Assembly (NCBI GenBank): GCA_965205485.1 | Contig: OZ242180.1 | Span: forward strand, 4,064,001 to 4,128,000 | DNA: 64,000 nt | Source of the DNA: Candidatus Latescibacterota bacterium | Lineage (GTDB): Bacteria; Latescibacterota; UBA2968; GCA-2709665 | Direction: 5' to 3' | In this document: positions 1 to 64,000 of the stretch, in pieces | Layout: each line of letters begins with the position of its first letter | How positions within the stretch are numbered: position 1 is the first letter of the stretch | Program-made: the position numbers and the translations under genes | The notes under the pieces: model-generated | Seen by the model: the letters and a program-made list of their open reading frames with translations, nothing else | Database searches by the model: none | Told to the model about the DNA's origin: nothing

Positions 1-136
1 CAGCTGGAAACCCGACGGAGTTGTCGGGCAATCCCATCGTCGAGTCGGAATCCATGGCGTCCGCCTTATGGTCGCTCAGGCGAACTGCCATGGGAATCCG
101 GCAGGAGACAGATGTGTATTTCTATCAGGTGCAAAC

Positions 137-754
137 GTGAACGGTTTTCAATCAGTTGAACGCAGCCCCGAGCCGCTTCGGCCGGAATCCCGATTTGTGT
201 TCGACGGTCAGCCCTCGTCCTTTTCCGTCTTGGACTTCTGGGTCTGGATGGGTTCAGACGTTTTGAACAACGCCTTTCGCGGAATGGTCGCTGAATACAT
301 TGTCGGCCAGGCCACTGGAGCATGGAACGACGCAGCCGTACGGGTCGAATGGGATGAGGTCGATATAAGGACGCCCGACGGGATTTCCATTGAGGTCAAA
401 TCTGCCGCATACATCCAGTCCTGGCGTCAGTCGCGACCATCTCGAATTATATTTCGAATCGCGAAAACCCTGTCATGGGATTCAGTGACGGGGGAGTACT
501 CGGATACACCAGATCGAAGCGCCGACGTCTATGTTTTCTGCCTGCTTTCTCATCGTGACTATCGGACGATCAACCCTCTCGAACTGACACAGTGGGAGTT
601 TTACGTCGTGCCCACAAGAACGCTGGATGAGATACTCGGCGACCAGAAGACTGTCCGGCTCTCGCGTTTGCGGGATATGGGAGTCGCTCCGGTCGGTTAT
701 TGCCAGTTGCGAACCGCCATACTTGAGGCATATGGCGAGGGAGAGAGCAACTGA
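137..754 (+). CDS. Conserved hypothetical protein with PD-(D/E)xK nuclease-like fold
   Basis: ORF 68..754, likely GTG start at 137. Motif 'RGMVAEYIV...WDEVD...IEVKSAAY' resembles a PD-(D/E)xK core. Confidence 0.6.
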   Translation: MNGFQSVERSPEPLRPESRFVFDGQPSSFSVLDFWVWMGSDVLNNAFRGMVAEYIVGQATGAWNDAAVRVEWDEVDIRTPDGISIEVKSAAYIQSWRQSRPSRIIFRIAKTLSWDSVTGEYSDTPDRSADVYVFCLLSHRDYRTINPLELTQWEFYVVPTRTLDEILGDQKTVRLSRLRDMGVAPVGYCQLRTAILEAYGEGESN

Positions 755-916
755 ATGCAGAAGTTGGAACGAATAATAACGCAACTCGTTTGACCGGACT
801 CGCCGTTTCGCACCGAATCCTTCTGTGTCTTTTGTGCTTTTTGTGGCCAAATTGACGGCTGTCTTTTTTGGAATCGAGGCGAATTCTTGGCGCAAGCCTG
901 AAGTGGAGGAATCTAC

Positions 917-2020
917 GTGGAACACGAGATCCCGGATTGGGTGACATATCCGCGTGAAGAGTGGATCGAGATTTCGCCCGCTGACGCCGGACTGGACGTT
1001 GAGAAGTTCGAACGCTTTCTGTCGGGCCTGGATATAAAGGGCGCGTCGTTCGGCGGCGAGGACCACACCGGGAACCAATGGGGCACGGTATTCACGCGCG
1101 GAGGGTACCTGGTGCACGCCTGGGGCGACCGGCATTACCGGTTTCAGACCGCATCTATGGGCAAGGCGTTCATGTGGGTACTGATCGGATTTGCGGTGGA
1201 GGAGGGGATGCTGGATCCGGATCAGCCGATCCACATATCCTGGACGGGTGAAGGCGAACTGTCTCATCCACACAAATACCTGAACCGGGGACACCACCGG
1301 ACGCTGACCTGGCGCCACCTCATCGGTCCGAAGTGGAAGAGCGCCCATGAGGGAGGCTTCCCCATGGAACTGGGAAGCGTGTGGTCGAAGGGGCCTGAGG
1401 ACCGCGCAAGGGCAGCGGCGGACCGATGGTGGCCTGCGTGGGCGACCTGGACCGGGGACCCGTTTTACGACCTCTACTCGCACGTCGAACCGGGTACGGT
1501 TGAGCATTACAGCAGTGCGGGGTTCTGGCGGCTGGGTCAGGCCCTGACCTGCGTTTGGGACCGGGACCTGAAAGAGGTATTGGACGAGCGAGTGTTCGGA
1601 AAGATCGGGATTCCGCCGCAGCGATGGGACTGGTACACGGGAAGGACGATGAGTGAAAGCAAATACTTCTATCCGGCCATTCCGGATTCGTACACGTATC
1701 TCGATCCGCCCTTCGAAATCAACGGTCACGTGGTACGGAGCGGTCCGGGCTGGGTGGCGATGAGCCCATTGGATATCGCCCGTTTCGGGCATCTGCTGGC
1801 GACCCGTGGGCAATGGGAGGGCGAGCAGCTGGTCGATCCGGATTGGCTGCGTGGACACAGTGGCGGCAATCGCTGCGGCGTCAGCGGCGAAAGCACGCAT
1901 TACACGGCAATGGCGCAGGTGACCACCGAAGGCTTCGATCATCCCCATTCAGTCGTGACCAAGAGCCTGCTGCCGGAGGACCTGTTCGTCGGCCCGGTCC
2001 GGGTTTCCGGGAAAGGGTGA
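917..2020 (+). CDS. Serine hydrolase, beta-lactamase class C-like
   Basis: SxxK (SMGK), YSS and HSGG motifs; segment 'MSPLDIARFGHLL..GQWEGEQLV'; GGAGG RBS. Confidence 0.8.
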   Translation: MEHEIPDWVTYPREEWIEISPADAGLDVEKFERFLSGLDIKGASFGGEDHTGNQWGTVFTRGGYLVHAWGDRHYRFQTASMGKAFMWVLIGFAVEEGMLDPDQPIHISWTGEGELSHPHKYLNRGHHRTLTWRHLIGPKWKSAHEGGFPMELGSVWSKGPEDRARAAADRWWPAWATWTGDPFYDLYSHVEPGTVEHYSSAGFWRLGQALTCVWDRDLKEVLDERVFGKIGIPPQRWDWYTGRTMSESKYFYPAIPDSYTYLDPPFEINGHVVRSGPGWVAMSPLDIARFGHLLATRGQWEGEQLVDPDWLRGHSGGNRCGVSGESTHYTAMAQVTTEGFDHPHSVVTKSLLPEDLFVGPVRVSGKG

Positions 2021-2032
2021 GGGGAGCGCAAT

Positions 2033-3220
2033 ATGGACGCCGTTCGAATCGGGATCGCCGGGCTGGGCCATCGAGGGCTGCACTGGATCCGCCTGTTGCA
2101 GGAGATCCCGGGTTACCGGATTACGGCGGTGTACGACTGGATCGAGCCCCTGCAGGAGCGCGCGCTGGGGCGCATCAGCTACGGTGGCGATGTTAGGGTG
2201 TTCTCGGGCTACGAAGACTTCCTGACGTACGACGGGATGGATGCGGTTGGCCTCTGTGTGCGGCGGAAGGAGGTGGGGGAGATGGCGGCGCGGGCGCTGG
2301 AGGCCGGAAAACACGTGAATTCCGAAGTGCCCGCGGCGTATACCATGGCGGACTGCTGGCGGATCGTGACCGACGTGGAGCGGACCGGACTGGTGTACAG
2401 CCTGGCCGAGCAGACGCGGTTCTGGGGTGTGATCGAAGGCTGGCGGCAACTGGTCGCGGAGGGACGCCTGGGCAAGATTACCTATGCCGAGGGCCAGTAC
2501 GTCGGGTGGTACGGCACCCACCAGTATTTCCAGGATTTCAAAACCGGTAGACAGTATCCCGTCGAGGCGCTGCCCGACCATCCCGAAGCCGAGCCCACAG
2601 TGCTGCACTCACTTCCCGTGATGATCGGAGGCATCGGTTCACACGATATGGACGTGGTGCTGACCGTCCTGGACGATCGGGTCGTGGAAGTGGTGGGAAT
2701 GAGCACGAAGGCGCCCAGCTACACCTGGTCTGAGATTTCACGCCCGGATATGCAGGTGGCGTTGATGAAGACGGAGAAGGACACGGTGATCCGGATGCTG
2801 TGCGGGTTCACCCAGCCCAGGCCGCACTGCGATCACCACTGGTGGCAGTTCATCGGCACGAAGGGCGGCGTCGAATGGCGCCGGTCGCTCAACGAGAAGC
2901 CGAAGATGTGGCTCGCCGACACCCAGATGAACGACTGGTCTGAGGTGGACTGGCAGTATCAGCGCACAGATGCCCCGCCGGGCGCCCGGGGCAGCGGCCA
3001 TGGCGATGCCGACTATTACGTCCACACGCATTTCAGGGACGCCGTACGCGAGGGAAAGCCGCTGCCGCTGGACGTCTACAGGGCAATGGATACGACCGCG
3101 CCCGCCATCCGGGCACACGATTCGATTGTCGAAGGTGGAAAGCTCATGAAGGTCCCTGATTTTCGCCCGGGTCCGGAACGCCCCGACGGGGAGATGCCGG
3201 TGGATCCGCTGAACCGGTAA
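2033..3220 (+). CDS. Gfo/Idh/MocA family oxidoreductase
   Basis: N-terminal Rossmann 'IGIAGLGHRG', 'ALEAGKHVNSEVP', C-terminal 'GHGDAD'. Confidence 0.9.
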   Translation: MDAVRIGIAGLGHRGLHWIRLLQEIPGYRITAVYDWIEPLQERALGRISYGGDVRVFSGYEDFLTYDGMDAVGLCVRRKEVGEMAARALEAGKHVNSEVPAAYTMADCWRIVTDVERTGLVYSLAEQTRFWGVIEGWRQLVAEGRLGKITYAEGQYVGWYGTHQYFQDFKTGRQYPVEALPDHPEAEPTVLHSLPVMIGGIGSHDMDVVLTVLDDRVVEVVGMSTKAPSYTWSEISRPDMQVALMKTEKDTVIRMLCGFTQPRPHCDHHWWQFIGTKGGVEWRRSLNEKPKMWLADTQMNDWSEVDWQYQRTDAPPGARGSGHGDADYYVHTHFRDAVREGKPLPLDVYRAMDTTAPAIRAHDSIVEGGKLMKVPDFRPGPERPDGEMPVDPLNR

Positions 3221-3361
3221 TTGCGAAGTGGAGTCTCTGGTTGGGATCTGGCTTCTGTCGTAATGGGGATTCGGAAGGATGCGCTTTGCATCCTCTATCG
3301 CGAGCATGAACCTGATCGACCACGAATCATCTGCTCCGTGGGGACTGAGTGGACGTCAGAC

Positions 3362-3401
3362 TTGACGCGTTTGCCTTACTTGATTATACTAATTTGTAAG
3401 G
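3362..3401 (+). promoter_or_regulatory. sigma70 promoter of the TA operon with inverted-repeat operator
   Basis: TTGACG (3362-3367), 17 nt, TATACT (3385-3390). Inverted repeat CCTTAC (3374-3379) / GTAAGG (3396-3401). Confidence 0.7.
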
Positions 3402-3410
3402 AGAAATGCG

Positions 3411-3653
3411 ATGATTGTCAAAATCACTTCAAAACGCCAGGTCACCTTTCCTGCGCGTGTGCTGGACGCTCTTGGGGTTGGCCCGGGCGACCATCTGGAA
3501 ATCGTTGAAGGGCCCGACGGATTCGCCCTGAAGCCCAGACGCATCGATCATTCCCGTCTCGGGACGTTACGCGATAAGATCCGGCGCGGTCAAGGGACGT
3601 TTGATCTTCAGGACTTCAGGGAGCAATCGTATGACCCTTCGCTTCGGGATTGA
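3411..3653 (+). CDS. AbrB/MazE/SpoVT-family antitoxin
   Basis: 'KITSKRQVTFPARVLDALGVGPGDHL' SpoVT-AbrB signature; overlaps the downstream PIN gene. Confidence 0.9.
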   Translation: MIVKITSKRQVTFPARVLDALGVGPGDHLEIVEGPDGFALKPRRIDHSRLGTLRDKIRRGQGTFDLQDFREQSYDPSLRD

Positions 3654-4029
3654 CACGTCAGTCCTCGTGCGTTTGCTAACAAGAGACCCGGAAGAAGACT
3701 TCGCCTACTGCGTAAGCAGACTTGGGACGCTGATCAACGAGCACGGGCACGAGGTCTTCGCTTCAAACCAGGTCATTGGAGAGACCTACGTTGCGGTACA
3801 GCACCACTATGGCGTATCAAAAGCCGATGCACGAGAGTCATTGCTAGACGCGCTGCGCAGCGGCCTGGTCTCCCCCCTGAACGGCGGCTCGGTTATCGAA
3901 GCCCTTGAGGCCACCGGCGGCGCAGGCCTGTTTGATCGGCTGATCGCCGACGACTATTCTCGCGCTGGCATGGAAGTCCTAACGTTGGACAAGAAGATGG
4001 CCGCCCTGTCCGATGTTTGCCAACTGTAG
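3631..4029 (+). CDS. PIN-domain toxin (VapC-like)
   Basis: 'IDTSVLVRLL...E...FDRLIA...LTLDKK' PIN acidic residues; downstream of the AbrB gene. Confidence 0.85.
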   Translation: MTLRFGIDTSVLVRLLTRDPEEDFAYCVSRLGTLINEHGHEVFASNQVIGETYVAVQHHYGVSKADARESLLDALRSGLVSPLNGGSVIEALEATGGAGLFDRLIADDYSRAGMEVLTLDKKMAALSDVCQL

Positions 4030-4102
4030 AAAGAAGCGTTGCGGGCGAATTCCAATCTCGCCGATGGAATGAGGATTCCTCGACCTGCTACGGCCGGCGC
4101 CA

Positions 4103-4127
4103 GGGCGACCACAAGGGTCGCCCCTAC
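4103..4127 (-). repeat. GTAG-family REP palindrome (single copy)
   Basis: Minus strand reads GTAG-GGGCGACC-CTTGT-GGTCGCCC, a GTAG tetranucleotide plus an 8-bp hairpin. Confidence 0.7.
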
Positions 4128-4221
4128 AAATACGTGGTCGCGACATTAACGAGACAAAAGTCGCAGTTTTTGGATTGGCCTGCCCGTTCTAACGCAGAAA
4201 TGAAGGTGCGAAGGGAAACAA

Positions 4222-5121
4222 ATGAAAAAGATCATCCTCGACACGGACATAGGCGACGACGTGGATGACGCGTTGGCGCTGGCTTTCGCTCTGCTTTGCG
4301 GGGAGATCGAGCTTGTGGGTGTGACCACCGTGTTCCGCGACACGGTGAGGCGCGCAGAGCTGGCGTGTTGTGTCCTGGACGCGCTGGAAAGAGGTGACGT
4401 TCCCGTCTACGCCGGTCTCGGCAAGCCGCTGTTCGATAATGCATCGAAGGGGCAGGCCGCTATTGAGAAGCATCGACCCCGGCAGATGGCGGCCATCCGG
4501 CGGTACCCGGGACCGTCGCGGACGGCAGAGGGGCGGGCGGTCGACTTCATCGTCGAAACGGTGATGGGCGGCGCCGGAGACGTAACGCTTGTTCCGATCG
4601 GCCCGCTGACGAATATCGCTGCCGCGTTGACGGTGGAGCCGCGTCTGGTGCAGAAGACGACAATCTGCCTGATGGGCGGATGCGTGGGGCAGATGAGGGC
4701 GGAGTGGAACATCCTCTGCGATCCCGAAGCGGCGCACGTGGTGTTCGGCGCCGGGGCCCCGATCACCATGGTGGGCCTCGACGTGACTGAAAAGTGCCGT
4801 CTGGACAACGCGCAGGTGCAGGCGATCGGCAACGTGGACCGGCCCCTCAACAGGCTTTGTGTCGATCTCATCCGGCTTTGGCGGGAAGATTCCGGGTGCG
4901 AATATCCCATACTGCACGATCCCCTCGCTATTGCGATGGCGTTCGATCCCACGTTCTGCGAAACCCGATCCAGCGCCATCCACGTTGAAACGCGTTCCGA
5001 CCGGCTCAAGGGCGCGACGGTACGCATCCGATCCGATGAATTCGAGGCCAACGCGGAGGTTTGCGTGGACGTGGATTCCGGACGTTTCGTGAGCCTTTTC
5101 GTCGATACGCTCACATCGTGA
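4222..5121 (+). CDS. Inosine/uridine-preferring nucleoside hydrolase
   Basis: DTDIGDDVDD, IGPLTNIA, AEWNILCDPEAA and LHDP motifs. Confidence 0.95.
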   Translation: MKKIILDTDIGDDVDDALALAFALLCGEIELVGVTTVFRDTVRRAELACCVLDALERGDVPVYAGLGKPLFDNASKGQAAIEKHRPRQMAAIRRYPGPSRTAEGRAVDFIVETVMGGAGDVTLVPIGPLTNIAAALTVEPRLVQKTTICLMGGCVGQMRAEWNILCDPEAAHVVFGAGAPITMVGLDVTEKCRLDNAQVQAIGNVDRPLNRLCVDLIRLWREDSGCEYPILHDPLAIAMAFDPTFCETRSSAIHVETRSDRLKGATVRIRSDEFEANAEVCVDVDSGRFVSLFVDTLTS

Positions 5122-5163
5122 ACGGGTCGCAACGCCGAATACGTCTTTCCGGGCGTTCGAAAC

Positions 5164-5709
5164 ATGGCCAATCCGAAACATCTTGAAATCATCAGAAACA
5201 GCGTTCAGGACTGGAATCGCTGGCGAGCGGAGAACCGGGGCCTCACGCCCGACTTGTCCGGCGCTGACTTCAGCTACGAAGACCTCAGCGGCGCGGATTT
5301 CAGGAGTATGGACCTGAGCTACGATAACCTGAGTTCCGCCACGCTTGTCGGCGCAAACTTCGACCGCACCGTGCTGGACCACACGGACTTGAGCGATTCG
5401 TATCTTCCGAATGCCACCTTCCGCCAGGCCAACCTGAATTGCGTCAACCTCTACGGGGCCGTGCTTGCGGGCGCCGATTTTACCGATTGCGATCTGAGCG
5501 AAGGCTCTCTCAAGGAAACGGATCTCGAAGATGTCGTTTTCCTCAACACGGACCTTCGCAGTACCACATTCACGGGTGCGGAGGGACTGACCGCGCAGCA
5601 GTTATTGAAGGCGCGATCCCTGCTTGGCGTCATCGATCTGGATACGCGCATCCTGAACCAGGTCGTCGGCGCGAGACCCCGGCTGCTGGCACCGGCGGAA
5701 GATCGATAG
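5164..5709 (+). CDS. Pentapeptide repeat protein
   Basis: 'WNRWR' N-terminus followed by A(D/N)LxG-type pentapeptide repeats. Confidence 0.9.
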   Translation: MANPKHLEIIRNSVQDWNRWRAENRGLTPDLSGADFSYEDLSGADFRSMDLSYDNLSSATLVGANFDRTVLDHTDLSDSYLPNATFRQANLNCVNLYGAVLAGADFTDCDLSEGSLKETDLEDVVFLNTDLRSTTFTGAEGLTAQQLLKARSLLGVIDLDTRILNQVVGARPRLLAPAEDR

Positions 5710-5901
5710 GAGAGGCGGGTGCGCACACGCGATCAATCGGAGAGGTGTCGTTGTGACGAGTACTTGTCGCTTTCCGTCGCATCCGAGAATGCCAGCGGAT
5801 CCATACATTTCGCTTGACGTTTTCCGCATTTGCTTTAACTTCAAAGTAATGGTAGAAGTTTTTTGTGCACTTTATTCTCTAACAGTTAGATATAATGTCA
5901 C

Positions 5902-7317
5902 ATGAATAAGCCAGGTCAGATTGAGGGATTGCCTCAGGTGGATGAGGCCGTTGTGGGACTCTGCGTGGAGGCGGTGGCCTCCGGCGGGATCGGAGAGGCT
6001 GTCGGCATCCGCGCCGGGGACGTCATCGAGGCCATCAACGGCGAGTCCGTACGCGATCCGATCGACTATCGCTTCCACGTCGCGGAAGAGGCGGTGGAGG
6101 TGGTTCTCCGGCGGGGCACGGACGTCATCGTGGTGGATATCGAAAAGGACACGGACGACGACCTCGGCGTGACCCTGGCGGAGATGCCCATCATCAAATG
6201 CAACAACAAGTGCGTCTTCTGCTTTCTCCACCAGATGCCCAGGAAGATGCGTAAGACCCTCTACTATCAGGACGACGATTACAGACTCTCCTTCCTGCAC
6301 GGTGCGTACGTTACGCTCACGAATCTGTCTGAAGCGGAGTTTCAGAGAATCGTCGAACAGCGCTTGAGTCCCATGTACATTTCGGTCCACGCCACCGATC
6401 CGGATCTCAGGGGGGCGTTGCTGGGACGTTCAGAGCCGGTGGACGTTATGGAGCGCATCGATTACCTGGCCACACACAACATACAAATGCACGCGCAGGT
6501 CGTTCTGTGCCCGGGCGTCAACGACGGACAGCACCTGAAGCGAACGGTGTTCGATCTGGCCCAGTGGTACCCTTCCGTAGCGTCCGTGGGCATTGTTCCA
6601 CTGGGTCTGACTCGATATCGCCAGAATCTGCCGCGCCTGGACCCGGTAACTCCCGAAGTCGCCCGAACGTGCCTGGACCGCGCTGCGGCGTGGCAGCGCC
6701 AGCTTCACCGAAGGTTCGGCGTCAATTTCGTCTATTTCGGTGACGAGTTCTATCTGATGGCAGGCCGGAAAATCCCGGAGGCCGCGCACTACGACGGCTT
6801 TCCGCTTGTGGAGAACGGCGTTGGAATGGTACGACGGTTCTCGGATTGCTTCGAAGAGGGCGTGTCCGGCCTGGAAACGCTGAATTGCAGACCGGTTTCA
6901 ATGACGCTGGTCACGAGCGTGCTTGGCGCGGGATTCATCCGGCCGATGGCGACGCGACTGAACCGGATCCCGTGGATGACAGCGCACGTAGTGGAGGTGA
7001 AGAACCGTTTTCTGGGCGAGGGTATTACGGTCTCTGGACTGCTGACCGGACAGGATATGCTGCACGCCCTCGAGACACAGTTGCAGGAGACCGACGTCGT
7101 AATCCTGCCGCCCAACTGCATCAGCCATCACGGCCTGTTTCTCGACGACCTGACCCCAAACGATCTGGAACTGGCCCTGAAACGCCGGGTCCGTATTGGC
7201 ACCTATGATCTTGCGGAAACGGCGGCGCGGGTCGCCCGTGGGGATACCCGTCCCTCGGGTACGGTCCACGATCCGGCGGCGCCGCATCCGTATATCATGT
7301 CGCATCAGGTGGCCTGA
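5902..7317 (+). CDS. DUF512 family PDZ + radical-SAM-like Fe-S protein
   Basis: N-terminal PDZ-like segment, CxxxCxxC (CNNKCVFC), 'DDDYRLSFLHG', 'PGVNDG', 'ENGVG'. Typical upstream neighbour of der. Confidence 0.9.
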   Translation: MNKPGQIEGLPQVDEAVVGLCVEAVASGGIGEAVGIRAGDVIEAINGESVRDPIDYRFHVAEEAVEVVLRRGTDVIVVDIEKDTDDDLGVTLAEMPIIKCNNKCVFCFLHQMPRKMRKTLYYQDDDYRLSFLHGAYVTLTNLSEAEFQRIVEQRLSPMYISVHATDPDLRGALLGRSEPVDVMERIDYLATHNIQMHAQVVLCPGVNDGQHLKRTVFDLAQWYPSVASVGIVPLGLTRYRQNLPRLDPVTPEVARTCLDRAAAWQRQLHRRFGVNFVYFGDEFYLMAGRKIPEAAHYDGFPLVENGVGMVRRFSDCFEEGVSGLETLNCRPVSMTLVTSVLGAGFIRPMATRLNRIPWMTAHVVEVKNRFLGEGITVSGLLTGQDMLHALETQLQETDVVILPPNCISHHGLFLDDLTPNDLELALKRRVRIGTYDLAETAARVARGDTRPSGTVHDPAAPHPYIMSHQVA

Positions 7318-7342
7318 CGCGGCAGGCTCGGGAGCCTTTCTT

Positions 7343-8662
7343 ATGCCGAAGCGACGCGTCGTAGCGATAGTCGGCCGGCCCAACGTCGGAAAATCAACGC
7401 TCTTCAATCGGTTTCTGGGGCAGCGTCGGGCCGTCGTAGACGATTTGCCCGGCGTGACGAGAGATCGAAACTATGCGGAGGTATCCTGGAACCGTCGCGT
7501 CTTCACGCTGGTGGATACGGGCGGCTATACGCTCAATCCGGACGCGGGCATTGCGCGGTCCGTCGGGGACCAGGTCGAGGTGGCCGTGGCGGAAGCGGAC
7601 GTGGTCCTGCTGGTGATGGACGCCAAGACCGGTCCGACCGACGACGACTCGGCCATTGCCCGTTTGGTGCGCCTGAACGGGATACCTTGCCTGCCGGTTG
7701 TCAACAAAGTGGATTCAGACCGGGACGAGCCGGACGTGGCCGGATTCTACGGTCTGGCGCTTGGCGAGCCCGTACCGGTGTCAGCGTTGAGCGGGCGGAA
7801 ATCCGGCGATCTTCTGGATGAGGTGGTCTCGCTCATACCGGAGGCCGATCCGTCCGCCGAAGAGGATGACGGCCCGCCCCGAATCGCGGTCGTCGGTCGG
7901 CCCAACGTCGGCAAGTCCACCTTTATCAATCGGTTGGCAGGTGAAGACCGGATGGTGGTCAGCCCGGTTCCGGGCACGACGCGGGATGCCATCGATCTGC
8001 CGATGAAGCGAAACGGGCGCGATCTGCTGCTGATCGATACCGCGGGACTTCGCAGGCGTACGAGGGTGAAGGAGCAGGTCGAGTATTACAGCGCGGTACG
8101 AACGAGGACAAGTCTGGACCGGTGCGATGTCGCCATCGTTCTTGCCGATGCGAATGAAGGGATCACACTTCAGGACGCGAGGATTCTCGGCAACGCGGCC
8201 GAACTGGGCAAGGGCGCGCTGCTGGCGATGAACAAATGGGACCTGATCGAGAAAGACGACAAGACGGCGATCGTGCATGAACAGGACATCGTCGGCCGGT
8301 TTCCGTCGCTAAGGGATTTTCCGGTTTTCTTCGTTTCCGCGCTGTCCGGCCAGCGTGCGTGGAAACTGGTTGAAACGGCGCTCGAGATTTACGACAGGCG
8401 CCGCCAGCGAATTGCGACCTCCGCCCTGAATCGATTCCTGGAAGAAGTCAACGCCTCCCATCCGCCGCCGACCAGGAGGGGACGGGCGTCAAAGATGTAC
8501 TATTGCGTTCAACCCGCGGTGGCGCCGCCCACGGTGATCTTCTTTACAACGAGACCGCGAGACGTGCCGGAACACTATCGTCGGTATCTGGAACGGCGGT
8601 TGAGGGAGCGATTCGAACTGGAGGGGACGCCGGTTCGGATCGTATTCAAGAAGAAGCGATGA
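7343..8662 (+). CDS. der: Ribosome biogenesis GTPase Der (EngA)
   Basis: Two GTPase domains (GRPNVGKS twice, DTGG/DTAG, NKVD/NKWD) plus KH-like C-terminus. Confidence 0.97.
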   Translation: MPKRRVVAIVGRPNVGKSTLFNRFLGQRRAVVDDLPGVTRDRNYAEVSWNRRVFTLVDTGGYTLNPDAGIARSVGDQVEVAVAEADVVLLVMDAKTGPTDDDSAIARLVRLNGIPCLPVVNKVDSDRDEPDVAGFYGLALGEPVPVSALSGRKSGDLLDEVVSLIPEADPSAEEDDGPPRIAVVGRPNVGKSTFINRLAGEDRMVVSPVPGTTRDAIDLPMKRNGRDLLLIDTAGLRRRTRVKEQVEYYSAVRTRTSLDRCDVAIVLADANEGITLQDARILGNAAELGKGALLAMNKWDLIEKDDKTAIVHEQDIVGRFPSLRDFPVFFVSALSGQRAWKLVETALEIYDRRRQRIATSALNRFLEEVNASHPPPTRRGRASKMYYCVQPAVAPPTVIFFTTRPRDVPEHYRRYLERRLRERFELEGTPVRIVFKKKR

Positions 8663-8669
8663 AAACCAA

Positions 8670-8879
8670 GAAGCTGTCTTAGAATTCCCAGCGGTCTTCG
8701 CGCGGCTGCAAAAGCGCCGGTCGGCGTTGGTCAAATCCGCCCGTCCTATGAGATCGAGGCTGCGCTTGCTCGCCTCTCATAGCCGGATTTTCCCGTCGGC
8801 GCTGCGCGCCCCTCGCGCCTCATAACCGCCACTTTTTCGCTCGCGCTCGGGAACTCACCGGAAATTTTAAAACAACTTC
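8670..8879 (-). mobile_element. MITE family 1, copy A
   Basis: TIRs GAAGCTGTCTTAGAATT / AATTTTAAAACAACTTC; 3-bp direct repeat CAA on both sides. Confidence 0.85.
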
Positions 8880-8881
8880 CA

Positions 8882-9244
8882 ATGAACAAGATCTACTATT
8901 CCATCCGGGAAGTGTCTGAAAAAACCGGCATTGAACCTCAGGTACTGCGCTATTGGGAGAAGGAATTTCCAATGCTCCAGCCCCGTCGCGCCCGTGCCGG
9001 GAAACGGCTCTACCGGGAACGGGATATCAAGGTCCTTCTGGCCATCAGACGCCTGAGGCAGGACGAAAAATACACCGTCAAGGGCGCACGTGAAAGGCTC
9101 AGGGAAGATCCCTCTCTGTGGCGAGACCTCAGCGTCGAAGCGGAGACGACGGAGTCCCGGCAACCCTCGGGACCGGAGGAGGTCATTAACGAGATGCGCG
9201 GAATGCTTGTTGAACTGAGGCGTCTGGTCGACGGAGGGGCGTGA
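8882..9244 (+). CDS. MerR-family transcriptional regulator
   Basis: 'YYSIREVS...LRYWEKEF..L.PRR...KRLY...YTVKGAR' MerR HTH. Confidence 0.93.
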   Translation: MNKIYYSIREVSEKTGIEPQVLRYWEKEFPMLQPRRARAGKRLYRERDIKVLLAIRRLRQDEKYTVKGARERLREDPSLWRDLSVEAETTESRQPSGPEEVINEMRGMLVELRRLVDGGA

Positions 9245-9270
9245 GAAGGCGCCGGCGGGGAAATTTGTGC

Positions 9271-9299
9271 TTGCGCTATAACGTGAAATACCATATATT
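9271..9299 (+). promoter_or_regulatory. sigma70 promoter of the rimP-nusA-infB operon
   Basis: TTGCGC (9271-9276), 17 nt, TATATT (9294-9299). Confidence 0.6.
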
Positions 9300-9316
9300 T
9301 AGTTTTCTTAACAGCG

Positions 9317-9341
9317 AGAGTGGGCGGATGCCCGCTCTTTT
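9317..9341 (+). promoter_or_regulatory. rimP leader attenuator hairpin
   Basis: AGAGTGGGC-GGAT-GCCCGCTCT-TTT upstream of rimP; matches the GAGUGGG...CCCRCUCUUUU leader pattern seen before rimP. Confidence 0.7.
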
Positions 9342-9364
9342 GAATATAGGGGCCACATTCGAGT

Positions 9365-9814
9365 ATGGACGATCCGGCGCTGCAGGAATCCATCGAAAAG
9401 CTGGTCGCACCCTATCTGAAGTACCAGGGTGCCGATCTGGTCGACCTGCAGCTTTCCGGCAGTCCCCGGAACCGAACGCTTCGCATCGACGTGGATCATC
9501 TGGAAGGTATCACCGTGGATGATTGCGCGCGCCTCAGCCGCGGAATCGCGGACGTCCTCGATACACACGATCCAATCAGCGGACGTTACGTACTCGAGGT
9601 CTCCTCGCCGGGGCTCGACAGACCCCTGAAGTCGGATCGAGACTACAAACGCGCGGTCGGTCAGACCGTAAGGATAATTCTCGATGGCGGGCACGTCCTG
9701 ATCGGTCAGTTGATTCGATTCGATGGGCTCCAACTGGTGCTTGCGGTCGATGGGGAGACCCGGGTCGTTGCGGCCGACGAGATACGGAAAGCCAACCTCC
9801 ATTTTGAATTTTGA
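9365..9814 (+). CDS. rimP: Ribosome maturation factor RimP
   Basis: 'GITVDDCARLSR...YVLEVSSPGLDRPL' signature. Confidence 0.97.
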   Translation: MDDPALQESIEKLVAPYLKYQGADLVDLQLSGSPRNRTLRIDVDHLEGITVDDCARLSRGIADVLDTHDPISGRYVLEVSSPGLDRPLKSDRDYKRAVGQTVRIILDGGHVLIGQLIRFDGLQLVLAVDGETRVVAADEIRKANLHFEF

Positions 9815-9826
9815 GGAGATGTCCTT

Positions 9827-11377
9827 TTGAACTATGAAGTCCTGGAGGCGCTGGGCCAGATTGCTCAGGAAAAGAACGTCGACAAGGCGCTGGTGATCGA
9901 AACCCTTGAAATCGGACTGCTTTCCGCAACGAAGAGGCGGTTCGGCACTTCGGACAACGTCGAGGTGAATATCGACGCCAATTCCGGCAATATCGAGGTC
10001 TTCGCCACCAAGTCCGTCGTCAAGGACGATGAGGTCGAGGACGCGGCCCTGCAGATCGGTCTTACGGCGGCCCGTGAGATTGAGCCGGGCGTCAAAGTCA
10101 ACACTGAAGTCCGGGAGATGCTCCGGTTCGCCGATTTCGGCCGCAATGCCATCCAATCCACCAAACAGATCCTGATCCAGCGGGTTCGGGAAGCCGAACG
10201 CGAGAAGATCTACGAGGACTACCAGACCCGGATCGGCGAAATCATCAGCGGGACCGTCCAGCAGATCAGCCACGGCGATATTCTCATCAACCTGGGGCGT
10301 ACGGAGGCGGTCATCCCGCTCAAGGAGCAGATTCGCAAAGAGCGTTACCGTCAGGGCGACCCGATTCGCGCCTATCTGGTTAACGTCCTCCGCACCTCCA
10401 AGGGGCCTCAGGTCGTGCTGTCCCGGACCCATCCGCAATTTCTGGTTAAGCTGTTTCAGTTCGAAGTCCCTGAAATCTATGAGGGCATCATTGAAATCAA
10501 GGCTGTCGCTCGTGAGCCGGGAGAACGGGCGAAGATCGCGGTTTACTCAAACGACGCCAGGATCGATCCCGTTGGCGCCTGTGTGGGGATGAAGGGCTCC
10601 CGGGTCCAGGCGGTCGTTCGGGAGTTGAGCAACGAACGGATCGACATCGTTCCCTGGAGCGACGACGAAGCCATCTTCCTCTCCCGGTCGCTGAGTCCCG
10701 CCACGGTCAAGCGCGTGGTGGTCGATCGAAACAAAACAACGATGACGGCAATCGTCGAAGACGATCAGTTGTCGCTCGCCATTGGCAAGTCGGGACAGAA
10801 CGCCCGGCTGGCAGCGCAACTTACCGGCTGGAAGGTGGACATCATCACCGAGACCCGGTTCCAGGAAATGCAATTGGAGAAGGAGGCGACGTTTGTTTCT
10901 CTGTCGGAAGTCGCCGGGGTGGGGAAAGTGATGCTGGATCGTCTCGAGGCCGCCGGCATATTGTCCGCCAACGATCTTGTGGATGTATCACTGGTCAGAT
11001 TGCTCGAAGTGCCCGGAATCGGGGAGTCCACCGGAGAAAAGATCCAGAGCGCCGCGGAAGAAATCGTAAACGTAAAGGTTCAGGCCTACCGCGAGGAGCT
11101 TGAAAAGCAGCGGGCCGAGGAAGCGGCGCGTCTTGCGGAGGAGGAAGCGGCGCGTCTTGCGGAGGAGGAAGCGGCACGTCTTGCGGAGGAGGAAGCGGCA
11201 CGTCTTGCGGAGGAGGAAGCGGCGGCGGCGGCCGAAGCCGTTGCTGCTCCGGGCGAGGACGGTAATGAGCCGATGGCGGACGAAGAGATCGAGCTCTCGG
11301 AAGACGGCGCGGCGGTCCGGACCACCACGTCTGAAGACAATCAGGTCGGCGGACCATCGGAAGACGAGGGGAGGTGA
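9827..11377 (+). CDS. nusA: Transcription termination factor NusA
   Basis: S1/KH motifs 'FEVPEI', 'DPVGACVGMKGSRV', 'LAIGKSGQNARLA'; TTG start after GAGGAG. Confidence 0.98.
   Translation: MNYEVLEALGQIAQEKNVDKALVIETLEIGLLSATKRRFGTSDNVEVNIDANSGNIEVFATKSVVKDDEVEDAALQIGLTAAREIEPGVKVNTEVREMLRFADFGRNAIQSTKQILIQRVREAEREKIYEDYQTRIGEIISGTVQQISHGDILINLGRTEAVIPLKEQIRKERYRQGDPIRAYLVNVLRTSKGPQVVLSRTHPQFLVKLFQFEVPEIYEGIIEIKAVAREPGERAKIAVYSNDARIDPVGACVGMKGSRVQAVVRELSNERIDIVPWSDDEAIFLSRSLSPATVKRVVVDRNKTTMTAIVEDDQLSLAIGKSGQNARLAAQLTGWKVDIITETRFQEMQLEKEATFVSLSEVAGVGKVMLDRLEAAGILSANDLVDVSLVRLLEVPGIGESTGEKIQSAAEEIVNVKVQAYREELEKQRAEEAARLAEEEAARLAEEEAARLAEEEAARLAEEEAAAAAEAVAAPGEDGNEPMADEEIELSEDGAAVRTTTSEDNQVGGPSEDEGR
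11117..11224 (+). repeat. 24-bp tandem repeat x4.5 within the nusA C-terminus
   Basis: GAGGAAGCGGC(G/A)CGTCTTGCGGAG repeated, encoding (EEAARLAE)n. Confidence 0.95.
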
Positions 11378-13842
11378 GTCGGCCCATGAACAGAAATGCG
11401 CCCGCAGCGACGGTCACGGCGGCATCCGACGACACCGATGACAAGAAACGCCGCATCTACGAAGTTGCGCGAGAGTTCAATCTCTCGAGTGTGGCAATGG
11501 TCGAAGTCGTCAGGGGCCTGGGTTTCGACGTCAAGAATCACATGGCCGTATGCACCCGGGAGATGTTCGATAGCATCCAGGGCAAGTTTGAAGAAGAGCG
11601 TAACGCCTCCCGACAGGAAATCAAGCGCAAGGCCGCACAGAGAAGGCAGCGCCAAGATACCGAAAAGGAAGTCCGGAAAACCCCCGCCAGGACCAGAGCC
11701 GGACGCACGAAAAAGGCCGCATCCAAACCAGCCGAAACCCCGAAGCCGGCGGAGCCGGTCCGGGAGGCTGTCGAGATTCGCGAGATCCGTGACGACCAGG
11801 CATCGCGCCGGCGCCGGCGCGATGCGGCGCGGAGAGAGCCAACGGTAGAAGTCATCGGGGAGGCCGGTACCCGCGGTCAGAAAGAGCCGGCGCGGACGCA
11901 GGAAAAGCCGGCCCCGGAAAAGAGCGAAGGCCGCCGCCGCCGCCGCAGGCGCGGCAGGCCCGCGCCGGACCAGGTGGAAATCGAAGCCAGCGTGCGTCGG
12001 ACGATGGCCCAGATGGAGACCGGCACGGCCCGTTCGCGACGTCGTCGTCGCAGAGACGACGCGGACGTCGAGGACGAGGAGGGTGTGGACCGCGTCATCA
12101 AGGTCAACGAGTTTACAACGGTCGGTGAACTGTCGGCACTCATGGACATCCCGCTCACCGATGTCATTAAGCAGTGTCTCACCCTGGGCCTGATGGTCAC
12201 CATCAACCAGCGGCTGGATATGGACACCATCACCCTGGTTGCCGACGAGTTCGGAATTGGGGTCGAAGAACTCCAGGAGTATGCCGAAGACGTGCTCGAT
12301 CAGGAAGACGAAGACGTGGAAGACGTTCTCGCGCCTCGTCCGCCCGTCGTCACCATTATGGGTCATGTCGACCACGGCAAGACGTCGCTATTGGATTATG
12401 TTCGCAACACCAACGTGGTTGCGGGTGAGGCGGGGGGCATTACCCAGCACATCGGCGCCTATCACGTGGAGCTGGACAACGGCCGCATGGTGACGTTTCT
12501 CGATACCCCCGGTCACGAGGCGTTTACCGCAATGCGCGCCAGGGGGGCCCAGGTGACTGACGTGGTCGTCCTGATTGTGGCTGCCGACGACAATGTCATG
12601 CCGCAGACGGTGGAAGCCATCGACCATGCCCGCGCTGCGGGCGTTCCCATGGTGCTGGCCATCAACAAGATAGACCTTCCCGGCGCGGACGTGGGTCGAA
12701 TCAAGAGGCAACTGACGGAACACAACGTCGTCCTCGAGGAATACGGGGGCAAGGTTCAATCCTGTGAGATCTCCGCCAAGACCGGCGAGAACATCAACGA
12801 TCTGCTCGAGTTGCTGGCATTGGAAACCGACCTTCTGGAGTTGAAGGCCAATTCGCTGAAACGCGCCAGAGGCGCCATTGTCGAGGCGCGCCTTGACCGC
12901 GGCCGAGGCAACGTGGCGACGGTACTCGTACAGGAGGGCACGCTCAGGGTTGGCGATACCTTCGTCACGGGACTCTACAGCGGCAGGGCGAGGGCGCTTC
13001 TGGACGAGCGCGGGCATCGGGTTTCCGAGGCAGGCCCCTCGGTGCCGGTCCAGGTGCTTGGCCTGTCCGGACTGCCCCAGGCCGGAGACTCGTTCTACTC
13101 CGTGGAAAACGAACGTACCGCCAGGGAAATCAGCCAGAAGAGGCAGCAGCTGCGCCGGGAGCGGGAAGCCCACCGGATACGCAGGGTCAGCCTGGTTGAC
13201 ATTCACGATCAGATCAAGGCCGGTCAGGTCCAGGAGTTGCGCCTGATACTCAAGGGAGACGTCGACGGTTCCGTGGAAGCGCTTCACGACTCCCTGATGC
13301 AGATCCCAAGCGACGAAGTCCGCATCAACGTGATCCACCGCGGGGTGGGTGCGGTGTCCGAGTCCGACGTTCTGCTCGCTTCCGCCTCGGATGCGATTAT
13401 CATCGGATTCAACGTGCGGCCGGACGTACGCGCGCGCGAAGTGGTTGCCCAGGAGCGGGTCGACGTCCGCACCTACAGGGTGATCTACGAGGCGGTTGAA
13501 GACATCAAGGCCGCGCTTGCCGGATTGCTCACGCCCGATATTGATGAACAGATCGTGGGGTCCGCGGAAGTCCGGGAGACGTTCCAGGTGCCGCGGGTCG
13601 GTATCATCGCCGGCTGTTACATATCCAACGGCAGAATGACACGCAGCGCGATGGTGCGGGTGCTGCGAGACAATGTCGTGGTCTACGAGGGCCGAGTCGG
13701 GTCTCTGAGAAGATTCAAGGACGACGTCAGGGAAGTCCAGTCCGGATTTGAATGCGGCATCGGCCTCGAGAATTTCAACGATACCAAGCTGGGCGATGTG
13801 ATCGAGGCATATGAACAGGTTGAAACCGCGCGTACGTTATAA
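11374..13842 (+). CDS. infB: Translation initiation factor IF-2
   Basis: [24 protein letters not shown] and NKID motifs. Confidence 0.98.
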
Positions 13843-13845
13843 AAT

Positions 13846-14127
13846 ATGACCATCGGCCTGTGTCGTCTGGTGCTCTATCTGCCCGAAAGCGGCTCGCTAA
13901 AGGGTAAACGCCGTATTCTGGAGAGTCTTCGGCAACGGATCAGGGCGAAATACAACGTATCCGTCTCCGAAGTAGGTCAAAACGAACTGTGGCAGAAGGC
14001 TGAGGTTGGCGTGGCGATGGTGGCGAACGAATCGCGTTACGTCAATCGCGTGCTTTCCAAAGTCGTGGACCAGGTGCAACGGGACCATCGCGTGGAACTC
14101 GTTGACTATTCTCTGGAACTGATTTGA
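13846..14127 (+). CDS. DUF503 (YlxP-like) protein
   Basis: 'SLKGKRR...YNVSVSEVG..ELWQ'; conserved position between infB and rbfA. Confidence 0.9.
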   Translation: MTIGLCRLVLYLPESGSLKGKRRILESLRQRIRAKYNVSVSEVGQNELWQKAEVGVAMVANESRYVNRVLSKVVDQVQRDHRVELVDYSLELI

Positions 14128-14462
14128 TGTGGCGCTCAGAAAGTGTTGGACGGCAGATACAGCTTGAACTCAGTGACCTGATTCACCGGCACCTGAAAGA
14201 TCCTCGTCTCGGATACGTTACCGTCACTGGCGTGCAGGTGTCGCGAGATCTGAAATTCGCACGGGTGCACGTCAGTGTAATGGGCGACGGTCAGATTCGC
14301 GACACGAGCCTCAAGACGCTCCAGCGGGCGATGCCGTTCCTCCGCAAGGAATTGGGCGGGCGCATCCGGCTGAGAAACGTGCCGGAATTGGAGTTCAGGC
14401 TGGACGAGTCTCTGGAACAGGCCAGCAGGATCGACAGGCTGCTGGACGACTTGAAATCGTAG
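14127..14462 (+). CDS. rbfA: Ribosome-binding factor A
   Basis: 'DPRLGYVTVTGVQVSRDL..A.V', 'LRNVPELEF.LDES'. Confidence 0.96.
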   Translation: MWRSESVGRQIQLELSDLIHRHLKDPRLGYVTVTGVQVSRDLKFARVHVSVMGDGQIRDTSLKTLQRAMPFLRKELGGRIRLRNVPELEFRLDESLEQASRIDRLLDDLKS

Positions 14463-14674
14463 AAGCTGTTTTAAAATTACCGGTGAGTTCCCGAGCGCGA
14501 GCGAAAAAGTGGCGGTTATGAGGCGCGAGGGGCGCGCAGCGCCGACGGGAAAACCCGCCCATATACTAATGTATCGTGGCTGCGCGCCCCTCGCCACTCT
14601 TGGGTGGGTTTGACCAACGCCGACCGGCGCTTTTGCAGCCGCGCGAAGACCGCTGGGAATTTTAAGACAGCTTC
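14462..14674 (+). mobile_element. MITE family 1, copy B
   Basis: GAAGCTGTTTTAAAATT ... AATTTTAAGACAGCTTC; flanks GTA and TTG do not match. Confidence 0.85.
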
Positions 14675-14691
14675 TTGGAACGGAGGGCAGG

Positions 14692-15600
14692 ATCAACGTC
14701 ACTGGCGTGTTGCCGATCGACAAGCCCCCGGGAATGACGTCGCACGACGTGACAGACCGCGTTCGACGACGGCTGAATATTCGGAAAGTAGGGCATACGG
14801 GCACCCTGGATCCGCTCGCGACCGGCGTCCTCGTGTTGTGCCTGGGCCGGGCCACCCGGCTCAGTTCCTATCTCGCGGACCACGACAAGACGTATTCCGC
14901 CCAAATTCGCCTCGGGGTCCGAACCAGCACGCTCGACGCCGAGGGCGAAGTTGTCGCGCGGTCCGGCAGCGTTCCCGGCCGGTTGGAGGACGTCCGCGCC
15001 GCGGTGGCTTCCTTTATTGGCGAAATCGAACAGATTCCGCCCATGTTCTCGGCCCGAAAGATGGATGGCAGGCGGTTGTACCAGTTGGCACGGGAGGGCA
15101 CGGAAGTCGCCCGACGACCGTCCCGCGTGCGGATTTTCGGAATCGATATTGAAGAATTCAGGCCTCCCGATCTACACCTGACGGTCTCCTGTTCAAAAGG
15201 TACCTATATCCGCACGCTGGCCGATGATATCGGCGGGCAACTGGGATGTGGCGCGTATCTGGCCGGGCTCAGGCGCACGGCGGCCGGCCCCGTTTGCATC
15301 GACGAGTGCGTCGCGCTCAACCAGCTCGATTCCGTTGGATCGGAAGCGGAGTTGCGGCCGTTTCTGATGGATCCCAATCGGTTGTTGCGTGACCTGCCGC
15401 GTATCAACCTGGACGCCGATCAGGCAGGTTGTTTTGTTCATGGAAGTGCCGTCGCGAATGTTGACGAGGGTACTGCTCTCGAGTCGGGCCGGCTCGTGAG
15501 GGCGCTCTATCCCGAGGGGGTGTTGCTCGGCATCGGACGCTGGCGGGCCGCCGACCGGATGCTGAAGCCTGTGCGGGTGCTGCGTCAGCCAGAAAGTTGA
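14692..15600 (+). CDS. truB: tRNA pseudouridine(55) synthase TruB (start ATC at 14692 or GTG at 14707)
   Basis: 'DKPPGMTSHD', 'VGHTGTLDPLATG', 'CSKGTYIRTL'. Confidence 0.95.
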   Translation: MNVTGVLPIDKPPGMTSHDVTDRVRRRLNIRKVGHTGTLDPLATGVLVLCLGRATRLSSYLADHDKTYSAQIRLGVRTSTLDAEGEVVARSGSVPGRLEDVRAAVASFIGEIEQIPPMFSARKMDGRRLYQLAREGTEVARRPSRVRIFGIDIEEFRPPDLHLTVSCSKGTYIRTLADDIGGQLGCGAYLAGLRRTAAGPVCIDECVALNQLDSVGSEAELRPFLMDPNRLLRDLPRINLDADQAGCFVHGSAVANVDEGTALESGRLVRALYPEGVLLGIGRWRAADRMLKPVRVLRQPES

Positions 15601-15605
15601 TCCGG

Positions 15606-16562
15606 ATGCAGACACGGACTTTGGTACAGACGCTCGAGTTGGAAAACCCGGTGGTTACGGTCGGCACGTTCGACGGTGTCCACCTGGGGCATCGTGCCGT
15701 ATTGGAAGCGGTTGTTGCCATGGCAAGCGCGCGGTCGGGCAGCGCCGTCGCCGTCACGTTCGATCCGCACCCGCGGGCCGTGATCCATCCCGAAGACCCG
15801 CCGGTCGTCCTTACGTCCATGGACGAGAAGCGCCGGCGGCTTGAAGATGCCGGAATCGACATACTGTCGGTCATCCCGTTTACCAGGCAGGTGCAAATGA
15901 TGAGTCCCGAGGCATTTGTATCGACCTATCTGGTGAAATACCTGGGCGCGCAGGTCGTGGTGCTGGGCTACGATCATGGATTCGGCAAGGGTCGCAGCGG
16001 AGATCCCGACACCATGCGGGCGCTCGGCCATCGGTTCGGCTTCGACGTCTCTGTCGTGCCTCCCACCTTGGCGGGAGAGGGCCCGGTGAGCAGCAGCAGG
16101 CTTCGGGATGTGATTCGGAGCGGCAGAATCGACGAAGCGCGTGAGATGCTTGGAGGCGGATATCCGGTTTCGGGTCGAGTGGCGCACGGAGATGGCCGCG
16201 GGCGGGCGCTGGGTTATCCGACTGCGAATATCGTGCCTGACGATGCGATGAAACTGTTGCCGCCGGACGGGGTGTACGTTGCGAAAGCGTTCGTGCCCGA
16301 ACCGTACGCCGCTGTTGTAAACCTGGGGGTACGGCCCACATTTAACGGTAAGAACAGGTTGTTCGAAGCCCATCTGCTGGATTTCAGCGGGGACCTTTAC
16401 GGACGCAGGATTTCACTGGAACTGGTGAATCGTCTGCGCGACGAACGCCGGTTTGCCAGCTCGGAAGCGCTGATAACGCAAATTCACAAGGACGGGCAGC
16501 GTGCCCGTGAAATTTTGGGACAGGAGATGGTCCATCACATGGAGGTGAAGCATTGGGTTTAG
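15606..16562 (+). CDS. ribF: Bifunctional riboflavin kinase/FAD synthetase
   Basis: '[10 protein letters not shown]', 'TFDPHP', 'VSSS', '[10 protein letters not shown]'. Confidence 0.97.
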
Positions 16563-16822
16563 CGAAGGAAAAGAAGGGCGAACTGGTGGAAGCCTTCGGT
16601 CGAACCGGCGGTGACACCGGATCCGTAGAAGTGCAGATCGCGCTATTGACGGAACGCATCAGCATGTTGACCGAACACGCACGGCGACACAGGAAAGATC
16701 ACCATTCCCGCCGCGGGCTGCTCAAACTGGTCGGGCAGCGCCGGCGTTTCCTGAGATATATGCAGCGCCGCGACGTGACAGGATACCGCGCGCTGATCGG
16801 CAAGCTTGGAATACGTGGTTGA
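16553..16822 (+). CDS. rpsO: 30S ribosomal protein S15
   Basis: '[13 protein letters not shown]...[18 protein letters not shown]'; TTG start after GGAGGTG. Confidence 0.98.
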
Positions 16823-16899
16823 ATTTGCCTGTAGCGTGTTTTGCAAATCGAGTTCTACAGGCCTGATGTAGGTTCATTTTTGCTGAGGAGAAAGGTTGG

Positions 16900-19038
16900 A
16901 TGGCAGAAAGAATAGAGCTGGAACTGGAAGGAAGGACACTGTCCATTGAACACGGACGGGTTGCGAAGCAGGCCCACGGGGCCGTCTGGATGCAATATGG
17001 CGAAACCGTGGTGCTGGTGGCTGCGGTGGCCGACGCCAGAGAATCCGATATGGATTTTTTCCCGTTAACGGTGGACTATCGTGAGAAATTCTACGCGAGC
17101 GGCAGGATACCGGGGAACTTCTTCAAGCGGGAGGGCGCGCCTTCCACAACGGAGAAGCTGAGCGCGAGACTGATCGATCACCAGATCCGGCCGTTGTTCC
17201 TGAAACGGGACGTCGAAACGCAGGTTTTGGTAACGATTCTATCGTACGATGAAGAGAATGACCCCGCCGTGCTGGCGATGAACGGCGCATCGGCGGCTGT
17301 CTGTGTCTCCGATATCCCGTTCGAAGGACCGATCGGCGCTGTGAAGGTGGGTCGGATAAACGGCGAGTACGTGATCAATCCAACCTATCAACAGTTGGAT
17401 GAAAGCGATATCAACATCATCGTGTCCGGAAACAAGGAGTCGATCATTTCCGTCGAAGGCGAGTGCCATGAGGCGCCGGACGCCGACGTACTGGGGGCGC
17501 TGCGGGCGGGTCAGGAAGCCATCGCCAAGCTCGTGGAGATGCAGGAGGAACTCGTCGCCAAGTGCGGGAAGCCAAAGCGTGAAGTGGTTGAACCCGAACC
17601 CGATGAAGCGCTCGCAGAAGCGGTAATGGCGCAGGCGGCGCAGCGCATCAGAGACGCGAACAGGTTGTCCGAAAAAGAAGACAGGGCGAGCGTCATCGCC
17701 GGCATCGAAGCGGATGTGCACGCGGCCCTGAGTGAGGAGTTTCCGGATTCCGGCGCTGAAATCACCGCGGAAATCGGGTCGATCGTCAAGACGGAGATGC
17801 GCCGTATGATTCTGGAGGAAGGCCGGCGGATCGATGGCAGGGCCCTGGACGAAGTGCGGCCGATTCAGATTGAACTGGGGGTACTGCCGAGGGCACACGG
17901 GTCCGCCGTGTTCACGCGAGGTCAGACGCAGGCGCTGTGTGTGGCCACGCTGGGCAGCAAGCTGGATACCCGGATGGTGGACGACCTGGAAGGGATGTCC
18001 TACAAGAGTTTCATGCTGGACTACAACTTTCCCTCGTACAGCGTGGGGGAGACCCGCCGGATCGGGGCTCCGGGAAGGCGGGAAATCGGACACGGCGTTC
18101 TTGCGGAAAAGGCGTTGGTTCCCGTCATACCCGGCGAAAAGCATTTCCCCTATACGATTCGGGTGGTTTCCGAAATCCTGGAATCGAACAGTTCGTCTTC
18201 AATGGCCACGGTGTGCGGCGGATCGCTCGCCCTGATGGATGCCGGGGTTCCCGTCAAGACGGCCGTTGCGGGCGCCGGCGTCGGGCTGGTCATGGGTGAG
18301 GACAATGCCAATTGGGCATTGCTGACCGACATTCTGGGCGCGGAAGACCACCTTGGCGACATGGACCTGAAAATAGCCGGCACGAACGAAGGGCTGACGT
18401 CGATTCAGCTCGACATCAAGGTCAAGGGTATCAGTTTCGAGATTATGCAGGAGGCTTTCGGACGCGCGCGGGGCGCGCTCGACCACATTCTGGATGTGAT
18501 GAGCGGCGCGATCGCCCGCCCGAAACCCGAACTGTCACCGTACGCGCCGCGAATTCTCTCCCTCTACATCGACCCGGCAAAGATCGGTACGGTTATCGGT
18601 CCCGGAGGAAAGACCATTCGCAGCATCGAAGAAACGGGAGCTACCGTAGCGGTGGACGACGACGGACTGATCACGGTCAGCTCGGTCGACGCCCGGGCCG
18701 GCGAAGAAGCCATGGAAATGATCAAGGCGCTGGTGGAGGATCCGGAAGTAGGCCGGGTGTACAATGGCACGGTCAAGCGAACCCTGGACTTCGGCGCCTT
18801 TATCGAGATTCTGCCGGGGAAAGAGGGGCTTTGCCACATTTCAGAGCTGGATTACCGCCGGGTGAACAAGGTCGAGGACGTGTTGTCCGAAGGGGACAAG
18901 CTGGACGTCAAGGTGATTTCGATCGACGACCAGGGCAAGATTCGACTTAGTCGCAAGGCGACTTTCGAACCGCCGCCCGGATACGTGGAACCGCCGCCGC
19001 GCCATTCACGGGGCCCGCGAAGGCCCAATCGGCGCTGA
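16900..19038 (+). CDS. pnp: Polyribonucleotide nucleotidyltransferase (PNPase)
   Basis: '[10 protein letters not shown]', 'RREIGHG', 'EDHLGDMD'; KH and S1 domains. Confidence 0.98.
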
Positions 19039-19065
19039 CCCGCCTGGCAAGTCAGAGGTCGGCAG

Positions 19066-19097
19066 AAGGCGATCGGCAACTACCGGTCGTCTTTTTT
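19066..19097 (+). terminator. Intrinsic terminator after pnp
   Basis: AAGGCGATCGG-caacta-CCGGTCGTCTT followed by a T tract. Confidence 0.75.
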
Positions 19098-19132
19098 GCT
19101 TTTGCCAGTCGCGTGACTCCGAGAGGACACCG

Positions 19133-20428
19133 ATGGCCGTACCCATTTCGATTTCAAGGATCGCAGACTACGACGGGCGTCCCGTTCTTCTCCAGGGCTG
19201 GCTGCAAAACAAGCGCTCCAGCGGCAAGTTGCGCTTTCTGCAGCTGAGAGACGGGACGGGCGTGGTGCAGTGCGTTCTGTTCAAGGGAGACGTGTCGTCC
19301 GACCTCTTCGAACGATCCGCCGACCTGACCCAGGAGTCATCGCTGCGCGTAAGGGGGGTTGTGCGGGAGGACAGGCGCTCGCCGCTTGGCTATGAGATCG
19401 GCGTTACGGACATCGAGGTTGTCCAGGAATCGGAACCGTATCCCATAACACCAAAAGCTCACGGTACCGCCTTCCTGATGGACCATCGCCATCTCTGGCT
19501 GCGTTCCTCCCGCCAGCACGCCATTTTGCGTGTGCGCAGCGAAGTCATTCGGGCGTGCAGGAATTACTTCGATGAAAGAGAATTCGTACTCACGGATTCT
19601 CCAATATTTACGCCGTCATCCTGCGAGGGAACGACAACGCTTTTCCAGACCGACTACTTCGACGACCAGGCCTATCTGACCCAGAGCGGACAACTGTATC
19701 TGGAAGCCAGCGCCATGGCCTTCGGAAAGGTCTACTGCTTCGGGCCGACGTTCAGGGCCGAGAAATCGAAAACCCGGAGGCACCTCACGGAATTCTGGAT
19801 GGTCGAGCCGGAGGTGGCGTACCTGGATCTGAACGGGGACATGGATCTGGCGGAGGACTTCGTCAGCACCGTGGTTCAGCAGGTCCTGACGTGCCGGCGG
19901 AAGGAACTGGAATTGCTTCAGCGGGATCTCGAACCGCTCGAACGCATCAGGAAGCCGTTTCCGAGGATCTCCTATACGGAAGCGGTGGACATCCTGAACC
20001 GGAGTGGCGTTTCACACAGGTGGGGCGACGATTTCGGCGGCGACGAGGAAACCGTACTGGCGGAACATTTCGATCGTCCGGTCCTGGTGCACAGGTATCC
20101 GGCCTCCTGCAAGGCCTTTTATATGAAGGGAGACCCGGACGACGGCCGGCTGGCGCTTTGCATGGATATGCTGGCGCCGGAGGGATACGGAGAGATCATC
20201 GGCGGCGGGCAACGCGAGGACGACCTGGAGGAACTGCGGCGGAAGATTGCCGAACACAGACTCGACGAAACCCCCTTTCAATGGTATTTGGACCTCAGGC
20301 GCTACGGATCGGTGCCCCATGCCGGCTTCGGCCTGGGCATCGAACGGACCGTAGCGTGGATCTGCGGGTTGCGGCACGTAAGGGAGACCATTCCGTTTCC
20401 CCGGATGCTGCAACGGCTTTACCCATAA
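19133..20428 (+). CDS. asnS: Asparagine-tRNA ligase
   Basis: OB-fold, 'YLTQSGQLY', '[21 protein letters not shown]', '[11 protein letters not shown]'. Confidence 0.96.
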
Positions 20429-20752
20429 CAGCCCGTTGAAAAAGCCCATCCGGGCTGCGGCCGGCCCTTGCGGTCGAAATACTGCGTTGCGCGCCCTCGC
20501 CGAATCGCAGGATGGGTCTCGGTTGCGCGCCTTGTCTTCCACCACAATGGCAAGTGTTCCGACCCGGAAATAGATTGCCGAAATTCGGCCGCCGAGTCGC
20601 CCGGCTGGCAAGGCGCCTGAGCGAGGCGACCTGCGCAAGGTCACAGAGCGAAGGCAACGCCGCCAGACGGGATGAATCGGCGGATGAATGGTGACATATT
20701 TCCGGGACGGGACACCAAGCCTCGCCTGCAGAGCGACTTTGTCATCGGACTG
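20429..20752. mobile_element. MITE family 2 (324 bp, non-autonomous IS-derived)
   Basis: 18-bp imperfect TIR (CAGCCCGTTGAAAAAGCC vs CAGTCCGATGACAAAGTC, 14/18) with an ATAA direct repeat at 20425-20428 and 20753-20756. Confidence 0.75.
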
Positions 20753-20780
20753 ATAAACTGTAAGTACAGGGAGCCGTCAG

Positions 20781-23234
20781 ATGGCTGAAAGCGGATACGA
20801 TTTTGAGGCGATCGAGTCAAAGTGGCGCGCGCGCTGGGAGCAGACCGGTATCTACAGGAGCGGCGTGAAGGAAGGCAGGCCCAAGCATTATGCGCTGACC
20901 ATGTTGCCGTACACCTCGGGTGACCTGCACATCGGACACTGGTACGCGATGGCGCCCTCCGACGCACGCGCGAGATGGATGCGGATGAAGGGATACAACG
21001 TCTTGTTTCCAATAGGGTTTGACGCGTTCGGACTGCCAGCGGAGAACGCCGCAATCGAACGGGGGATTCATCCTGCCAAATGGACGATGGACAACGTCGA
21101 GCGCATGCGGCGACACCTGAAGAGAATGGGCGCGATGTTCGACTGGGAGAGGGAGATCGTTACGTGTGAACCCGAGTACTACAAGTGGACGCAGTGGCTC
21201 TTCCTGCAGTTCTATCGCCACGGATTGGCGTATCGGAAGAAGGCCCCGGTAGACTGGTGCCCGCGCTGCAATACAACGCTTGCCAGGGAGCAGGTGTGGG
21301 GTGACGACCGCCACTGCGAACGATGCGATACCCCCGTTGTGAAAAAGGACCTGGATCAATGGTTGTTCCGGATTACGAAATACGCGGATTCGCTGCTGGA
21401 TTTTTCGGGCCTGGACTGGCCTGACCGGGTCGAATCGATGCAGACCAACTGGGTCGGCCGCAGCGACGGGGTGGAGTTCGAGATGAACGTGAAGGGTTCG
21501 GAGGCGTCGTTTCGGGTTTTCACCACCCGCGCGGACACGATCTTCGGGGTTACGTTCGCGGTTCTGGCGCCGGAACATCCGCTTGTCGATACGATAACAA
21601 CGCGGTCCCGGTTGGCCGAGGTCGCGTCGTACCGGGAAAAGGCGGGCCGGCGGACCGAAATCGACCGGTTGTCGCTGGACAAGGAGCGGGACGGCGTCTT
21701 TACCGGAGCGTTTGCGATCAACCCGATGAACGACGCCGAGGTGCCCATCTATATCGCCGATTATGTGCTTACGACGTACGGAACCGGCGCGATCATGGCC
21801 GTGCCCGGACACGACGAACGGGATTTCGGCTTCGCGAAACGTTACGGATTGCCCGTTCCAACGGTCATCGCGCCTCCGGACTGGGATGGCCGCCCTCTGC
21901 GGCGTCCGTACGAGGGCAAGGGCACGCTGGTCAATTCGGGCCGGTTCAGCGGCATGCCGTCCGACGACGCGAAGAGCGCGGTGGCCGAAGATCTTGAAGA
22001 CCGGGGACGCGGTGAGCGGAAGGTCAACTATCGGCTGCACGACTGGCTGATTTCCCGGCAGCGGTATTGGGGGTGTCCCATTCCCATCGTCTATTGCGCC
22101 GACTGCGGCGTGGTGCCGGTCCCGGAGGCAGACCTTCCCGTAAGATTGCCGGAGGACGCGGAATTTCTGCCGACGGGCGAATCTCCGCTCAAACATCACG
22201 GTGGGTTTCTGAATACGACCTGTCCGGCGTGCCATGGGGAGGCGCAGAGAGAGACCGATACGATGGACACGTTCATGTGTTCTTCGTGGTATCAGTACCG
22301 GTACCTCAGCCCGGATTACGGCGCGGGCCCGTTCGATCCGGAAGAGGGGGCGTACTGGCTGCCGGTGGATCAGTATACAGGCGGCATAGAACACGCCACG
22401 ATGCACCTGCTCTATACCCGTTTCTTCACGAGGGCGATGCGGGATATGAAGCTGATCGCCACGGACGAAGCCGAGCCCATGGTCCGGTTGTTCAACCAGG
22501 GGATCATCCTCGGCGAGGATTTGGAGAAAATGAGCAAGTCCCGGGGAAACGTGGTGAACCCGGACGACCTCATCGATGCGCACGGCGTCGACAGCGTTCG
22601 TGTGTATCTGATGTTCATCAGCCGCTGGGATCAGGGGGGCCCGTGGAACTCGGCGAGCATGGAAGGCGTTCCCCGGTTTCTGAACCGGGTCTGGTCGCTT
22701 GTCATGGAGCCGGCGGCGTCAGCCGGCGAACCCCCGGGCACGGCGGAGACAACGGAATTGCGAAGGACCACGCACCAGGCCATCAAGAAGGTATCGGAAG
22801 ATCTGGAATCGTTCGACTTCAACACGGCCGTCGCCGCACTGATGACCTACGTCAATCGTCTTGGCAAAGTGAAAGCCGCTGCGGCCCTCGAATCGGATGC
22901 ATGGAACGACGCAATTCGTACGCTGTGCCTCCTGTTGGCGCCTTTTGCGCCGCATATATCGGAAGAACTGTGGGCGCGCATCGGGGAGAGCTACAGCGTC
23001 CACGAGCAGGCCTGGCCGGAATGGGACGAGGAACTCGCGCGTCCGGCAACCATTCAGATGCCGGTGCAGGTCAACGGCAAGGTCCGCGCCCGGTTTCAGG
23101 TGGAGGTGGATGCCGAGGGGGAAGACGTCAGGCGTCTGGCACTGGAACAGCCGAATGTAAAGAACCATCTTGCAGGCAGGGCGCCCAGGAAGGTGATTGT
23201 CGTTCCCAATCGCCTCGTCAATATCGTGGCGTAG
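20781..23234 (+). CDS. leuS: Leucine-tRNA ligase
   Basis: HIGH and KMSKS motifs, 'YGTGAIMAVPGHD' editing domain, 'DWLISRQRYWG'. Confidence 0.98.
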   Translation: MAESGYDFEAIESKWRARWEQTGIYRSGVKEGRPKHYALTMLPYTSGDLHIGHWYAMAPSDARARWMRMKGYNVLFPIGFDAFGLPAENAAIERGIHPAKWTMDNVERMRRHLKRMGAMFDWEREIVTCEPEYYKWTQWLFLQFYRHGLAYRKKAPVDWCPRCNTTLAREQVWGDDRHCERCDTPVVKKDLDQWLFRITKYADSLLDFSGLDWPDRVESMQTNWVGRSDGVEFEMNVKGSEASFRVFTTRADTIFGVTFAVLAPEHPLVDTITTRSRLAEVASYREKAGRRTEIDRLSLDKERDGVFTGAFAINPMNDAEVPIYIADYVLTTYGTGAIMAVPGHDERDFGFAKRYGLPVPTVIAPPDWDGRPLRRPYEGKGTLVNSGRFSGMPSDDAKSAVAEDLEDRGRGERKVNYRLHDWLISRQRYWGCPIPIVYCADCGVVPVPEADLPVRLPEDAEFLPTGESPLKHHGGFLNTTCPACHGEAQRETDTMDTFMCSSWYQYRYLSPDYGAGPFDPEEGAYWLPVDQYTGGIEHATMHLLYTRFFTRAMRDMKLIATDEAEPMVRLFNQGIILGEDLEKMSKSRGNVVNPDDLIDAHGVDSVRVYLMFISRWDQGGPWNSASMEGVPRFLNRVWSLVMEPAASAGEPPGTAETTELRRTTHQAIKKVSEDLESFDFNTAVAALMTYVNRLGKVKAAAALESDAWNDAIRTLCLLLAPFAPHISEELWARIGESYSVHEQAWPEWDEELARPATIQMPVQVNGKVRARFQVEVDAEGEDVRRLALEQPNVKNHLAGRAPRKVIVVPNRLVNIVA

Positions 23235-23273
23235 AAAAACCCCGGGATCGTTGAGCGATTCCGGGGTTTTTTT
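23235..23273. terminator. Bidirectional intrinsic terminator between convergent leuS and gcvT
   Basis: AAAAACCCCGGGATCG...CGATTCCGGGGTTTTTTT. Confidence 0.9.
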
Positions 23274-23311
23274 CGGATGTGGGGGGAACCGGAAGGGCAG
23301 GGAGGAGGACG

Positions 23312-24421
23312 TCAACTTCCCGGGCGCCGATAATACGGCCGGCGAACCACGCGTGCCCGAAGCCGCCGGTTTCGGATGGCAACGTGAAGCTCCTGTCCAC
23401 GCCGGGCATGCTTCGGGTCCACAAAGCCCATGGCGATGATCTCGCCGGTCCAGGGTGAGACCGACCCGCTGGTGATCACACCCGCGGCGCTGCCGTCCGA
23501 ACGATGAATGACGTAACCCTGGCGTGGAATGCCCCTGTCGATCATTTCCAGCATCACCAGCCTCTTGCTGACGCCGCCCGCCAGCTGTTCCCGGATCGCT
23601 TCCGAACCGATATATGCCCCGGTTTTCGCCACGGCGAAGCCGAGATTGGCTTCCAGCGGGGACGTATCCTCGTCGAGTTCGTGCCCGTAAAGGGCGAGAG
23701 AAGCCTCCAGCCGGAGGGTATCGCGGGCCCCCAGCCCGGCGGGTACAGCTCCTGCGTGCCTGCCCTCGTCGAGAAGTGCGCGCCACAGCGATTCCACCTC
23801 GTTCGACCCCACGAAGATTTCAAAGCCGTTTTCCCCCGTATAACCCGAGGCGGCGAGCATAACCGGTACACCTGCGAGGGTGAACGGGCGTACTTCGTGG
23901 AAGCCGAGGGACGCGACGCCGTCCGGCGTCATCACCGAAAGGATTTCAGCCGCTGCAGGACCCTGGAATGCCAGAAGGGCCCCGTCGTCAAACCGGTTCT
24001 CAAGACGGACGCCGCTCCGGCCGGTCCCGGCGGAACGAATGTGCGCCCAGTCCTTTTTCCGGTTCGAGGCGTTGACAACGAGTGTGTATACGTCCTGACC
24101 CGTCCGGTAGACCATCATGTCGTCGATGGTACCGCCGCGTTCGTTGAGGAGAAAGGAATAGTGGCATCTGCCGACGTCCAGCTTCCGGATGTCGTTGGCC
24201 GCCAGGTACTGCAGGAAATCCTGCGCGCCGGTCCCTGAGACCTGGATCTGCCCCATGTGGCTGACGTCAAACAGTCCCGCCGCCGTACGCACCGCACGAT
24301 GTTCGGCAACGATGCCTGTATACTGAACGGGCATTTCCCAACCGCCGAATTCCACCATTTTGGCCTTCAACTTGACGTGCTGCCGGTAGAGTGGGGTGCG
24401 TTTCAGGGTTGTATTGTCCAT
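23312..24421 (-). CDS. gcvT: Glycine cleavage system aminomethyltransferase T
   Basis: 'FGGWEMPVQY', 'GLFDVSHMG', 'GYTGENGFEI', 'GLGARDTLRLEA'. Confidence 0.96.
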   Translation of the reverse strand: MDNTTLKRTPLYRQHVKLKAKMVEFGGWEMPVQYTGIVAEHRAVRTAAGLFDVSHMGQIQVSGTGAQDFLQYLAANDIRKLDVGRCHYSFLLNERGGTIDDMMVYRTGQDVYTLVVNASNRKKDWAHIRSAGTGRSGVRLENRFDDGALLAFQGPAAAEILSVMTPDGVASLGFHEVRPFTLAGVPVMLAASGYTGENGFEIFVGSNEVESLWRALLDEGRHAGAVPAGLGARDTLRLEASLALYGHELDEDTSPLEANLGFAVAKTGAYIGSEAIREQLAGGVSKRLVMLEMIDRGIPRQGYVIHRSDGSAAGVITSGSVSPWTGEIIAMGFVDPKHARRGQELHVAIRNRRLRARVVRRPYYRRPGS

Positions 24422-24463
24422 TGTGTGCATCCTTCCGAAATGCGATGCGATCGTGGATCATCC

Positions 24464-24502
24464 TTGAATTCAGGAATGAAATTTCTTATAATAATTCAGG
24501 AA
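24464..24502 (+). promoter_or_regulatory. sigma70 promoter with two AATTCAGGAA direct repeats
   Basis: TTGAAT (24464-24469), 17 nt, TATAAT (24487-24492). AATTCAGGAA at 24467-24476 and 24493-24502. Confidence 0.65.
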
Positions 24503-24531
24503 AATAAATAGAATAATCAAGTGACGGAGGA

Positions 24532-25203
24532 ATGATGCCCAGCGCCCCGATCGCCGAGTCTGAGCACCTGACCATCGAACAAGCCGCGAATTTGCTGAAA
24601 GTGACCACGAAAACGGTCCGAAACTACATCGATCGGGAATATCTGACGGCCCGGAAGTGGAATGGCGCGTGGAGAATCCCGAAGGGAAATATATTAGAAA
24701 TTTACAGGAAAAAATATGGAAAAACTCTGGAGCGTGAAAGGCTGGAAGGACTCCGGAACGAGTCTTTCGTTCAGCTCGATCGTGGCGACTACGACCGGTT
24801 GCAGCAGCGAATCGGAAAACTGGATGGCGTCGAGCGGGCGCTGGCGGAACGCACGGCCGAAATCAAGGCGATGAACGAACGGCAGGCCCAGCTCGAAGGC
24901 TCGTCCGCATCCGGATGGACCGAAGCGCGAAAATACAAGGATGACGTTGAACGAATGCGCGAAAATCTCCGGGCGGCGGAAAAAGCCCGCGAGGAGGCGG
25001 CTTTATCTGCGCATTGGCTCAGAAAAGAACTCGGCCGGCTCGGGGAAGAGCGCAAATCCCTGAGAGAAAAGAACAAGGTACTCGAAAACAGCTGTGAGGC
25101 ATTCAAAGAAGACCTGGCAGGCAAAAACCGGGAAATAGGACGCCTGAAGACCGAATTATCCGCTCTACAGAACAAAAACGATAAAAATAAGCCTTTCGAG
25201 TAG
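24532..25203 (+). CDS. Excisionase/MerR-like HTH plus long coiled-coil protein
   Basis: 'LTIEQAANLLKVTTKTVRNYI...L.A.K...WRIP' HTH_17-like N-terminus, heptad-rich C-terminus, GGAGG RBS. Confidence 0.8.
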   Translation: MMPSAPIAESEHLTIEQAANLLKVTTKTVRNYIDREYLTARKWNGAWRIPKGNILEIYRKKYGKTLERERLEGLRNESFVQLDRGDYDRLQQRIGKLDGVERALAERTAEIKAMNERQAQLEGSSASGWTEARKYKDDVERMRENLRAAEKAREEAALSAHWLRKELGRLGEERKSLREKNKVLENSCEAFKEDLAGKNREIGRLKTELSALQNKNDKNKPFE

Positions 25204-25247
25204 AACAACGCCGGAAAACGGGAAACAACCCTGTCTTGAGAGCATCA

Positions 25248-25275
25248 AGTTTACATAATATATCTTATACCGGTT
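25248..25275 (-). other. dif: dif site (XerC/XerD recombination site)
   Basis: Minus strand AACCGGTATAA-GATATA-TTATGTAAACT, an 11-6-11 layout with a canonical XerD arm, located at the point of gene-strand convergence. Confidence 0.85.
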
Positions 25276-25326
25276 TTGGTCGGGTTCAACCGGAAATGGA
25301 ATACGGCAACTGTTGCGTGTGATTTT

Positions 25327-28300
25327 TCACGTCGAGAGATCGAGTAACGCGATCCCCCGTCCAGTGGCGCACATGAACCCGCCTCCCGCCGCGGCGAGTG
25401 ACGTGACGTTCTCGGGCATTTCCAAGGAGCCCTGGCAGCATCCCTCGACGTCGTACGTCCGGATCTCCTGGCGGTCGGCGGCGACGGCGATTGTGCCGCC
25501 TGACTCGGCTAGCGCGTGGATCCACTGCGCTTCGTGGCGCTGCCATTTAAGATTGCCGCTGAAATCGAACCCGTAGAGCCCGCCGAATTCGCACGCCGCA
25601 ATCAGTACGTCGTCCAGGACGACGAGCCCCGTGATTTCCCCCACCAGGTTGATATGCCACAGCTCCGCGCCGTCCTGGGGTTTGACGGCATAGATCCAAC
25701 CGTCCTCAGTACCGTAAACGACCTCCAGAACGCCGTCGCGGTCCAGGTCGCACAGCACCAACTGTTTCAGACCGATGCCGCGCCTGGGCGTTGTGGCGTT
25801 GCCGTGCGATCCGACCTGCTCGAACGTGGACCAGCGAAACGATCCGTCGAAATTGTGTACGGTCAGCGGCGTGTAATATTCCGTGCCCGCCAGAACCTCG
25901 GCCCTGCCGTCGCCGTCCACGTCGGCCGCTTTCAGCGCGGTGATGGCGTGGTATCGAAACCACTCGGCCCATTTGGGACTCCCGTCGTTCGCAAAGACGT
26001 TGACGAACCATCCCTCGGTACCGGCAAGCACGCTCAGGTCGCCGTTTCCCTCCAGGTCCGCAACCGCGATGCCGGAAACCCGCGTGCCGCGATTGAACAT
26101 ATTCGCCATCGGGCGCCGCCACCGTTCCGCACCGGAATTCCCTTCCAGGACAATCAGTTGCGAGTCCTCGGTTCCCACCATGGCTTCCGGATTCCCGTCG
26201 CCGTCGATATCCGATATAAGCACACGGCTGGCGCCGCCTTCCGCGTCGACCGGCGCGGTCCAGTCCGCCTCGCCGGTGGCCTCCAGCAGGCAGGAGACCT
26301 CCCCGCCATGAGCCAGAAGCAATCGGTCTTCGGCTGAGACGGAGACGTCCCGGACTTCGGCAGGGAACGTGCGGCGCCATCGTTCGGTCAGCCCACCGGA
26401 AGCCGGCCGGGGACGTGGTGGCGGCTTCGTGGCCGGGGCTTCTCGCGCGGAACGGATCGCCGCTGCAAGTTCCGCTTGATCCTGCGCGTGTTCGGACCTG
26501 TCGACCTCTCGTCCGGCCAGCCGTTCGATGCCGTGTGCAACGACCTGGTCTCCACGGACGAGGCACCCGAACATGCTTCCGGAAAGCTGAAGACCATCCA
26601 GTTCCAGGTCTCCGGCGCCCAACAGCGTGACTTCGTCTCCATCCGTTACCCTTACCGCGTCAGGACCGATTCTCTCGATGCGAACGCCAGAATCCGGGGT
26701 GAGCAGATTCATAAAGGTAACTGACGTTCCCGCGTCGAGGGCACACGCCGTTCGCTGATGCAGTACGGAAATCGTCCCGTCCGAAAAAGGGTAGCTCCCC
26801 CATCGGCTCTTGACGTGCGGATCCGGAACGATCTCCTGCCGTGCGCCGTTCGCGTTACGGATGTGAAACCGCTCTCCCTCCTGTAAGATGTGTACCCCGC
26901 CGGCATCGAGCGCCGTGTCCCCCACCGTTCGCCACAGGCACTGCAGACGATACTCCCCCGCTTCAATGCAGCGCAGCCGGTCCATGACCACCATGTATCG
27001 ACCCTTGCGCCAGAAAATGTCCCGCTGCCAGTCCACGCCGTTGTATCCCGTGGCTTCGGAACGGAGCGTGGCGAGCTCCGCGCCGTCATTGCTGATGCTC
27101 AAGGATGCCAGAGGTGGAATGACCACGCCGTCACCCGGCGATTTGAGAACCCCGACGCCGTCGCGCATCACCGTAACGGAATTGTGAAACCTGGGCGCCG
27201 CGCGGATGTAATCCCCGTCCGCCAGCCAGGCCCTGTTGTTCCAGGTCAGCCGGACGATCGCATTGGTATCCTCGTGTCCGTGGCAGGTCGTGCCGATGCC
27301 TTCCAGCAGCATGTACTCGCCCCGGGGATCGAAATCACGGCGCAGGGACAATTTGTCGAAATACCGTTTGCCGGGTTCCGGATGATGCGCCTCCGGCGTG
27401 TATCGACGCACCCAGGACAGCACGGCATCGGGCATATCCATCACGCAGATTCCAAGCAGGTCGCGGGGCGCTTCCGGCGCGCACCCTTCAATGGCGAAGC
27501 CGTCGCCGACGAAATCGACCGCGGAATAGAGACCGTGCAGCGCCCGGTCCGGCGGAGGCCGTTTCCCCTCTCCAAGCCAGTTCAATGTCCAGAGGTGCCC
27601 GGGGTCCGGACGATGCCAGGTCGAGACCATCAACGGCCAGAGGCGCGCTTCCCAACCGTCCGCGGAGAACCGGGAATATCCGGAAGTATCGCCGTAACCG
27701 CATTCGCCGCGCATATTGTCGGTAGTGACAACGGCCAGTTTGCACAGATCCGCCACGTGGCCACCGGTAATGTAACGGTCGTCGCCGCGGTACAGAAAAT
27801 AGTTGAGCGTCTCCTGGGGAACGTGCCAGACATACCCCACTCCCCCATCGTCATCCGGCTTGTAGCAATCCACCTGACCATCGAATATGCGGCTTGCGAT
27901 CTCATTCGCCCGCCGAAACTCCCGGATGCCGTGCCGTCTGGTCATGTAGTCGCCGCCCACCGCCAGGTTCAACCCGATGAACGTCGTGTGGTTCTGCCGG
28001 ATTTCACCCGGAGGATTCACTTCCTCCGAGACGTACGAGAGTTCCATAAGATGTCTCAGCAATTCGCCGAACATCGTGACGGCCCCCCGGCGGTCTTCAT
28101 CGCTGAACACGGGGTTGTCTTCCGCCAGGTCCCACAGGTGGATGTAGAGGTGCAGGTTGAAGAAACAGTGGTAGGCCTCCGGATGCGCGCGGCACTCCGC
28201 CCGCCACGGTTCTATCGATCCCTTCAGGATTTCCACCGCCGCTCGCGCCCAGACCGGATGATCGGTCAGATAGTGATGCCAGAGATAGGACAGCAGGTTG

Positions 28301-28869
28301 CCGCCGCGGAAGGGAGAGGCCGACCATCCCGTTCCCCAGATCTTCAGATCGTCCTTGACCATCCGGTCTTTCTCCGAAGCATCCGGCAGGCGCGGGAGTC
28401 CATGGACTGAAGACGCGGCGTGGACGCGATTCAGAATGCCGCTGCCGGCCGAGACGATGTCCCGCAGGACCTCGAGAGCCGCCTCCAGTCCCTCGCGGGA
28501 GCTGGCGCCCGCGACAATGCAATTGCGGCCGTAACCGAACGGGTCTGAAATGGATTTGACCAGATAGCCGTTCGCACCCGGGAAATGGGTATCCACAAAA
28601 CAACACCGGGCGGTATACAATCGCTGGATCGCCCGGTTATTTGCCAGATTTCCGCAGGCAATGACGTGTTTTTCACGGAACATCGCCGGTTGGAAATATC
28701 GCTGGGTGATCGTTTCAGGTGGTCGACCCACCTTCCCCACCGCGTTGCGAACGCCGGCGACGGCGGAATGACGCTCCATGTCGTCCGGGACCACCAGCAC
28801 GACGTCGTCGGCCAGGTCGGTCGGCTGAAACTCACGCGACCGGGTCATTTTCAGCTCCGGGCGCGTCAT
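25327..28869 (-). CDS. Large protein: heparinase II/III-like core plus C-terminal PQQ/FG-GAP beta-propeller
   Basis: 'QNH', 'HGHED.N', 'FHNSV' lyase-like motifs; repeated DxDGDG (FG-GAP) and W-docking propeller motifs. Confidence 0.65.
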   Translation of the reverse strand: MTRPELKMTRSREFQPTDLADDVVLVVPDDMERHSAVAGVRNAVGKVGRPPETITQRYFQPAMFREKHVIACGNLANNRAIQRLYTARCCFVDTHFPGANGYLVKSISDPFGYGRNCIVAGASSREGLEAALEVLRDIVSAGSGILNRVHAASSVHGLPRLPDASEKDRMVKDDLKIWGTGWSASPFRGGNLLSYLWHHYLTDHPVWARAAVEILKGSIEPWRAECRAHPEAYHCFFNLHLYIHLWDLAEDNPVFSDEDRRGAVTMFGELLRHLMELSYVSEEVNPPGEIRQNHTTFIGLNLAVGGDYMTRRHGIREFRRANEIASRIFDGQVDCYKPDDDGGVGYVWHVPQETLNYFLYRGDDRYITGGHVADLCKLAVVTTDNMRGECGYGDTSGYSRFSADGWEARLWPLMVSTWHRPDPGHLWTLNWLGEGKRPPPDRALHGLYSAVDFVGDGFAIEGCAPEAPRDLLGICVMDMPDAVLSWVRRYTPEAHHPEPGKRYFDKLSLRRDFDPRGEYMLLEGIGTTCHGHEDTNAIVRLTWNNRAWLADGDYIRAAPRFHNSVTVMRDGVGVLKSPGDGVVIPPLASLSISNDGAELATLRSEATGYNGVDWQRDIFWRKGRYMVVMDRLRCIEAGEYRLQCLWRTVGDTALDAGGVHILQEGERFHIRNANGARQEIVPDPHVKSRWGSYPFSDGTISVLHQRTACALDAGTSVTFMNLLTPDSGVRIERIGPDAVRVTDGDEVTLLGAGDLELDGLQLSGSMFGCLVRGDQVVAHGIERLAGREVDRSEHAQDQAELAAAIRSAREAPATKPPPRPRPASGGLTERWRRTFPAEVRDVSVSAEDRLLLAHGGEVSCLLEATGEADWTAPVDAEGGASRVLISDIDGDGNPEAMVGTEDSQLIVLEGNSGAERWRRPMANMFNRGTRVSGIAVADLEGNGDLSVLAGTEGWFVNVFANDGSPKWAEWFRYHAITALKAADVDGDGRAEVLAGTEYYTPLTVHNFDGSFRWSTFEQVGSHGNATTPRRGIGLKQLVLCDLDRDGVLEVVYGTEDGWIYAVKPQDGAELWHINLVGEITGLVVLDDVLIAACEFGGLYGFDFSGNLKWQRHEAQWIHALAESGGTIAVAADRQEIRTYDVEGCCQGSLEMPENVTSLAAAGGGFMCATGRGIALLDLST

Positions 28870-29561
28870 CCGGCACGACCCATCTGCTTGAGCTCCTCCT
28901 CGGCGCTTCGCGCAACCGGACTCCTGGCATAACGGTCCAGGATACGCTGCAGCAGCATTCCGGCCTGATCTGAGTCTCCCGATATTCTATAGCAGCGCGC
29001 GGCCTCCATGAGCGCGTTGGGCGCGAACGGGGAGTCCACGAATTCGTCGGCGAACGACAGGTATCTGGCCGCCGCGCCGGACGGATCGCCCAGTTCCTCC
29101 ATTGCGGCCGCAATACCGGACCAGGCGCTGTACCTCGCGGGCCCCGTTGCACCAAAGTCCTGCAGGTATTTCTCGAATGCAGCCTGTGCCTCCGCGTAGC
29201 GTCCGGTCTCGAAATAGAGGCCGCCCGCCAACTGAAGCGCCCGCCCCGCCGCGGCGTCGCCGCCATAGGCTTCCGCAATGCGTTCCGCATCCAGAATGGC
29301 ATCGTCGACCTGCCCCTGGAGCAACAATACCCGGACCCGGCCCTCCGCCTCCACGGCCTCCCTGGCCTGGGCGTCCATCTGGTGCATCACGAATACGCCG
29401 AGCAGGACCAGGACAACCACCCCGGCGCCGAAAACCAGCACCCGGACATAGTTCTCTTCCACATAAGCCCATGCCGCCAGTACTCTGTTGACAAACTCGT
29501 CCTGCCTGAGTTCCCGTCTGGTCATCCGTCCCCGCGTACCCTGCATCTGGCTTTCCTCCAT
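28866..29561 (-). CDS. YfgM-like membrane-anchored tetratricopeptide repeat protein
   Basis: 'TRRELRQDEF' N-terminus, a single TM helix and TPR-like helices; ATGA overlap with the next gene. Confidence 0.8.
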   Translation of the reverse strand: MEESQMQGTRGRMTRRELRQDEFVNRVLAAWAYVEENYVRVLVFGAGVVVLVLLGVFVMHQMDAQAREAVEAEGRVRVLLLQGQVDDAILDAERIAEAYGGDAAAGRALQLAGGLYFETGRYAEAQAAFEKYLQDFGATGPARYSAWSGIAAAMEELGDPSGAAARYLSFADEFVDSPFAPNALMEAARCYRISGDSDQAGMLLQRILDRYARSPVARSAEEELKQMGRAG

Positions 29562-29838
29562 TCCAAAACAGCGTGAGATGAATCTATGTCAATTCCCTAC
29601 TGTACCAGAAGTCGTAAATATAGGTATTTTCCAGGCGCCGGCCAAGCGAAAGACGGGTACCGCCGACCATTCCGATTTCCCGGCGGAATCGACGGACCGC
29701 GCAAACTTCCGGCCGCTGTTGACCCCGGCAGGCAGCTGCCGGACCCGTGAGGATTTCGTGCCGGGCTCTTGACGAAATGTAAAAGATTGCCCATATTTCG
29801 GGCCGGTGGGTATACGAGTCATTCGAATCCATTCCATA

Positions 29839-30000
29839 GAAGTTGTTTTAAAATTACCGGTGAGTTCCCGAGCGCGAGCGAAAAAGTGGCGGTCAAGGCG
29901 GGAAAACCCGCCCATATTTGTCTATACGGGTGGGTTTGACCAACGCCGACCGGCGCTTTTGCAGCCGTGCGAAGACCGCTGTGGATTTTAAAACAGCTTC
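29839..30000 (+). mobile_element. MITE family 1, copy C (shortest)
   Basis: GAAGTTGTTTTAAAATT ... ATTTTAAAACAGCTTC; ATA direct repeat. Confidence 0.85.
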
Positions 30001-30034
30001 ATAGACTGAACTTGACAGCCGGGATTCCCTGACA

Positions 30035-31177
30035 ATGGCGCTGCAGGAGATCACATTTGCGGATCTGGTGGATGTAGCGGTCGTCGGTGTCCTGTTCTGG
30101 GGCCTGCTGGCCTGGACGCGGAGGATGCACGCGCGAATGTCCCTTATCGGGCTGGGGTTTCTGGGCGCATTCTATCTTCTGGCGCGGCAGTTCGAGTTGC
30201 AGCTGACGGCGTGGATATTCCAGGGTTTTTTCGCGGTGCTGGTTGTGCTGCTTGTCGTTGTGTTTCAGGACGACCTGAGGCGGCTCTTCGAACAGATTGC
30301 CGCACTGGGCCTGGGCAGACGGATATCGCGGCCCCGCGGAGGCAGTCTGGCGGTGCTGGTTCGTGCGATGCATCAGGTGGCGGCGAAGCGGCGGGGCGCC
30401 CTCGTGGTCCTGCCCGGGCGGGAGCCGCTGGACAGGCTCCTGCAGGGCGGGATAGACCTCCAGGCGACCATCAGTGAGGAACTGATCGACAGCCTGTTCG
30501 GCACGTCGTCGGCGGGCCACGACGGGGCCCTGGTGATGAGGGAAGACAGACTGGAACGATTCGCCGTATATCTGCCGCTTTCGGAAAATCGGGCCGAACT
30601 CGGGCCGGGAGGTACCCGCCATGCCGCCGCGCTCGGGCTGGCCGAGCGCAGCGATGCCCTGTGTCTGGTTGTTTCCGAGGAGCGCGGCACCATCGCCGTG
30701 GCGCTTCAGGGGCGACTGGAGGTTGTCAACGACCCTGACGAACTGCTTGCCAGATTGCAGGAACACGCGCAGCACGTGGTCGCCGGCGGACGGAAGAACG
30801 GACGGAGCCGGCTGGTCCGGCGACTTGCGGAAGGGTTGCTCTCATTCGTACTGGCGTTCGGCGCATGGGTGTTCCTGGTGCCCGGCGCGGCGGTCCAGGA
30901 AACGACTTACGAAGTGGCCGTCGGCGTGGAGAATCTGCCGGGCGGCTACGCGCTGAAGGGTGTCATGCCCCCCGTTGTGAACGTGACCGTGAAGGGCCCG
31001 CGTCGCGCCGTGTTGCTGGCGCCCTCGGACGACTTCCAGCTCGTAATCGATGCCAACTACGTGAGGATCGGACGCAGGACCTTCGAGTTCGGCATCGAGT
31101 CGATCAGGCACGGGACGGAGCTGACCGTCGTAAACGTGGAGCCCCGCAAGGTCCGGCTGGATGTACGGAAGGAATAG
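30035..31177 (+). CDS. Membrane diadenylate cyclase (CdaA-type DisA_N) fused to a YbbR-like domain
   Basis: Three N-terminal TMs, 'HDGAL', 'GTRHAAALG', 'VSEERG'; extra TM and YbbR-like C-terminus. Confidence 0.85.
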   Translation: MALQEITFADLVDVAVVGVLFWGLLAWTRRMHARMSLIGLGFLGAFYLLARQFELQLTAWIFQGFFAVLVVLLVVVFQDDLRRLFEQIAALGLGRRISRPRGGSLAVLVRAMHQVAAKRRGALVVLPGREPLDRLLQGGIDLQATISEELIDSLFGTSSAGHDGALVMREDRLERFAVYLPLSENRAELGPGGTRHAAALGLAERSDALCLVVSEERGTIAVALQGRLEVVNDPDELLARLQEHAQHVVAGGRKNGRSRLVRRLAEGLLSFVLAFGAWVFLVPGAAVQETTYEVAVGVENLPGGYALKGVMPPVVNVTVKGPRRAVLLAPSDDFQLVIDANYVRIGRRTFEFGIESIRHGTELTVVNVEPRKVRLDVRKE

Positions 31178-31192
31178 GTCTGGCAACCACCC

Positions 31193-31915
31193 CTACGAAG
31201 ATACCAGCCGCTCCCTGGATTCCATCTTGCGAAGGCCGGCATAGAGCAGCAGACCCGACAGCAGCGCCACCGCCAGGCGATTCAGCAACACCCGGTCGCC
31301 CCACAACGTGTCTTCCATGCCCACCGGTGGATCGAAACTTTCCAGAAAGAGCACGAACGGTGAGTCGGGCATTGACTGCGAGGCTACCAGCGTCAGGCCC
31401 ATCACGCCCGTGGCGAGCATGGCGGCCGCGTTTCCGCTTCGACAGAGAACGGAAAAGTAAAACGTGAGCCCCGCGGCGAAGCACGCCGGCAGAAAGGCGT
31501 TCAACCCGCCCCGGAGGATCGGCAGTTCCGCGAAGAAATAGTAGGCGACAACCGTCATACCCATAAGCGTTCCCGCAAGCACCAGATAGACGCCCACCAT
31601 TCGAATCGTCCAGATCCGGTAGTGCGACGAGGTTGTGCTGAACAACGTCTCCAGTGTATTCCTGTCACGTTCGCCCGCGACGAGATCCATCGTCAGATAG
31701 ATGGCCAGTGCGATGCCGGGAATCTCAACCAGAACATGGAGCGCCTTCGATACGCCGAATCCTTCGTCGGGACGCCACACCGCGAATGCGTACATGGCGG
31801 CGTAATAGACCAGGATGCCCATGGCCATGAATATCAGCTTCCTGTGAAAGATGATCCTGCAGCTCAGCCGGTAGAGCCGCCACGTGGTCAACAGCAGTTC
31901 CCGCCAGTTCAGCAC
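31193..31915 (-). CDS. ABC-2 type transporter permease
   Basis: About 6 TM helices and 'GERDRNTLETLF'; GTG start overlaps the upstream stop. Confidence 0.8.
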   Translation of the reverse strand: MLNWRELLLTTWRLYRLSCRIIFHRKLIFMAMGILVYYAAMYAFAVWRPDEGFGVSKALHVLVEIPGIALAIYLTMDLVAGERDRNTLETLFSTTSSHYRIWTIRMVGVYLVLAGTLMGMTVVAYYFFAELPILRGGLNAFLPACFAAGLTFYFSVLCRSGNAAAMLATGVMGLTLVASQSMPDSPFVLFLESFDPPVGMEDTLWGDRVLLNRLAVALLSGLLLYAGLRKMESRERLVSS

Positions 31916-34900
31916 GGCTGACCCTCCCCTCCGCCAAGCAGGTAAAGATACGCGTCTTCCAGGGTTGGATCCACGCGCTGCGCGCCGATGCCGGCCGGCG
32001 CGTGCTCCGACAGGAAACGCGTCCGGACGCCGCCGGAGGTTCGCTGGTGCGATATGAGCTTCAGTTGCTTTTCCATTTCGGAAAAGCGCCGGTCGGGAAC
32101 CACCGCGTCCCACACCCGGCCCGCCGCCAGGTTTCTCATCTCCGCCGGCGTTCCCGTATACAGTAGACGCCCCTGGTCCAGAACCGCCAGCCGATTGCAG
32201 CTTCCCGAGATATCTTCCACGATATGCGTGGAAAAAATCACAATGCGCTCCTGACTTAACCTGGCGAGCAGGTTGCGAAACCGGATGCGCTCCAGCGGAT
32301 CCAGCCCCGCGGTGGGCTCGTCCACGACGACGATCAGCGGGGCGTGCAGGAGCGTCTGCGCGATGCCGAGGCGCTGTTTCATTCCGCCTGAAAAAGAACC
32401 GATCGGATCGTCCCTTCGTTCGATCAGATTGACCTGCTCCAGAGATTCGATCACCCGGGTCTCGCGGGTCTTCCGGTCCTTGAAGCCCTCGAGCAGCGCT
32501 CTGTACTCCAGAAATTCGAATGCCGAAAGGTGTCCGTAGTTGCCGAAGTGCTGCGGCAGGTACCCGATCAGTCCGTGGATCGTACCCTTGTTCAGGATGT
32601 TTCTACCGTCGATCAGGATGGACCCGTAGCTGGGTTCGAGCACCCTGCAGAGAATACGCATCAACGTTGTCTTGCCGGCGCCGTTCGGACCCAGCAGACC
32701 GAACATCCCCCTGCCGATTTCCAGGTTGACGCCCGCCAGCGCTCGAAATTCCGGCCGGGGAATGCCTATAAGTGGAACGGCCGACGCCAATCGATAAAAC
32801 CACCGTCGCGGCCGCGCAAAACGTCCTGGCAGGTTATCGGGACTGATCTCGCCCGTCCGCACCCTGTCGGCGAGCCGGCGTAACAGGCGATAGACGGCCC
32901 AGATCCCGAACGAGGCAAGTGTGACCGATAGCAGGTCCAGCCGCCAGTGTACGTAGGCGACAAATGCCAGCGGGAGAGCGGCTTTGTGCAGCAGTTTGAC
33001 GATGCGGGCGAACGGCGCCGGCGGATGCCATTGGCGGAGTTCTCCGATACATCGACCCACGTGGGATACCATAAAGGCCAACGCCAGCACGTGCAGATAG
33101 ATCCAGATTTCGTCTTCGAAATAGGTCGTGAACAACGACAACAGCGCGAGCATTGGCAGTTTCCAGAAGAGGGCATCGCGAACCGCCCTGCGGTCCCGCG
33201 GATCCAGGCCCGTTTTCATCAGCCGCCCCCGCCGGCGCTCGTCACGCGCCCACTCCCGCACAAAGCGCCCGGGCGCGCCATAAACCTTGGTGAGGTTCCT
33301 CAGCTGAATGGCGTGCACGGCGCTCGACACGCGGCGGGCTGCGACTCGCGCGTGATGTACCCGTTGAACGATCCACACTGCTGCCAGAAATGAGCCCCAG
33401 ATGGGCAATATGGACAGGCTCGTCCAGAAAATGCTCTCATATCGGACGTAAATGCCATATCCGGCCGCGGCGGTCGCCAGCAGTGAGAACGTGACGCCGG
33501 CAAACCCGATGCCGTCCAGCCAGTCACCGATCTGATCCAGCCCCATATATACAACAGGAATCAGAATCAATGTGGACATCATGGAAACCGACAGACCTCC
33601 CAGCACCGTGATTGCAAACGGCGGCCAGATCTCAAAATCGCCGCCGAATTCCAGCGCGAGCGGGAGAACGCCGAGCAGCGTCGTGGCCGTCGTCATGAGG
33701 ATGGGTCGCAGGCGGGACCTCGCTGCGGTCAGTACAGCGCGTTCGCGGCGGTACCCGAAACGGGACCTGAGTACACCGACCGCGTCGATCAGGATGATCC
33801 CGTTGTTCACGGCAATACCCAGCAGGACGATGAAGCCCAGGAGCGCCATGGGACCCTCCTGCTGGCTGAGGCCCGTTCCTGACATCATCAGCGCCCAGCA
33901 GGAGCCGATGGCGGCGGGCGGAAGCGTACACAGGATGATGATCGGAGACGAGAGCGATTCAAAAAGCGACGCCAGAATCATATAGATCAGAACCGCGGCT
34001 ATTGCCATCATCCAATAGTAAATCATCTCCTCATGCGCCTCGATGATTTCGATTGAATAACCCTCTGGCAGCACCATATCCTGCAGTGTCGTGCGTACGA
34101 CCCGCCTCGCGAGTTCCAGCCGTGGCTGTGAATCCAGGACTTCCGAAGGAAACCTGTAGGAAACCACGAGCCGGCGGGCCTGGTCGGTCCGCAGCAGGCT
34201 GCTTCTGCCCTCGTCAGTCCGGACCCGCGCCACCTCGTCCAGAGGTACATACTGGCCGGCCTGGTTCAGAATACGCGTCCGACGGAATTCAGCCAGCCCG
34301 TAACGGTCGCGGTCCTCCTCTTCGATTGTTCGCACTTCAATGGGTATCTCGGTCGCGTCGGGCAGCAGAAACGGAACGGTCGTACGGAATCCGTCCCATC
34401 GGGTGTCGCCCATTGCGGCGAGGACCTCCTGCGCGCCGAGCCGCCGGTCGAACAGGGCGGCCGCATCGGGCAAAACCTGAACCTCGGGCGAACTTCGTTC
34501 GGCGTCGGCACGTACACTGTTGGCATCCACTTCCTCGAGTTCCTCGAGCCTGTACGACACGTCGTTCGCAATCATCGTCAGTATCGTAAAGTCATATCCG
34601 CGTATCACAACCTGCTCGTTCGGAGCGGTCCCGGTCAGATCGAAGCCACCCGAGCTGCGTCTCCGGCGTTGACCTATCCCCTGCCCGCGGCCGCCCCTCC
34701 CCGCCCTGGACCTGCGTTCGTATCCCACGACGCCACCCTGTACATTCTGAAGCTTCTCGTCCAGCAGTTCCTTGATTTCATCCAGCGAGATTCCGCCGGG
34801 CCGGTCGGAACGGTTGAGCAACATGACGGTTACGTCGGCCTCGGCCTCCCGGACAGACGTCGTAAACCGGTCCAGTCCGGACACGTCCCGAACGGATTCC

Positions 34901-36621
34901 TCCACCTGTTTCACCACGTCATCCGTGGCATCCAGCGTGGACCCTTCCGGCAGATTCACGTAGACCGTAAAGCGCGTCTCTTCCCGCCTTACCTGCTGTT
35001 GAAGCAGGTAGAAGAAGGCCAGAACGAGCGTCAGCAGGAGGGCGCCGCCCACCGCCAGGACCACCGATGTGCGGTGGCGCAAGGCGGCCTTCAGCAGCAG
35101 GGTATACCGTTCCAGCAGACCGCGGACGTCCGGCGGCTTCCGGACCTCACGGCTCAGTGCGCGGACGGCAAGCGCGGGAACCAGTGTAAGCGCAACCAGC
35201 AGTGACGCCAGAAGCGGAAACACCATGGACAACGCGAGTTCGCGCAGCAGGTCCCGTGCGTCGCTTTCGATAAACAGAACGGGCAGGAATGCGGTTACCG
35301 TGGTTGCCGTTGCCGCGACCACGGCGCGCCCGACTTCGGAAGCCCCGTCACGTGCAGCGTGAGCCGGCGATTTGCCTCGCTCGTAGTGTTTGAAGATATT
35401 CTCCATCACCACGATGCCGTTGTCCGCGAGCATTCCCATCGCGAGGGCAAGGCCGCAGAGCGACAGCACGTTGACGGACAGCCCGCCCGCGTACATAAGA
35501 TTGAAGGTCATCAGAAGTGAAATCGGAATGGCCAGCAGGAGAACCGAAACAAAGCGAAGGTTACGAAGAAACAGAAAGAGTACGATCAGACCGAGTACGG
35601 CGCCGACGACGGCCGCCTGCTTCAGGGTGGAGAGCGCCCCGGTCATCAGGTCGGCCTGGGAGGAACTCACGCCCAGTTCCACACCTTCACTTTCCAGGTC
35701 CCGGTTCAGGCGCCCGACGGTGGCTTCCACCGCAGCGGCCACTTCGATCAGATTCGCTTCGTCATCCTTCTGGATCCGTACGCCCACCGACGGTTTGCCA
35801 TTGACTCTGTGCCGGTCGGCCTGCTCCTGAAGGCCGTGCCCGATTCGGGAGATGTCGCCCAGCCGGAGCGTGCCGTCTTCGTTCACGACGAGATCGCGAA
35901 TCTGTCGCAGGTCCGTGAACTGTCCCTGAATACTCACCGAATAGGCCCTGTTCCCGTCGAATACCCGGCCCAGGTACTCACGCCTCCGGTTATGGCTGTT
36001 CAGTCGCGTCCGTACCTGTCCCGCCGAAAGGCCGTGCGCCTCCAGCAGGATCGGATCCAGGACGATTTCCACGGCGCTGCGGCGCCCGCCCAATACGGAC
36101 ACGTTCACGACGCCGTCGACAGACTCCAGTTCGGGCCGGATCTTTTCCTCCGTGAACTCACGCAACGGGTTCAGGTCCCAGTCGGCAAGCACGTGAAGCT
36201 CCATAATACTGCTGCTGAGGTCTGTCGAATCGAACCTCCGTACATCGGTCTGCGTGCGCTCGGGCAACGCAGGCTGCAATCGGTTCAGGTTGCTCTGCAG
36301 CTGAAGAAGGGCGAATTTCATATCCACGTCGGGGGCGTAGGATATCCTGATACCGCCCCTGTTGGCCGCCGCGAACGATTCCATCTCCTGAACGCCGTCG
36401 AGTTTTCCAATCTCTCCTTCCACCGGAATCAGCAGGTCTCTCTCAACCTGCTCCGGAGAGGCCCCCTGCAGCGTCAGCGTGACAAACACCTCAGGAAAGA
36501 TCAGCTCGGGAAAGAGCTGAATCGGAAGCCTCGTCCACGACACGACGCCCAATATGGCGAATGCAGCGAAGAACATGGACGTGGTCACCGGCCGCCGGAC
36601 CGCAAGATCGGGGAGAATCAC
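31909..36621 (-). CDS. RND (AcrB-type) permease fused to an ABC ATPase
   Basis: RND motifs 'GMLADNGIVVMEN', 'GIAVNNGII', 'RLRPILMT', followed in frame by GPNGAGKTT, FSGGMKQR, VVVDEPTAGLDP and STH. Confidence 0.92.
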   Translation of the reverse strand: MILPDLAVRRPVTTSMFFAAFAILGVVSWTRLPIQLFPELIFPEVFVTLTLQGASPEQVERDLLIPVEGEIGKLDGVQEMESFAAANRGGIRISYAPDVDMKFALLQLQSNLNRLQPALPERTQTDVRRFDSTDLSSSIMELHVLADWDLNPLREFTEEKIRPELESVDGVVNVSVLGGRRSAVEIVLDPILLEAHGLSAGQVRTRLNSHNRRREYLGRVFDGNRAYSVSIQGQFTDLRQIRDLVVNEDGTLRLGDISRIGHGLQEQADRHRVNGKPSVGVRIQKDDEANLIEVAAAVEATVGRLNRDLESEGVELGVSSSQADLMTGALSTLKQAAVVGAVLGLIVLFLFLRNLRFVSVLLLAIPISLLMTFNLMYAGGLSVNVLSLCGLALAMGMLADNGIVVMENIFKHYERGKSPAHAARDGASEVGRAVVAATATTVTAFLPVLFIESDARDLLRELALSMVFPLLASLLVALTLVPALAVRALSREVRKPPDVRGLLERYTLLLKAALRHRTSVVLAVGGALLLTLVLAFFYLLQQQVRREETRFTVYVNLPEGSTLDATDDVVKQVEESVRDVSGLDRFTTSVREAEADVTVMLLNRSDRPGGISLDEIKELLDEKLQNVQGGVVGYERRSRAGRGGRGQGIGQRRRRSSGGFDLTGTAPNEQVVIRGYDFTILTMIANDVSYRLEELEEVDANSVRADAERSSPEVQVLPDAAALFDRRLGAQEVLAAMGDTRWDGFRTTVPFLLPDATEIPIEVRTIEEEDRDRYGLAEFRRTRILNQAGQYVPLDEVARVRTDEGRSSLLRTDQARRLVVSYRFPSEVLDSQPRLELARRVVRTTLQDMVLPEGYSIEIIEAHEEMIYYWMMAIAAVLIYMILASLFESLSSPIIILCTLPPAAIGSCWALMMSGTGLSQQEGPMALLGFIVLLGIAVNNGIILIDAVGVLRSRFGYRRERAVLTAARSRLRPILMTTATTLLGVLPLALEFGGDFEIWPPFAITVLGGLSVSMMSTLILIPVVYMGLDQIGDWLDGIGFAGVTFSLLATAAAGYGIYVRYESIFWTSLSILPIWGSFLAAVWIVQRVHHARVAARRVSSAVHAIQLRNLTKVYGAPGRFVREWARDERRRGRLMKTGLDPRDRRAVRDALFWKLPMLALLSLFTTYFEDEIWIYLHVLALAFMVSHVGRCIGELRQWHPPAPFARIVKLLHKAALPLAFVAYVHWRLDLLSVTLASFGIWAVYRLLRRLADRVRTGEISPDNLPGRFARPRRWFYRLASAVPLIGIPRPEFRALAGVNLEIGRGMFGLLGPNGAGKTTLMRILCRVLEPSYGSILIDGRNILNKGTIHGLIGYLPQHFGNYGHLSAFEFLEYRALLEGFKDRKTRETRVIESLEQVNLIERRDDPIGSFSGGMKQRLGIAQTLLHAPLIVVVDEPTAGLDPLERIRFRNLLARLSQERIVIFSTHIVEDISGSCNRLAVLDQGRLLYTGTPAEMRNLAAGRVWDAVVPDRRFSEMEKQLKLISHQRTSGGVRTRFLSEHAPAGIGAQRVDPTLEDAYLYLLGGGEGQPC

Positions 36622-39600
36622 GCCGCACTCCTGTTTCTGAGCCGCTCGATCAGTTCGTAAACAACCGGAATCACCACCAGGGTCATCAACGTGGACGTGA
36701 CCAATCCGCCGATGACCGCCACCGCCATTGGCGCCCGCAGACGCGCGCCTTCACCCACACCCACCGCCATGGGCAACAGCGCGAGAATGGTTGTGGCGCT
36801 GGTCATCAGGATCGGACGGAGCCGATCCTGCGCACCCTGGAGTACGGCCGTTCTGACGTCGGACGCATTTCGCCGCAGCTGGTTGATGTGGTCCACCAGA
36901 ATGATGGCGTCGTTGACGGCGATGCCGCCCAGCATAATCGCTCCGATGAATGCCATCACGCCGAATGCCTCACCCAGACCCCAGAATGCGAACACCACCC
37001 CGATGCCGGCCAACGGCACTGTCAGCATGACGGTAAACGGATGCAGCAAAGACTCGAAGAGCGACGCCATGACCATGTAAACGAGCACGACGGACAACAG
37101 CAGGGCGAACTGCAGGCCTCCGAATGATTCGGCCCGCTCACGTTCCTCTCCGGTGATGGTTACACGATATCCGTGAGGAATGGCCATCTGCCCCACCGCC
37201 TGCCTGATCTGCGCCGCCGCCTGGCTCAAGACCATGCCTTCGGCCAGAAACGCGGATACCCTCCCCACCCTGCGCTGCCCGTCACGCAGGATTTCTCTTG
37301 GACCCTGGACCACGCGAAGATCGGCGAGATCTCCCAGCGTGAGCATCGCGCCGTCCGGACCGTCGATTCTGGCGTGTTCCAGCTCACGAAGGTCCACGTC
37401 TGCGAAGCCCACCCGGATGGTTCGCTCGCGCTGGTCTTTGGAGAGTTCGCCGGCTTCCTCCCCGCCCAGTCTGCGCTCGAGTTCACGCACGAGGTTCTGC
37501 GAGGTAAGGCCGAACGCCGCGGTGACATCCGGCCGCAACACGACGTCCAATTCGGGCTGGCCATCCTGAAAGCTCGTTCGGACATTATACACCGTCGACA
37601 ACACGTCCATGCGCTGTTTCAGATCTGCCGTCAGTTCCCGAAGCAGTACCAGGTTCTCGCCACTCACCTCCACCTGTACCGGTGCGGCGCCTCCACGTAC
37701 AAGTCCTTCCAACGCAGATTTATGGAGTCGATAGTTAACTTTGATATTCGGCACGTCCAGGAGGGCCGCATCCAGTGCGGCGGTGAGTTCGGTGACACCA
37801 CGACGGCCCGCTTGCGGGCCCAGGACGACCGTCAGTTCGGCCCGGTTCGGACCCGTGGGCTCTCCCACGGCCGTGAACCGGTTCGGATCTGTTCCCACCC
37901 GCAGGTAGATGTGCAGGGCTTCCTCTCCGGCAACCGCCTGCGCAATAGCCGCGACGCGTCTCCCCACCCTGTCTGTTGACTCGAGTCTCGTGCCCTCCGG
38001 CATCGCGAGGTCCACGTGGAGTACACCCTCGTCTTCCGTGGGAATGAACGACGTATGGAGGGACGTGGCCATATGGAAGGCCGCCACAAGGCAGGCGATC
38101 AGTACCGCTATCGTGCGGCCCTTGCGGTTGAGCGACGCATCCAGAAACCGTCTGAACGTCCGCGCCCCGGCGACCCCCGTGGACCCGCGCGGATACCGCC
38201 TGAACAGCCGTGCGGTCATCATGGGGACCACCGTCATCGCCACGGCGAGAGATGAAACCAGTGAAAACGCCACGGTCCAGGCCTGTTCCTTGAAGAGTTC
38301 GCCCGCCAGCCCTTGAAGATACACGATGGGAAGAAACACGGACACCGTCGTCAGCGTGGAAGCCAGTATCGCGACCCCGACCTCGCCGGCGCCCTTGACG
38401 GAGGCTGCTGCGGCTGTTTCACCACTTTCGATATGCCGGTAGATGTTCTCAATTACGACAATGGCGTTATCCACCAGCATGCCGGCGCCGAGTGCGAGAC
38501 CGCCAAGGGTCATTACGTTCAACGTCAACCCCTGGAAATACATCAGCGTGAACGTGGCGAGAACGGAAATCGGAATGGCAAGGCCAATCACCAGCGTTGC
38601 AGTCCATTGCCGGAGCGCGGCAAGCAGCACGCCCACGGCCAGAAACGCGCCGATGACAGCCGCCTCTTCAACTTCGCTTACCGCGCGTTCGACAAAGCGT
38701 GCCTGGTTTTCCACCACCGTAAACCGGATGCCGGCCAGATCGGCTTCCAGGCTCCCCAGTTCCTGCAGTACCCCGTTCACCACTGAAGAGGTATTCGCGC
38801 CGGCTTCCTTGTAGACCGAAAGTCCTACGCACTCCATGCCGTCCAGACGGACGATGGTTTCCCGTTCCTTATACTGGAGGGCCACGGTACCCACGTCGCT
38901 GACCGTGACCGGCACGCGCTGAGTCGATGCGTTTTCTCCGCCGTTCGAAGATTCGCCGCTGCGTTCGCCGACAACCAGGTCGTTCACGTCCGCCAGGTCG
39001 GTCAGCCGTCCCAGGCCCTTTACCAGATAGGATTGCTGGCCGTCCTTCAGCGTTCCTCCGGAGACATCCGAATTCGCTTCACGAATCCGCGAGACCACCG
39101 TTGCGGAATTGACGCCGAACGCTTGCAGGAGATAGGAATCCAGTGTGACGCGGATCTCCTTTTCGGCTCCCCCTTCGATTTCAACCGAAGCCACCCCCGA
39201 CAGCCCCTCGAGCCTGGGCCGGATGATCGTCTCCACACTGCCCAGCAATTCATCTGGATCCTGCCAGTCCGCCCCCGAAACAGCCAGACGCATCACCGGC
39301 AATGCCTGCGGGTCTTCCTGCGTAACGTCCAGACTCGTGATATCGGGGTCCGATGCGTACCGCGCCACTTTCTTCTGCACGTCGAGAACCGCGAAATCCA
39401 TGTCCGCATCCCACTCGAACTCCGCGATCACCACGGCCTGCCCGGAGCGGGACACGGAATGTACGCGTTTCACGTGCCGTACCGTACCGATGTCCCCTTC
39501 CAGGCGCTGCGCGTACCGTTCCTCCATCTCCCGGGGCGTCTTTCCGGGAAAACGCAGGTCGACGGTGATCACGGGAGAACGCAGGTCGGGCAACAGGTCC

Positions 39601-39701
39601 ACATCCAGCCGGTCCAGCGAGATCCAGCCGAGGAGCGCTACCGCCAGCGTCGCCATCGCGACCGTCACGGGATATTTCGTGGAAAATTCGGGCAATGACA
39701 T
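36618..39701 (-). CDS. RND (AcrB/AcrD/AcrF family) permease
   Basis: 'GMLVDNAIVVIEN', 'GIAVNDAII', 'RLRPILMT', 'GGLVTST'. Confidence 0.95.
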   Translation of the reverse strand: MSLPEFSTKYPVTVAMATLAVALLGWISLDRLDVDLLPDLRSPVITVDLRFPGKTPREMEERYAQRLEGDIGTVRHVKRVHSVSRSGQAVVIAEFEWDADMDFAVLDVQKKVARYASDPDITSLDVTQEDPQALPVMRLAVSGADWQDPDELLGSVETIIRPRLEGLSGVASVEIEGGAEKEIRVTLDSYLLQAFGVNSATVVSRIREANSDVSGGTLKDGQQSYLVKGLGRLTDLADVNDLVVGERSGESSNGGENASTQRVPVTVSDVGTVALQYKERETIVRLDGMECVGLSVYKEAGANTSSVVNGVLQELGSLEADLAGIRFTVVENQARFVERAVSEVEEAAVIGAFLAVGVLLAALRQWTATLVIGLAIPISVLATFTLMYFQGLTLNVMTLGGLALGAGMLVDNAIVVIENIYRHIESGETAAAASVKGAGEVGVAILASTLTTVSVFLPIVYLQGLAGELFKEQAWTVAFSLVSSLAVAMTVVPMMTARLFRRYPRGSTGVAGARTFRRFLDASLNRKGRTIAVLIACLVAAFHMATSLHTSFIPTEDEGVLHVDLAMPEGTRLESTDRVGRRVAAIAQAVAGEEALHIYLRVGTDPNRFTAVGEPTGPNRAELTVVLGPQAGRRGVTELTAALDAALLDVPNIKVNYRLHKSALEGLVRGGAAPVQVEVSGENLVLLRELTADLKQRMDVLSTVYNVRTSFQDGQPELDVVLRPDVTAAFGLTSQNLVRELERRLGGEEAGELSKDQRERTIRVGFADVDLRELEHARIDGPDGAMLTLGDLADLRVVQGPREILRDGQRRVGRVSAFLAEGMVLSQAAAQIRQAVGQMAIPHGYRVTITGEERERAESFGGLQFALLLSVVLVYMVMASLFESLLHPFTVMLTVPLAGIGVVFAFWGLGEAFGVMAFIGAIMLGGIAVNDAIILVDHINQLRRNASDVRTAVLQGAQDRLRPILMTSATTILALLPMAVGVGEGARLRAPMAVAVIGGLVTSTLMTLVVIPVVYELIERLRNRSAA

Positions 39702-39715
39702 CGTATCGGCCCTTA

Positions 39716-39927
39716 GAAGCTGCCTTAAAATTCCCAGCGGTCTTCGCACGGCTGCAAAAGCGCCGGTCGGCGTTGGTCAAACCCACCCAAGAGTGGCGAG
39801 GGGCGCGCAGCCACGATACATTGGAGATGGGTGGATTTTCCCGTCGGCGCTGCGCGCCCCTCGCGCCTCATAACCGGCACTTTTTCGCTCGCGCTCGGGA
39901 ACTCACCGGTAATTTTAAGACAGCTTC
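39716..39927 (-). mobile_element. MITE family 1, copy D
   Basis: GAAGCTGCCTTAAAATT ... AATTTTAAGACAGCTTC; TTA direct repeat. Confidence 0.85.
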
Positions 39928-40198
39928 TTATTGAATGAGCGTTGGTTGCTTTGGCTCAGTAACCGTGATTAACATGAATGACCTCGATCGAAGGAGCAAA
40001 CTCCCGCAAGCAAATGTGACACCGCCCGGTAACGAGGTTGGTCGGGGGTGAAAAAACCCCTCCGGAAGGCCCACACGCTGTCCCTGGGCCCCAGAGGGGT
40101 CCAATCGAGAAAGCTCACGATGATTCGTTCGCTGCGGACGGTATCTCTCGAGTCGGCAATGGACTGTCAGGACGACGGACGTTCGTAGCGCGTATTCA

Positions 40199-41281
40199 TC
40201 ACTGCCGCCCCGCCGCGTCCTCCCCGGTTACCCGCACGCGCGTACGGGACCGCAGCGTCTCGTAGTTGCTGGTAATGAGGCGCTCGCCCGGTTCAAGCCC
40301 TTCGAGAATCTCGACCTGCTCCGGTCCCTCCAATCCCAGCCTTACGTCGCGCATCTGCGCCCGCCCCTCCTCCTCGACGAACACCACCTTGCGATTCTGG
40401 CGCGTCAGGACGAAACGTCGCGGGATCACCACCGCATCCTCGTGAGACTCTGTGACAATCTCTGCCTTCACGAACATCCCCGGCCGTAACATCAGGTTAG
40501 GATTTTTCACCGCCCCCACCACCCGGAACGTACGCGTCGCCGGATCGATGGCCGGGTCGACCACCTTGACGGTCCCCAGAAACCGTCGGTTGGGCAATGC
40601 GTAGTTCTCCACGCGCAAGACCTGCCCCGGTGAAACGGATACAATATATGCGTTCGGAACCTTGAGATCGACGAGTACCTGGTTGTAGTCCATCACCGTT
40701 GCAATGGTCGTGCGGGCCTCCACCATCGTACCCTCGGTAATATCGGCCAATCCTGTCAGAAAGCCGGTGATTGGCGTCCGAATCGTCGTCTTGGCGATCT
40801 GAACGAGAGCGTCTTCATAGTTGGATTCGGCCTCGGCGAGGGCCCGGCGCGCTTCGTCCAGATCCTTCACCGTGCTCAGTTTACGGTCGACAAGAACTTC
40901 CTGCTCGCTCAATGTTTGCTTCGCGACGGCGCGCGCAAGATCGCGGGATTCCAGACGGGCGTTTACGACAAGCTCCTTGTTCACAAGCCGGGCGATTACC
41001 TGGTTCCGGGTCACCCGCATTCCCTCCGTCGCCCGTCCTCCGACGCCCCGCGCCACATATTGGATAATTCCCTCGACCTCGGTCTGAATACGGGCTTCTC
41101 TGAAGGGCCGGAGCGTGCCCGTGGCCGCCACCGTCGCCTCCATGGTGTCCAGATGCACCGCCTGAACCGTTACGGGGACGGTCAGATCCACGGACCGCTG
41201 TTCGGTCTGCCCGCCGCATCCGGCCAGAATGGCAACAGCGGTGAATACCATACCATAACCGATCAGGACTCTTTTGTTCAA
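40199..41281 (-). CDS. RND membrane fusion protein (periplasmic adaptor), lipoprotein
   Basis: Lipobox LAGC, 'IRTPITG', 'DPATRTF.V', 'LRPGMF', 'GLEPGE'. Confidence 0.93.
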   Translation of the reverse strand: MNKRVLIGYGMVFTAVAILAGCGGQTEQRSVDLTVPVTVQAVHLDTMEATVAATGTLRPFREARIQTEVEGIIQYVARGVGGRATEGMRVTRNQVIARLVNKELVVNARLESRDLARAVAKQTLSEQEVLVDRKLSTVKDLDEARRALAEAESNYEDALVQIAKTTIRTPITGFLTGLADITEGTMVEARTTIATVMDYNQVLVDLKVPNAYIVSVSPGQVLRVENYALPNRRFLGTVKVVDPAIDPATRTFRVVGAVKNPNLMLRPGMFVKAEIVTESHEDAVVIPRRFVLTRQNRKVVFVEEEGRAQMRDVRLGLEGPEQVEILEGLEPGERLITSNYETLRSRTRVRVTGEDAAGRQ

Positions 41282-41325
41282 GTTTCACCTCATAAAAGGG
41301 TTATAACTCGCTGTTCACCATTGGA

Positions 41326-44300
41326 TTACCAACCTCTTCCACGCGTTTGTCCTCCGCCGCTCCGGCTGCCGCCCCCTCGCCCCCCGCGGTCGCCGCCCCG
41401 ACGGCCCCGACCGAAGTTCCACGTCGGAAGATCTTCTTCATATACCTCTTCCGGGTGGTCGGGATCTACGTACCTCCAGCGCACCGCATCGGCATAGAGG
41501 CGCCCGTTTGCCCGGTCGGACAGTTCGACACGGGCCAGCTCACCTCCCTCGAAACGGTACCGACCCATCACGTTCCAGCCGCCCTTGAGCTTGTCCGCTT
41601 CGACCGCCAGTGTATCCACCTCGCCGCCGTGGCCCACCGCCAGACTGAATTCCGTGGCCATACGCAGACGCCTGGCGAACCGGGGTTGAACGAAATAATA
41701 GTAGACGTCGTAATCCCCGCTGTGCGGCAAGCGGGCCGTCCAGACCGCCGGTTGCGCGCCGTCGCCGGGTTTCTTCCACCTGTAGTTGGTTTCATACCGG
41801 CCGAAAGAAAATGGCATCTGTCGTTCCTGCCAGTTGTCCCCTTTCAACTGCGGTCGGAGATAACGCCGCACCCTCCGGACCGGCATTTCGAAGCCTTCGT
41901 CGTCATTGTCCACGATGATCTCGGTCAATCCCGTCTCGTCTGGGGCGACCTCTCTCACGTAGGTCGTGGCGGAACCGTCCATCGGCTGCTCGGGTATGCG
42001 CAGCGGCGCCATCAGGACGCGGCGGTTTCGTGCAAAAAACGGCTCGACGCTGATTCTCGAAGGCCGTTCCCAAAGGATCAAGCCCACCTCCACTTCCTGC
42101 CCGCCTTCTATCTCAACGCCCTTCAACGCCTCGTCCTCGCTCCCCATCGCTCGAATCTGGACGAATCCGCGCCCCGGCTCTCCGTTTCGGATCCGCACGA
42201 CGACCTGATACACCATCATCCCCCACCCATCGTCCACTTTGTACGCCTTTGCCCTGGTGAGCGTATATCCCGGTACCTGGGTGCCGTGCAGCCAGTCTCT
42301 GACGAGGCGATGCAGGTTGGGTCGTTCCGCCCGGCTGGAGGAATCTCCGACAGCCGCACGTTCGAACGACTCGAAGTTGACTGCCGCGTGCCGGTTTGAC
42401 TCCTCGAATCCGCTGACCACGTCTCTGAACGTTTCGTCACCCACCACGGCCTGCATCATCCCGAACATGGAGGCGCCCTTGGCGTCGACGACCGCCCGGT
42501 AGAGTTCCGCGTCGGCATCCGGATCCAGCTCAGCAAAGGAACGCTGACGCATCTTTGACGTTACCGTATCCCACGAGACGCCTCGCGCGCCCCTGTTGCG
42601 CCGGAAAAGACCCCGGAACCTGCCCCGCCGCGAATACAGGCTTTGCTGCAGGCTGGTCTCGAGATGTTGTTGAATATGGACGGGCATTCCGCGCTTGAGC
42701 AGGGAGTAGTGTTCGCCTTCGAAGCCCTGGTTGAAGGACCAGAGGTGCGCCACCGGACTCCGGTAGATGCCGCTCTGAGACGATTCCCGCGCAAGAAACG
42801 TGCGCAGAACCGCGCTGACCAGCAGATCCCGCTTGATCCTCGCGGGGTCGTCGTTTCGTCGCCGCCGCCGCTGCATCCATTTCAGGCGCCGCTGCAGATT
42901 GAGCCGCATCAGCACGTCCTCTTCCAGCATCAGCACGCCCGGCTGCACGAGTCCACCGGCTTCCTCCCATCCGTCGTAATACCATTGTACCTGGAATGGC
43001 ACTTCCACAACCGACAGGCGTTCGTAGGGATAGGCCAGGCCGGTTTCCTGTTCAACGCTGTCCAGGATTTCGCCCAGCGTTTCGAGGGCGTCGTCCCTGG
43101 CGTCTTCGAAGAAGGTGACCTGTCTGGCATGGGCCGGATGAACGTAAACGGCGCATTGGATATTATGGATTTCGGCCTGGAAGACACGGTAGACGCCGGC
43201 GTTGAGCGAGAAAAAAGGTACAGGGCTTCGCGCCTTCCACGAATGGACCTCCCGATCGCCCTCCGCCTTCCGGCTGACCGGCATCCCCTGGGTTATAACC
43301 TCAAGTCCCGCGGGAAGAGAGATATCCAGATCCGCGGTGGCGAAGGACACGGGTCTGCCATCCTCGTGTCCGTAGTCAACGCCCGGCGAAGGATACCACC
43401 TGCTGCGGGGTGGGAGGAATACGGAATTCCCGCGAATCCAGGCGGTCAGATCGCCCTTTCTGCCCGGCCCCGCGCGCCGCTTCTGCAGACGCCTCGCATC
43501 CGGATGGCGCTTCAGATCGAATCCGCTGAGGTCAATCGAACCGTCGTATACGAACGCCAGCGTCGCCGTGCTGTCAGGCTGGAGCGTTCGGGCGACCCGC
43601 ACGACGGCGGTTTCTCGCCGCCAGTTCACAGCAGCGTCCACTCCGTTTTGCACATTCACGGATCGCAGTCTCAAACCCGGGTTGAGACTGAAAACCAGCG
43701 TGTCGAGCGGAACGGAATGAGGGTTGGAAACGCGCAAAACCGCAGTGCCCCGAAGGGGCGTCCGGTCTGACGCAAGGTCCAGGTCGAGCGTGTAATGCGT
43801 TACCGCCACGGTTGGCTGTCCGGCGTATCTCTCATGAACTTCCAGCTGCGCTGTCCTGTATGCGATGTCCGAGGCGTCGCTGTTTTCAATATACAGGTAG
43901 AGGCCCAGCGCGGCGACGAAACCACCGGCAGTCATACACCGGCCGAACCTGCGCCAGGCCCGGGACTGAGGCAGCCGCGGATACCGGTCGATTGACAATC
44001 CGAAGAAAAACAGGGCAAGCAAGGTGTAGAAGAACCGGAGTTCCACGACGCGCCGAATATCGCCGAGACCGAGCATATCCGAGTAGAACACCGGGGCGAA
44101 GAATGCGCCGAAGTCGTAGACGCCGCCGTATCGGCGTCCGAGGAACAGGAGGACGATCAGCACGTACGCGATGGTCAGCACGGTCACCGCGGCCTGCCGG
44201 CGCAGCACCGCCCCGAGGAAAAACGTAAGGGCGGACATGTAAATCAGCCCCGGCAGGTTCAGCAGAAGCAGGTACGTCAGATAGGGTCGAATCGTAAACG

Positions 44301-44724
44301 GGGCGCCCGTAATGCTGATTTTGGCCGCCTGCACGCCAAGGCTGAGTACCAGCACGATCAGGCTCAGCGTTATCAGGGCGCCCAGTACCCCCAGGTATTT
44401 GCCCATGACCAGTTCGGCGGTAGACAGCGGCCGCGCCGCAACCACCTCGTAGATTCCCGCACGTTCATCCGCCGCCCTGAAATCTCCCACAATAAACGCG
44501 ATCACCACGGTCTGGAGGAGACTGTAGACGAAAAAGGGCATATAGGCGCCGATTCCGCTCACAGATTCGAACTCGACGCCTCTGGATTCGGCGATCGCCA
44601 CGCCGATACCCAGGACAACGGGAATGAGCACGCCGATACCGCCCAGGATGCGAAACCGGATCGTACGCATCAGCATTTTGCGCTCGTATCTGGCTACAGA
44701 CAATATGGTGAAGACCGTATTCAT
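41326..44724 (-). CDS. ABC-2 permease fused to an M1-aminopeptidase-like domain and a golvesin/CBM-like C-terminal domain
   Basis: N-terminal TMs with 'RPLS..ELVMGKYLG'; M1-like 'YPYERLSVVEVP'; C-terminal 'GW..MG.Y.F...YADAVRW'; RGG tail. Confidence 0.75.
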   Translation of the reverse strand: MNTVFTILSVARYERKMLMRTIRFRILGGIGVLIPVVLGIGVAIAESRGVEFESVSGIGAYMPFFVYSLLQTVVIAFIVGDFRAADERAGIYEVVAARPLSTAELVMGKYLGVLGALITLSLIVLVLSLGVQAAKISITGAPFTIRPYLTYLLLLNLPGLIYMSALTFFLGAVLRRQAAVTVLTIAYVLIVLLFLGRRYGGVYDFGAFFAPVFYSDMLGLGDIRRVVELRFFYTLLALFFFGLSIDRYPRLPQSRAWRRFGRCMTAGGFVAALGLYLYIENSDASDIAYRTAQLEVHERYAGQPTVAVTHYTLDLDLASDRTPLRGTAVLRVSNPHSVPLDTLVFSLNPGLRLRSVNVQNGVDAAVNWRRETAVVRVARTLQPDSTATLAFVYDGSIDLSGFDLKRHPDARRLQKRRAGPGRKGDLTAWIRGNSVFLPPRSRWYPSPGVDYGHEDGRPVSFATADLDISLPAGLEVITQGMPVSRKAEGDREVHSWKARSPVPFFSLNAGVYRVFQAEIHNIQCAVYVHPAHARQVTFFEDARDDALETLGEILDSVEQETGLAYPYERLSVVEVPFQVQWYYDGWEEAGGLVQPGVLMLEEDVLMRLNLQRRLKWMQRRRRRNDDPARIKRDLLVSAVLRTFLARESSQSGIYRSPVAHLWSFNQGFEGEHYSLLKRGMPVHIQQHLETSLQQSLYSRRGRFRGLFRRNRGARGVSWDTVTSKMRQRSFAELDPDADAELYRAVVDAKGASMFGMMQAVVGDETFRDVVSGFEESNRHAAVNFESFERAAVGDSSSRAERPNLHRLVRDWLHGTQVPGYTLTRAKAYKVDDGWGMMVYQVVVRIRNGEPGRGFVQIRAMGSEDEALKGVEIEGGQEVEVGLILWERPSRISVEPFFARNRRVLMAPLRIPEQPMDGSATTYVREVAPDETGLTEIIVDNDDEGFEMPVRRVRRYLRPQLKGDNWQERQMPFSFGRYETNYRWKKPGDGAQPAVWTARLPHSGDYDVYYYFVQPRFARRLRMATEFSLAVGHGGEVDTLAVEADKLKGGWNVMGRYRFEGGELARVELSDRANGRLYADAVRWRYVDPDHPEEVYEEDLPTWNFGRGRRGGDRGGRGGGSRSGGGQTRGRGW

Positions 44725-45626
44725 GATCCTTGCACCCCTGCGTCCCGTTCCGGATTCTCCATACCCATGAAATACACGTACGCGTCTTCGAGGTTCGGCG
44801 GAACCGGTTCGGAGTTTGCCGGCGGCTGGCCATCGCCCACAAATCTGAGGTCCATCAGGCCGCCGTCCACCGAGATCGTCACGACCAGAAACTTCCGGGA
44901 TATCGATTCGAACTCGGCGTCGTCCGCCTGCAGGCGCCACGTCTTTCCATCGGCGCGATCGACCAGTGCCCCGGGCGATCCCCTGTAGACGATCCGTCCT
45001 GCATTCAACACCGCCAGATCATCGCAGGTACTTGAAATATCGCCCACGATGTGTGTCGAAATCAGGATGGCCCGGTCTCGACTCAATTGGGCAAGGATTC
45101 CCCTGAAACGAATGCGTTCTTCCGGATCGAGTCCCACGGTGGGCTCATCCACAACCAGGATTTCCGGATCGCCCACAATGGCCTGTGCAATCCCGAGGCG
45201 CCGCATCATCCCCCCGGAAAATGTGCCGGTCCGGCGGTCCCGCACGTCGTAGAGCCCCACGTTCTCCAGCGCATCGCGCACGCGCCCTTTTCTGCCGTTC
45301 CGTCGCCGTCCGGCCGCCAGCCGGTCCATATAGTCCAGAAACTCCCACGCCGTCAGCTGTGGATACGAACCGAAGTGCTGGGGAAGATATCCCAGACTGC
45401 GACGAACTTCGGAGCGATTCCGCTGCAGGTCCCACGCTCCCACGCTTACATGGCCGGACGTTGGCGCCATCTGAGTTGAGAGAATCTTGATGAGCGTGGT
45501 TTTTCCCGCGCCGTTCGGTCCAAGCAGCCCGAAGGTCCCCTTGCCGATCTCGAGGTCCACGTTGTCCAGAGCGGGCACGGTCCCCTTTGGATAGATTTTC
45601 GTCAATCCGGTCGCAACGATACGCAT
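44721..45626 (-). CDS. ABC transporter ATP-binding protein
   Basis: GPNGAGKTT, FSGGM, VVDEPTVGLDP, STH, 'PNLEDAY'. Confidence 0.96.
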   Translation of the reverse strand: MRIVATGLTKIYPKGTVPALDNVDLEIGKGTFGLLGPNGAGKTTLIKILSTQMAPTSGHVSVGAWDLQRNRSEVRRSLGYLPQHFGSYPQLTAWEFLDYMDRLAAGRRRNGRKGRVRDALENVGLYDVRDRRTGTFSGGMMRRLGIAQAIVGDPEILVVDEPTVGLDPEERIRFRGILAQLSRDRAILISTHIVGDISSTCDDLAVLNAGRIVYRGSPGALVDRADGKTWRLQADDAEFESISRKFLVVTISVDGGLMDLRFVGDGQPPANSEPVPPNLEDAYVYFMGMENPERDAGVQGS

Positions 45627-45639
45627 TGCCAGCCCCTTG

Positions 45640-45826
45640 GAAGTTGTTTTAAAATTACCGGCGAGTTCCCGAGCGCGAGCGAAAAAGTGGCGGTCAAGGG
45701 GGAAAATCCGCCCAATTTTAATGTATCGTGGCTGCGCGCCCCTCGCCACTCTTGGGTGGATTTGACCAACGCCGACCGGCGCTTTTGCAGCCGTGCGAAG
45801 ACCGCTGGCAATTTTCAAACAGCCCC
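45640..45826 (+). mobile_element. MITE family 1, copy E (right TIR degenerate)
   Basis: GAAGTTGTTTTAAAATT ... AATTTTCAAACAGCCCC; internal sequence shared with copies B and D. Confidence 0.8.
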
Positions 45827-45943
45827 TTATCCGTGTTCCGGGGGAAAACCGTACACTGTGCATTAGACCGGTCAGCGGCGAAGATCGTTCCGCAAGGATT
45901 CGCTGGGGATGCGTGGGGAACCGCCCATTTGCGGCCGATGCAT

Positions 45944-47191
45944 TCAGGGGTTGTCCGATTCCGTTGACGAGACGCGACCCACGCGCCGTCCGGCTGTCAG
46001 TTCCACCTTGACGTGGCGCGCATCCAGCTCGGGCATTGCGGGGCACGGCAACACGTGCACCGTTTCCTTCGGCACCGCCTGAGAGACGATTTCCGGGAAC
46101 GCCGCGGCGGTTTCCGGCGAACTGACATAGGCAAACGCCAGACAGATTTCTCTCCGTGTAAGTGACAGCCGTTCCAGGACGGTTGCCAGCTGTTCCGCAA
46201 CCAGTTCCGCCTCCCGGCGCGGGTCCGTGCCGCCGGGCGCCCGCAGCTCGCCCACCTGGATCAATTCCCAGCCCTGGGCGCGGCAGCGGCGAATCCTCAA
46301 GGCGCCGTCATCCGGGATTTCCGAAGGAATCCGCGTCTCCGAGTGCCGCACCTCGTTATCGTTGTCGGGCAGGACTCCCATGACCTGTATTTCCGCGTAC
46401 AGGCGGGGCGGATCGCCGAAACACCGGCTGTCCGACATCATCACCACGGGTCGCGGACGACCTGACCAGCGCCGGTTGACTTCCTTACGGATGAGGCGCG
46501 CGATCCTCGTACAGTGGGCGAACGGACGGAGACGCACGACGTCGCTCAACGAGCCGCCCCCCTCCTCGAAAACGTCCTGGATGAGGTCGAACACGTGCCG
46601 GATCTGGCGTTCCGGTTGTCCTTCGAACAGCGGATTGATGCCGTCGTCCCATGCCACTACGCCCGACAGATGGATCTGGCGGGCGCCGCCGAAGCGCGTC
46701 ACGACCGCGGGGGCAAGCGCCATGAATTCGGTATCGTACAATGACTCCGGACGCCAGATGGCCTGCTGGAACGCCGCGCCGGGTCTTGGCACATAACCCA
46801 CTGCCTGGATACACGTGGAGAGGCGGGTCCTCGAATGCGCCCAGCCAAGCGTCGTGATCGCGGCGCGATACCCGCGGCTGAACCGGGCCCGCCGTTCACC
46901 GCGCATGTGGGTGCCGTCGTACCGCTTGTTGTGCAGAACCGTCCATTCGGCGAAGGAATCAAAACCCCCGCCAGACACGGTGGCGACCTCCGTCATCGTG
47001 TCGCAGAGCGCCACATTCTGGGATTCGGACCATTCGTCGCGCAATGCCTCGCCCGCTGCCTCCGACCATGTTGAGCCCTGGACGCCGTGGTCGGGCAGCT
47101 GCAAACCCAGTTGATTGAGATCGATACGCACGGCGTCGCCCCAATCCGTGTGCCGGACCCGCATGTGTCGCCGTACGTCCGGGTGAGACAT
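45944..47191 (-). CDS. Multi-domain Rid/YjgF-fold protein
   Basis: Central 'IHLSG...QIRHVFD.I..VFEEGGGSLSDVV...AEIQV' Rid-like domain; AAGGAG RBS before the ATG at 47191. Confidence 0.55.
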   Translation of the reverse strand: MSHPDVRRHMRVRHTDWGDAVRIDLNQLGLQLPDHGVQGSTWSEAAGEALRDEWSESQNVALCDTMTEVATVSGGGFDSFAEWTVLHNKRYDGTHMRGERRARFSRGYRAAITTLGWAHSRTRLSTCIQAVGYVPRPGAAFQQAIWRPESLYDTEFMALAPAVVTRFGGARQIHLSGVVAWDDGINPLFEGQPERQIRHVFDLIQDVFEEGGGSLSDVVRLRPFAHCTRIARLIRKEVNRRWSGRPRPVVMMSDSRCFGDPPRLYAEIQVMGVLPDNDNEVRHSETRIPSEIPDDGALRIRRCRAQGWELIQVGELRAPGGTDPRREAELVAEQLATVLERLSLTRREICLAFAYVSSPETAAAFPEIVSQAVPKETVHVLPCPAMPELDARHVKVELTAGRRVGRVSSTESDNP

Positions 47192-47265
47192 CAGTGAACT
47201 CTCCTTGTGCCGGCACCCTTCGTGCGCAGCCGGAAAGACCGTGAACCGACGGGATCGGTGAAGGC

Positions 47266-48603
47266 TCAACTCCAGGGGAACGGACTGTTGGATACCGGAT
47301 GGAGCCTTCCCTCGGCATAGCGGGAAAAGCGGAACGGCGCCAGCAGACGCGTGGACTCGCCGAGGAGTTCCTCGGCCACCAGCCCGCCCACGCCGATCAT
47401 CTTGTATCCGTGATTCGAGTCCGCAATGAAGTAGCAGTTCTGGTGAAACCGGTCGAATACCGGGAAACTGTCGGGTGTAAACGCGCCGATGCCTCCGGAC
47501 GGCTCTTTCTTGAAGAGCGATGACTTTCCTTCAAACCGCTTGTGACAGAATGCCAGTGCGGAACACCACTGGTGTGCGAACCGGTCTCCGACGATGAAAT
47601 CGGGGGACTCCGGACCATAGGGATCCACCGCCACCTCGTCCGGCGGTCGTTCCACCCTGTAAGGCATCGCCCCCCCTTGTACACCCCCGAAGTGGAAATC
47701 GGGCTTGTAATAAATGCCCCACAAACGATCGGTAATCAGCGAACCGTCGACGTCCGAATACAGCGGCGCATCGGTGTCGAGATGAATCACAGGGGGCATG
47801 CTGCCGTCGTTGGTCTTGAGATAGTTGGGGTCGACGCCCAGCGTACCTTCCTGCAAACACCAGTAACTCCACATCGGGATATCGTGGTGCATCGTCCCGT
47901 CCGGACTCTTTATGCTCACCGACGCGGGCAGACCCAGCATATCCCAAAGCAGCTTCGCCCAAGGGCCCGCTGCGATAACGACCTCGTCCGTCCGGATCAC
48001 GCCGCGATCCGTTTCCACCGCCGAGACAGCCCCTCCGTCGAACCGGAATCCGGTGACCGTGACGCCTTCCAGAATCCTGACGCCCTCGTCTTTGGCCTTG
48101 TCGGCCAGGCCCGCCATCGACGCGCGATTGTTGGCGTACCCCCCTCGTTTTTCGTGAAGAACGGATGTGATTCCCTTCGCCTGCCAGTCGTGAAACAGGC
48201 GCCGCATATACTTCATGCAGTCTGCATCGCCTTCTATAAACTCCGATTCGTAACCGATCTCGCGCTGCTGTTGTGCGATGTTGGCGACGTCCTCATGCAT
48301 GGACTCGGGGCTGATCTGCATGTAGCCGACGGGATGGTAGCTGAACGCCTCCGGATCGGTCTCCCACAAATCGACGCTGTGCGCCATCAGTTCGCGCATG
48401 GCCGGCTGGAAGTAGTTATTGCGGATGACGCCGCAGGCGATGCCGGAAGCGCCCGCAGCCACGCCCTTCTTGTCCACGATCAGCACCTCGGTTCCGGCAA
48501 CGCCCCGCCGCCTCTTCAGCTCCTTCGCCAGGTGATAGCCGGTACTCAGACCGTGAACGCCGGCGCCGATAATCAGATATGGCGTATGTTCGGGTATGCG
48601 CAT
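47266..48603 (-). CDS. FAD-dependent oxidoreductase (DAO family; N-methylglutamate dehydrogenase A/sarcosine oxidase beta-like)
   Basis: 'IIGAGVHGLSTGYHLA', 'GASGIACG.IRNNY', 'FTPDSFP', 'NHGYKM'. Confidence 0.8.
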   Translation of the reverse strand: MRIPEHTPYLIIGAGVHGLSTGYHLAKELKRRRGVAGTEVLIVDKKGVAAGASGIACGVIRNNYFQPAMRELMAHSVDLWETDPEAFSYHPVGYMQISPESMHEDVANIAQQQREIGYESEFIEGDADCMKYMRRLFHDWQAKGITSVLHEKRGGYANNRASMAGLADKAKDEGVRILEGVTVTGFRFDGGAVSAVETDRGVIRTDEVVIAAGPWAKLLWDMLGLPASVSIKSPDGTMHHDIPMWSYWCLQEGTLGVDPNYLKTNDGSMPPVIHLDTDAPLYSDVDGSLITDRLWGIYYKPDFHFGGVQGGAMPYRVERPPDEVAVDPYGPESPDFIVGDRFAHQWCSALAFCHKRFEGKSSLFKKEPSGGIGAFTPDSFPVFDRFHQNCYFIADSNHGYKMIGVGGLVAEELLGESTRLLAPFRFSRYAEGRLHPVSNSPFPWS

Positions 48604-48647
48604 GGTTGCCTCATATCTACAACGCCTGCGTTCACGCGTCTAAAACG

Positions 48648-50248
48648 CTAGTATTCCATCCCGGTGTAAAATTCCTCCTCCACCCGGGCCGCCACGACCG
48701 TCAATTCCGGTTTGGCCAGCCAGGCCTCTCCGGTCCGCCGCATTTCCTCCAGTGTCGTCACGGTCACCCCCCTTGCGCCGAAGCCTTCAGCCACCCTCGC
48801 CCAATCCACCGGTAGGAATTCCACGCCGCGATACGGGATGTTACGCATGGCCTGGGCGACCTTGACAATGGCCAGGGACCGGTCGCACATCACCACGAGC
48901 AACGGCCGCAGCCCCAGCCTGCGCGCGGTTTCCAGTTCCTGGACCATCATCGCGAAACCGGCGTCGCCGAACACGCCCGCCACAGGCTGATCTGGCCGCA
49001 GGAGCGACGCCGCCAGCGCCGACGGCAGACCGTAACCCATTGCGGAAAGGCCGTTCGACGTCAGGAACCTCCCCGGCGAGCGCGGCCGCCAGACCTGCGA
49101 AACCAGCATCTTGTGCGCGCCGACGTCGACAGAAAGAATGGTTTCCGCGGGTAGCGTTTCGCGTATTTCACGGATCAGATGAAATGGCGATAGTCCAATT
49201 TTACCGGCTTCCTCATCGGTACGGATCGCGTCCGCGACGCCGCGCCTGGCGTTGCGGATTTCGGCGGCCTTCCACAGCGGGCGCGCCTTGTATCGCGTCA
49301 ACAAGCGATCCAGCAAGACTGTTAGGTCGCCCACGCACTCGGAAGCCGGCCTGAAGTCGCCAAAGGCAATTGAGCAGTTGGCCAGAGCGTAAACCGGCTG
49401 GCGAAGATGCCAGTCCTGCGCCGATTCCACCGGATCGAAACCCACGCCCAGGATACAATCGCTCCGCCTGATCAGATCCACGAGAACGGCGTCACCCGCG
49501 GCCGATGCGACCGTGCCCAGATAGCCCGGTCCGAACTCATCGGGAATTCCCTTTGCTTGCGGAAGCACGACATAGGGAATCTTGGACTCGGAAAAGAACC
49601 GGCGCACCGCGGCCGAATCCCGACGGGCGTCAAGTGCGATGCCGACCACGCCGACCGGACGTTCAGCCCTGTTCAGCGCCGCCGCTATCCCGTCGAGACT
49701 GCCGCTGCACGCGCGAGTCGGGTCGGGCGTCGACGCGCCCTCGCCGGGCGCCGCGTCGGCCACGGCGACGTCATTCGGTATCGAGAGGTATACCGGACCG
49801 GCGGGCGCCGCGGTCGAAACCTTCAAGGCGGACCGCACGGTCGCCTGTATACCTCTCCTCTCCAGGGGGACGGACCATTTGCAGACGGGATCGAACAGTT
49901 CATTGAGAGGCAGATTCTGCTTCTGGCTCGCCCCGGATCGGGATACCAGGCTGCGCGCGGATATGGCCAGTATCGGGTCTCTGTCGAGATACGCGGCGCC
50001 AACGCCCAGCACCAGATTGCAGGCGCCCGGGCCAAGCGTCGCCAGGCAGACGCCGGGCGTCCGCGTGAGACGCCCGACCGCGCTGGCCATGAAGGCGGCG
50101 GCGGCCTCGTGGCCTGTCAGTATGAACCGGATTCCGGACTTCTCCAGCGCGTCGATCAGGTCCACAACCTCGCCGCCGGGGTGGCCGAATACGTACCTTA
50201 CCCCGCTTCGTGCAGGGACTCCGCGACAGCAGCCGCACAGGATTGCAT
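48648..50248 (-). pseudogene. Thiamine-diphosphate enzyme (acetolactate synthase-like), frameshifted near the N-terminus
   Basis: ATG at 50248 gives MQSCAAAVAESLHEAG*, and the other frame continues VRYVFGHPGGEVVDLIDAL...HE...GDAGF. One G is missing from the run at 50201-50204. Confidence 0.8.
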
Positions 50249-50263
50249 GGACTCGAGGGCTCC

Positions 50264-51331
50264 TCAGAGCTTATCGACGAACTCCTGATTGTGACGCCTG
50301 AGCGTGGCATCGCTGCCCAGCGCATAGTGCCTGGACATATCCGGAGAGTACTTGCTGGCAGGCGGCCGCCGACCCAACGCTTCCGCGATCGACCTGACGT
50401 GATGCGGCCCGGCTCCGCAGCAGACGCCGAGGTACCGGACTCCCATTTCGAACGCTGTACGCGCAAACGCGGCCATTTCGTACCTGTGGCAGGTAAACGG
50501 ATCCAGCGCCGTGGGAAAGGAACGTCCCCCGGGCGGGGCCGGGGCGCCCGTTTCCCCCAGCGACTGAAACGTCGGTTGTTCATCCGTTGTGCGATACGGC
50601 ACCGGCAGTGCCGCCACGTGGCAGGACACCGAATGCCGTATTCGTTCAACGTCGGGCAGCATCGTCCGCGGTCCCCTGGTGCAATTCACCCCCACGACGT
50701 CGACGCCTGCCTGTTCAAGGCGTCTTGCGGCCTCTTCCAGCATGACGCCATCCCTCAATCCTTTTTCTCGATGGTGGGCGAAGGTGACGACAGCCGGCAA
50801 GCCGGCGCGTCTGATAGACGCCAGCGCCAGCGCGGCCTCGCCGAAGAAGGAAAATGTCTCCGCGATCATGAAATCGACGTTCGCCTCAGCCGCCCAGGCC
50901 ACCTGCTCGTCGAACATCGTCGCAACCTGCGCATCCGTTGCGCGATCGGCCGGATCCCAAATGTTGGTATTGCAGATGTTGCCGGCCACGAGCGGGCGTT
51001 CTCCGTCCACGGATCCGGCAACCGATTGCGCAATGGTCAATGCGCTTTTCTGCAGGGGTTCCAGAAGATGTTCACGTCCAATGAGACGCATCTTTTCACG
51101 GTGCCCGTAATACGTAAACGCTTCGATCACGTCGGTGCCGGCGCGCCAGAATTCAAGATGCAGCCCGGCCACGACCTCGGGATGCTCGAGCACGACTTCC
51201 GGCACGTACGGGCCCGCCTGCAGATACCCCCGGCGCTCAAGTTCGAACAGGTAGCCCTCTGCGCATATCACCGCGTCTTCGTCAAGGCGCTCCAACAGGC
51301 CCCGGGGGGTTGCCGACTCATCTGCTTTCAT
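50264..51331 (-). CDS. Betaine-homocysteine S-methyltransferase-like protein
   Basis: 'GYLFELERRGYLQAGPYVPEVVLEHPE'; Zn ligands 'GVNC' and 'GVCCG'. Confidence 0.9.
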   Translation of the reverse strand: MKADESATPRGLLERLDEDAVICAEGYLFELERRGYLQAGPYVPEVVLEHPEVVAGLHLEFWRAGTDVIEAFTYYGHREKMRLIGREHLLEPLQKSALTIAQSVAGSVDGERPLVAGNICNTNIWDPADRATDAQVATMFDEQVAWAAEANVDFMIAETFSFFGEAALALASIRRAGLPAVVTFAHHREKGLRDGVMLEEAARRLEQAGVDVVGVNCTRGPRTMLPDVERIRHSVSCHVAALPVPYRTTDEQPTFQSLGETGAPAPPGGRSFPTALDPFTCHRYEMAAFARTAFEMGVRYLGVCCGAGPHHVRSIAEALGRRPPASKYSPDMSRHYALGSDATLRRHNQEFVDKL

Positions 51332-51364
51332 CAGAATCGTTCCTTCGGTTTTCCCGACTGATTA

Positions 51365-53617
51365 TCAGGACGACACATTCGCCGGCGGCGTCGGGTCGGC
51401 GTCTCCCAGTACCGTGCGTCCGGCGGGGGTGTCCAGAAACCGGCGAATCACGTTGCGTGTGATCATCGAGACGTTATTCGAATACCCGTTGTGAGAGAGG
51501 CTGCCCGTCCACGTTACGGAGCCCGCGGAAAAGACCGCGCCTCCCCCGGCATAGTCCATAATCGCCATGTCGGCCGCGGGCGTGACGTGTGTGCGCCTGG
51601 CGGGGATGAAATCGGGATGCGCCGCCCGGGCGAGTACGACCGGCTCCGGCGTGAACCCGTCCCACGCCCAGGCCTGAACGGCATCCATTTCAAATCCGGC
51701 CGCGCTGCCCAGGTTCAAACCGAAGTCGCCGATAATCTCGTCCTCCCCGACGCCGTGGAATACCCATGCATATCTGGCGTCCATGCTTGACGGAAGCCGC
51801 CGGAATCCCCGTTTATCGTCGGCTTCGATCCAGGCGTTGGACGCGTGTTCCACGCCGACCGTCCGCCGCGGTGGACGTCCGCGCCTGGCCCACAGCCCTC
51901 CGAGTTCCAGTGTCGTACTGTGTTGGGATTCCCCGGGCGCAGGATCGTACGTCGGTCCATAGTCGCCCTCTCCTCCCCTGCGAAGTTCGAGCAGGTACGG
52001 CCGCCGGGTGTCGATGGACGTCACCCAGTACAGACCGTTGCCGCTCAAATAGACGAGGCGGCCCCCGTTCCGCACGTACGCCGCCAGGCTGTCGACCATG
52101 TTTTCGGTGTGGTATTCCGGATGGCTTCCCATAACCACACATCGGTAGCCGGAGAGCAGATCGGCGCCCCCGCGATCAAGGTCTTCGTCCGCAAATACCT
52201 CGTATTCGAACCCCAGCGCCTCCAGCCAGTCGATCAGGTAGAGGTTCGCCGTTATGTTGTGCGCCCCCCAGTTCTGGAATCCCGCGCCGGGATTCCATCC
52301 CCGTGTGGGCTGAAGGCGCGAGTAATAGTGAACCATCGAACCGTCGCTGTGAACGTCGTAAGTACACAGCGTTCGGTCCAGGACACCGTCTTCCGTATAG
52401 CTGTACGCGGCACGGTTGCTTCCGTATGCCTGCCACGTCAGCGTGGGAATCAGACATCCCAGTTCGGAACGCGGCGCCTTCGATGTAACGATAAACGGCA
52501 CGAAGAGCGCGTCCGAACCGGACCGTGCCCGCAGTGTGTATATGCCGGATCTCGCGTCGGAAGGCACCGCGACCGAGAAAGCAGTCGGCCACCCTGCATC
52601 TTCGAGGTCGTCTTCGTGCAGGTAGATCGCGTTGTAATCATCGGGCCGATCCGTATAGAGCCTGGACGGCATTCCCCCCCAGAACGGCCCCGTCACGGCG
52701 CGCCCCGGCGCATTGACGGCAAGCCCGTGGTTTCTGTTGTCAGAAAGATCGACGACCCGGGGGCCGGTCACGTCCAGGCCAAGATGCCAGTTTCCAATGA
52801 CGGGGCCGAGGGTTGACGGGTCCTGTCCGCCAGCAAGCGCCAGGACCGCTTCGCGGTCTAGCGCGGCTCCGAGAATCACGGGGTGCGCGATCTTGCCCGT
52901 GAAGTGAGCCCAGTGGCAAGCGGGGCGATCGGCGTCCTGACACGCGCCGAACAGCAATGGCGCGTTACTCGCGAACACGGAACCCTTCCTGATTTCTTTC
53001 GAGGAAAGACTCAGCGTATCGCGGGAAGACCGGGTTTCGACCACGCCGGCCGTATCGCCGATCTGCTGGTAGAGACGGATTTCGCCGGAGTCAGGACGGT
53101 GCGAGAACGCCACGAACTGCCAGTTGCCCACGTGGATGTTTTCTCTGGCCGTCGCCCAGTGCGCTGTCCTTCCGTCGTGAGAAACCGCAGCCGTCAGAAA
53201 GCGCTCGCCCGCGAAGAAAATACCGTAGCCCAGGTTTTCGCGTGTCCACTTCACGGCAAGGGCGCGCCAGCCGCCACCGCCCAGCGTTGGCTGGAACCAG
53301 AGTGCGACGGTAAACGGACCTTTCGGATTCAGGGTATCGGAGTGGGGAATCTCTATGTACGAACCATAATCCGTAGGTTGTTCGAAAACCCCGATGCGGT
53401 CCGGTTGCCCCCATGAGACGCGTTCTTCCCGGTAGCCCGGACCGGCGGGATTGGGATCGCCATGAATCAATCGCGACAGGTTCACGTCCGCCATACCTGG
53501 AGGGCCGCCCAGTTTGAATGCGATCTCCGCTCCGGCCGGCACGGTCATTTCATCCGCGTAGCCTTCCAGCCCGAGTCCCGGGACGGGCGACGATTTCTCG
53601 AATCGGGGATTGGACAA
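51365..53617 (-). CDS. N,N-dimethylformamidase beta-subunit family protein with LamG-like insert
   Basis: 'PTLTWQAY', 'YDVHSDG', 'GSHPEY', 'YLSGNG.YW', 'AAGFEMD', 'GAVFSAGS..W.GSL'. Confidence 0.85.
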   Translation of the reverse strand: MSNPRFEKSSPVPGLGLEGYADEMTVPAGAEIAFKLGGPPGMADVNLSRLIHGDPNPAGPGYREERVSWGQPDRIGVFEQPTDYGSYIEIPHSDTLNPKGPFTVALWFQPTLGGGGWRALAVKWTRENLGYGIFFAGERFLTAAVSHDGRTAHWATARENIHVGNWQFVAFSHRPDSGEIRLYQQIGDTAGVVETRSSRDTLSLSSKEIRKGSVFASNAPLLFGACQDADRPACHWAHFTGKIAHPVILGAALDREAVLALAGGQDPSTLGPVIGNWHLGLDVTGPRVVDLSDNRNHGLAVNAPGRAVTGPFWGGMPSRLYTDRPDDYNAIYLHEDDLEDAGWPTAFSVAVPSDARSGIYTLRARSGSDALFVPFIVTSKAPRSELGCLIPTLTWQAYGSNRAAYSYTEDGVLDRTLCTYDVHSDGSMVHYYSRLQPTRGWNPGAGFQNWGAHNITANLYLIDWLEALGFEYEVFADEDLDRGGADLLSGYRCVVMGSHPEYHTENMVDSLAAYVRNGGRLVYLSGNGLYWVTSIDTRRPYLLELRRGGEGDYGPTYDPAPGESQHSTTLELGGLWARRGRPPRRTVGVEHASNAWIEADDKRGFRRLPSSMDARYAWVFHGVGEDEIIGDFGLNLGSAAGFEMDAVQAWAWDGFTPEPVVLARAAHPDFIPARRTHVTPAADMAIMDYAGGGAVFSAGSVTWTGSLSHNGYSNNVSMITRNVIRRFLDTPAGRTVLGDADPTPPANVSS

Positions 53618-53697
53618 TTTTCGTACCCTCGCGAGCGCGAAGTACCAGTTCGCGTTACCGGATCACGCGTCGCCGCAGGTGGACGCCCGCAAATGGC

Positions 53698-54480
53698 CTA
53701 AATGTACCGTGCTAGCCCGCCGTCCACGTCTATGGATGCGCCGGTAATGTAGCTTGCCCGTTTGCTGGCCAGGAAAGTCACGACCGCCGCGATCTCTTCC
53801 GCTTCCCCCACCCTGCCCAGCGGTGTCTCCCGGCCGGCCTGTGCGTAATACGCCTCCAGTTCCGCGTCCGGCGCGAAATAGTCCAGCGTACTGCCCCAGG
53901 CCTGGCTCTTCACGTTGCCGGGATTCACACTGTTTACAAGAATACCGTATTGTGCAAGATTGTCCGCGAGACCCTTGCTGAACGCCAGACACGCGGCTCG
54001 GTCCGTGCTGTTGGCGATGTATTCCGGCGCAATCTGGCGCCCGACGATTGAGTTGATGTTGACAATCCTGGCCTGCGTGCTCTGTTTCAGATAGGGCAGT
54101 GCGGCCCGCACACAGCGCATCGCCGCAAACAGCTTCACGTCGAGGTCCGCGCGCCAAGGGACCTCCTCCACCTCTTCGAACGTACCGGGAAGCGCACTGC
54201 CGGCATTGTTCACCAGAATATCCAGGCCGCCCAGTGCGGTGGCTGCCGCTACCACGAACGCCAGGATCTGGTCGTTGTCCGTTACATCGGCAGTGTCGAA
54301 GAATACGTCGGCACCGGTTTCCTTCCGGAGCGCCGCCGCCGTATCGTCAAGATCACGGGACCCTCGGGCGCAGATCGCAAGGTCGGCGCCTTCCCGTGCG
54401 AATTCAAATGCAATTGCACGGCCGATACCCTTGCTGCCGCCCGTAACCAGCGCCCTGCGGCCTTTCAGCCCAAGTTCCAT
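53698..54480 (-). CDS. SDR family oxidoreductase (atypical active-site motif)
   Basis: TGGSKGIG, NNAG, 'YITG...VDGG'; NxxxR in place of YxxxK. Confidence 0.9.
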   Translation of the reverse strand: MELGLKGRRALVTGGSKGIGRAIAFEFAREGADLAICARGSRDLDDTAAALRKETGADVFFDTADVTDNDQILAFVVAAATALGGLDILVNNAGSALPGTFEEVEEVPWRADLDVKLFAAMRCVRAALPYLKQSTQARIVNINSIVGRQIAPEYIANSTDRAACLAFSKGLADNLAQYGILVNSVNPGNVKSQAWGSTLDYFAPDAELEAYYAQAGRETPLGRVGEAEEIAAVVTFLASKRASYITGASIDVDGGLARYI

Positions 54481-54550
54481 CAATCCCCTCCTGCGTGCCT
54501 GACGACGTGTCAAAGCCGTGCCCGGAACGTGTTCCGCAACCCTTTTGTAC

Positions 54551-55381
54551 TCAGTACATCGCACCCGTTGTCACGCGGATGTCCTCCCCGTTGATTCCCC
54601 GCGCTTCGTCCCGGCACAAAAAAACCACGAGATCGGCGATTTCCTCCGGAATCAGGAACCTGCCCTGCGGATAGGTTTTCATAACCTCCTCGCGCATGGC
54701 TTCACGGGAGAGTCCCTGGTCTTCAGCCCACCGCCGCAGATGCATTTCCCCCGATGGCGTCTCGATCGTAGCCGGGCTGACGGTATTGGCCGTTATGCCA
54801 TGGGGAGCCGCTTCCAGCGCAAGAGACCTGCTGAACCCCAACAACCCGTGCTTGGATGCCGCATAGGCGCTGTAATTCGACGTGCCGATATGGGAATTGG
54901 TGGAGCCGATGGATATGATACGCCCCCAACCGTTTTCAATCATATGGGGAAGTGCATATCTGGCGCAGAGGTAGGGTCCGAACAGATTCACGTCAACCAC
55001 GCGCCTCCACGCCCGGTCGTCGTGGTTCAGAATCGGATGTATTACATTCGTTGCAGCATTATTCACCAGAACGTCCAACCTGCCGAAGGTCCTGATGGTC
55101 CGGCCGATCATGTCCTCAACGTCCGTCGCGGAACTCACGTCTCCGTCCAGACCGATGCACCGTACGCCCGTTTCCCGGATTTCCCCCCGGGTTGCTTCGA
55201 TCTCGTCGGCGCCCGCGAAATATTTCACCTCGCCTTCCACCCGCTTCACGCGCACGCTGCTCAAGGACATGATGCAGACGTCCGCGCCCCGACCCGCCAG
55301 ACGCAGCGCGATAGCCCTGCCCAGCCCGCTCGCGCCACCCGTGACAATTGCGGCGCGTCCTTTCAGGAATTGATCGTCCAT
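54551..55381 (-). CDS. SDR family oxidoreductase (3-hydroxybutyrate dehydrogenase-like)
   Basis: TGGASGLG, NNA, YAASKHG. Confidence 0.9.
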   Translation of the reverse strand: MDDQFLKGRAAIVTGGASGLGRAIALRLAGRGADVCIMSLSSVRVKRVEGEVKYFAGADEIEATRGEIRETGVRCIGLDGDVSSATDVEDMIGRTIRTFGRLDVLVNNAATNVIHPILNHDDRAWRRVVDVNLFGPYLCARYALPHMIENGWGRIISIGSTNSHIGTSNYSAYAASKHGLLGFSRSLALEAAPHGITANTVSPATIETPSGEMHLRRWAEDQGLSREAMREEVMKTYPQGRFLIPEEIADLVVFLCRDEARGINGEDIRVTTGAMY

Positions 55382-55512
55382 CCTGCAATTCCAGCCTCCG
55401 CATATGCGAAATTCGCTCTGCCGAAATACGTCGCTCATACACGCCGGGCAGGGATTGGGCGGGTACCTTCAAATGGCGTATGGGACCGCGCCACGTTCCA
55501 GAACCGTCACGG

Positions 55513-57261
55513 CTATGGATTCCGTCGGGCAGCCCTTATTTCCAGCAGGTACATCACCATCACGTTTTCCTGACCAAAACTCAGGTGGAAGGCGTCCGAC
55601 AATTCGGCGACCCGCCGGATCTGGTCCGAGTTTTCATCGAATAACGGTCCAAAATGAAAAAAGCTGAAGTCGATGACCCTCGCTTCCAGCCCCGCGGCCG
55701 AAACCAGCTCCGACGTCCGAATCTGGCTTAACGCCGAAATCTGCATCAGATAGGCGATGCCCTCGTCGGCCAACATCTCCGGCAGCAGGGCGACCAGGTG
55801 ATCGAGCAGATTTCTGCCCCAGAAATCCGCGGGCCGGTGTCCGGTTGCCTGCCGGACCGGATCCACCGGCATCTGATAGAGGCTGCCGATCACCAGGTCA
55901 TGGCGCTCTTCCGGAATATAGGTGTAGAGGTCCACAACCCGTCCGGAAATACGGTCGGCCACGCCGTTGCGAAACGCGTTCGTCATTGTATTGCCGATGG
56001 CTTCTTTCTGAATATCGATTGCAAGGACCTGCTCCGCTCCGTTCAATGCGAGCTGTACAGAGAGGATTCCGGTACCGCACCCCACGTCCAGACAGCGTTT
56101 GCCCCGACCGGCGCCCGTTCGAAAGAGGTGCTTCCAGATCAGAAAGCTCCCCTGCGTGGGAGCGAATACGCCAGGATCGCAAGCAATTTCAGGAAATGGC
56201 AGCGGAAAGAGCGACCTCCCGGCCTCGTCCGCCCATGGACCCTGGACGACCGCTGCATTCTTCCGGCTTCCGCGCAGCGGTGACGCCTGCTCACGCACGC
56301 GCTTTCGGCCGGGCCGGGTACAGGCGAGCGTTTTTCCGGCTTTGGCAATGTGATCCGGCGTGACGCCACAGCACCCGCCAATGATCTGCGCGCCCTCGTC
56401 CCGCCAGCCCCTGGCCAGCGCGGCAAAGCGCCGGGGGCCCACGGACTCGTCAAATTTCCAACCCGGATCCAGGTAGCGTCCCAGGTTCGGGTAAACGCCC
56501 AACGGCAGATCCGTAAAATCCCGCAGCCACGAGATCATCCCCGGAACGTGATCCACCGGCAGACAATTGATCAGCAGGGCGCCAATCCCCAACCGTTGAA
56601 ACCGGTGGGCCAGCCTGCCGAAATAATCGCCCTCAGGCCCACCCCAGTGCTGTCCGTGTACGCCGCACAGACCCTCTCTGCAACGCCGAAAGCTCAGCCA
56701 CACCGGAAGGCCGGTCTGGATCATCATTTCGATTGCGGGAAGCGTAAGGTCGTCCCGGACGATTGACATCGTCTCCATCAAGACAAGGTCGGGCGGTTCG
56801 TCCGCAAATACCCTTGCCAGCAGTTGCAAGCGCTCCAGCCGCTGAGGCGTATCGATGTCTCCGTTCATGCTGAACGCGACGGCGCATTCGTCGTCCCTGC
56901 CCAGCTCCTGATTCGCCTGGCGCGCCAGTCCGATGCCGCGTCGCGCCACATCCATCCAATGCGATATACCCACGTCCGGCGTCGGCCCTCCCCCGCCAAT
57001 CTCCGATCCCTCGAGGATTCCCCAGGTATTGGTTGAAATGACGTCACACCCGACTTCTGCAAAGCGCCGGTGCACATCGAGAACGGTATAGGGTTCATGG
57101 TACAACGCCCAGGTGCCCCAAAGGCTGTGATCGCTTATGGCGTGATCCTTAAGGCCCATGCGATCCAGTTCGGTTGCAACACCGCCATCCAGAATGACAC
57201 AACGGTCCTCGACGATAGATCGCTGGATGCGGCGGTAGGCTTTCGAGAAGATGCGGCCCAT
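55513..57261 (-). CDS. Homocysteine S-methyltransferase domain fused to a class I SAM-dependent methyltransferase
   Basis: 'LDGGVATEL', 'INC', 'GVYPN', 'IGGCCG', then C-terminal 'LDVGCGTG'. Confidence 0.85.
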   Translation of the reverse strand: MGRIFSKAYRRIQRSIVEDRCVILDGGVATELDRMGLKDHAISDHSLWGTWALYHEPYTVLDVHRRFAEVGCDVISTNTWGILEGSEIGGGGPTPDVGISHWMDVARRGIGLARQANQELGRDDECAVAFSMNGDIDTPQRLERLQLLARVFADEPPDLVLMETMSIVRDDLTLPAIEMMIQTGLPVWLSFRRCREGLCGVHGQHWGGPEGDYFGRLAHRFQRLGIGALLINCLPVDHVPGMISWLRDFTDLPLGVYPNLGRYLDPGWKFDESVGPRRFAALARGWRDEGAQIIGGCCGVTPDHIAKAGKTLACTRPGRKRVREQASPLRGSRKNAAVVQGPWADEAGRSLFPLPFPEIACDPGVFAPTQGSFLIWKHLFRTGAGRGKRCLDVGCGTGILSVQLALNGAEQVLAIDIQKEAIGNTMTNAFRNGVADRISGRVVDLYTYIPEERHDLVIGSLYQMPVDPVRQATGHRPADFWGRNLLDHLVALLPEMLADEGIAYLMQISALSQIRTSELVSAAGLEARVIDFSFFHFGPLFDENSDQIRRVAELSDAFHLSFGQENVMVMYLLEIRAARRNP

Positions 57262-57500
57262 GCAGAATACGCTCCGGTGCGCCGGCGGCACGGCCGGCCG
57301 TCGACCGTTCCTGTATGTCCGAAACGACAGAAAAGCGTCGCGATGAGGATCCATCTGACCCGGTAATGAACCAACTCCGCCAAAGATAGCCCGGAATGGC
57401 GGGATGCACAAATGCAATTCTCACAACCTTCACGTCCCGGACCACCCGCAGGAACATCGGCCACGTTCGCATATCACGTTGATCTCGCGTGTGTATGTAC

Positions 57501-57529
57501 AAAAAAATCCCGGTGTTCCGAACCGGGAT
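57501..57529 (-). terminator. Intrinsic terminator (minus strand)
   Basis: Minus strand ATCCCGGT-tcggaac-ACCGGGAT followed by a T tract. Confidence 0.7.
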
Positions 57530-57673
57530 CCACAAGCCTAACCTCAATTCGTCGCTTTTCGGGGACGCTAAGTCGTATATATACAAGCCGATAAAGGCGA
57601 TTAAACTGCGGATTACCAGGATACTTCAGGTCACTGGAAGTGAACAGGACCTCTCCCCGGGGCCCCTCAGATT

Positions 57674-57795
57674 CGGGTAGACGGGAGAAGGTAGAGGGGA
57701 GAGATTTCTTGCCTCGTGGAGTTTCTTCTCCTGCCGCAGGCAAGAAGGAATAGAGTAGCGGGCAAGGGTTTCTTCTACCGTCTCACCTCTACCCG
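57674..57795. repeat. Nested imperfect inverted repeat
   Basis: Outer arms GGGTAGACGGGAGAAGGTAGAGG / CTTCTACCGTCTCACCTCTACCC (19/23); inner arms TTCTTGCCT / AGGCAAGAA. Confidence 0.6.
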
Positions 57796-57846
57796 CATTC
57801 AGGCTTTCTGTGGTCGATTAGACTGTTGTCTTCTTCCGAATTGAGG

Positions 57847-58074
57847 CTAATTCAGTGAACATGCGCCGGGGCCTCTCGGATCTCCGCAGGTTCCGCATGG
57901 TCCCGGGACCGCACTCGCATCGGTTTGACCGCTTCCGCCGTTTACGGCAAATACCGATAGCTGTTTCTCGAGATCGCCGCTGCCGCAGGACGGGCAGCAG
58001 GGTTCCTGGCTGCCCTGAATCAGCGTCTCGAAGGGATGACGGCAACTGCCGCAGATGAACTCGTATATAGGCAT
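57847..58074 (-). CDS. FmdB-family zinc-ribbon protein
   Basis: 'MPIYEF.C..C...FE...CPSCGS..LEKQLS.F'. Confidence 0.92.
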   Translation of the reverse strand: MPIYEFICGSCRHPFETLIQGSQEPCCPSCGSGDLEKQLSVFAVNGGSGQTDASAVPGPCGTCGDPRGPGACSLN

Positions 58075-58087
58075 TGTCTTCTCCTTA

Positions 58088-58272
58088 GAAGTTGTTTTAA
58101 AATTCCCGGTGAGTCCCGAGCGCGAGCGAAAACGTGTCGGTCACGGCGGGCAAATTCGCCTAAGAGAGGCGAGCAAGCGCAGCCTCGACCTCTCGAAACG
58201 GGTGGATTTGCCCAACGCAGACCGACGCTTTTGCAGCCGCGCGAAGACCGCTGGGGGTTTTAAGACAGCTTC
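58088..58272 (+). mobile_element. MITE family 1, copy F
   Basis: GAAGTTGTTTTAAAATT ... TTTTAAGACAGCTTC; TTA direct repeat, with the right TTA being the fdhD stop codon. Confidence 0.85.
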
Positions 58273-59103
58273 TTATTGCGCGATCCGTTCTGGGTGTGCA
58301 TACAGGTTGAAACCCTTCCTTCGAACGAATCCCGCAAGGGTAATTCCCACGTCGGATGCAAGATCGACCGCCAGAGAGCTTGCAGCGGAGACGCTTGCAA
58401 CAACGGGAATTCGCGCGACCGCCGCCTTCTGCACGATTTCAAAACTCGCTCTGCCGCTCACGGCCAGCAGGACGGCGCCCGCAGACGCGCCCACCAGGCG
58501 GTCGAAAAGCAGGGCGCCGACGGCCTTGTCCACGGCATTGTGGCGGCCAACGTCTTCGGAGCACACAAGCGGACGGCCGGACCGATCGAACGCGGCGGCG
58601 GCGTGTACGCCGCCGGTATGGGTGAATGTGGGCTGAATCCGTCTCATCCCGTCAATCGATTCGATGAGCAATTCCGCCGAGACCCTGGGCCCGGGCGGCA
58701 ACACGGAACAGCGCGCCACCAGGTCCGCAACGTCCTGTCGACCACAGACGCCGCACGCCGACGTCGTGAGTGTGCCGCGCCGGCTGGCGCTCACCCGTTC
58801 GATATCCAGGCTGTGCCCGGGCGCGGGGAGCACGTCGATGGCGTTGCCGTATCCTTCGGTCCCCGGTCGTCCGCAATGAAAGACTCTCCCCACATCCTCG
58901 ATTGACCCGATTATCCCTTCGGAAAACAGAAAACCCACCGCCAGCCGCGCATCTTCGCCCGGCGAACGCATGGTTACGGCAACGGGATCCCCCGCAACGC
59001 GGATTTCCAGGGGTTCTTCAATTGCGAGATCGTCGCGGATCGAACGCGGCGGACAGCCGTCATCCATCCTCGAAACGGCGCGCTGTGTAATCCCCGGGTT
59101 CAA
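58273..59103 (-). CDS. fdhD: Formate dehydrogenase accessory sulfurtransferase FdhD
   Basis: 'EEPL', 'TMRSPG', 'SACGVCG', 'TGGVH', 'EDVGRHNAVDK', 'SGRASFE'. Confidence 0.96.
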   Translation of the reverse strand: MNPGITQRAVSRMDDGCPPRSIRDDLAIEEPLEIRVAGDPVAVTMRSPGEDARLAVGFLFSEGIIGSIEDVGRVFHCGRPGTEGYGNAIDVLPAPGHSLDIERVSASRRGTLTTSACGVCGRQDVADLVARCSVLPPGPRVSAELLIESIDGMRRIQPTFTHTGGVHAAAAFDRSGRPLVCSEDVGRHNAVDKAVGALLFDRLVGASAGAVLLAVSGRASFEIVQKAAVARIPVVASVSAASSLAVDLASDVGITLAGFVRRKGFNLYAHPERIAQ

Positions 59104-59111
59104 CGTTATCC

Positions 59112-61850
59112 TCAGGGTGTATGTGTTTCCGGGACAAGCGCTTCAATACGAACTGGACATACCTTTAATTCGGCTGTCTCCGTTACGGGATCGTAGCCGG
59201 ATCCTGTTAACACATTTACCGGTACGTCATTGAAGCCAAAACTTGCGAACACGGTGCCTCGAGGTGACTGACGGGTCGCCTTCACCTTGATCCTGATGGA
59301 ACCCCGCGCGCTCGACATCTGACACCAGCCGCCGTCCGAAAGTCCCCAGGCCGCTACGTCCGATGGATGCACTTCCAGCGTCTCTTCGGAGAGAAAATAG
59401 TCCATCCCTGCCGCCCGTCCGGTCTGGGTCCGCGTATGGTAGGCCTGCAACCTGCGACCCGTCGTCAGCCATACCGGAAAGTCGTCGCTGACCGTCTCCG
59501 CCGGATTGCGATAGCGATGCTTCGTGAAGATTCCCCGGCCATTTTCGAACTCGATTTCGTGCAACATCGGCGTGCCTGGATGACCGGCTTCGGGGACCGG
59601 CCAATGATACTGGCCGTGTTCGATCCGGTCCCAATCCAACCCTTCGTATATCGGTGACACGCGGCACAGCTCGTTGAACACATCTTCAGCAGAACCGTAC
59701 TCGAATCCTGGCGTTCCCATCCGTTTCGCAATCTCGCTGATGATCCACCAGTCAGGACGGGCATCTCCGGGGGGAGAGACCGCGGCACGCAGCCGCTGGA
59801 CCCGCCGCTCGGTATTCGTACACGTCCCATCCGTTTCCCCCCAGGCCGTTGCCGGCAGCACCACGTCGGCAAGTTCTGCCGTTTCGGTCAGGAAAATGTC
59901 GATCACAACAAGGTGGTCGAGGCTCTGCAAGGCGTGCGTGCAGTGCGCCCTGTCCGGATCGGAAACGACCGTGTTCTCGCCGTCTATCATCATAGCGCGG
60001 ATCCGGTCGCCGCACAGGTTAAGCGCCGCCACCTTCGTAATCCCCGTTTCCGCTTCCAGACGCTTGCCGTAGAGCCGTGAGAATTTCGCTGCATTCTCCG
60101 GGTCGTCACACGGCTGGAACCCGGGGAATTTATCCGGAATGGCGCCTGAATCGCCCGCGCCCTGGATATTGTTCTGGCCGCGCATCGGATTGATGCCCGT
60201 GCCTTCCCGCCCCACGTTTCCCGTCATCAGCGCGAGATTGCACAGGCTCTGGACATTGTCGACGCCGCAGATATGCTCGGTTATTCCCAGCGTATAGTAG
60301 ATCGCGCCACGGTCTGCCATACCGTACCAGATCGCGGCGAGTTCGATATCCTTCGCAGGCACCCCCGTAATCCGCTCGGCCCACTCCGGGGGATATTCCT
60401 TGACATGCTCGAGCAAGTCTTCAGACTTCACGGTCCGGCTATTGACAAAGTCCCTGTCGACCAGCCCTTCCCGCGCAATGACGTGGGCCATTGCCAGCAG
60501 TAGAGCGACATCCGACCCGACCCGCAACGGAAGATAAAGATCCGCCATCTCCGCCAGCGGAATGCGCCGCGGGTCCGCGACGATCAGTTTTGCGCCGCCC
60601 CGTATTGCTTTCTTCAGTCGCGTCGCCGCCACCGGATGACACTCGGTCATGTTCGTCCCGATGCAGAAAAACACATCGGGCTTGTCCATATCGACCAGCG
60701 GATTCGACATCGCGCCCCTTCCGACCGTGGCTGCCAGACCGGCAACCGTTGGGGCGTGTCAGGCACGGCTGCAGTTGTCTATGTAATTGGTACCGAATCC
60801 GGCTCGGATAAATTTCCCCATCACGTACGCGGCCTCGGTAGGCGCGCGCCCCGAAGCCACTCCGTACGCGCTGAATTTCCCGTGCTTCGCTCGAGCTTCG
60901 CTGAAACCCCGAGCAGCGCGATCCAGCGCCTCTTTCCAGCCCGCTTCGTGCAGTTTGCCGTCTCCACGGCGCACGAGCGGCGCCTTCAGGCGATCGCGGT
61001 GATGCACAAAGTCGAATGCGAATTGCCCCTTTACACAAAGCGCGCCCTCGTTCGCCGGGCCGTCCATCGCGGGCTGGATGCCAACGATCCGCTCCCCTTT
61101 GGTCATCAGGTCCACGGAACACCCCACCCCGCAATACGGGCAGATCGAACGGGTCTTTTCAATCTTCCCCGGTTCACCGGAAGCCCTCAATGCCTTCCTG
61201 TCAGCAAGCGCGCCCGTTGGGCAGGTCTGAATGCACTGCCCGCAGAACGTACAGGACGACTCCTTCAGCAGGCCGTCGAATTCGGTTACGATCTGCGTCT
61301 CGAACCCACGGCCCATCACGCTGATCGCGTCGTCTCCCTCCTGTTCGGCACACACACGGACGCAACGGTAGCAGGAGATACATTTGTCGTAGTCCCGCAA
61401 CAGAAACGGATTGTCGTCCTCCACCTTGCTGCGTCCGGAAAGAGCGCCACTGAACCTTCCGGTGCGCGCGCCGTATCGATCCGCAAGCGTGGACAGTTCC
61501 TGCGAGGCATAACCGCAGAGGGGGTCCACATCGATCTCGGGGTTTTCGGACGCCACCATCTCCAGCAACACCTTTCGATACTTCCGTATCGCATCCGTTT
61601 CCGAACGAACGACCATCCCGGGCGTCGCGGGTGTGGTGCAGGAAGCCGCGGGAGTTCGGGCGCCTTCCACGTCGACCACGCAGAGGCGGCAACCTCCGAA
61701 GGGCTTCAGCCGCGCGTCGTAACACAGGGTCGGCACGGATATCGAGTGCCTTTGCGCAACGTCGAAAATGGTTTCTCCGTCTAAGAACCGGACCGTCTCG
61801 CCGTCAAGGGTCATTGTGCCTGTTTTGCCGCTGTCCATGTCTTCGACCAT
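59112..61850 (-). CDS. fdhF: Formate dehydrogenase alpha subunit, selenocysteine-containing (UGA at 60759-60761)
   Basis: ORFs 60759..61889 and 59112..60710 are in the same frame and read through 'DNCSRA-U-HAPTVAGL'. Fe-S motifs, CPYCGVGC and RGQNN are present. Confidence 0.93.
60729..60747 (-). promoter_or_regulatory. Bacterial SECIS element
   Basis: GGTTGCC-GGTCT-GGCAGCC hairpin beginning 11 nt after the UGA; resembles the E. coli fdhF SECIS. Confidence 0.85.
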
Positions 61851-61898
61851 CACTCTCCGCCTTCCCGGATTCTGGCGTCGCGTCAGCACCGATGGGGG

Positions 61899-63563
61899 CT
61901 ACTTCCGCAACACATGCCTTTCGACCTGATCCGGAAAATACTCCATCAGGCTTTCCGTCACCAGGGGAGCCGCCGTGCCAAGGCCGCACGCGCTGGTGGC
62001 CATCATGGTCAGGCCGATATCGTGTACCTCTGCCCGCCATTGCCCCACCTGCGCCGGCCCGTTGACGCCGTTCAGCCGCTCCACCAGCCGGCGCGTGCCT
62101 ATGCGGCACGGAAAACACTTGCCGCAAGACTCGTCGGCAAAAAAGGCCATCGCGCTGTGGGCAACCTCGACCATGTCTCTGCTGTCGTCGAAGACGATGA
62201 TGCCCCCGGCGCCCAGAAAGGACCCGTAACCTCGGAGGCTGGGTTCATCGAGCGTCGCTTCCAGCGCGTCACCGGCTACAAAGCCACCCGACAATCCCGC
62301 CATGGTGACCGCCTGGATGTTCCGGCCGCCGGGGGCGCCGCCGCCCCAATCGTAAAGCAGCGTTCTCAGCGGCAGGCCGAAGGGGACTTCGTAGTTGCCC
62401 GGACTCTCGATATCGCCCGACAGACTGATGACTTTGGTGCCTGGCTGGCCGTTCAATCCAAGACTCCGGTACCAATCCGCGCCCTTTCGGACGATTTGAG
62501 GTACGGCAACCAGCGTTTCAACGTTGTTCACCGCAGTCGGCAGGTCCTCGAACCCGTGGGTTACGGGATAAGGCGGCCGGTTTCTCGGGAACGGATGTCT
62601 GCCTTCCAGGCTGTTCAGTAACGATCCCTCTTCGCCGCACACATACGCCCCTCCGCCGCGCCGGATGTGTATCCGGAAATCGAAATTCGTCCCCAGAATG
62701 CCATCGCCAACCAGACCGGCGGCCTCCGCTTCTTCGATGGCGCTTTCCAGAATGCTCAGCGCTTGCGGATATTCGTACCTCAGGTAGATGAACCCCCGCG
62801 TGGCGCCGGTTGCGTACGCGGCGATGACCATACCCTCCAGTACCGCGTGCGGATCGTAGTCCATCAGGGCCCTGTCCTTGAAGCAGCCGGGTTCTCCCTC
62901 GTCGGCATTGCAGACGACCGTTTTCGGACCGCCTGCGGCTTCGGATACCGCCTCCCACTTCGCACCTGTGGGAAAGCCGGCGCCTCCGCGTCCGGCCAGC
63001 CCGCTTTCCGTGACACTCTCCACGACCTCTGCCGGCTCCATCCCGGATATCGCTCTCTTCAGTCCGCGGTACCCGTGTGAGGCGCGATACCCTTCGAGGT
63101 TCGAGCGGTTCGGCGCGCGAATATGTCGAAAGACGCACTCCTCCAGCCGGCCGGGGTTTTCCGCCGGCAGCGGCGTCGGGTCCTCCCTCATGCGCCGCGC
63201 ATCCGTCCCCACGAGAACCCTGTGGTTCTGAATCACCGGAACCGGTTCATCGCACCTGCCCGCACACGCCATCGGGGCGCCATTCAGGGCATCGCACATC
63301 TCCCGCGCGCCGCGAAGCGCACAAATCGGCCCGGTGCAAACGCGGAATCCATCAAGTCCGCCGGGCTTGCGGGAAATGTGATGGTAGAAACTTACGGTAC
63401 CGAACAAGTCTGCCAGCGGCGTATTCAACCCGGCGGAAATGGCCCGGATGGCCTCATCAGAGACATATCCATCCCGATCGTGGAACGCGTGCAACAGCGG
63501 CAACAACGGCGCAGTTTCGTCTTTCCAGCGTCGAACCAGTTCGGCGTCCGAAGGGTCCGCCAT
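61899..63563 (-). CDS. NuoE-NuoF-like fused NAD/FMN-binding subunit of formate dehydrogenase
   Basis: NuoE-like N-terminus, 'GRGGAGFPTG', 'NADEGEPG', 'YVCGEE', 'ESCGKCFPCR', 'SACGLG'. Confidence 0.9.
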   Translation of the reverse strand: MADPSDAELVRRWKDETAPLLPLLHAFHDRDGYVSDEAIRAISAGLNTPLADLFGTVSFYHHISRKPGGLDGFRVCTGPICALRGAREMCDALNGAPMACAGRCDEPVPVIQNHRVLVGTDARRMREDPTPLPAENPGRLEECVFRHIRAPNRSNLEGYRASHGYRGLKRAISGMEPAEVVESVTESGLAGRGGAGFPTGAKWEAVSEAAGGPKTVVCNADEGEPGCFKDRALMDYDPHAVLEGMVIAAYATGATRGFIYLRYEYPQALSILESAIEEAEAAGLVGDGILGTNFDFRIHIRRGGGAYVCGEEGSLLNSLEGRHPFPRNRPPYPVTHGFEDLPTAVNNVETLVAVPQIVRKGADWYRSLGLNGQPGTKVISLSGDIESPGNYEVPFGLPLRTLLYDWGGGAPGGRNIQAVTMAGLSGGFVAGDALEATLDEPSLRGYGSFLGAGGIIVFDDSRDMVEVAHSAMAFFADESCGKCFPCRIGTRRLVERLNGVNGPAQVGQWRAEVHDIGLTMMATSACGLGTAAPLVTESLMEYFPDQVERHVLRK

Positions 63564-63649
63564 TCCACACTCCCTATCGATGCCAGATTGGCAGAAAATA
63601 ACGCCCACCGGCTTCCTGCCGGCGGGAGACGCACGTATTGACCCGGGAT

Positions 63650-63678
63650 AATATAGACAAGATAAATGTAGCTGTCAA
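63650..63678 (-). promoter_or_regulatory. sigma70 promoter of the fdh operon
   Basis: Minus strand TTGACA, 17 nt, TATATT. Confidence 0.7.
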
Positions 63679-63914
63679 GGCGGGTTACGGCAGGTCGAAT
63701 CTCACCATTCGGAGTTGAATTTCGCGTCGACCCGTTAATGCGGATTGGCATTGCAGGCTGAAATTTGGCGGGCGGCGGCATCGGTCACAAAGGACTTGGA
63801 AACAGACTGTCCGGAAATTACAATTGTGGACGAACGGAAATACTCGGCCCCGCATCCCGGTCTTCGCCGGGCAATGCCACTGATTTTCCCTAAACGTCGT
63901 TCGAGGAGGTTCAG

Positions 63915-64000
63915 GTGAACTTGTGCGGCACGAACTGGCCGACTTCCACGGACGAGGAAGTCTACTGGCAGAAGATTCGCACAGCCTATATGATCGCCGA
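63915..64000 (+). CDS. 5' end of a CDS, possibly a class V aminotransferase (truncated by window edge)
   Basis: GGAGG RBS and GTG start; translates as MNLCGTNWPTSTDEEVYWQKIRTAYMIA. Confidence 0.45.
   Translation, partial: MNLCGTNWPTSTDEEVYWQKIRTAYMIA

Follow-up and report, generated by a model that had tools for sequence, protein, structure and literature searches.

The 64,000-nucleotide stretch analyzed here (hereafter the window) carries six co-oriented genes on its minus strand between positions 31193 and 45626, all read as open frames with no internal stop (Table 1). Their order, ATPase, M1-like permease, MFP, RND, RND::ATPase and permease, is the one proposed by an earlier sequence-only reading. 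The junctions that it took to be translationally coupled are likewise present as written, namely ATGA at 44724-44721, GTGA at 36621-36618 and GTGCTGA at 31915-31909. The most likely starts of the free ATPase and of RND-1 are 45626 and 39701, and the longer GTG open reading frames of both genes extend into copies of a dispersed inverted-repeat element. The copy before RND-1 is missing from all seven aligned relatives and is outside the conserved system. The hairpin between the MFP and RND-1 genes (-35.8 kcal/mol, z -2.5, with 2 of 200 shuffles equally good) is found in all eight aligned spacers; it is missing from the terminator scan output, and the promoter and terminator scans of the locus were at chance level. 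Rfam and plasmid searches gave no matches. No common theme was found among the neighbor genes of the main operon or of relocated ATPases, and the flanks are not conserved.

Table 1. Features of the operon and positions in the window
Feature	Position	Strand	Remarks
Free ABC ATPase (NBD1)	44721..45626	-	301 aa; DrrA/NosF-like, C-terminal extension, motifs intact
Large permease (PermM1)	41326..44724	-	1132 aa
RND periplasmic adaptor (MFP)	40199..41281	-	360 aa
Terminator-like hairpin and U run, between MFP and RND-1	40051..40102	-	Kept in source genus
MITE-like inverted-repeat element	39714..39930	.	Directly before the RND-1 ribosome-binding site
RND-1	36618..39701	-	1027 aa; COG0841/HAE1-like
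RND-2::NBD2 fusion	31909..36621	-	1570 aa
RND part of fusion, residues 5-1027	33541..36609	-	
Extra helix pair TM13-TM14, residues 1040-1097	33331..33504	-	Hydropathy and model helices
NBD strand beta-1 and A-loop Tyr1114, residues 1104-1114	33280..33312	-	
Insert between NBD beta-1 and beta-2, residues 1115-1291	32749..33279	-	
Remaining NBD2, residues 1292-1564	31930..32748	-	Walker A to C-terminal domain
Small ABC-2-like permease (Perm2)	31193..31915	-	240 aa
Second MITE-like copy	45635..45828	.	Directly upstream of the ATPase start

The fusion is real and widely conserved

The fusion operon is confirmed as real and widely conserved. The sequence-only reading would have been refuted by homologues consistently split into separate RND and ATPase genes, or by the six genes failing to co-occur; instead, 76 of the 80 named loci, which span several phyla, encode RND and ATPase in a single frame, both Pfam domains are present in 119 of 120 homologues among the matches listed, and the six genes are found together across relatives in a near-fixed order (ATPase, PermM1, sometimes TolC, MFP, RND, RND::ATPase, ABC-2 permease). 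Carriers include cultured Prolixibacter, Marinifilum and Labilibaculum. The frame stays open for at least 1575 aa across the match in 35 of 41 relatives, and a contig from an independent run of another study spans 31100-37000 unbroken, with 181 substitutions and no gaps. A quick tree groups the fusions in one clade (SH-aLRT 96). Beyond frameshifts that part the RND from the NBD motifs in three of the 80 loci (L093, L098, L113), nothing in favor of an assembly error or a lost stop codon was found, and the homologue frames together with the independent contig already refute this explanation, to which we give practically no chance. No description of an RND-ABC fusion was found in the mostly open-access literature searched, though a domain-architecture table could mention one.

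Architecture of the fusion protein

Pfam places PF00873 at residues 5-1027 (E 1.5e-184) and PF00005 at residues 1297-1438 (E 4.8e-26). All 108 full-length homologues keep Walker A Lys1317, Q-loop Gln1357, the S-G-G-M signature, Walker B D1434-E1435 and His1466. The expectation of a complete RND followed in frame by an intact NBD therefore holds for both domains and all motifs, but the two are not simply consecutive, since six helices intervene, two after the RND (TM13-TM14) and four inserted inside the NBD.

The insert consists of a basic amphipathic helix, four hydrophobic helices (residues 1144-1255) and an amphipathic tail. It is present in all 120 rows at a length of 162 to 260 aa (median 178), with 30-60% identity across phyla, and its hydropathy would place it in the membrane. 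Just before it, K1112 is kept in 119 of 119 rows and Y1114 in 118 of 119. In structure comparisons, residue 2 of solved NBDs aligns with model residue 103-104, on strand beta-1, and the top match of NBD2 is TM_1403 (Z 28.9), with NosF (Z 25.3) matching up to and including the C-terminal domain. From the insert, at the beta1-beta2 loop, a path leads in the model via TM13-14 to RND TM12. The insert begins at the position of the Wzt gate helix, between NBD strands 1 and 2; this cytosolic helix lies at the TMD interface and shifts about 8 Å upon ATP binding (PMC6379404).

A predicted membrane bundle inside an ABC nucleotide-binding domain is an architecture for which we found no match. Whole-model searches for the fold of the insert were filled by NBD matches, and the Atlas gave no usable one. 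A search for shorter proteins gave five matches, and none of these is an unambiguous free-standing NBD that carries the insert. One protein (P0232) consists of an RND and TM13-14 and ends at beta-1, on a sequence with no genomic context. Another (P0268), the one Perm2 fusion among 7999 candidates, joins half of Perm2 to TM13-NBD on a 2.7-kb contig, as a single sequence; we set it aside as evidence of pairing because it is probably misassembled.

Two ATPases and two permeases

Both NBDs are catalytically complete by their motifs; in NBD1, Walker A and H-loop are kept in 62 of 62 orthologues, as is the signature xSGGM (62/62). NBD1 and NBD2 are reciprocal best matches in the source genome (45% versus 37% for the next). 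A sister relation is not claimed from the tree, as the outgroup filter dropped the nearest ABC-2 ATPases of the same genome.

PermM1 starts with a type V (ABC-2) TMD (residues 1-252) and a seventh helix (255-300), followed by an M1-aminopeptidase fold devoid of the zinc motif (299-912) and a CBM35-like/Golvesin_C domain (932-1087). In the model (pLDDT 80.9), the M1 fold, comprising domains I-III, matches IRAP (Foldseek E 3e-19), and the VIA matches are ERAP1 (Z 22.3, rmsd 4.8 over 470 aligned residues), a xanthan-lyase C-domain (Z 18.9), NosY (Z 18.7) and a PmtCD chain (Z 15.9). The model and the NosY, PmtCD and ABCG matches give the TMD an N-terminal elbow, six TM helices and a re-entrant TM5-TM6 segment, which are the features by which type V is defined (PMC8386196). 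None of the six proteins matched MacB_PCD or FtsX domains, and the PermM1 TMD is type V, not type VII. With seven helices before it, the M1 domain is predicted to be periplasmic. By its motifs it is catalytically dead: HExxH occurs in none of 61 orthologues. An HExxH string, wherever it may lie in the protein, occurs in one of 19 extra copies.

Perm2 gives weak PF12698/PF12679 matches below the cut-off (E 0.004-0.005). It adjoins the fusion downstream in 75 of 80 loci and is single-copy in all 80 genomes that have it. Of 168 genomes of the phylum, 84 carry the fusion linker; Perm2 was found in 80 of these and in none of the 84 linker-negative ones. PermM1 is present in 83 genomes, 81 of which are shared with the fusion-linker set, while the other two hold operon pieces at contig ends. 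The free ATPase and PermM1 duplicate as a half of their own, PermM1 up to four times against one fusion and one Perm2. This separate duplication suggests two pairs, PermM1 with the free ATPase and Perm2 with the fused one.

In one genus (g6), an extra ATPase and PermM1, or PermM1, lies inside three of five radical-SAM RiPP clusters, and these copies nest within the operon copies of the genus; in the other two clusters, PermM1 is absent from the stretch examined. None of the remaining 16 of the 19 extra PermM1 copies has a RiPP link. The RiPP-cluster copy is a weak hint of a peptide cargo.

The RND pair, the adaptor and TolC

Both RNDs have the full-length ACR_tran fold (PF00873 over 1017-1018 of 1021 positions; E 1.6e-221 for RND-1), scoring 616-738 bits for ACR_tran and at best 47 for MMPL. 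RND-1 carries D411-N412 in TM4, N930-D931 in TM10 and R960 in TM11, and its DN/ND pattern is kept in 94 of 102 orthologues. RND-2 has D400-N401 (TM4), N939-N940 (TM10), R970 and T977; its DN/NN pattern occurs in 101 of 105, while all 108 full-length homologues keep D400 and T977 and 107 of them keep R970. The AcrB proton relay consists of D407, D408, K940, R971 and T978, and substitution of D408 or K940 abolishes efflux (PMC8277102). The equivalents of D407, R971 and T978 are kept here, and those of D408 and K940 are Asn. As a control, DN/NN was also found in 5 of the 11 other RNDs of the source genome, all devoid of an NBD, so that the pattern is a subfamily trait.

The MFP scores above the TIGR01730 cut-off for RND-type adaptors and has a lipobox-like LAGC at residues 19-22. 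No TolC gene lies at the source locus, as had been claimed, and this absence is lineage-specific: 27 of 30 genomes inspected have a TolC gene (PF02321) sitting between those of PermM1 and the MFP, and in 7 of 80 loci a different TolC follows Perm2, which indicates that the outer-membrane exit has been kept or regained. The source genome has eight OEP genes elsewhere; an orthologue of the operon TolC was not found there with the query used (best E 1.9e-5, 22%).

A possible two-stage machine and its alternatives

RND efflux pumps are normally proton-driven. Tripartite systems are usually described as having either an RND pump or an ABC exporter as their inner-membrane engine, and here the two are covalently joined. 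The anatomy fits the proposal of the sequence-only reading that a heterodimeric ABC unit is tethered to RND and MFP subunits. We tentatively favor, at somewhat short of an even chance, a single trans-envelope export machine of two stages, in which an RND-MFP-TolC pump receives its cargo from a type V ABC transporter tethered to it. One half of this heterodimeric transporter would consist of the free ATPase and PermM1, the other of the fused ATPase and Perm2; the covalent link and the six extra membrane helices would keep it next to a heteromer of RND-1 and RND-2. ATP turnover would move or present cargo at the periplasmic face, to be selected or retained there by the dead M1 domain together with the carbohydrate-binding-like domain. 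A peptide, a modified peptide or an amphiphile is the probable cargo. The RND would then pick it up and export it via the MFP and a TolC, whether the gene for the latter is part of the operon or lies in trans. We infer here the subunit pairing, a heterotrimer stoichiometry, the direction of transport, the hand-off, ion coupling of the RNDs and the nature of the cargo, and so too any 'dual-energy' or 'hand-off' action. A fuller version is, in our view, somewhat less likely than not: a new class of machine with ATP- and ion-gradient-driven transporters in series in one complex, membrane helices in the gate loop of the ATPase passing its motion to the RND, and exchangeable dead-peptidase permeases choosing cargoes that include modified peptides.

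The resemblance of the PermM1 TMD to type V exporters and transducers counts for the two-stage machine. So do the conserved single-clade fusion, the co-occurrence of both permeases with it, the TolC genes kept or regained, the catalytic residues of both NBDs, the position of the insert at the Wzt gate helix, the copies in RiPP clusters and the precedent of DrrABC with MmpL7. NosY comes first among the TMD matches and CcmB is another (Z 12.7), and both are known as transducers, not exporters; this counts against the two-stage machine, and favors its main rival, itself unlikely in our view, in which the ABC part is a mechanical transducer or switch. The dead peptidase would bind a periplasmic or membrane ligand, and NBD closure would pull the insert helices and so gate or load the RND. 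The presence of NosF among the top NBD matches, an insert set at the mobile beta1-beta2 loop and leading toward the RND, and the multiplication of PermM1 beside a single fusion and Perm2, as for exchangeable receptors, all speak for such a switch; SUR1 is tabulated as an ABC regulatory module in one review (PMC8386196). However, the same fold search returns the true exporters PmtCD and ABCG2, and the ATPase and PermM1 copy in peptide biosynthesis clusters looks more like export. That RiPP association is one duplication in one genus, which weighs against the two-stage machine, as do the unconserved flanking genes of the main operon, the lack of a nearby TolC in 26 of 80 loci, the location of the operon ATPase elsewhere in three genomes (G022, G026, G034), and the genome of locus L093 (G081), in which the fusion is broken within the insert and Perm2 is damaged too.

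The lack of the AcrB D408/K940 pair from both RNDs also counts against the two-stage machine, and it bears on an ATP-powered RND, in which ATP would replace the ion gradient and the RNDs would be a driven conduit or scaffold. Both RNDs have a single Asp in TM4 and lack the TM10 Lys, which would suit this, and MmpL7, proposed as a scaffold for DrrABC, reportedly has no relay (PMC11539658). The argument from a degenerate relay is weakened by the same pattern in RNDs of the source genome without an NBD, and the near-invariance of D400, R970 and T977, together with the second TM10 acid of RND-1, speaks against it; we consider this reading improbable. About equally improbable are two independent transporters in one operon, the fusion fixing only stoichiometry or location. 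The ATPase and PermM1 half can indeed move, duplicate alone or lie inverted (L076, L079), and the terminator-like hairpin divides the operon in the source genus, but Perm2 was found in none of the linker-negative genomes, the search of shorter proteins brought up no unambiguous free-standing NBD with the insert, and an insert threaded through the NBD fold and conserved across phyla would be elaborate for a tether.

Comparison with known systems

NosDFY supplies the best match of the PermM1 TMD and a match of NBD2, but the periplasmic part is here a fused M1 fold, not NosD, and NosDFY is not known to include an RND, MFP or TolC. Uncharacterized 'ABC-2 permease / M1 aminopeptidase' proteins likewise fuse an ABC-2 TMD to an M1 fold (feature score 0.88, taken as a lead only); PF01433 is found in 75-100% of the members of these clusters, whereas PermM1 lacks HExxH and carries an additional Golvesin_C/CBM domain. 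MacAB-TolC and type I secretion also combine an ABC ATPase, an MFP and TolC in one trans-envelope system, but there the ABC protein is the inner-membrane pump itself, with a four-helix type VII TMD in MacB (PMC8386196), while here the MFP is RND-type and the PermM1 TMD is type V. One MFP with two tandem RND genes recalls MdtABC-TolC and MuxABC-OpmB, and MdtABC has the stoichiometry MdtB2C1 (PMC7015380). MdtB is the best solved sequence match (E 2.7e-84), but its TM4 pair is DD and its TM10 carries a Lys, against DN and NN/ND here, these pumps have no ABC parts, and at 331-399 bits the RNDs fall far below the MdtB and MdtC equivalog cut-offs (1584 and 1774). In Wzm-Wzt and TarGH, too, NBD strands 1 and 2 are separated by an extension that follows the A-loop Tyr and has a basic helix at its start; in Wzt it is one short gate helix, against about 178 residues and four hydrophobic helices here, and the likeness is positional only (PMC6379404).

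The closest precedent is DrrABC with MmpL7 in PDIM export by the Mycobacterium tuberculosis complex, both of which are required for one export and for which joint assembly was proposed with no direct evidence (PMC11539658). As is predicted here, it combines a type V ABC transporter of two different permeases and a DrrA-type ATPase with an RND-superfamily protein, and TM_1403, the top match of NBD2, is named there as the closest solved homologue of DrrA. It differs in having separate polypeptides, one ATPase gene and an MmpL-type RND, no MFP or TolC is named in its description (PMC11539658), and it has no NBD membrane insert and no pseudo-peptidase domain; the RNDs here are ACR_tran, and the flanks of the operon are not conserved. 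The system is a natural test case for how an RND pump facing the periplasm could receive cargo from a flippase or exporter of the inner membrane, and for whether an ABC transporter can drive or gate an RND, as proposed but unproven for DrrABC with MmpL7; since cultured, non-pathogenic carriers exist, it is directly testable.

The cluster and its fusion gene

The sequence-only reading is right on the six genes of the cluster, on the order in which they stand and on how they overlap, and the 1570-residue protein that it regarded as an RND permease fused to an ABC ATPase carries both ACR_tran (residues 5-1027) and ABC_tran (1297-1438). Sequencing run X5, of another study, yields a single contig across 31100-37000 that differs by 181 substitutions and is free of gaps. 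A run X6 contig across 31192-37000 shows 383 substitutions along with two compensating gap pairs. In the ORF list, the GTG starts of the free ATPase (NBD1) and of the unfused RND gene (RND-1) are probably too long: they extend into copies of a ~215-bp inverted-repeat element, and relatives are consistent with an ATG start at 45626 for the former and at 39701 for the latter.

The fusion is real and old. With residues 1030-1570 as query, PF00873 is present in all 120 matches listed and PF00005 also in 119, at identities down to about 40%; databases name these homologues by their two domains only. The C-terminal half is matched nearly entirely in 37 of 41 related genomes, 35 of these matches lying in open frames no shorter than 1575 aa. 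The linker is present in 84 of the 168 genomes sampled from the phylum, and, among 301 taken from the order that includes Prolixibacter bellariivorans, in 41, of which 36 have it in a frame of 1536 aa or more. The 80 best-scoring loci of the genome scan are named as Latescibacterota, Gemmatimonadota, Acidobacteriota, Bacteroidota, Calditrichaceae, Chlorobiota/Melioribacteraceae, Krumholzibacteriota and KSB1; a single frame holds RND TM12 and the NBD signature in 76 of them, the exceptions being three frameshifted loci (L093, L098, L113) and one that stops at a contig end (L125). Since most of the closest relatives with a name are Latescibacterota, the window is probably from that phylum too. 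In a quick tree, the 39 fused NBDs fall into a single group (SH-aLRT 96), and the subgroups within it parallel those of the free operon ATPases.

Anatomy of the join

A structure model of fusion residues 1000-1570 (pLDDT 91, pTM 0.78) has, after RND TM12, two helices (TM13-14) and a strand at 1104-1114; five long helices and one shorter helix separate this strand from the following one, at 1292. It is matched by TM_1403 (Z 28.9, rmsd 3.2, 263 aligned) and NosF (Z 25.3). Because solved NBDs align from their own residue 2 with model residue 103-104, residues 1104-1114 are strand 1 of the fused NBD (NBD2). Strands 1 and 2 are separated by 162-260 residues (median 178) in 120/120 rows listed; in the free ATPase they are separated by a handful. 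Four helices of this insert are hydrophobic in the family average and, with TM13-14, make an even number, which would leave NBD2 in the cytoplasm. A conserved basic helix opens the insert (W1124 in 117/119, R1129 in 109/119). In Wzt, as described in PMC6379404, the strand 1-2 loop holds a cytosolic gate helix, packed at the TMD interface, which is a proposed substrate entry site and shifts by about 8 A upon ATP binding; the same NBD loop holds the extension in the fusion, a likeness that is positional only.

Gene order and TolC

Perm2, a small ABC-2-like permease gene, lies immediately 3' of the fusion in 75 of the best 80 loci, the other five being at or near a contig end. The TolC-less order PermM1-MFP-RND-fusion-Perm2, in which PermM1 is a large ABC-2 permease with an M1-peptidase-like domain, is found in 26 of these 80. 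A further 26 have TolC between PermM1 and MFP, and six, plus one truncated locus, have a different TolC behind Perm2; the gene inserted between PermM1 and MFP is PF02321 in 12/12 scanned. Among 30 genomes reached through these loci, all have PermM1, with the ATPase directly upstream in 29 (the remaining one stops at the end of its contig) and TolC immediately downstream in 27. The operon ATPase is sited elsewhere in G022, G026 and G034, and ATPase and PermM1 are inverted as a pair at L076 and L079. In the phylum sample, whose genomes are kin so that co-occurrence counts are descriptive, Perm2 occurs in 80/168, as one copy each and in linker-positive genomes only, and PermM1 in 83/168, 81 of them shared; the four genomes with linker and no Perm2 are 84-88% complete.

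The genome of the window has eight TolC-family genes, none of which resembles the in-operon TolC. One of them (C1:5092912-5094252) is 44-48% identical to the behind-Perm2 TolC of other lineages, which makes it, on sequence grounds, a candidate partner in trans.

Energy sites

The catalytic motifs of NBD2 are all invariant in 108/108 full-length homologues, and in the free ATPase Walker A, signature and H-loop are all present in 62/62. AcrB requires D407, D408, K940 and R971, with T978 associated, according to PMC8277102. The fused RND retains D400, R970 and T977 and has Asn at the other two relay positions, a pattern (DN/NN) seen in 101/105; RND-1 is DN/ND in 94/102. We take the AcrB numbering of these residues from an MdtB alignment and a presumed AcrB spacing. 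As a control, DN/NN is also found in 5/11 other RNDs of the same genome, so the pattern is a trait of the subfamily and does not indicate a switch from the gradient to ATP. That RND-1 and the fused RND differ in a fixed way suggests unequal subunit roles, as in a heteromer like that described for MdtB2C1 (PMC7015380).

The large permease and its copies

In the PermM1 model (pLDDT 80.9), a type V TMD (NosY Z 18.7, PmtCD Z 15.9, ABCG2 Z 15.5 in model comparison) and a seventh helix beyond it are followed by a domain with the M1 aminopeptidase fold (ERAP1 Z 22.3; Foldseek E 3e-19) and by one that is CBM35-like (Z 18.9). As HExxH occurs in 0/61 orthologues, the M1 domain is a pseudo-peptidase and most likely serves in binding.

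A genome can have as many as four matches to PermM1, where the fusion and Perm2 occur once. Within the stretches fetched, Perm2 or RND accompanies none of the 19 extra PermM1 copies examined. Seven, at five loci (L179, L180, L185, L187, L188), adjoin an operon-type ATPase; the remaining ones do not. A FastTree phylogeny implies four or more switches of label between operon and extra copies. These findings support a division into two half-units: a variable one of free ATPase and PermM1, and a fixed one of fusion and Perm2.

Paralogues of PermM1, orphan or in tandem, were seen at unrelated sites (L172-L176, L179-L186, L189, L190), with 25-50% identity to operon copies (L189, 72%); at L172 and L174 the paralogue lies between genes judged by eye as kdsD-like and lptB-like.

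RiPP clusters

In the genus g6, a radical SAM/SPASM maturase family occurs in 4/21 genomes, the same four that bear extra PermM1. Loci L187 and L188 read maturase, Cys-rich precursor, ATPase, PermM1, glycosyltransferase, unknown gene, membrane HExxH protease, glycosyltransferase; maturase and protease matches are under their named cut-offs, the SPASM domain excepted. A stop-interrupted PermM1 adjoins the maturase at L193, and L201 and L202 have no PermM1 within 20 kb. The four extra copies form one clade nested within the g6 operon copies, hence one event. The ATPase-PermM1 half-unit can be recruited into peptide biosynthesis, a hint at cargo that does not identify that of the main operon.

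This RiPP family is apparently undescribed. Its precursors share a leader and have varied Cys/Asp-rich cores, and the clusters also encode glycosyltransferases of the GT4 type and an HExxH membrane protease that is daptide-like.

Other features

The genome has 114 loci of a MITE-like element, about 215 bp long, that ends in inverted repeats and has what appear to be target duplications of 3 bp (TTA/TGA/TAA-like); 97 of these loci measure 150 bp or more. One copy lies just before the RND-1 ribosome-binding site and one before the ATPase. The element has no match in 16 loci of close relatives, and within 3 kb no long element that shares its ends was found. Pfam has no match in the first 800 residues of the 1180-aa protein. 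By eye, the later ORFs of the catabolic-looking run are presumably FAD-oxidoreductase-, thiamine-enzyme-, homocysteine-methyltransferase- and dimethylformamidase-like. GC skew switches sign near 26 kb, possibly where this single-contig genome has its origin or terminus of replication.

Features of the window and of the g6 RiPP loci
Feature	Location	Strand	Remark
MITE-like copies	8669-8879, 14461-14675, 29838-30000, 39714-39930, 45640-45823, 58087-58273		
Tandem repeats	11093-11236		five of 24 bp, within ORF
223-aa ORF	24532-25203	+	by eye, N-terminal helix-turn-helix-like, long coiled-coil-like tail
1180-aa protein	25327-28869	-	Pfam: only C-terminal FG-GAP/PQQ beta-propeller
Diadenylate cyclase	30035-31177	+	CdaA_N + DAC, weak C-terminal YbbR match; convergent with cluster
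Catabolic-looking run	45944-53617	-	upstream of cluster; begins RidA/YjgF-like
RiPP clusters	L187:92-13052, L188:3127-16000, L193:1126-12597, L201:7504-16898, L202:3292-12561		
RiPP precursors	L188:4987-5235, L201:9337-9630	+	
RiPP precursors	L187:11014-11250, L202:10450-10701	-	

Mechanism and precedent

We tentatively favour, at a little under an even chance, an ABC unit and an RND working in series, through contacts that we infer throughout: the ABC unit would present cargo on the periplasmic side, from where RND-MFP-TolC would expel it. The NosY match of the PermM1 TMD and the path from a mobile NBD loop to RND TM12 speak for an ABC unit that serves as transducer or gate for the RND, which we consider possible and somewhat less likely. 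Both of these readings are more likely than an RND driven purely by ATP, which is improbable, or a fusion that is a mere tether, slightly more improbable still.

A term search for 'RND' in the main text of a review of ABC nanomachines (PMC10094684) returned nothing, and a literature search short of subscription papers and supplements found no description of an RND::NBD fusion. The closest functional precedent is DrrABC with MmpL7: as presented in PMC11539658, PDIM export requires both a heteromeric type V ABC transporter (DrrABC) and an RND (MmpL7), the latter with a proposed scaffold role that is so far without direct evidence. The component families are known, and their assembly, new in architecture and inferred in mechanism, matches no described system.
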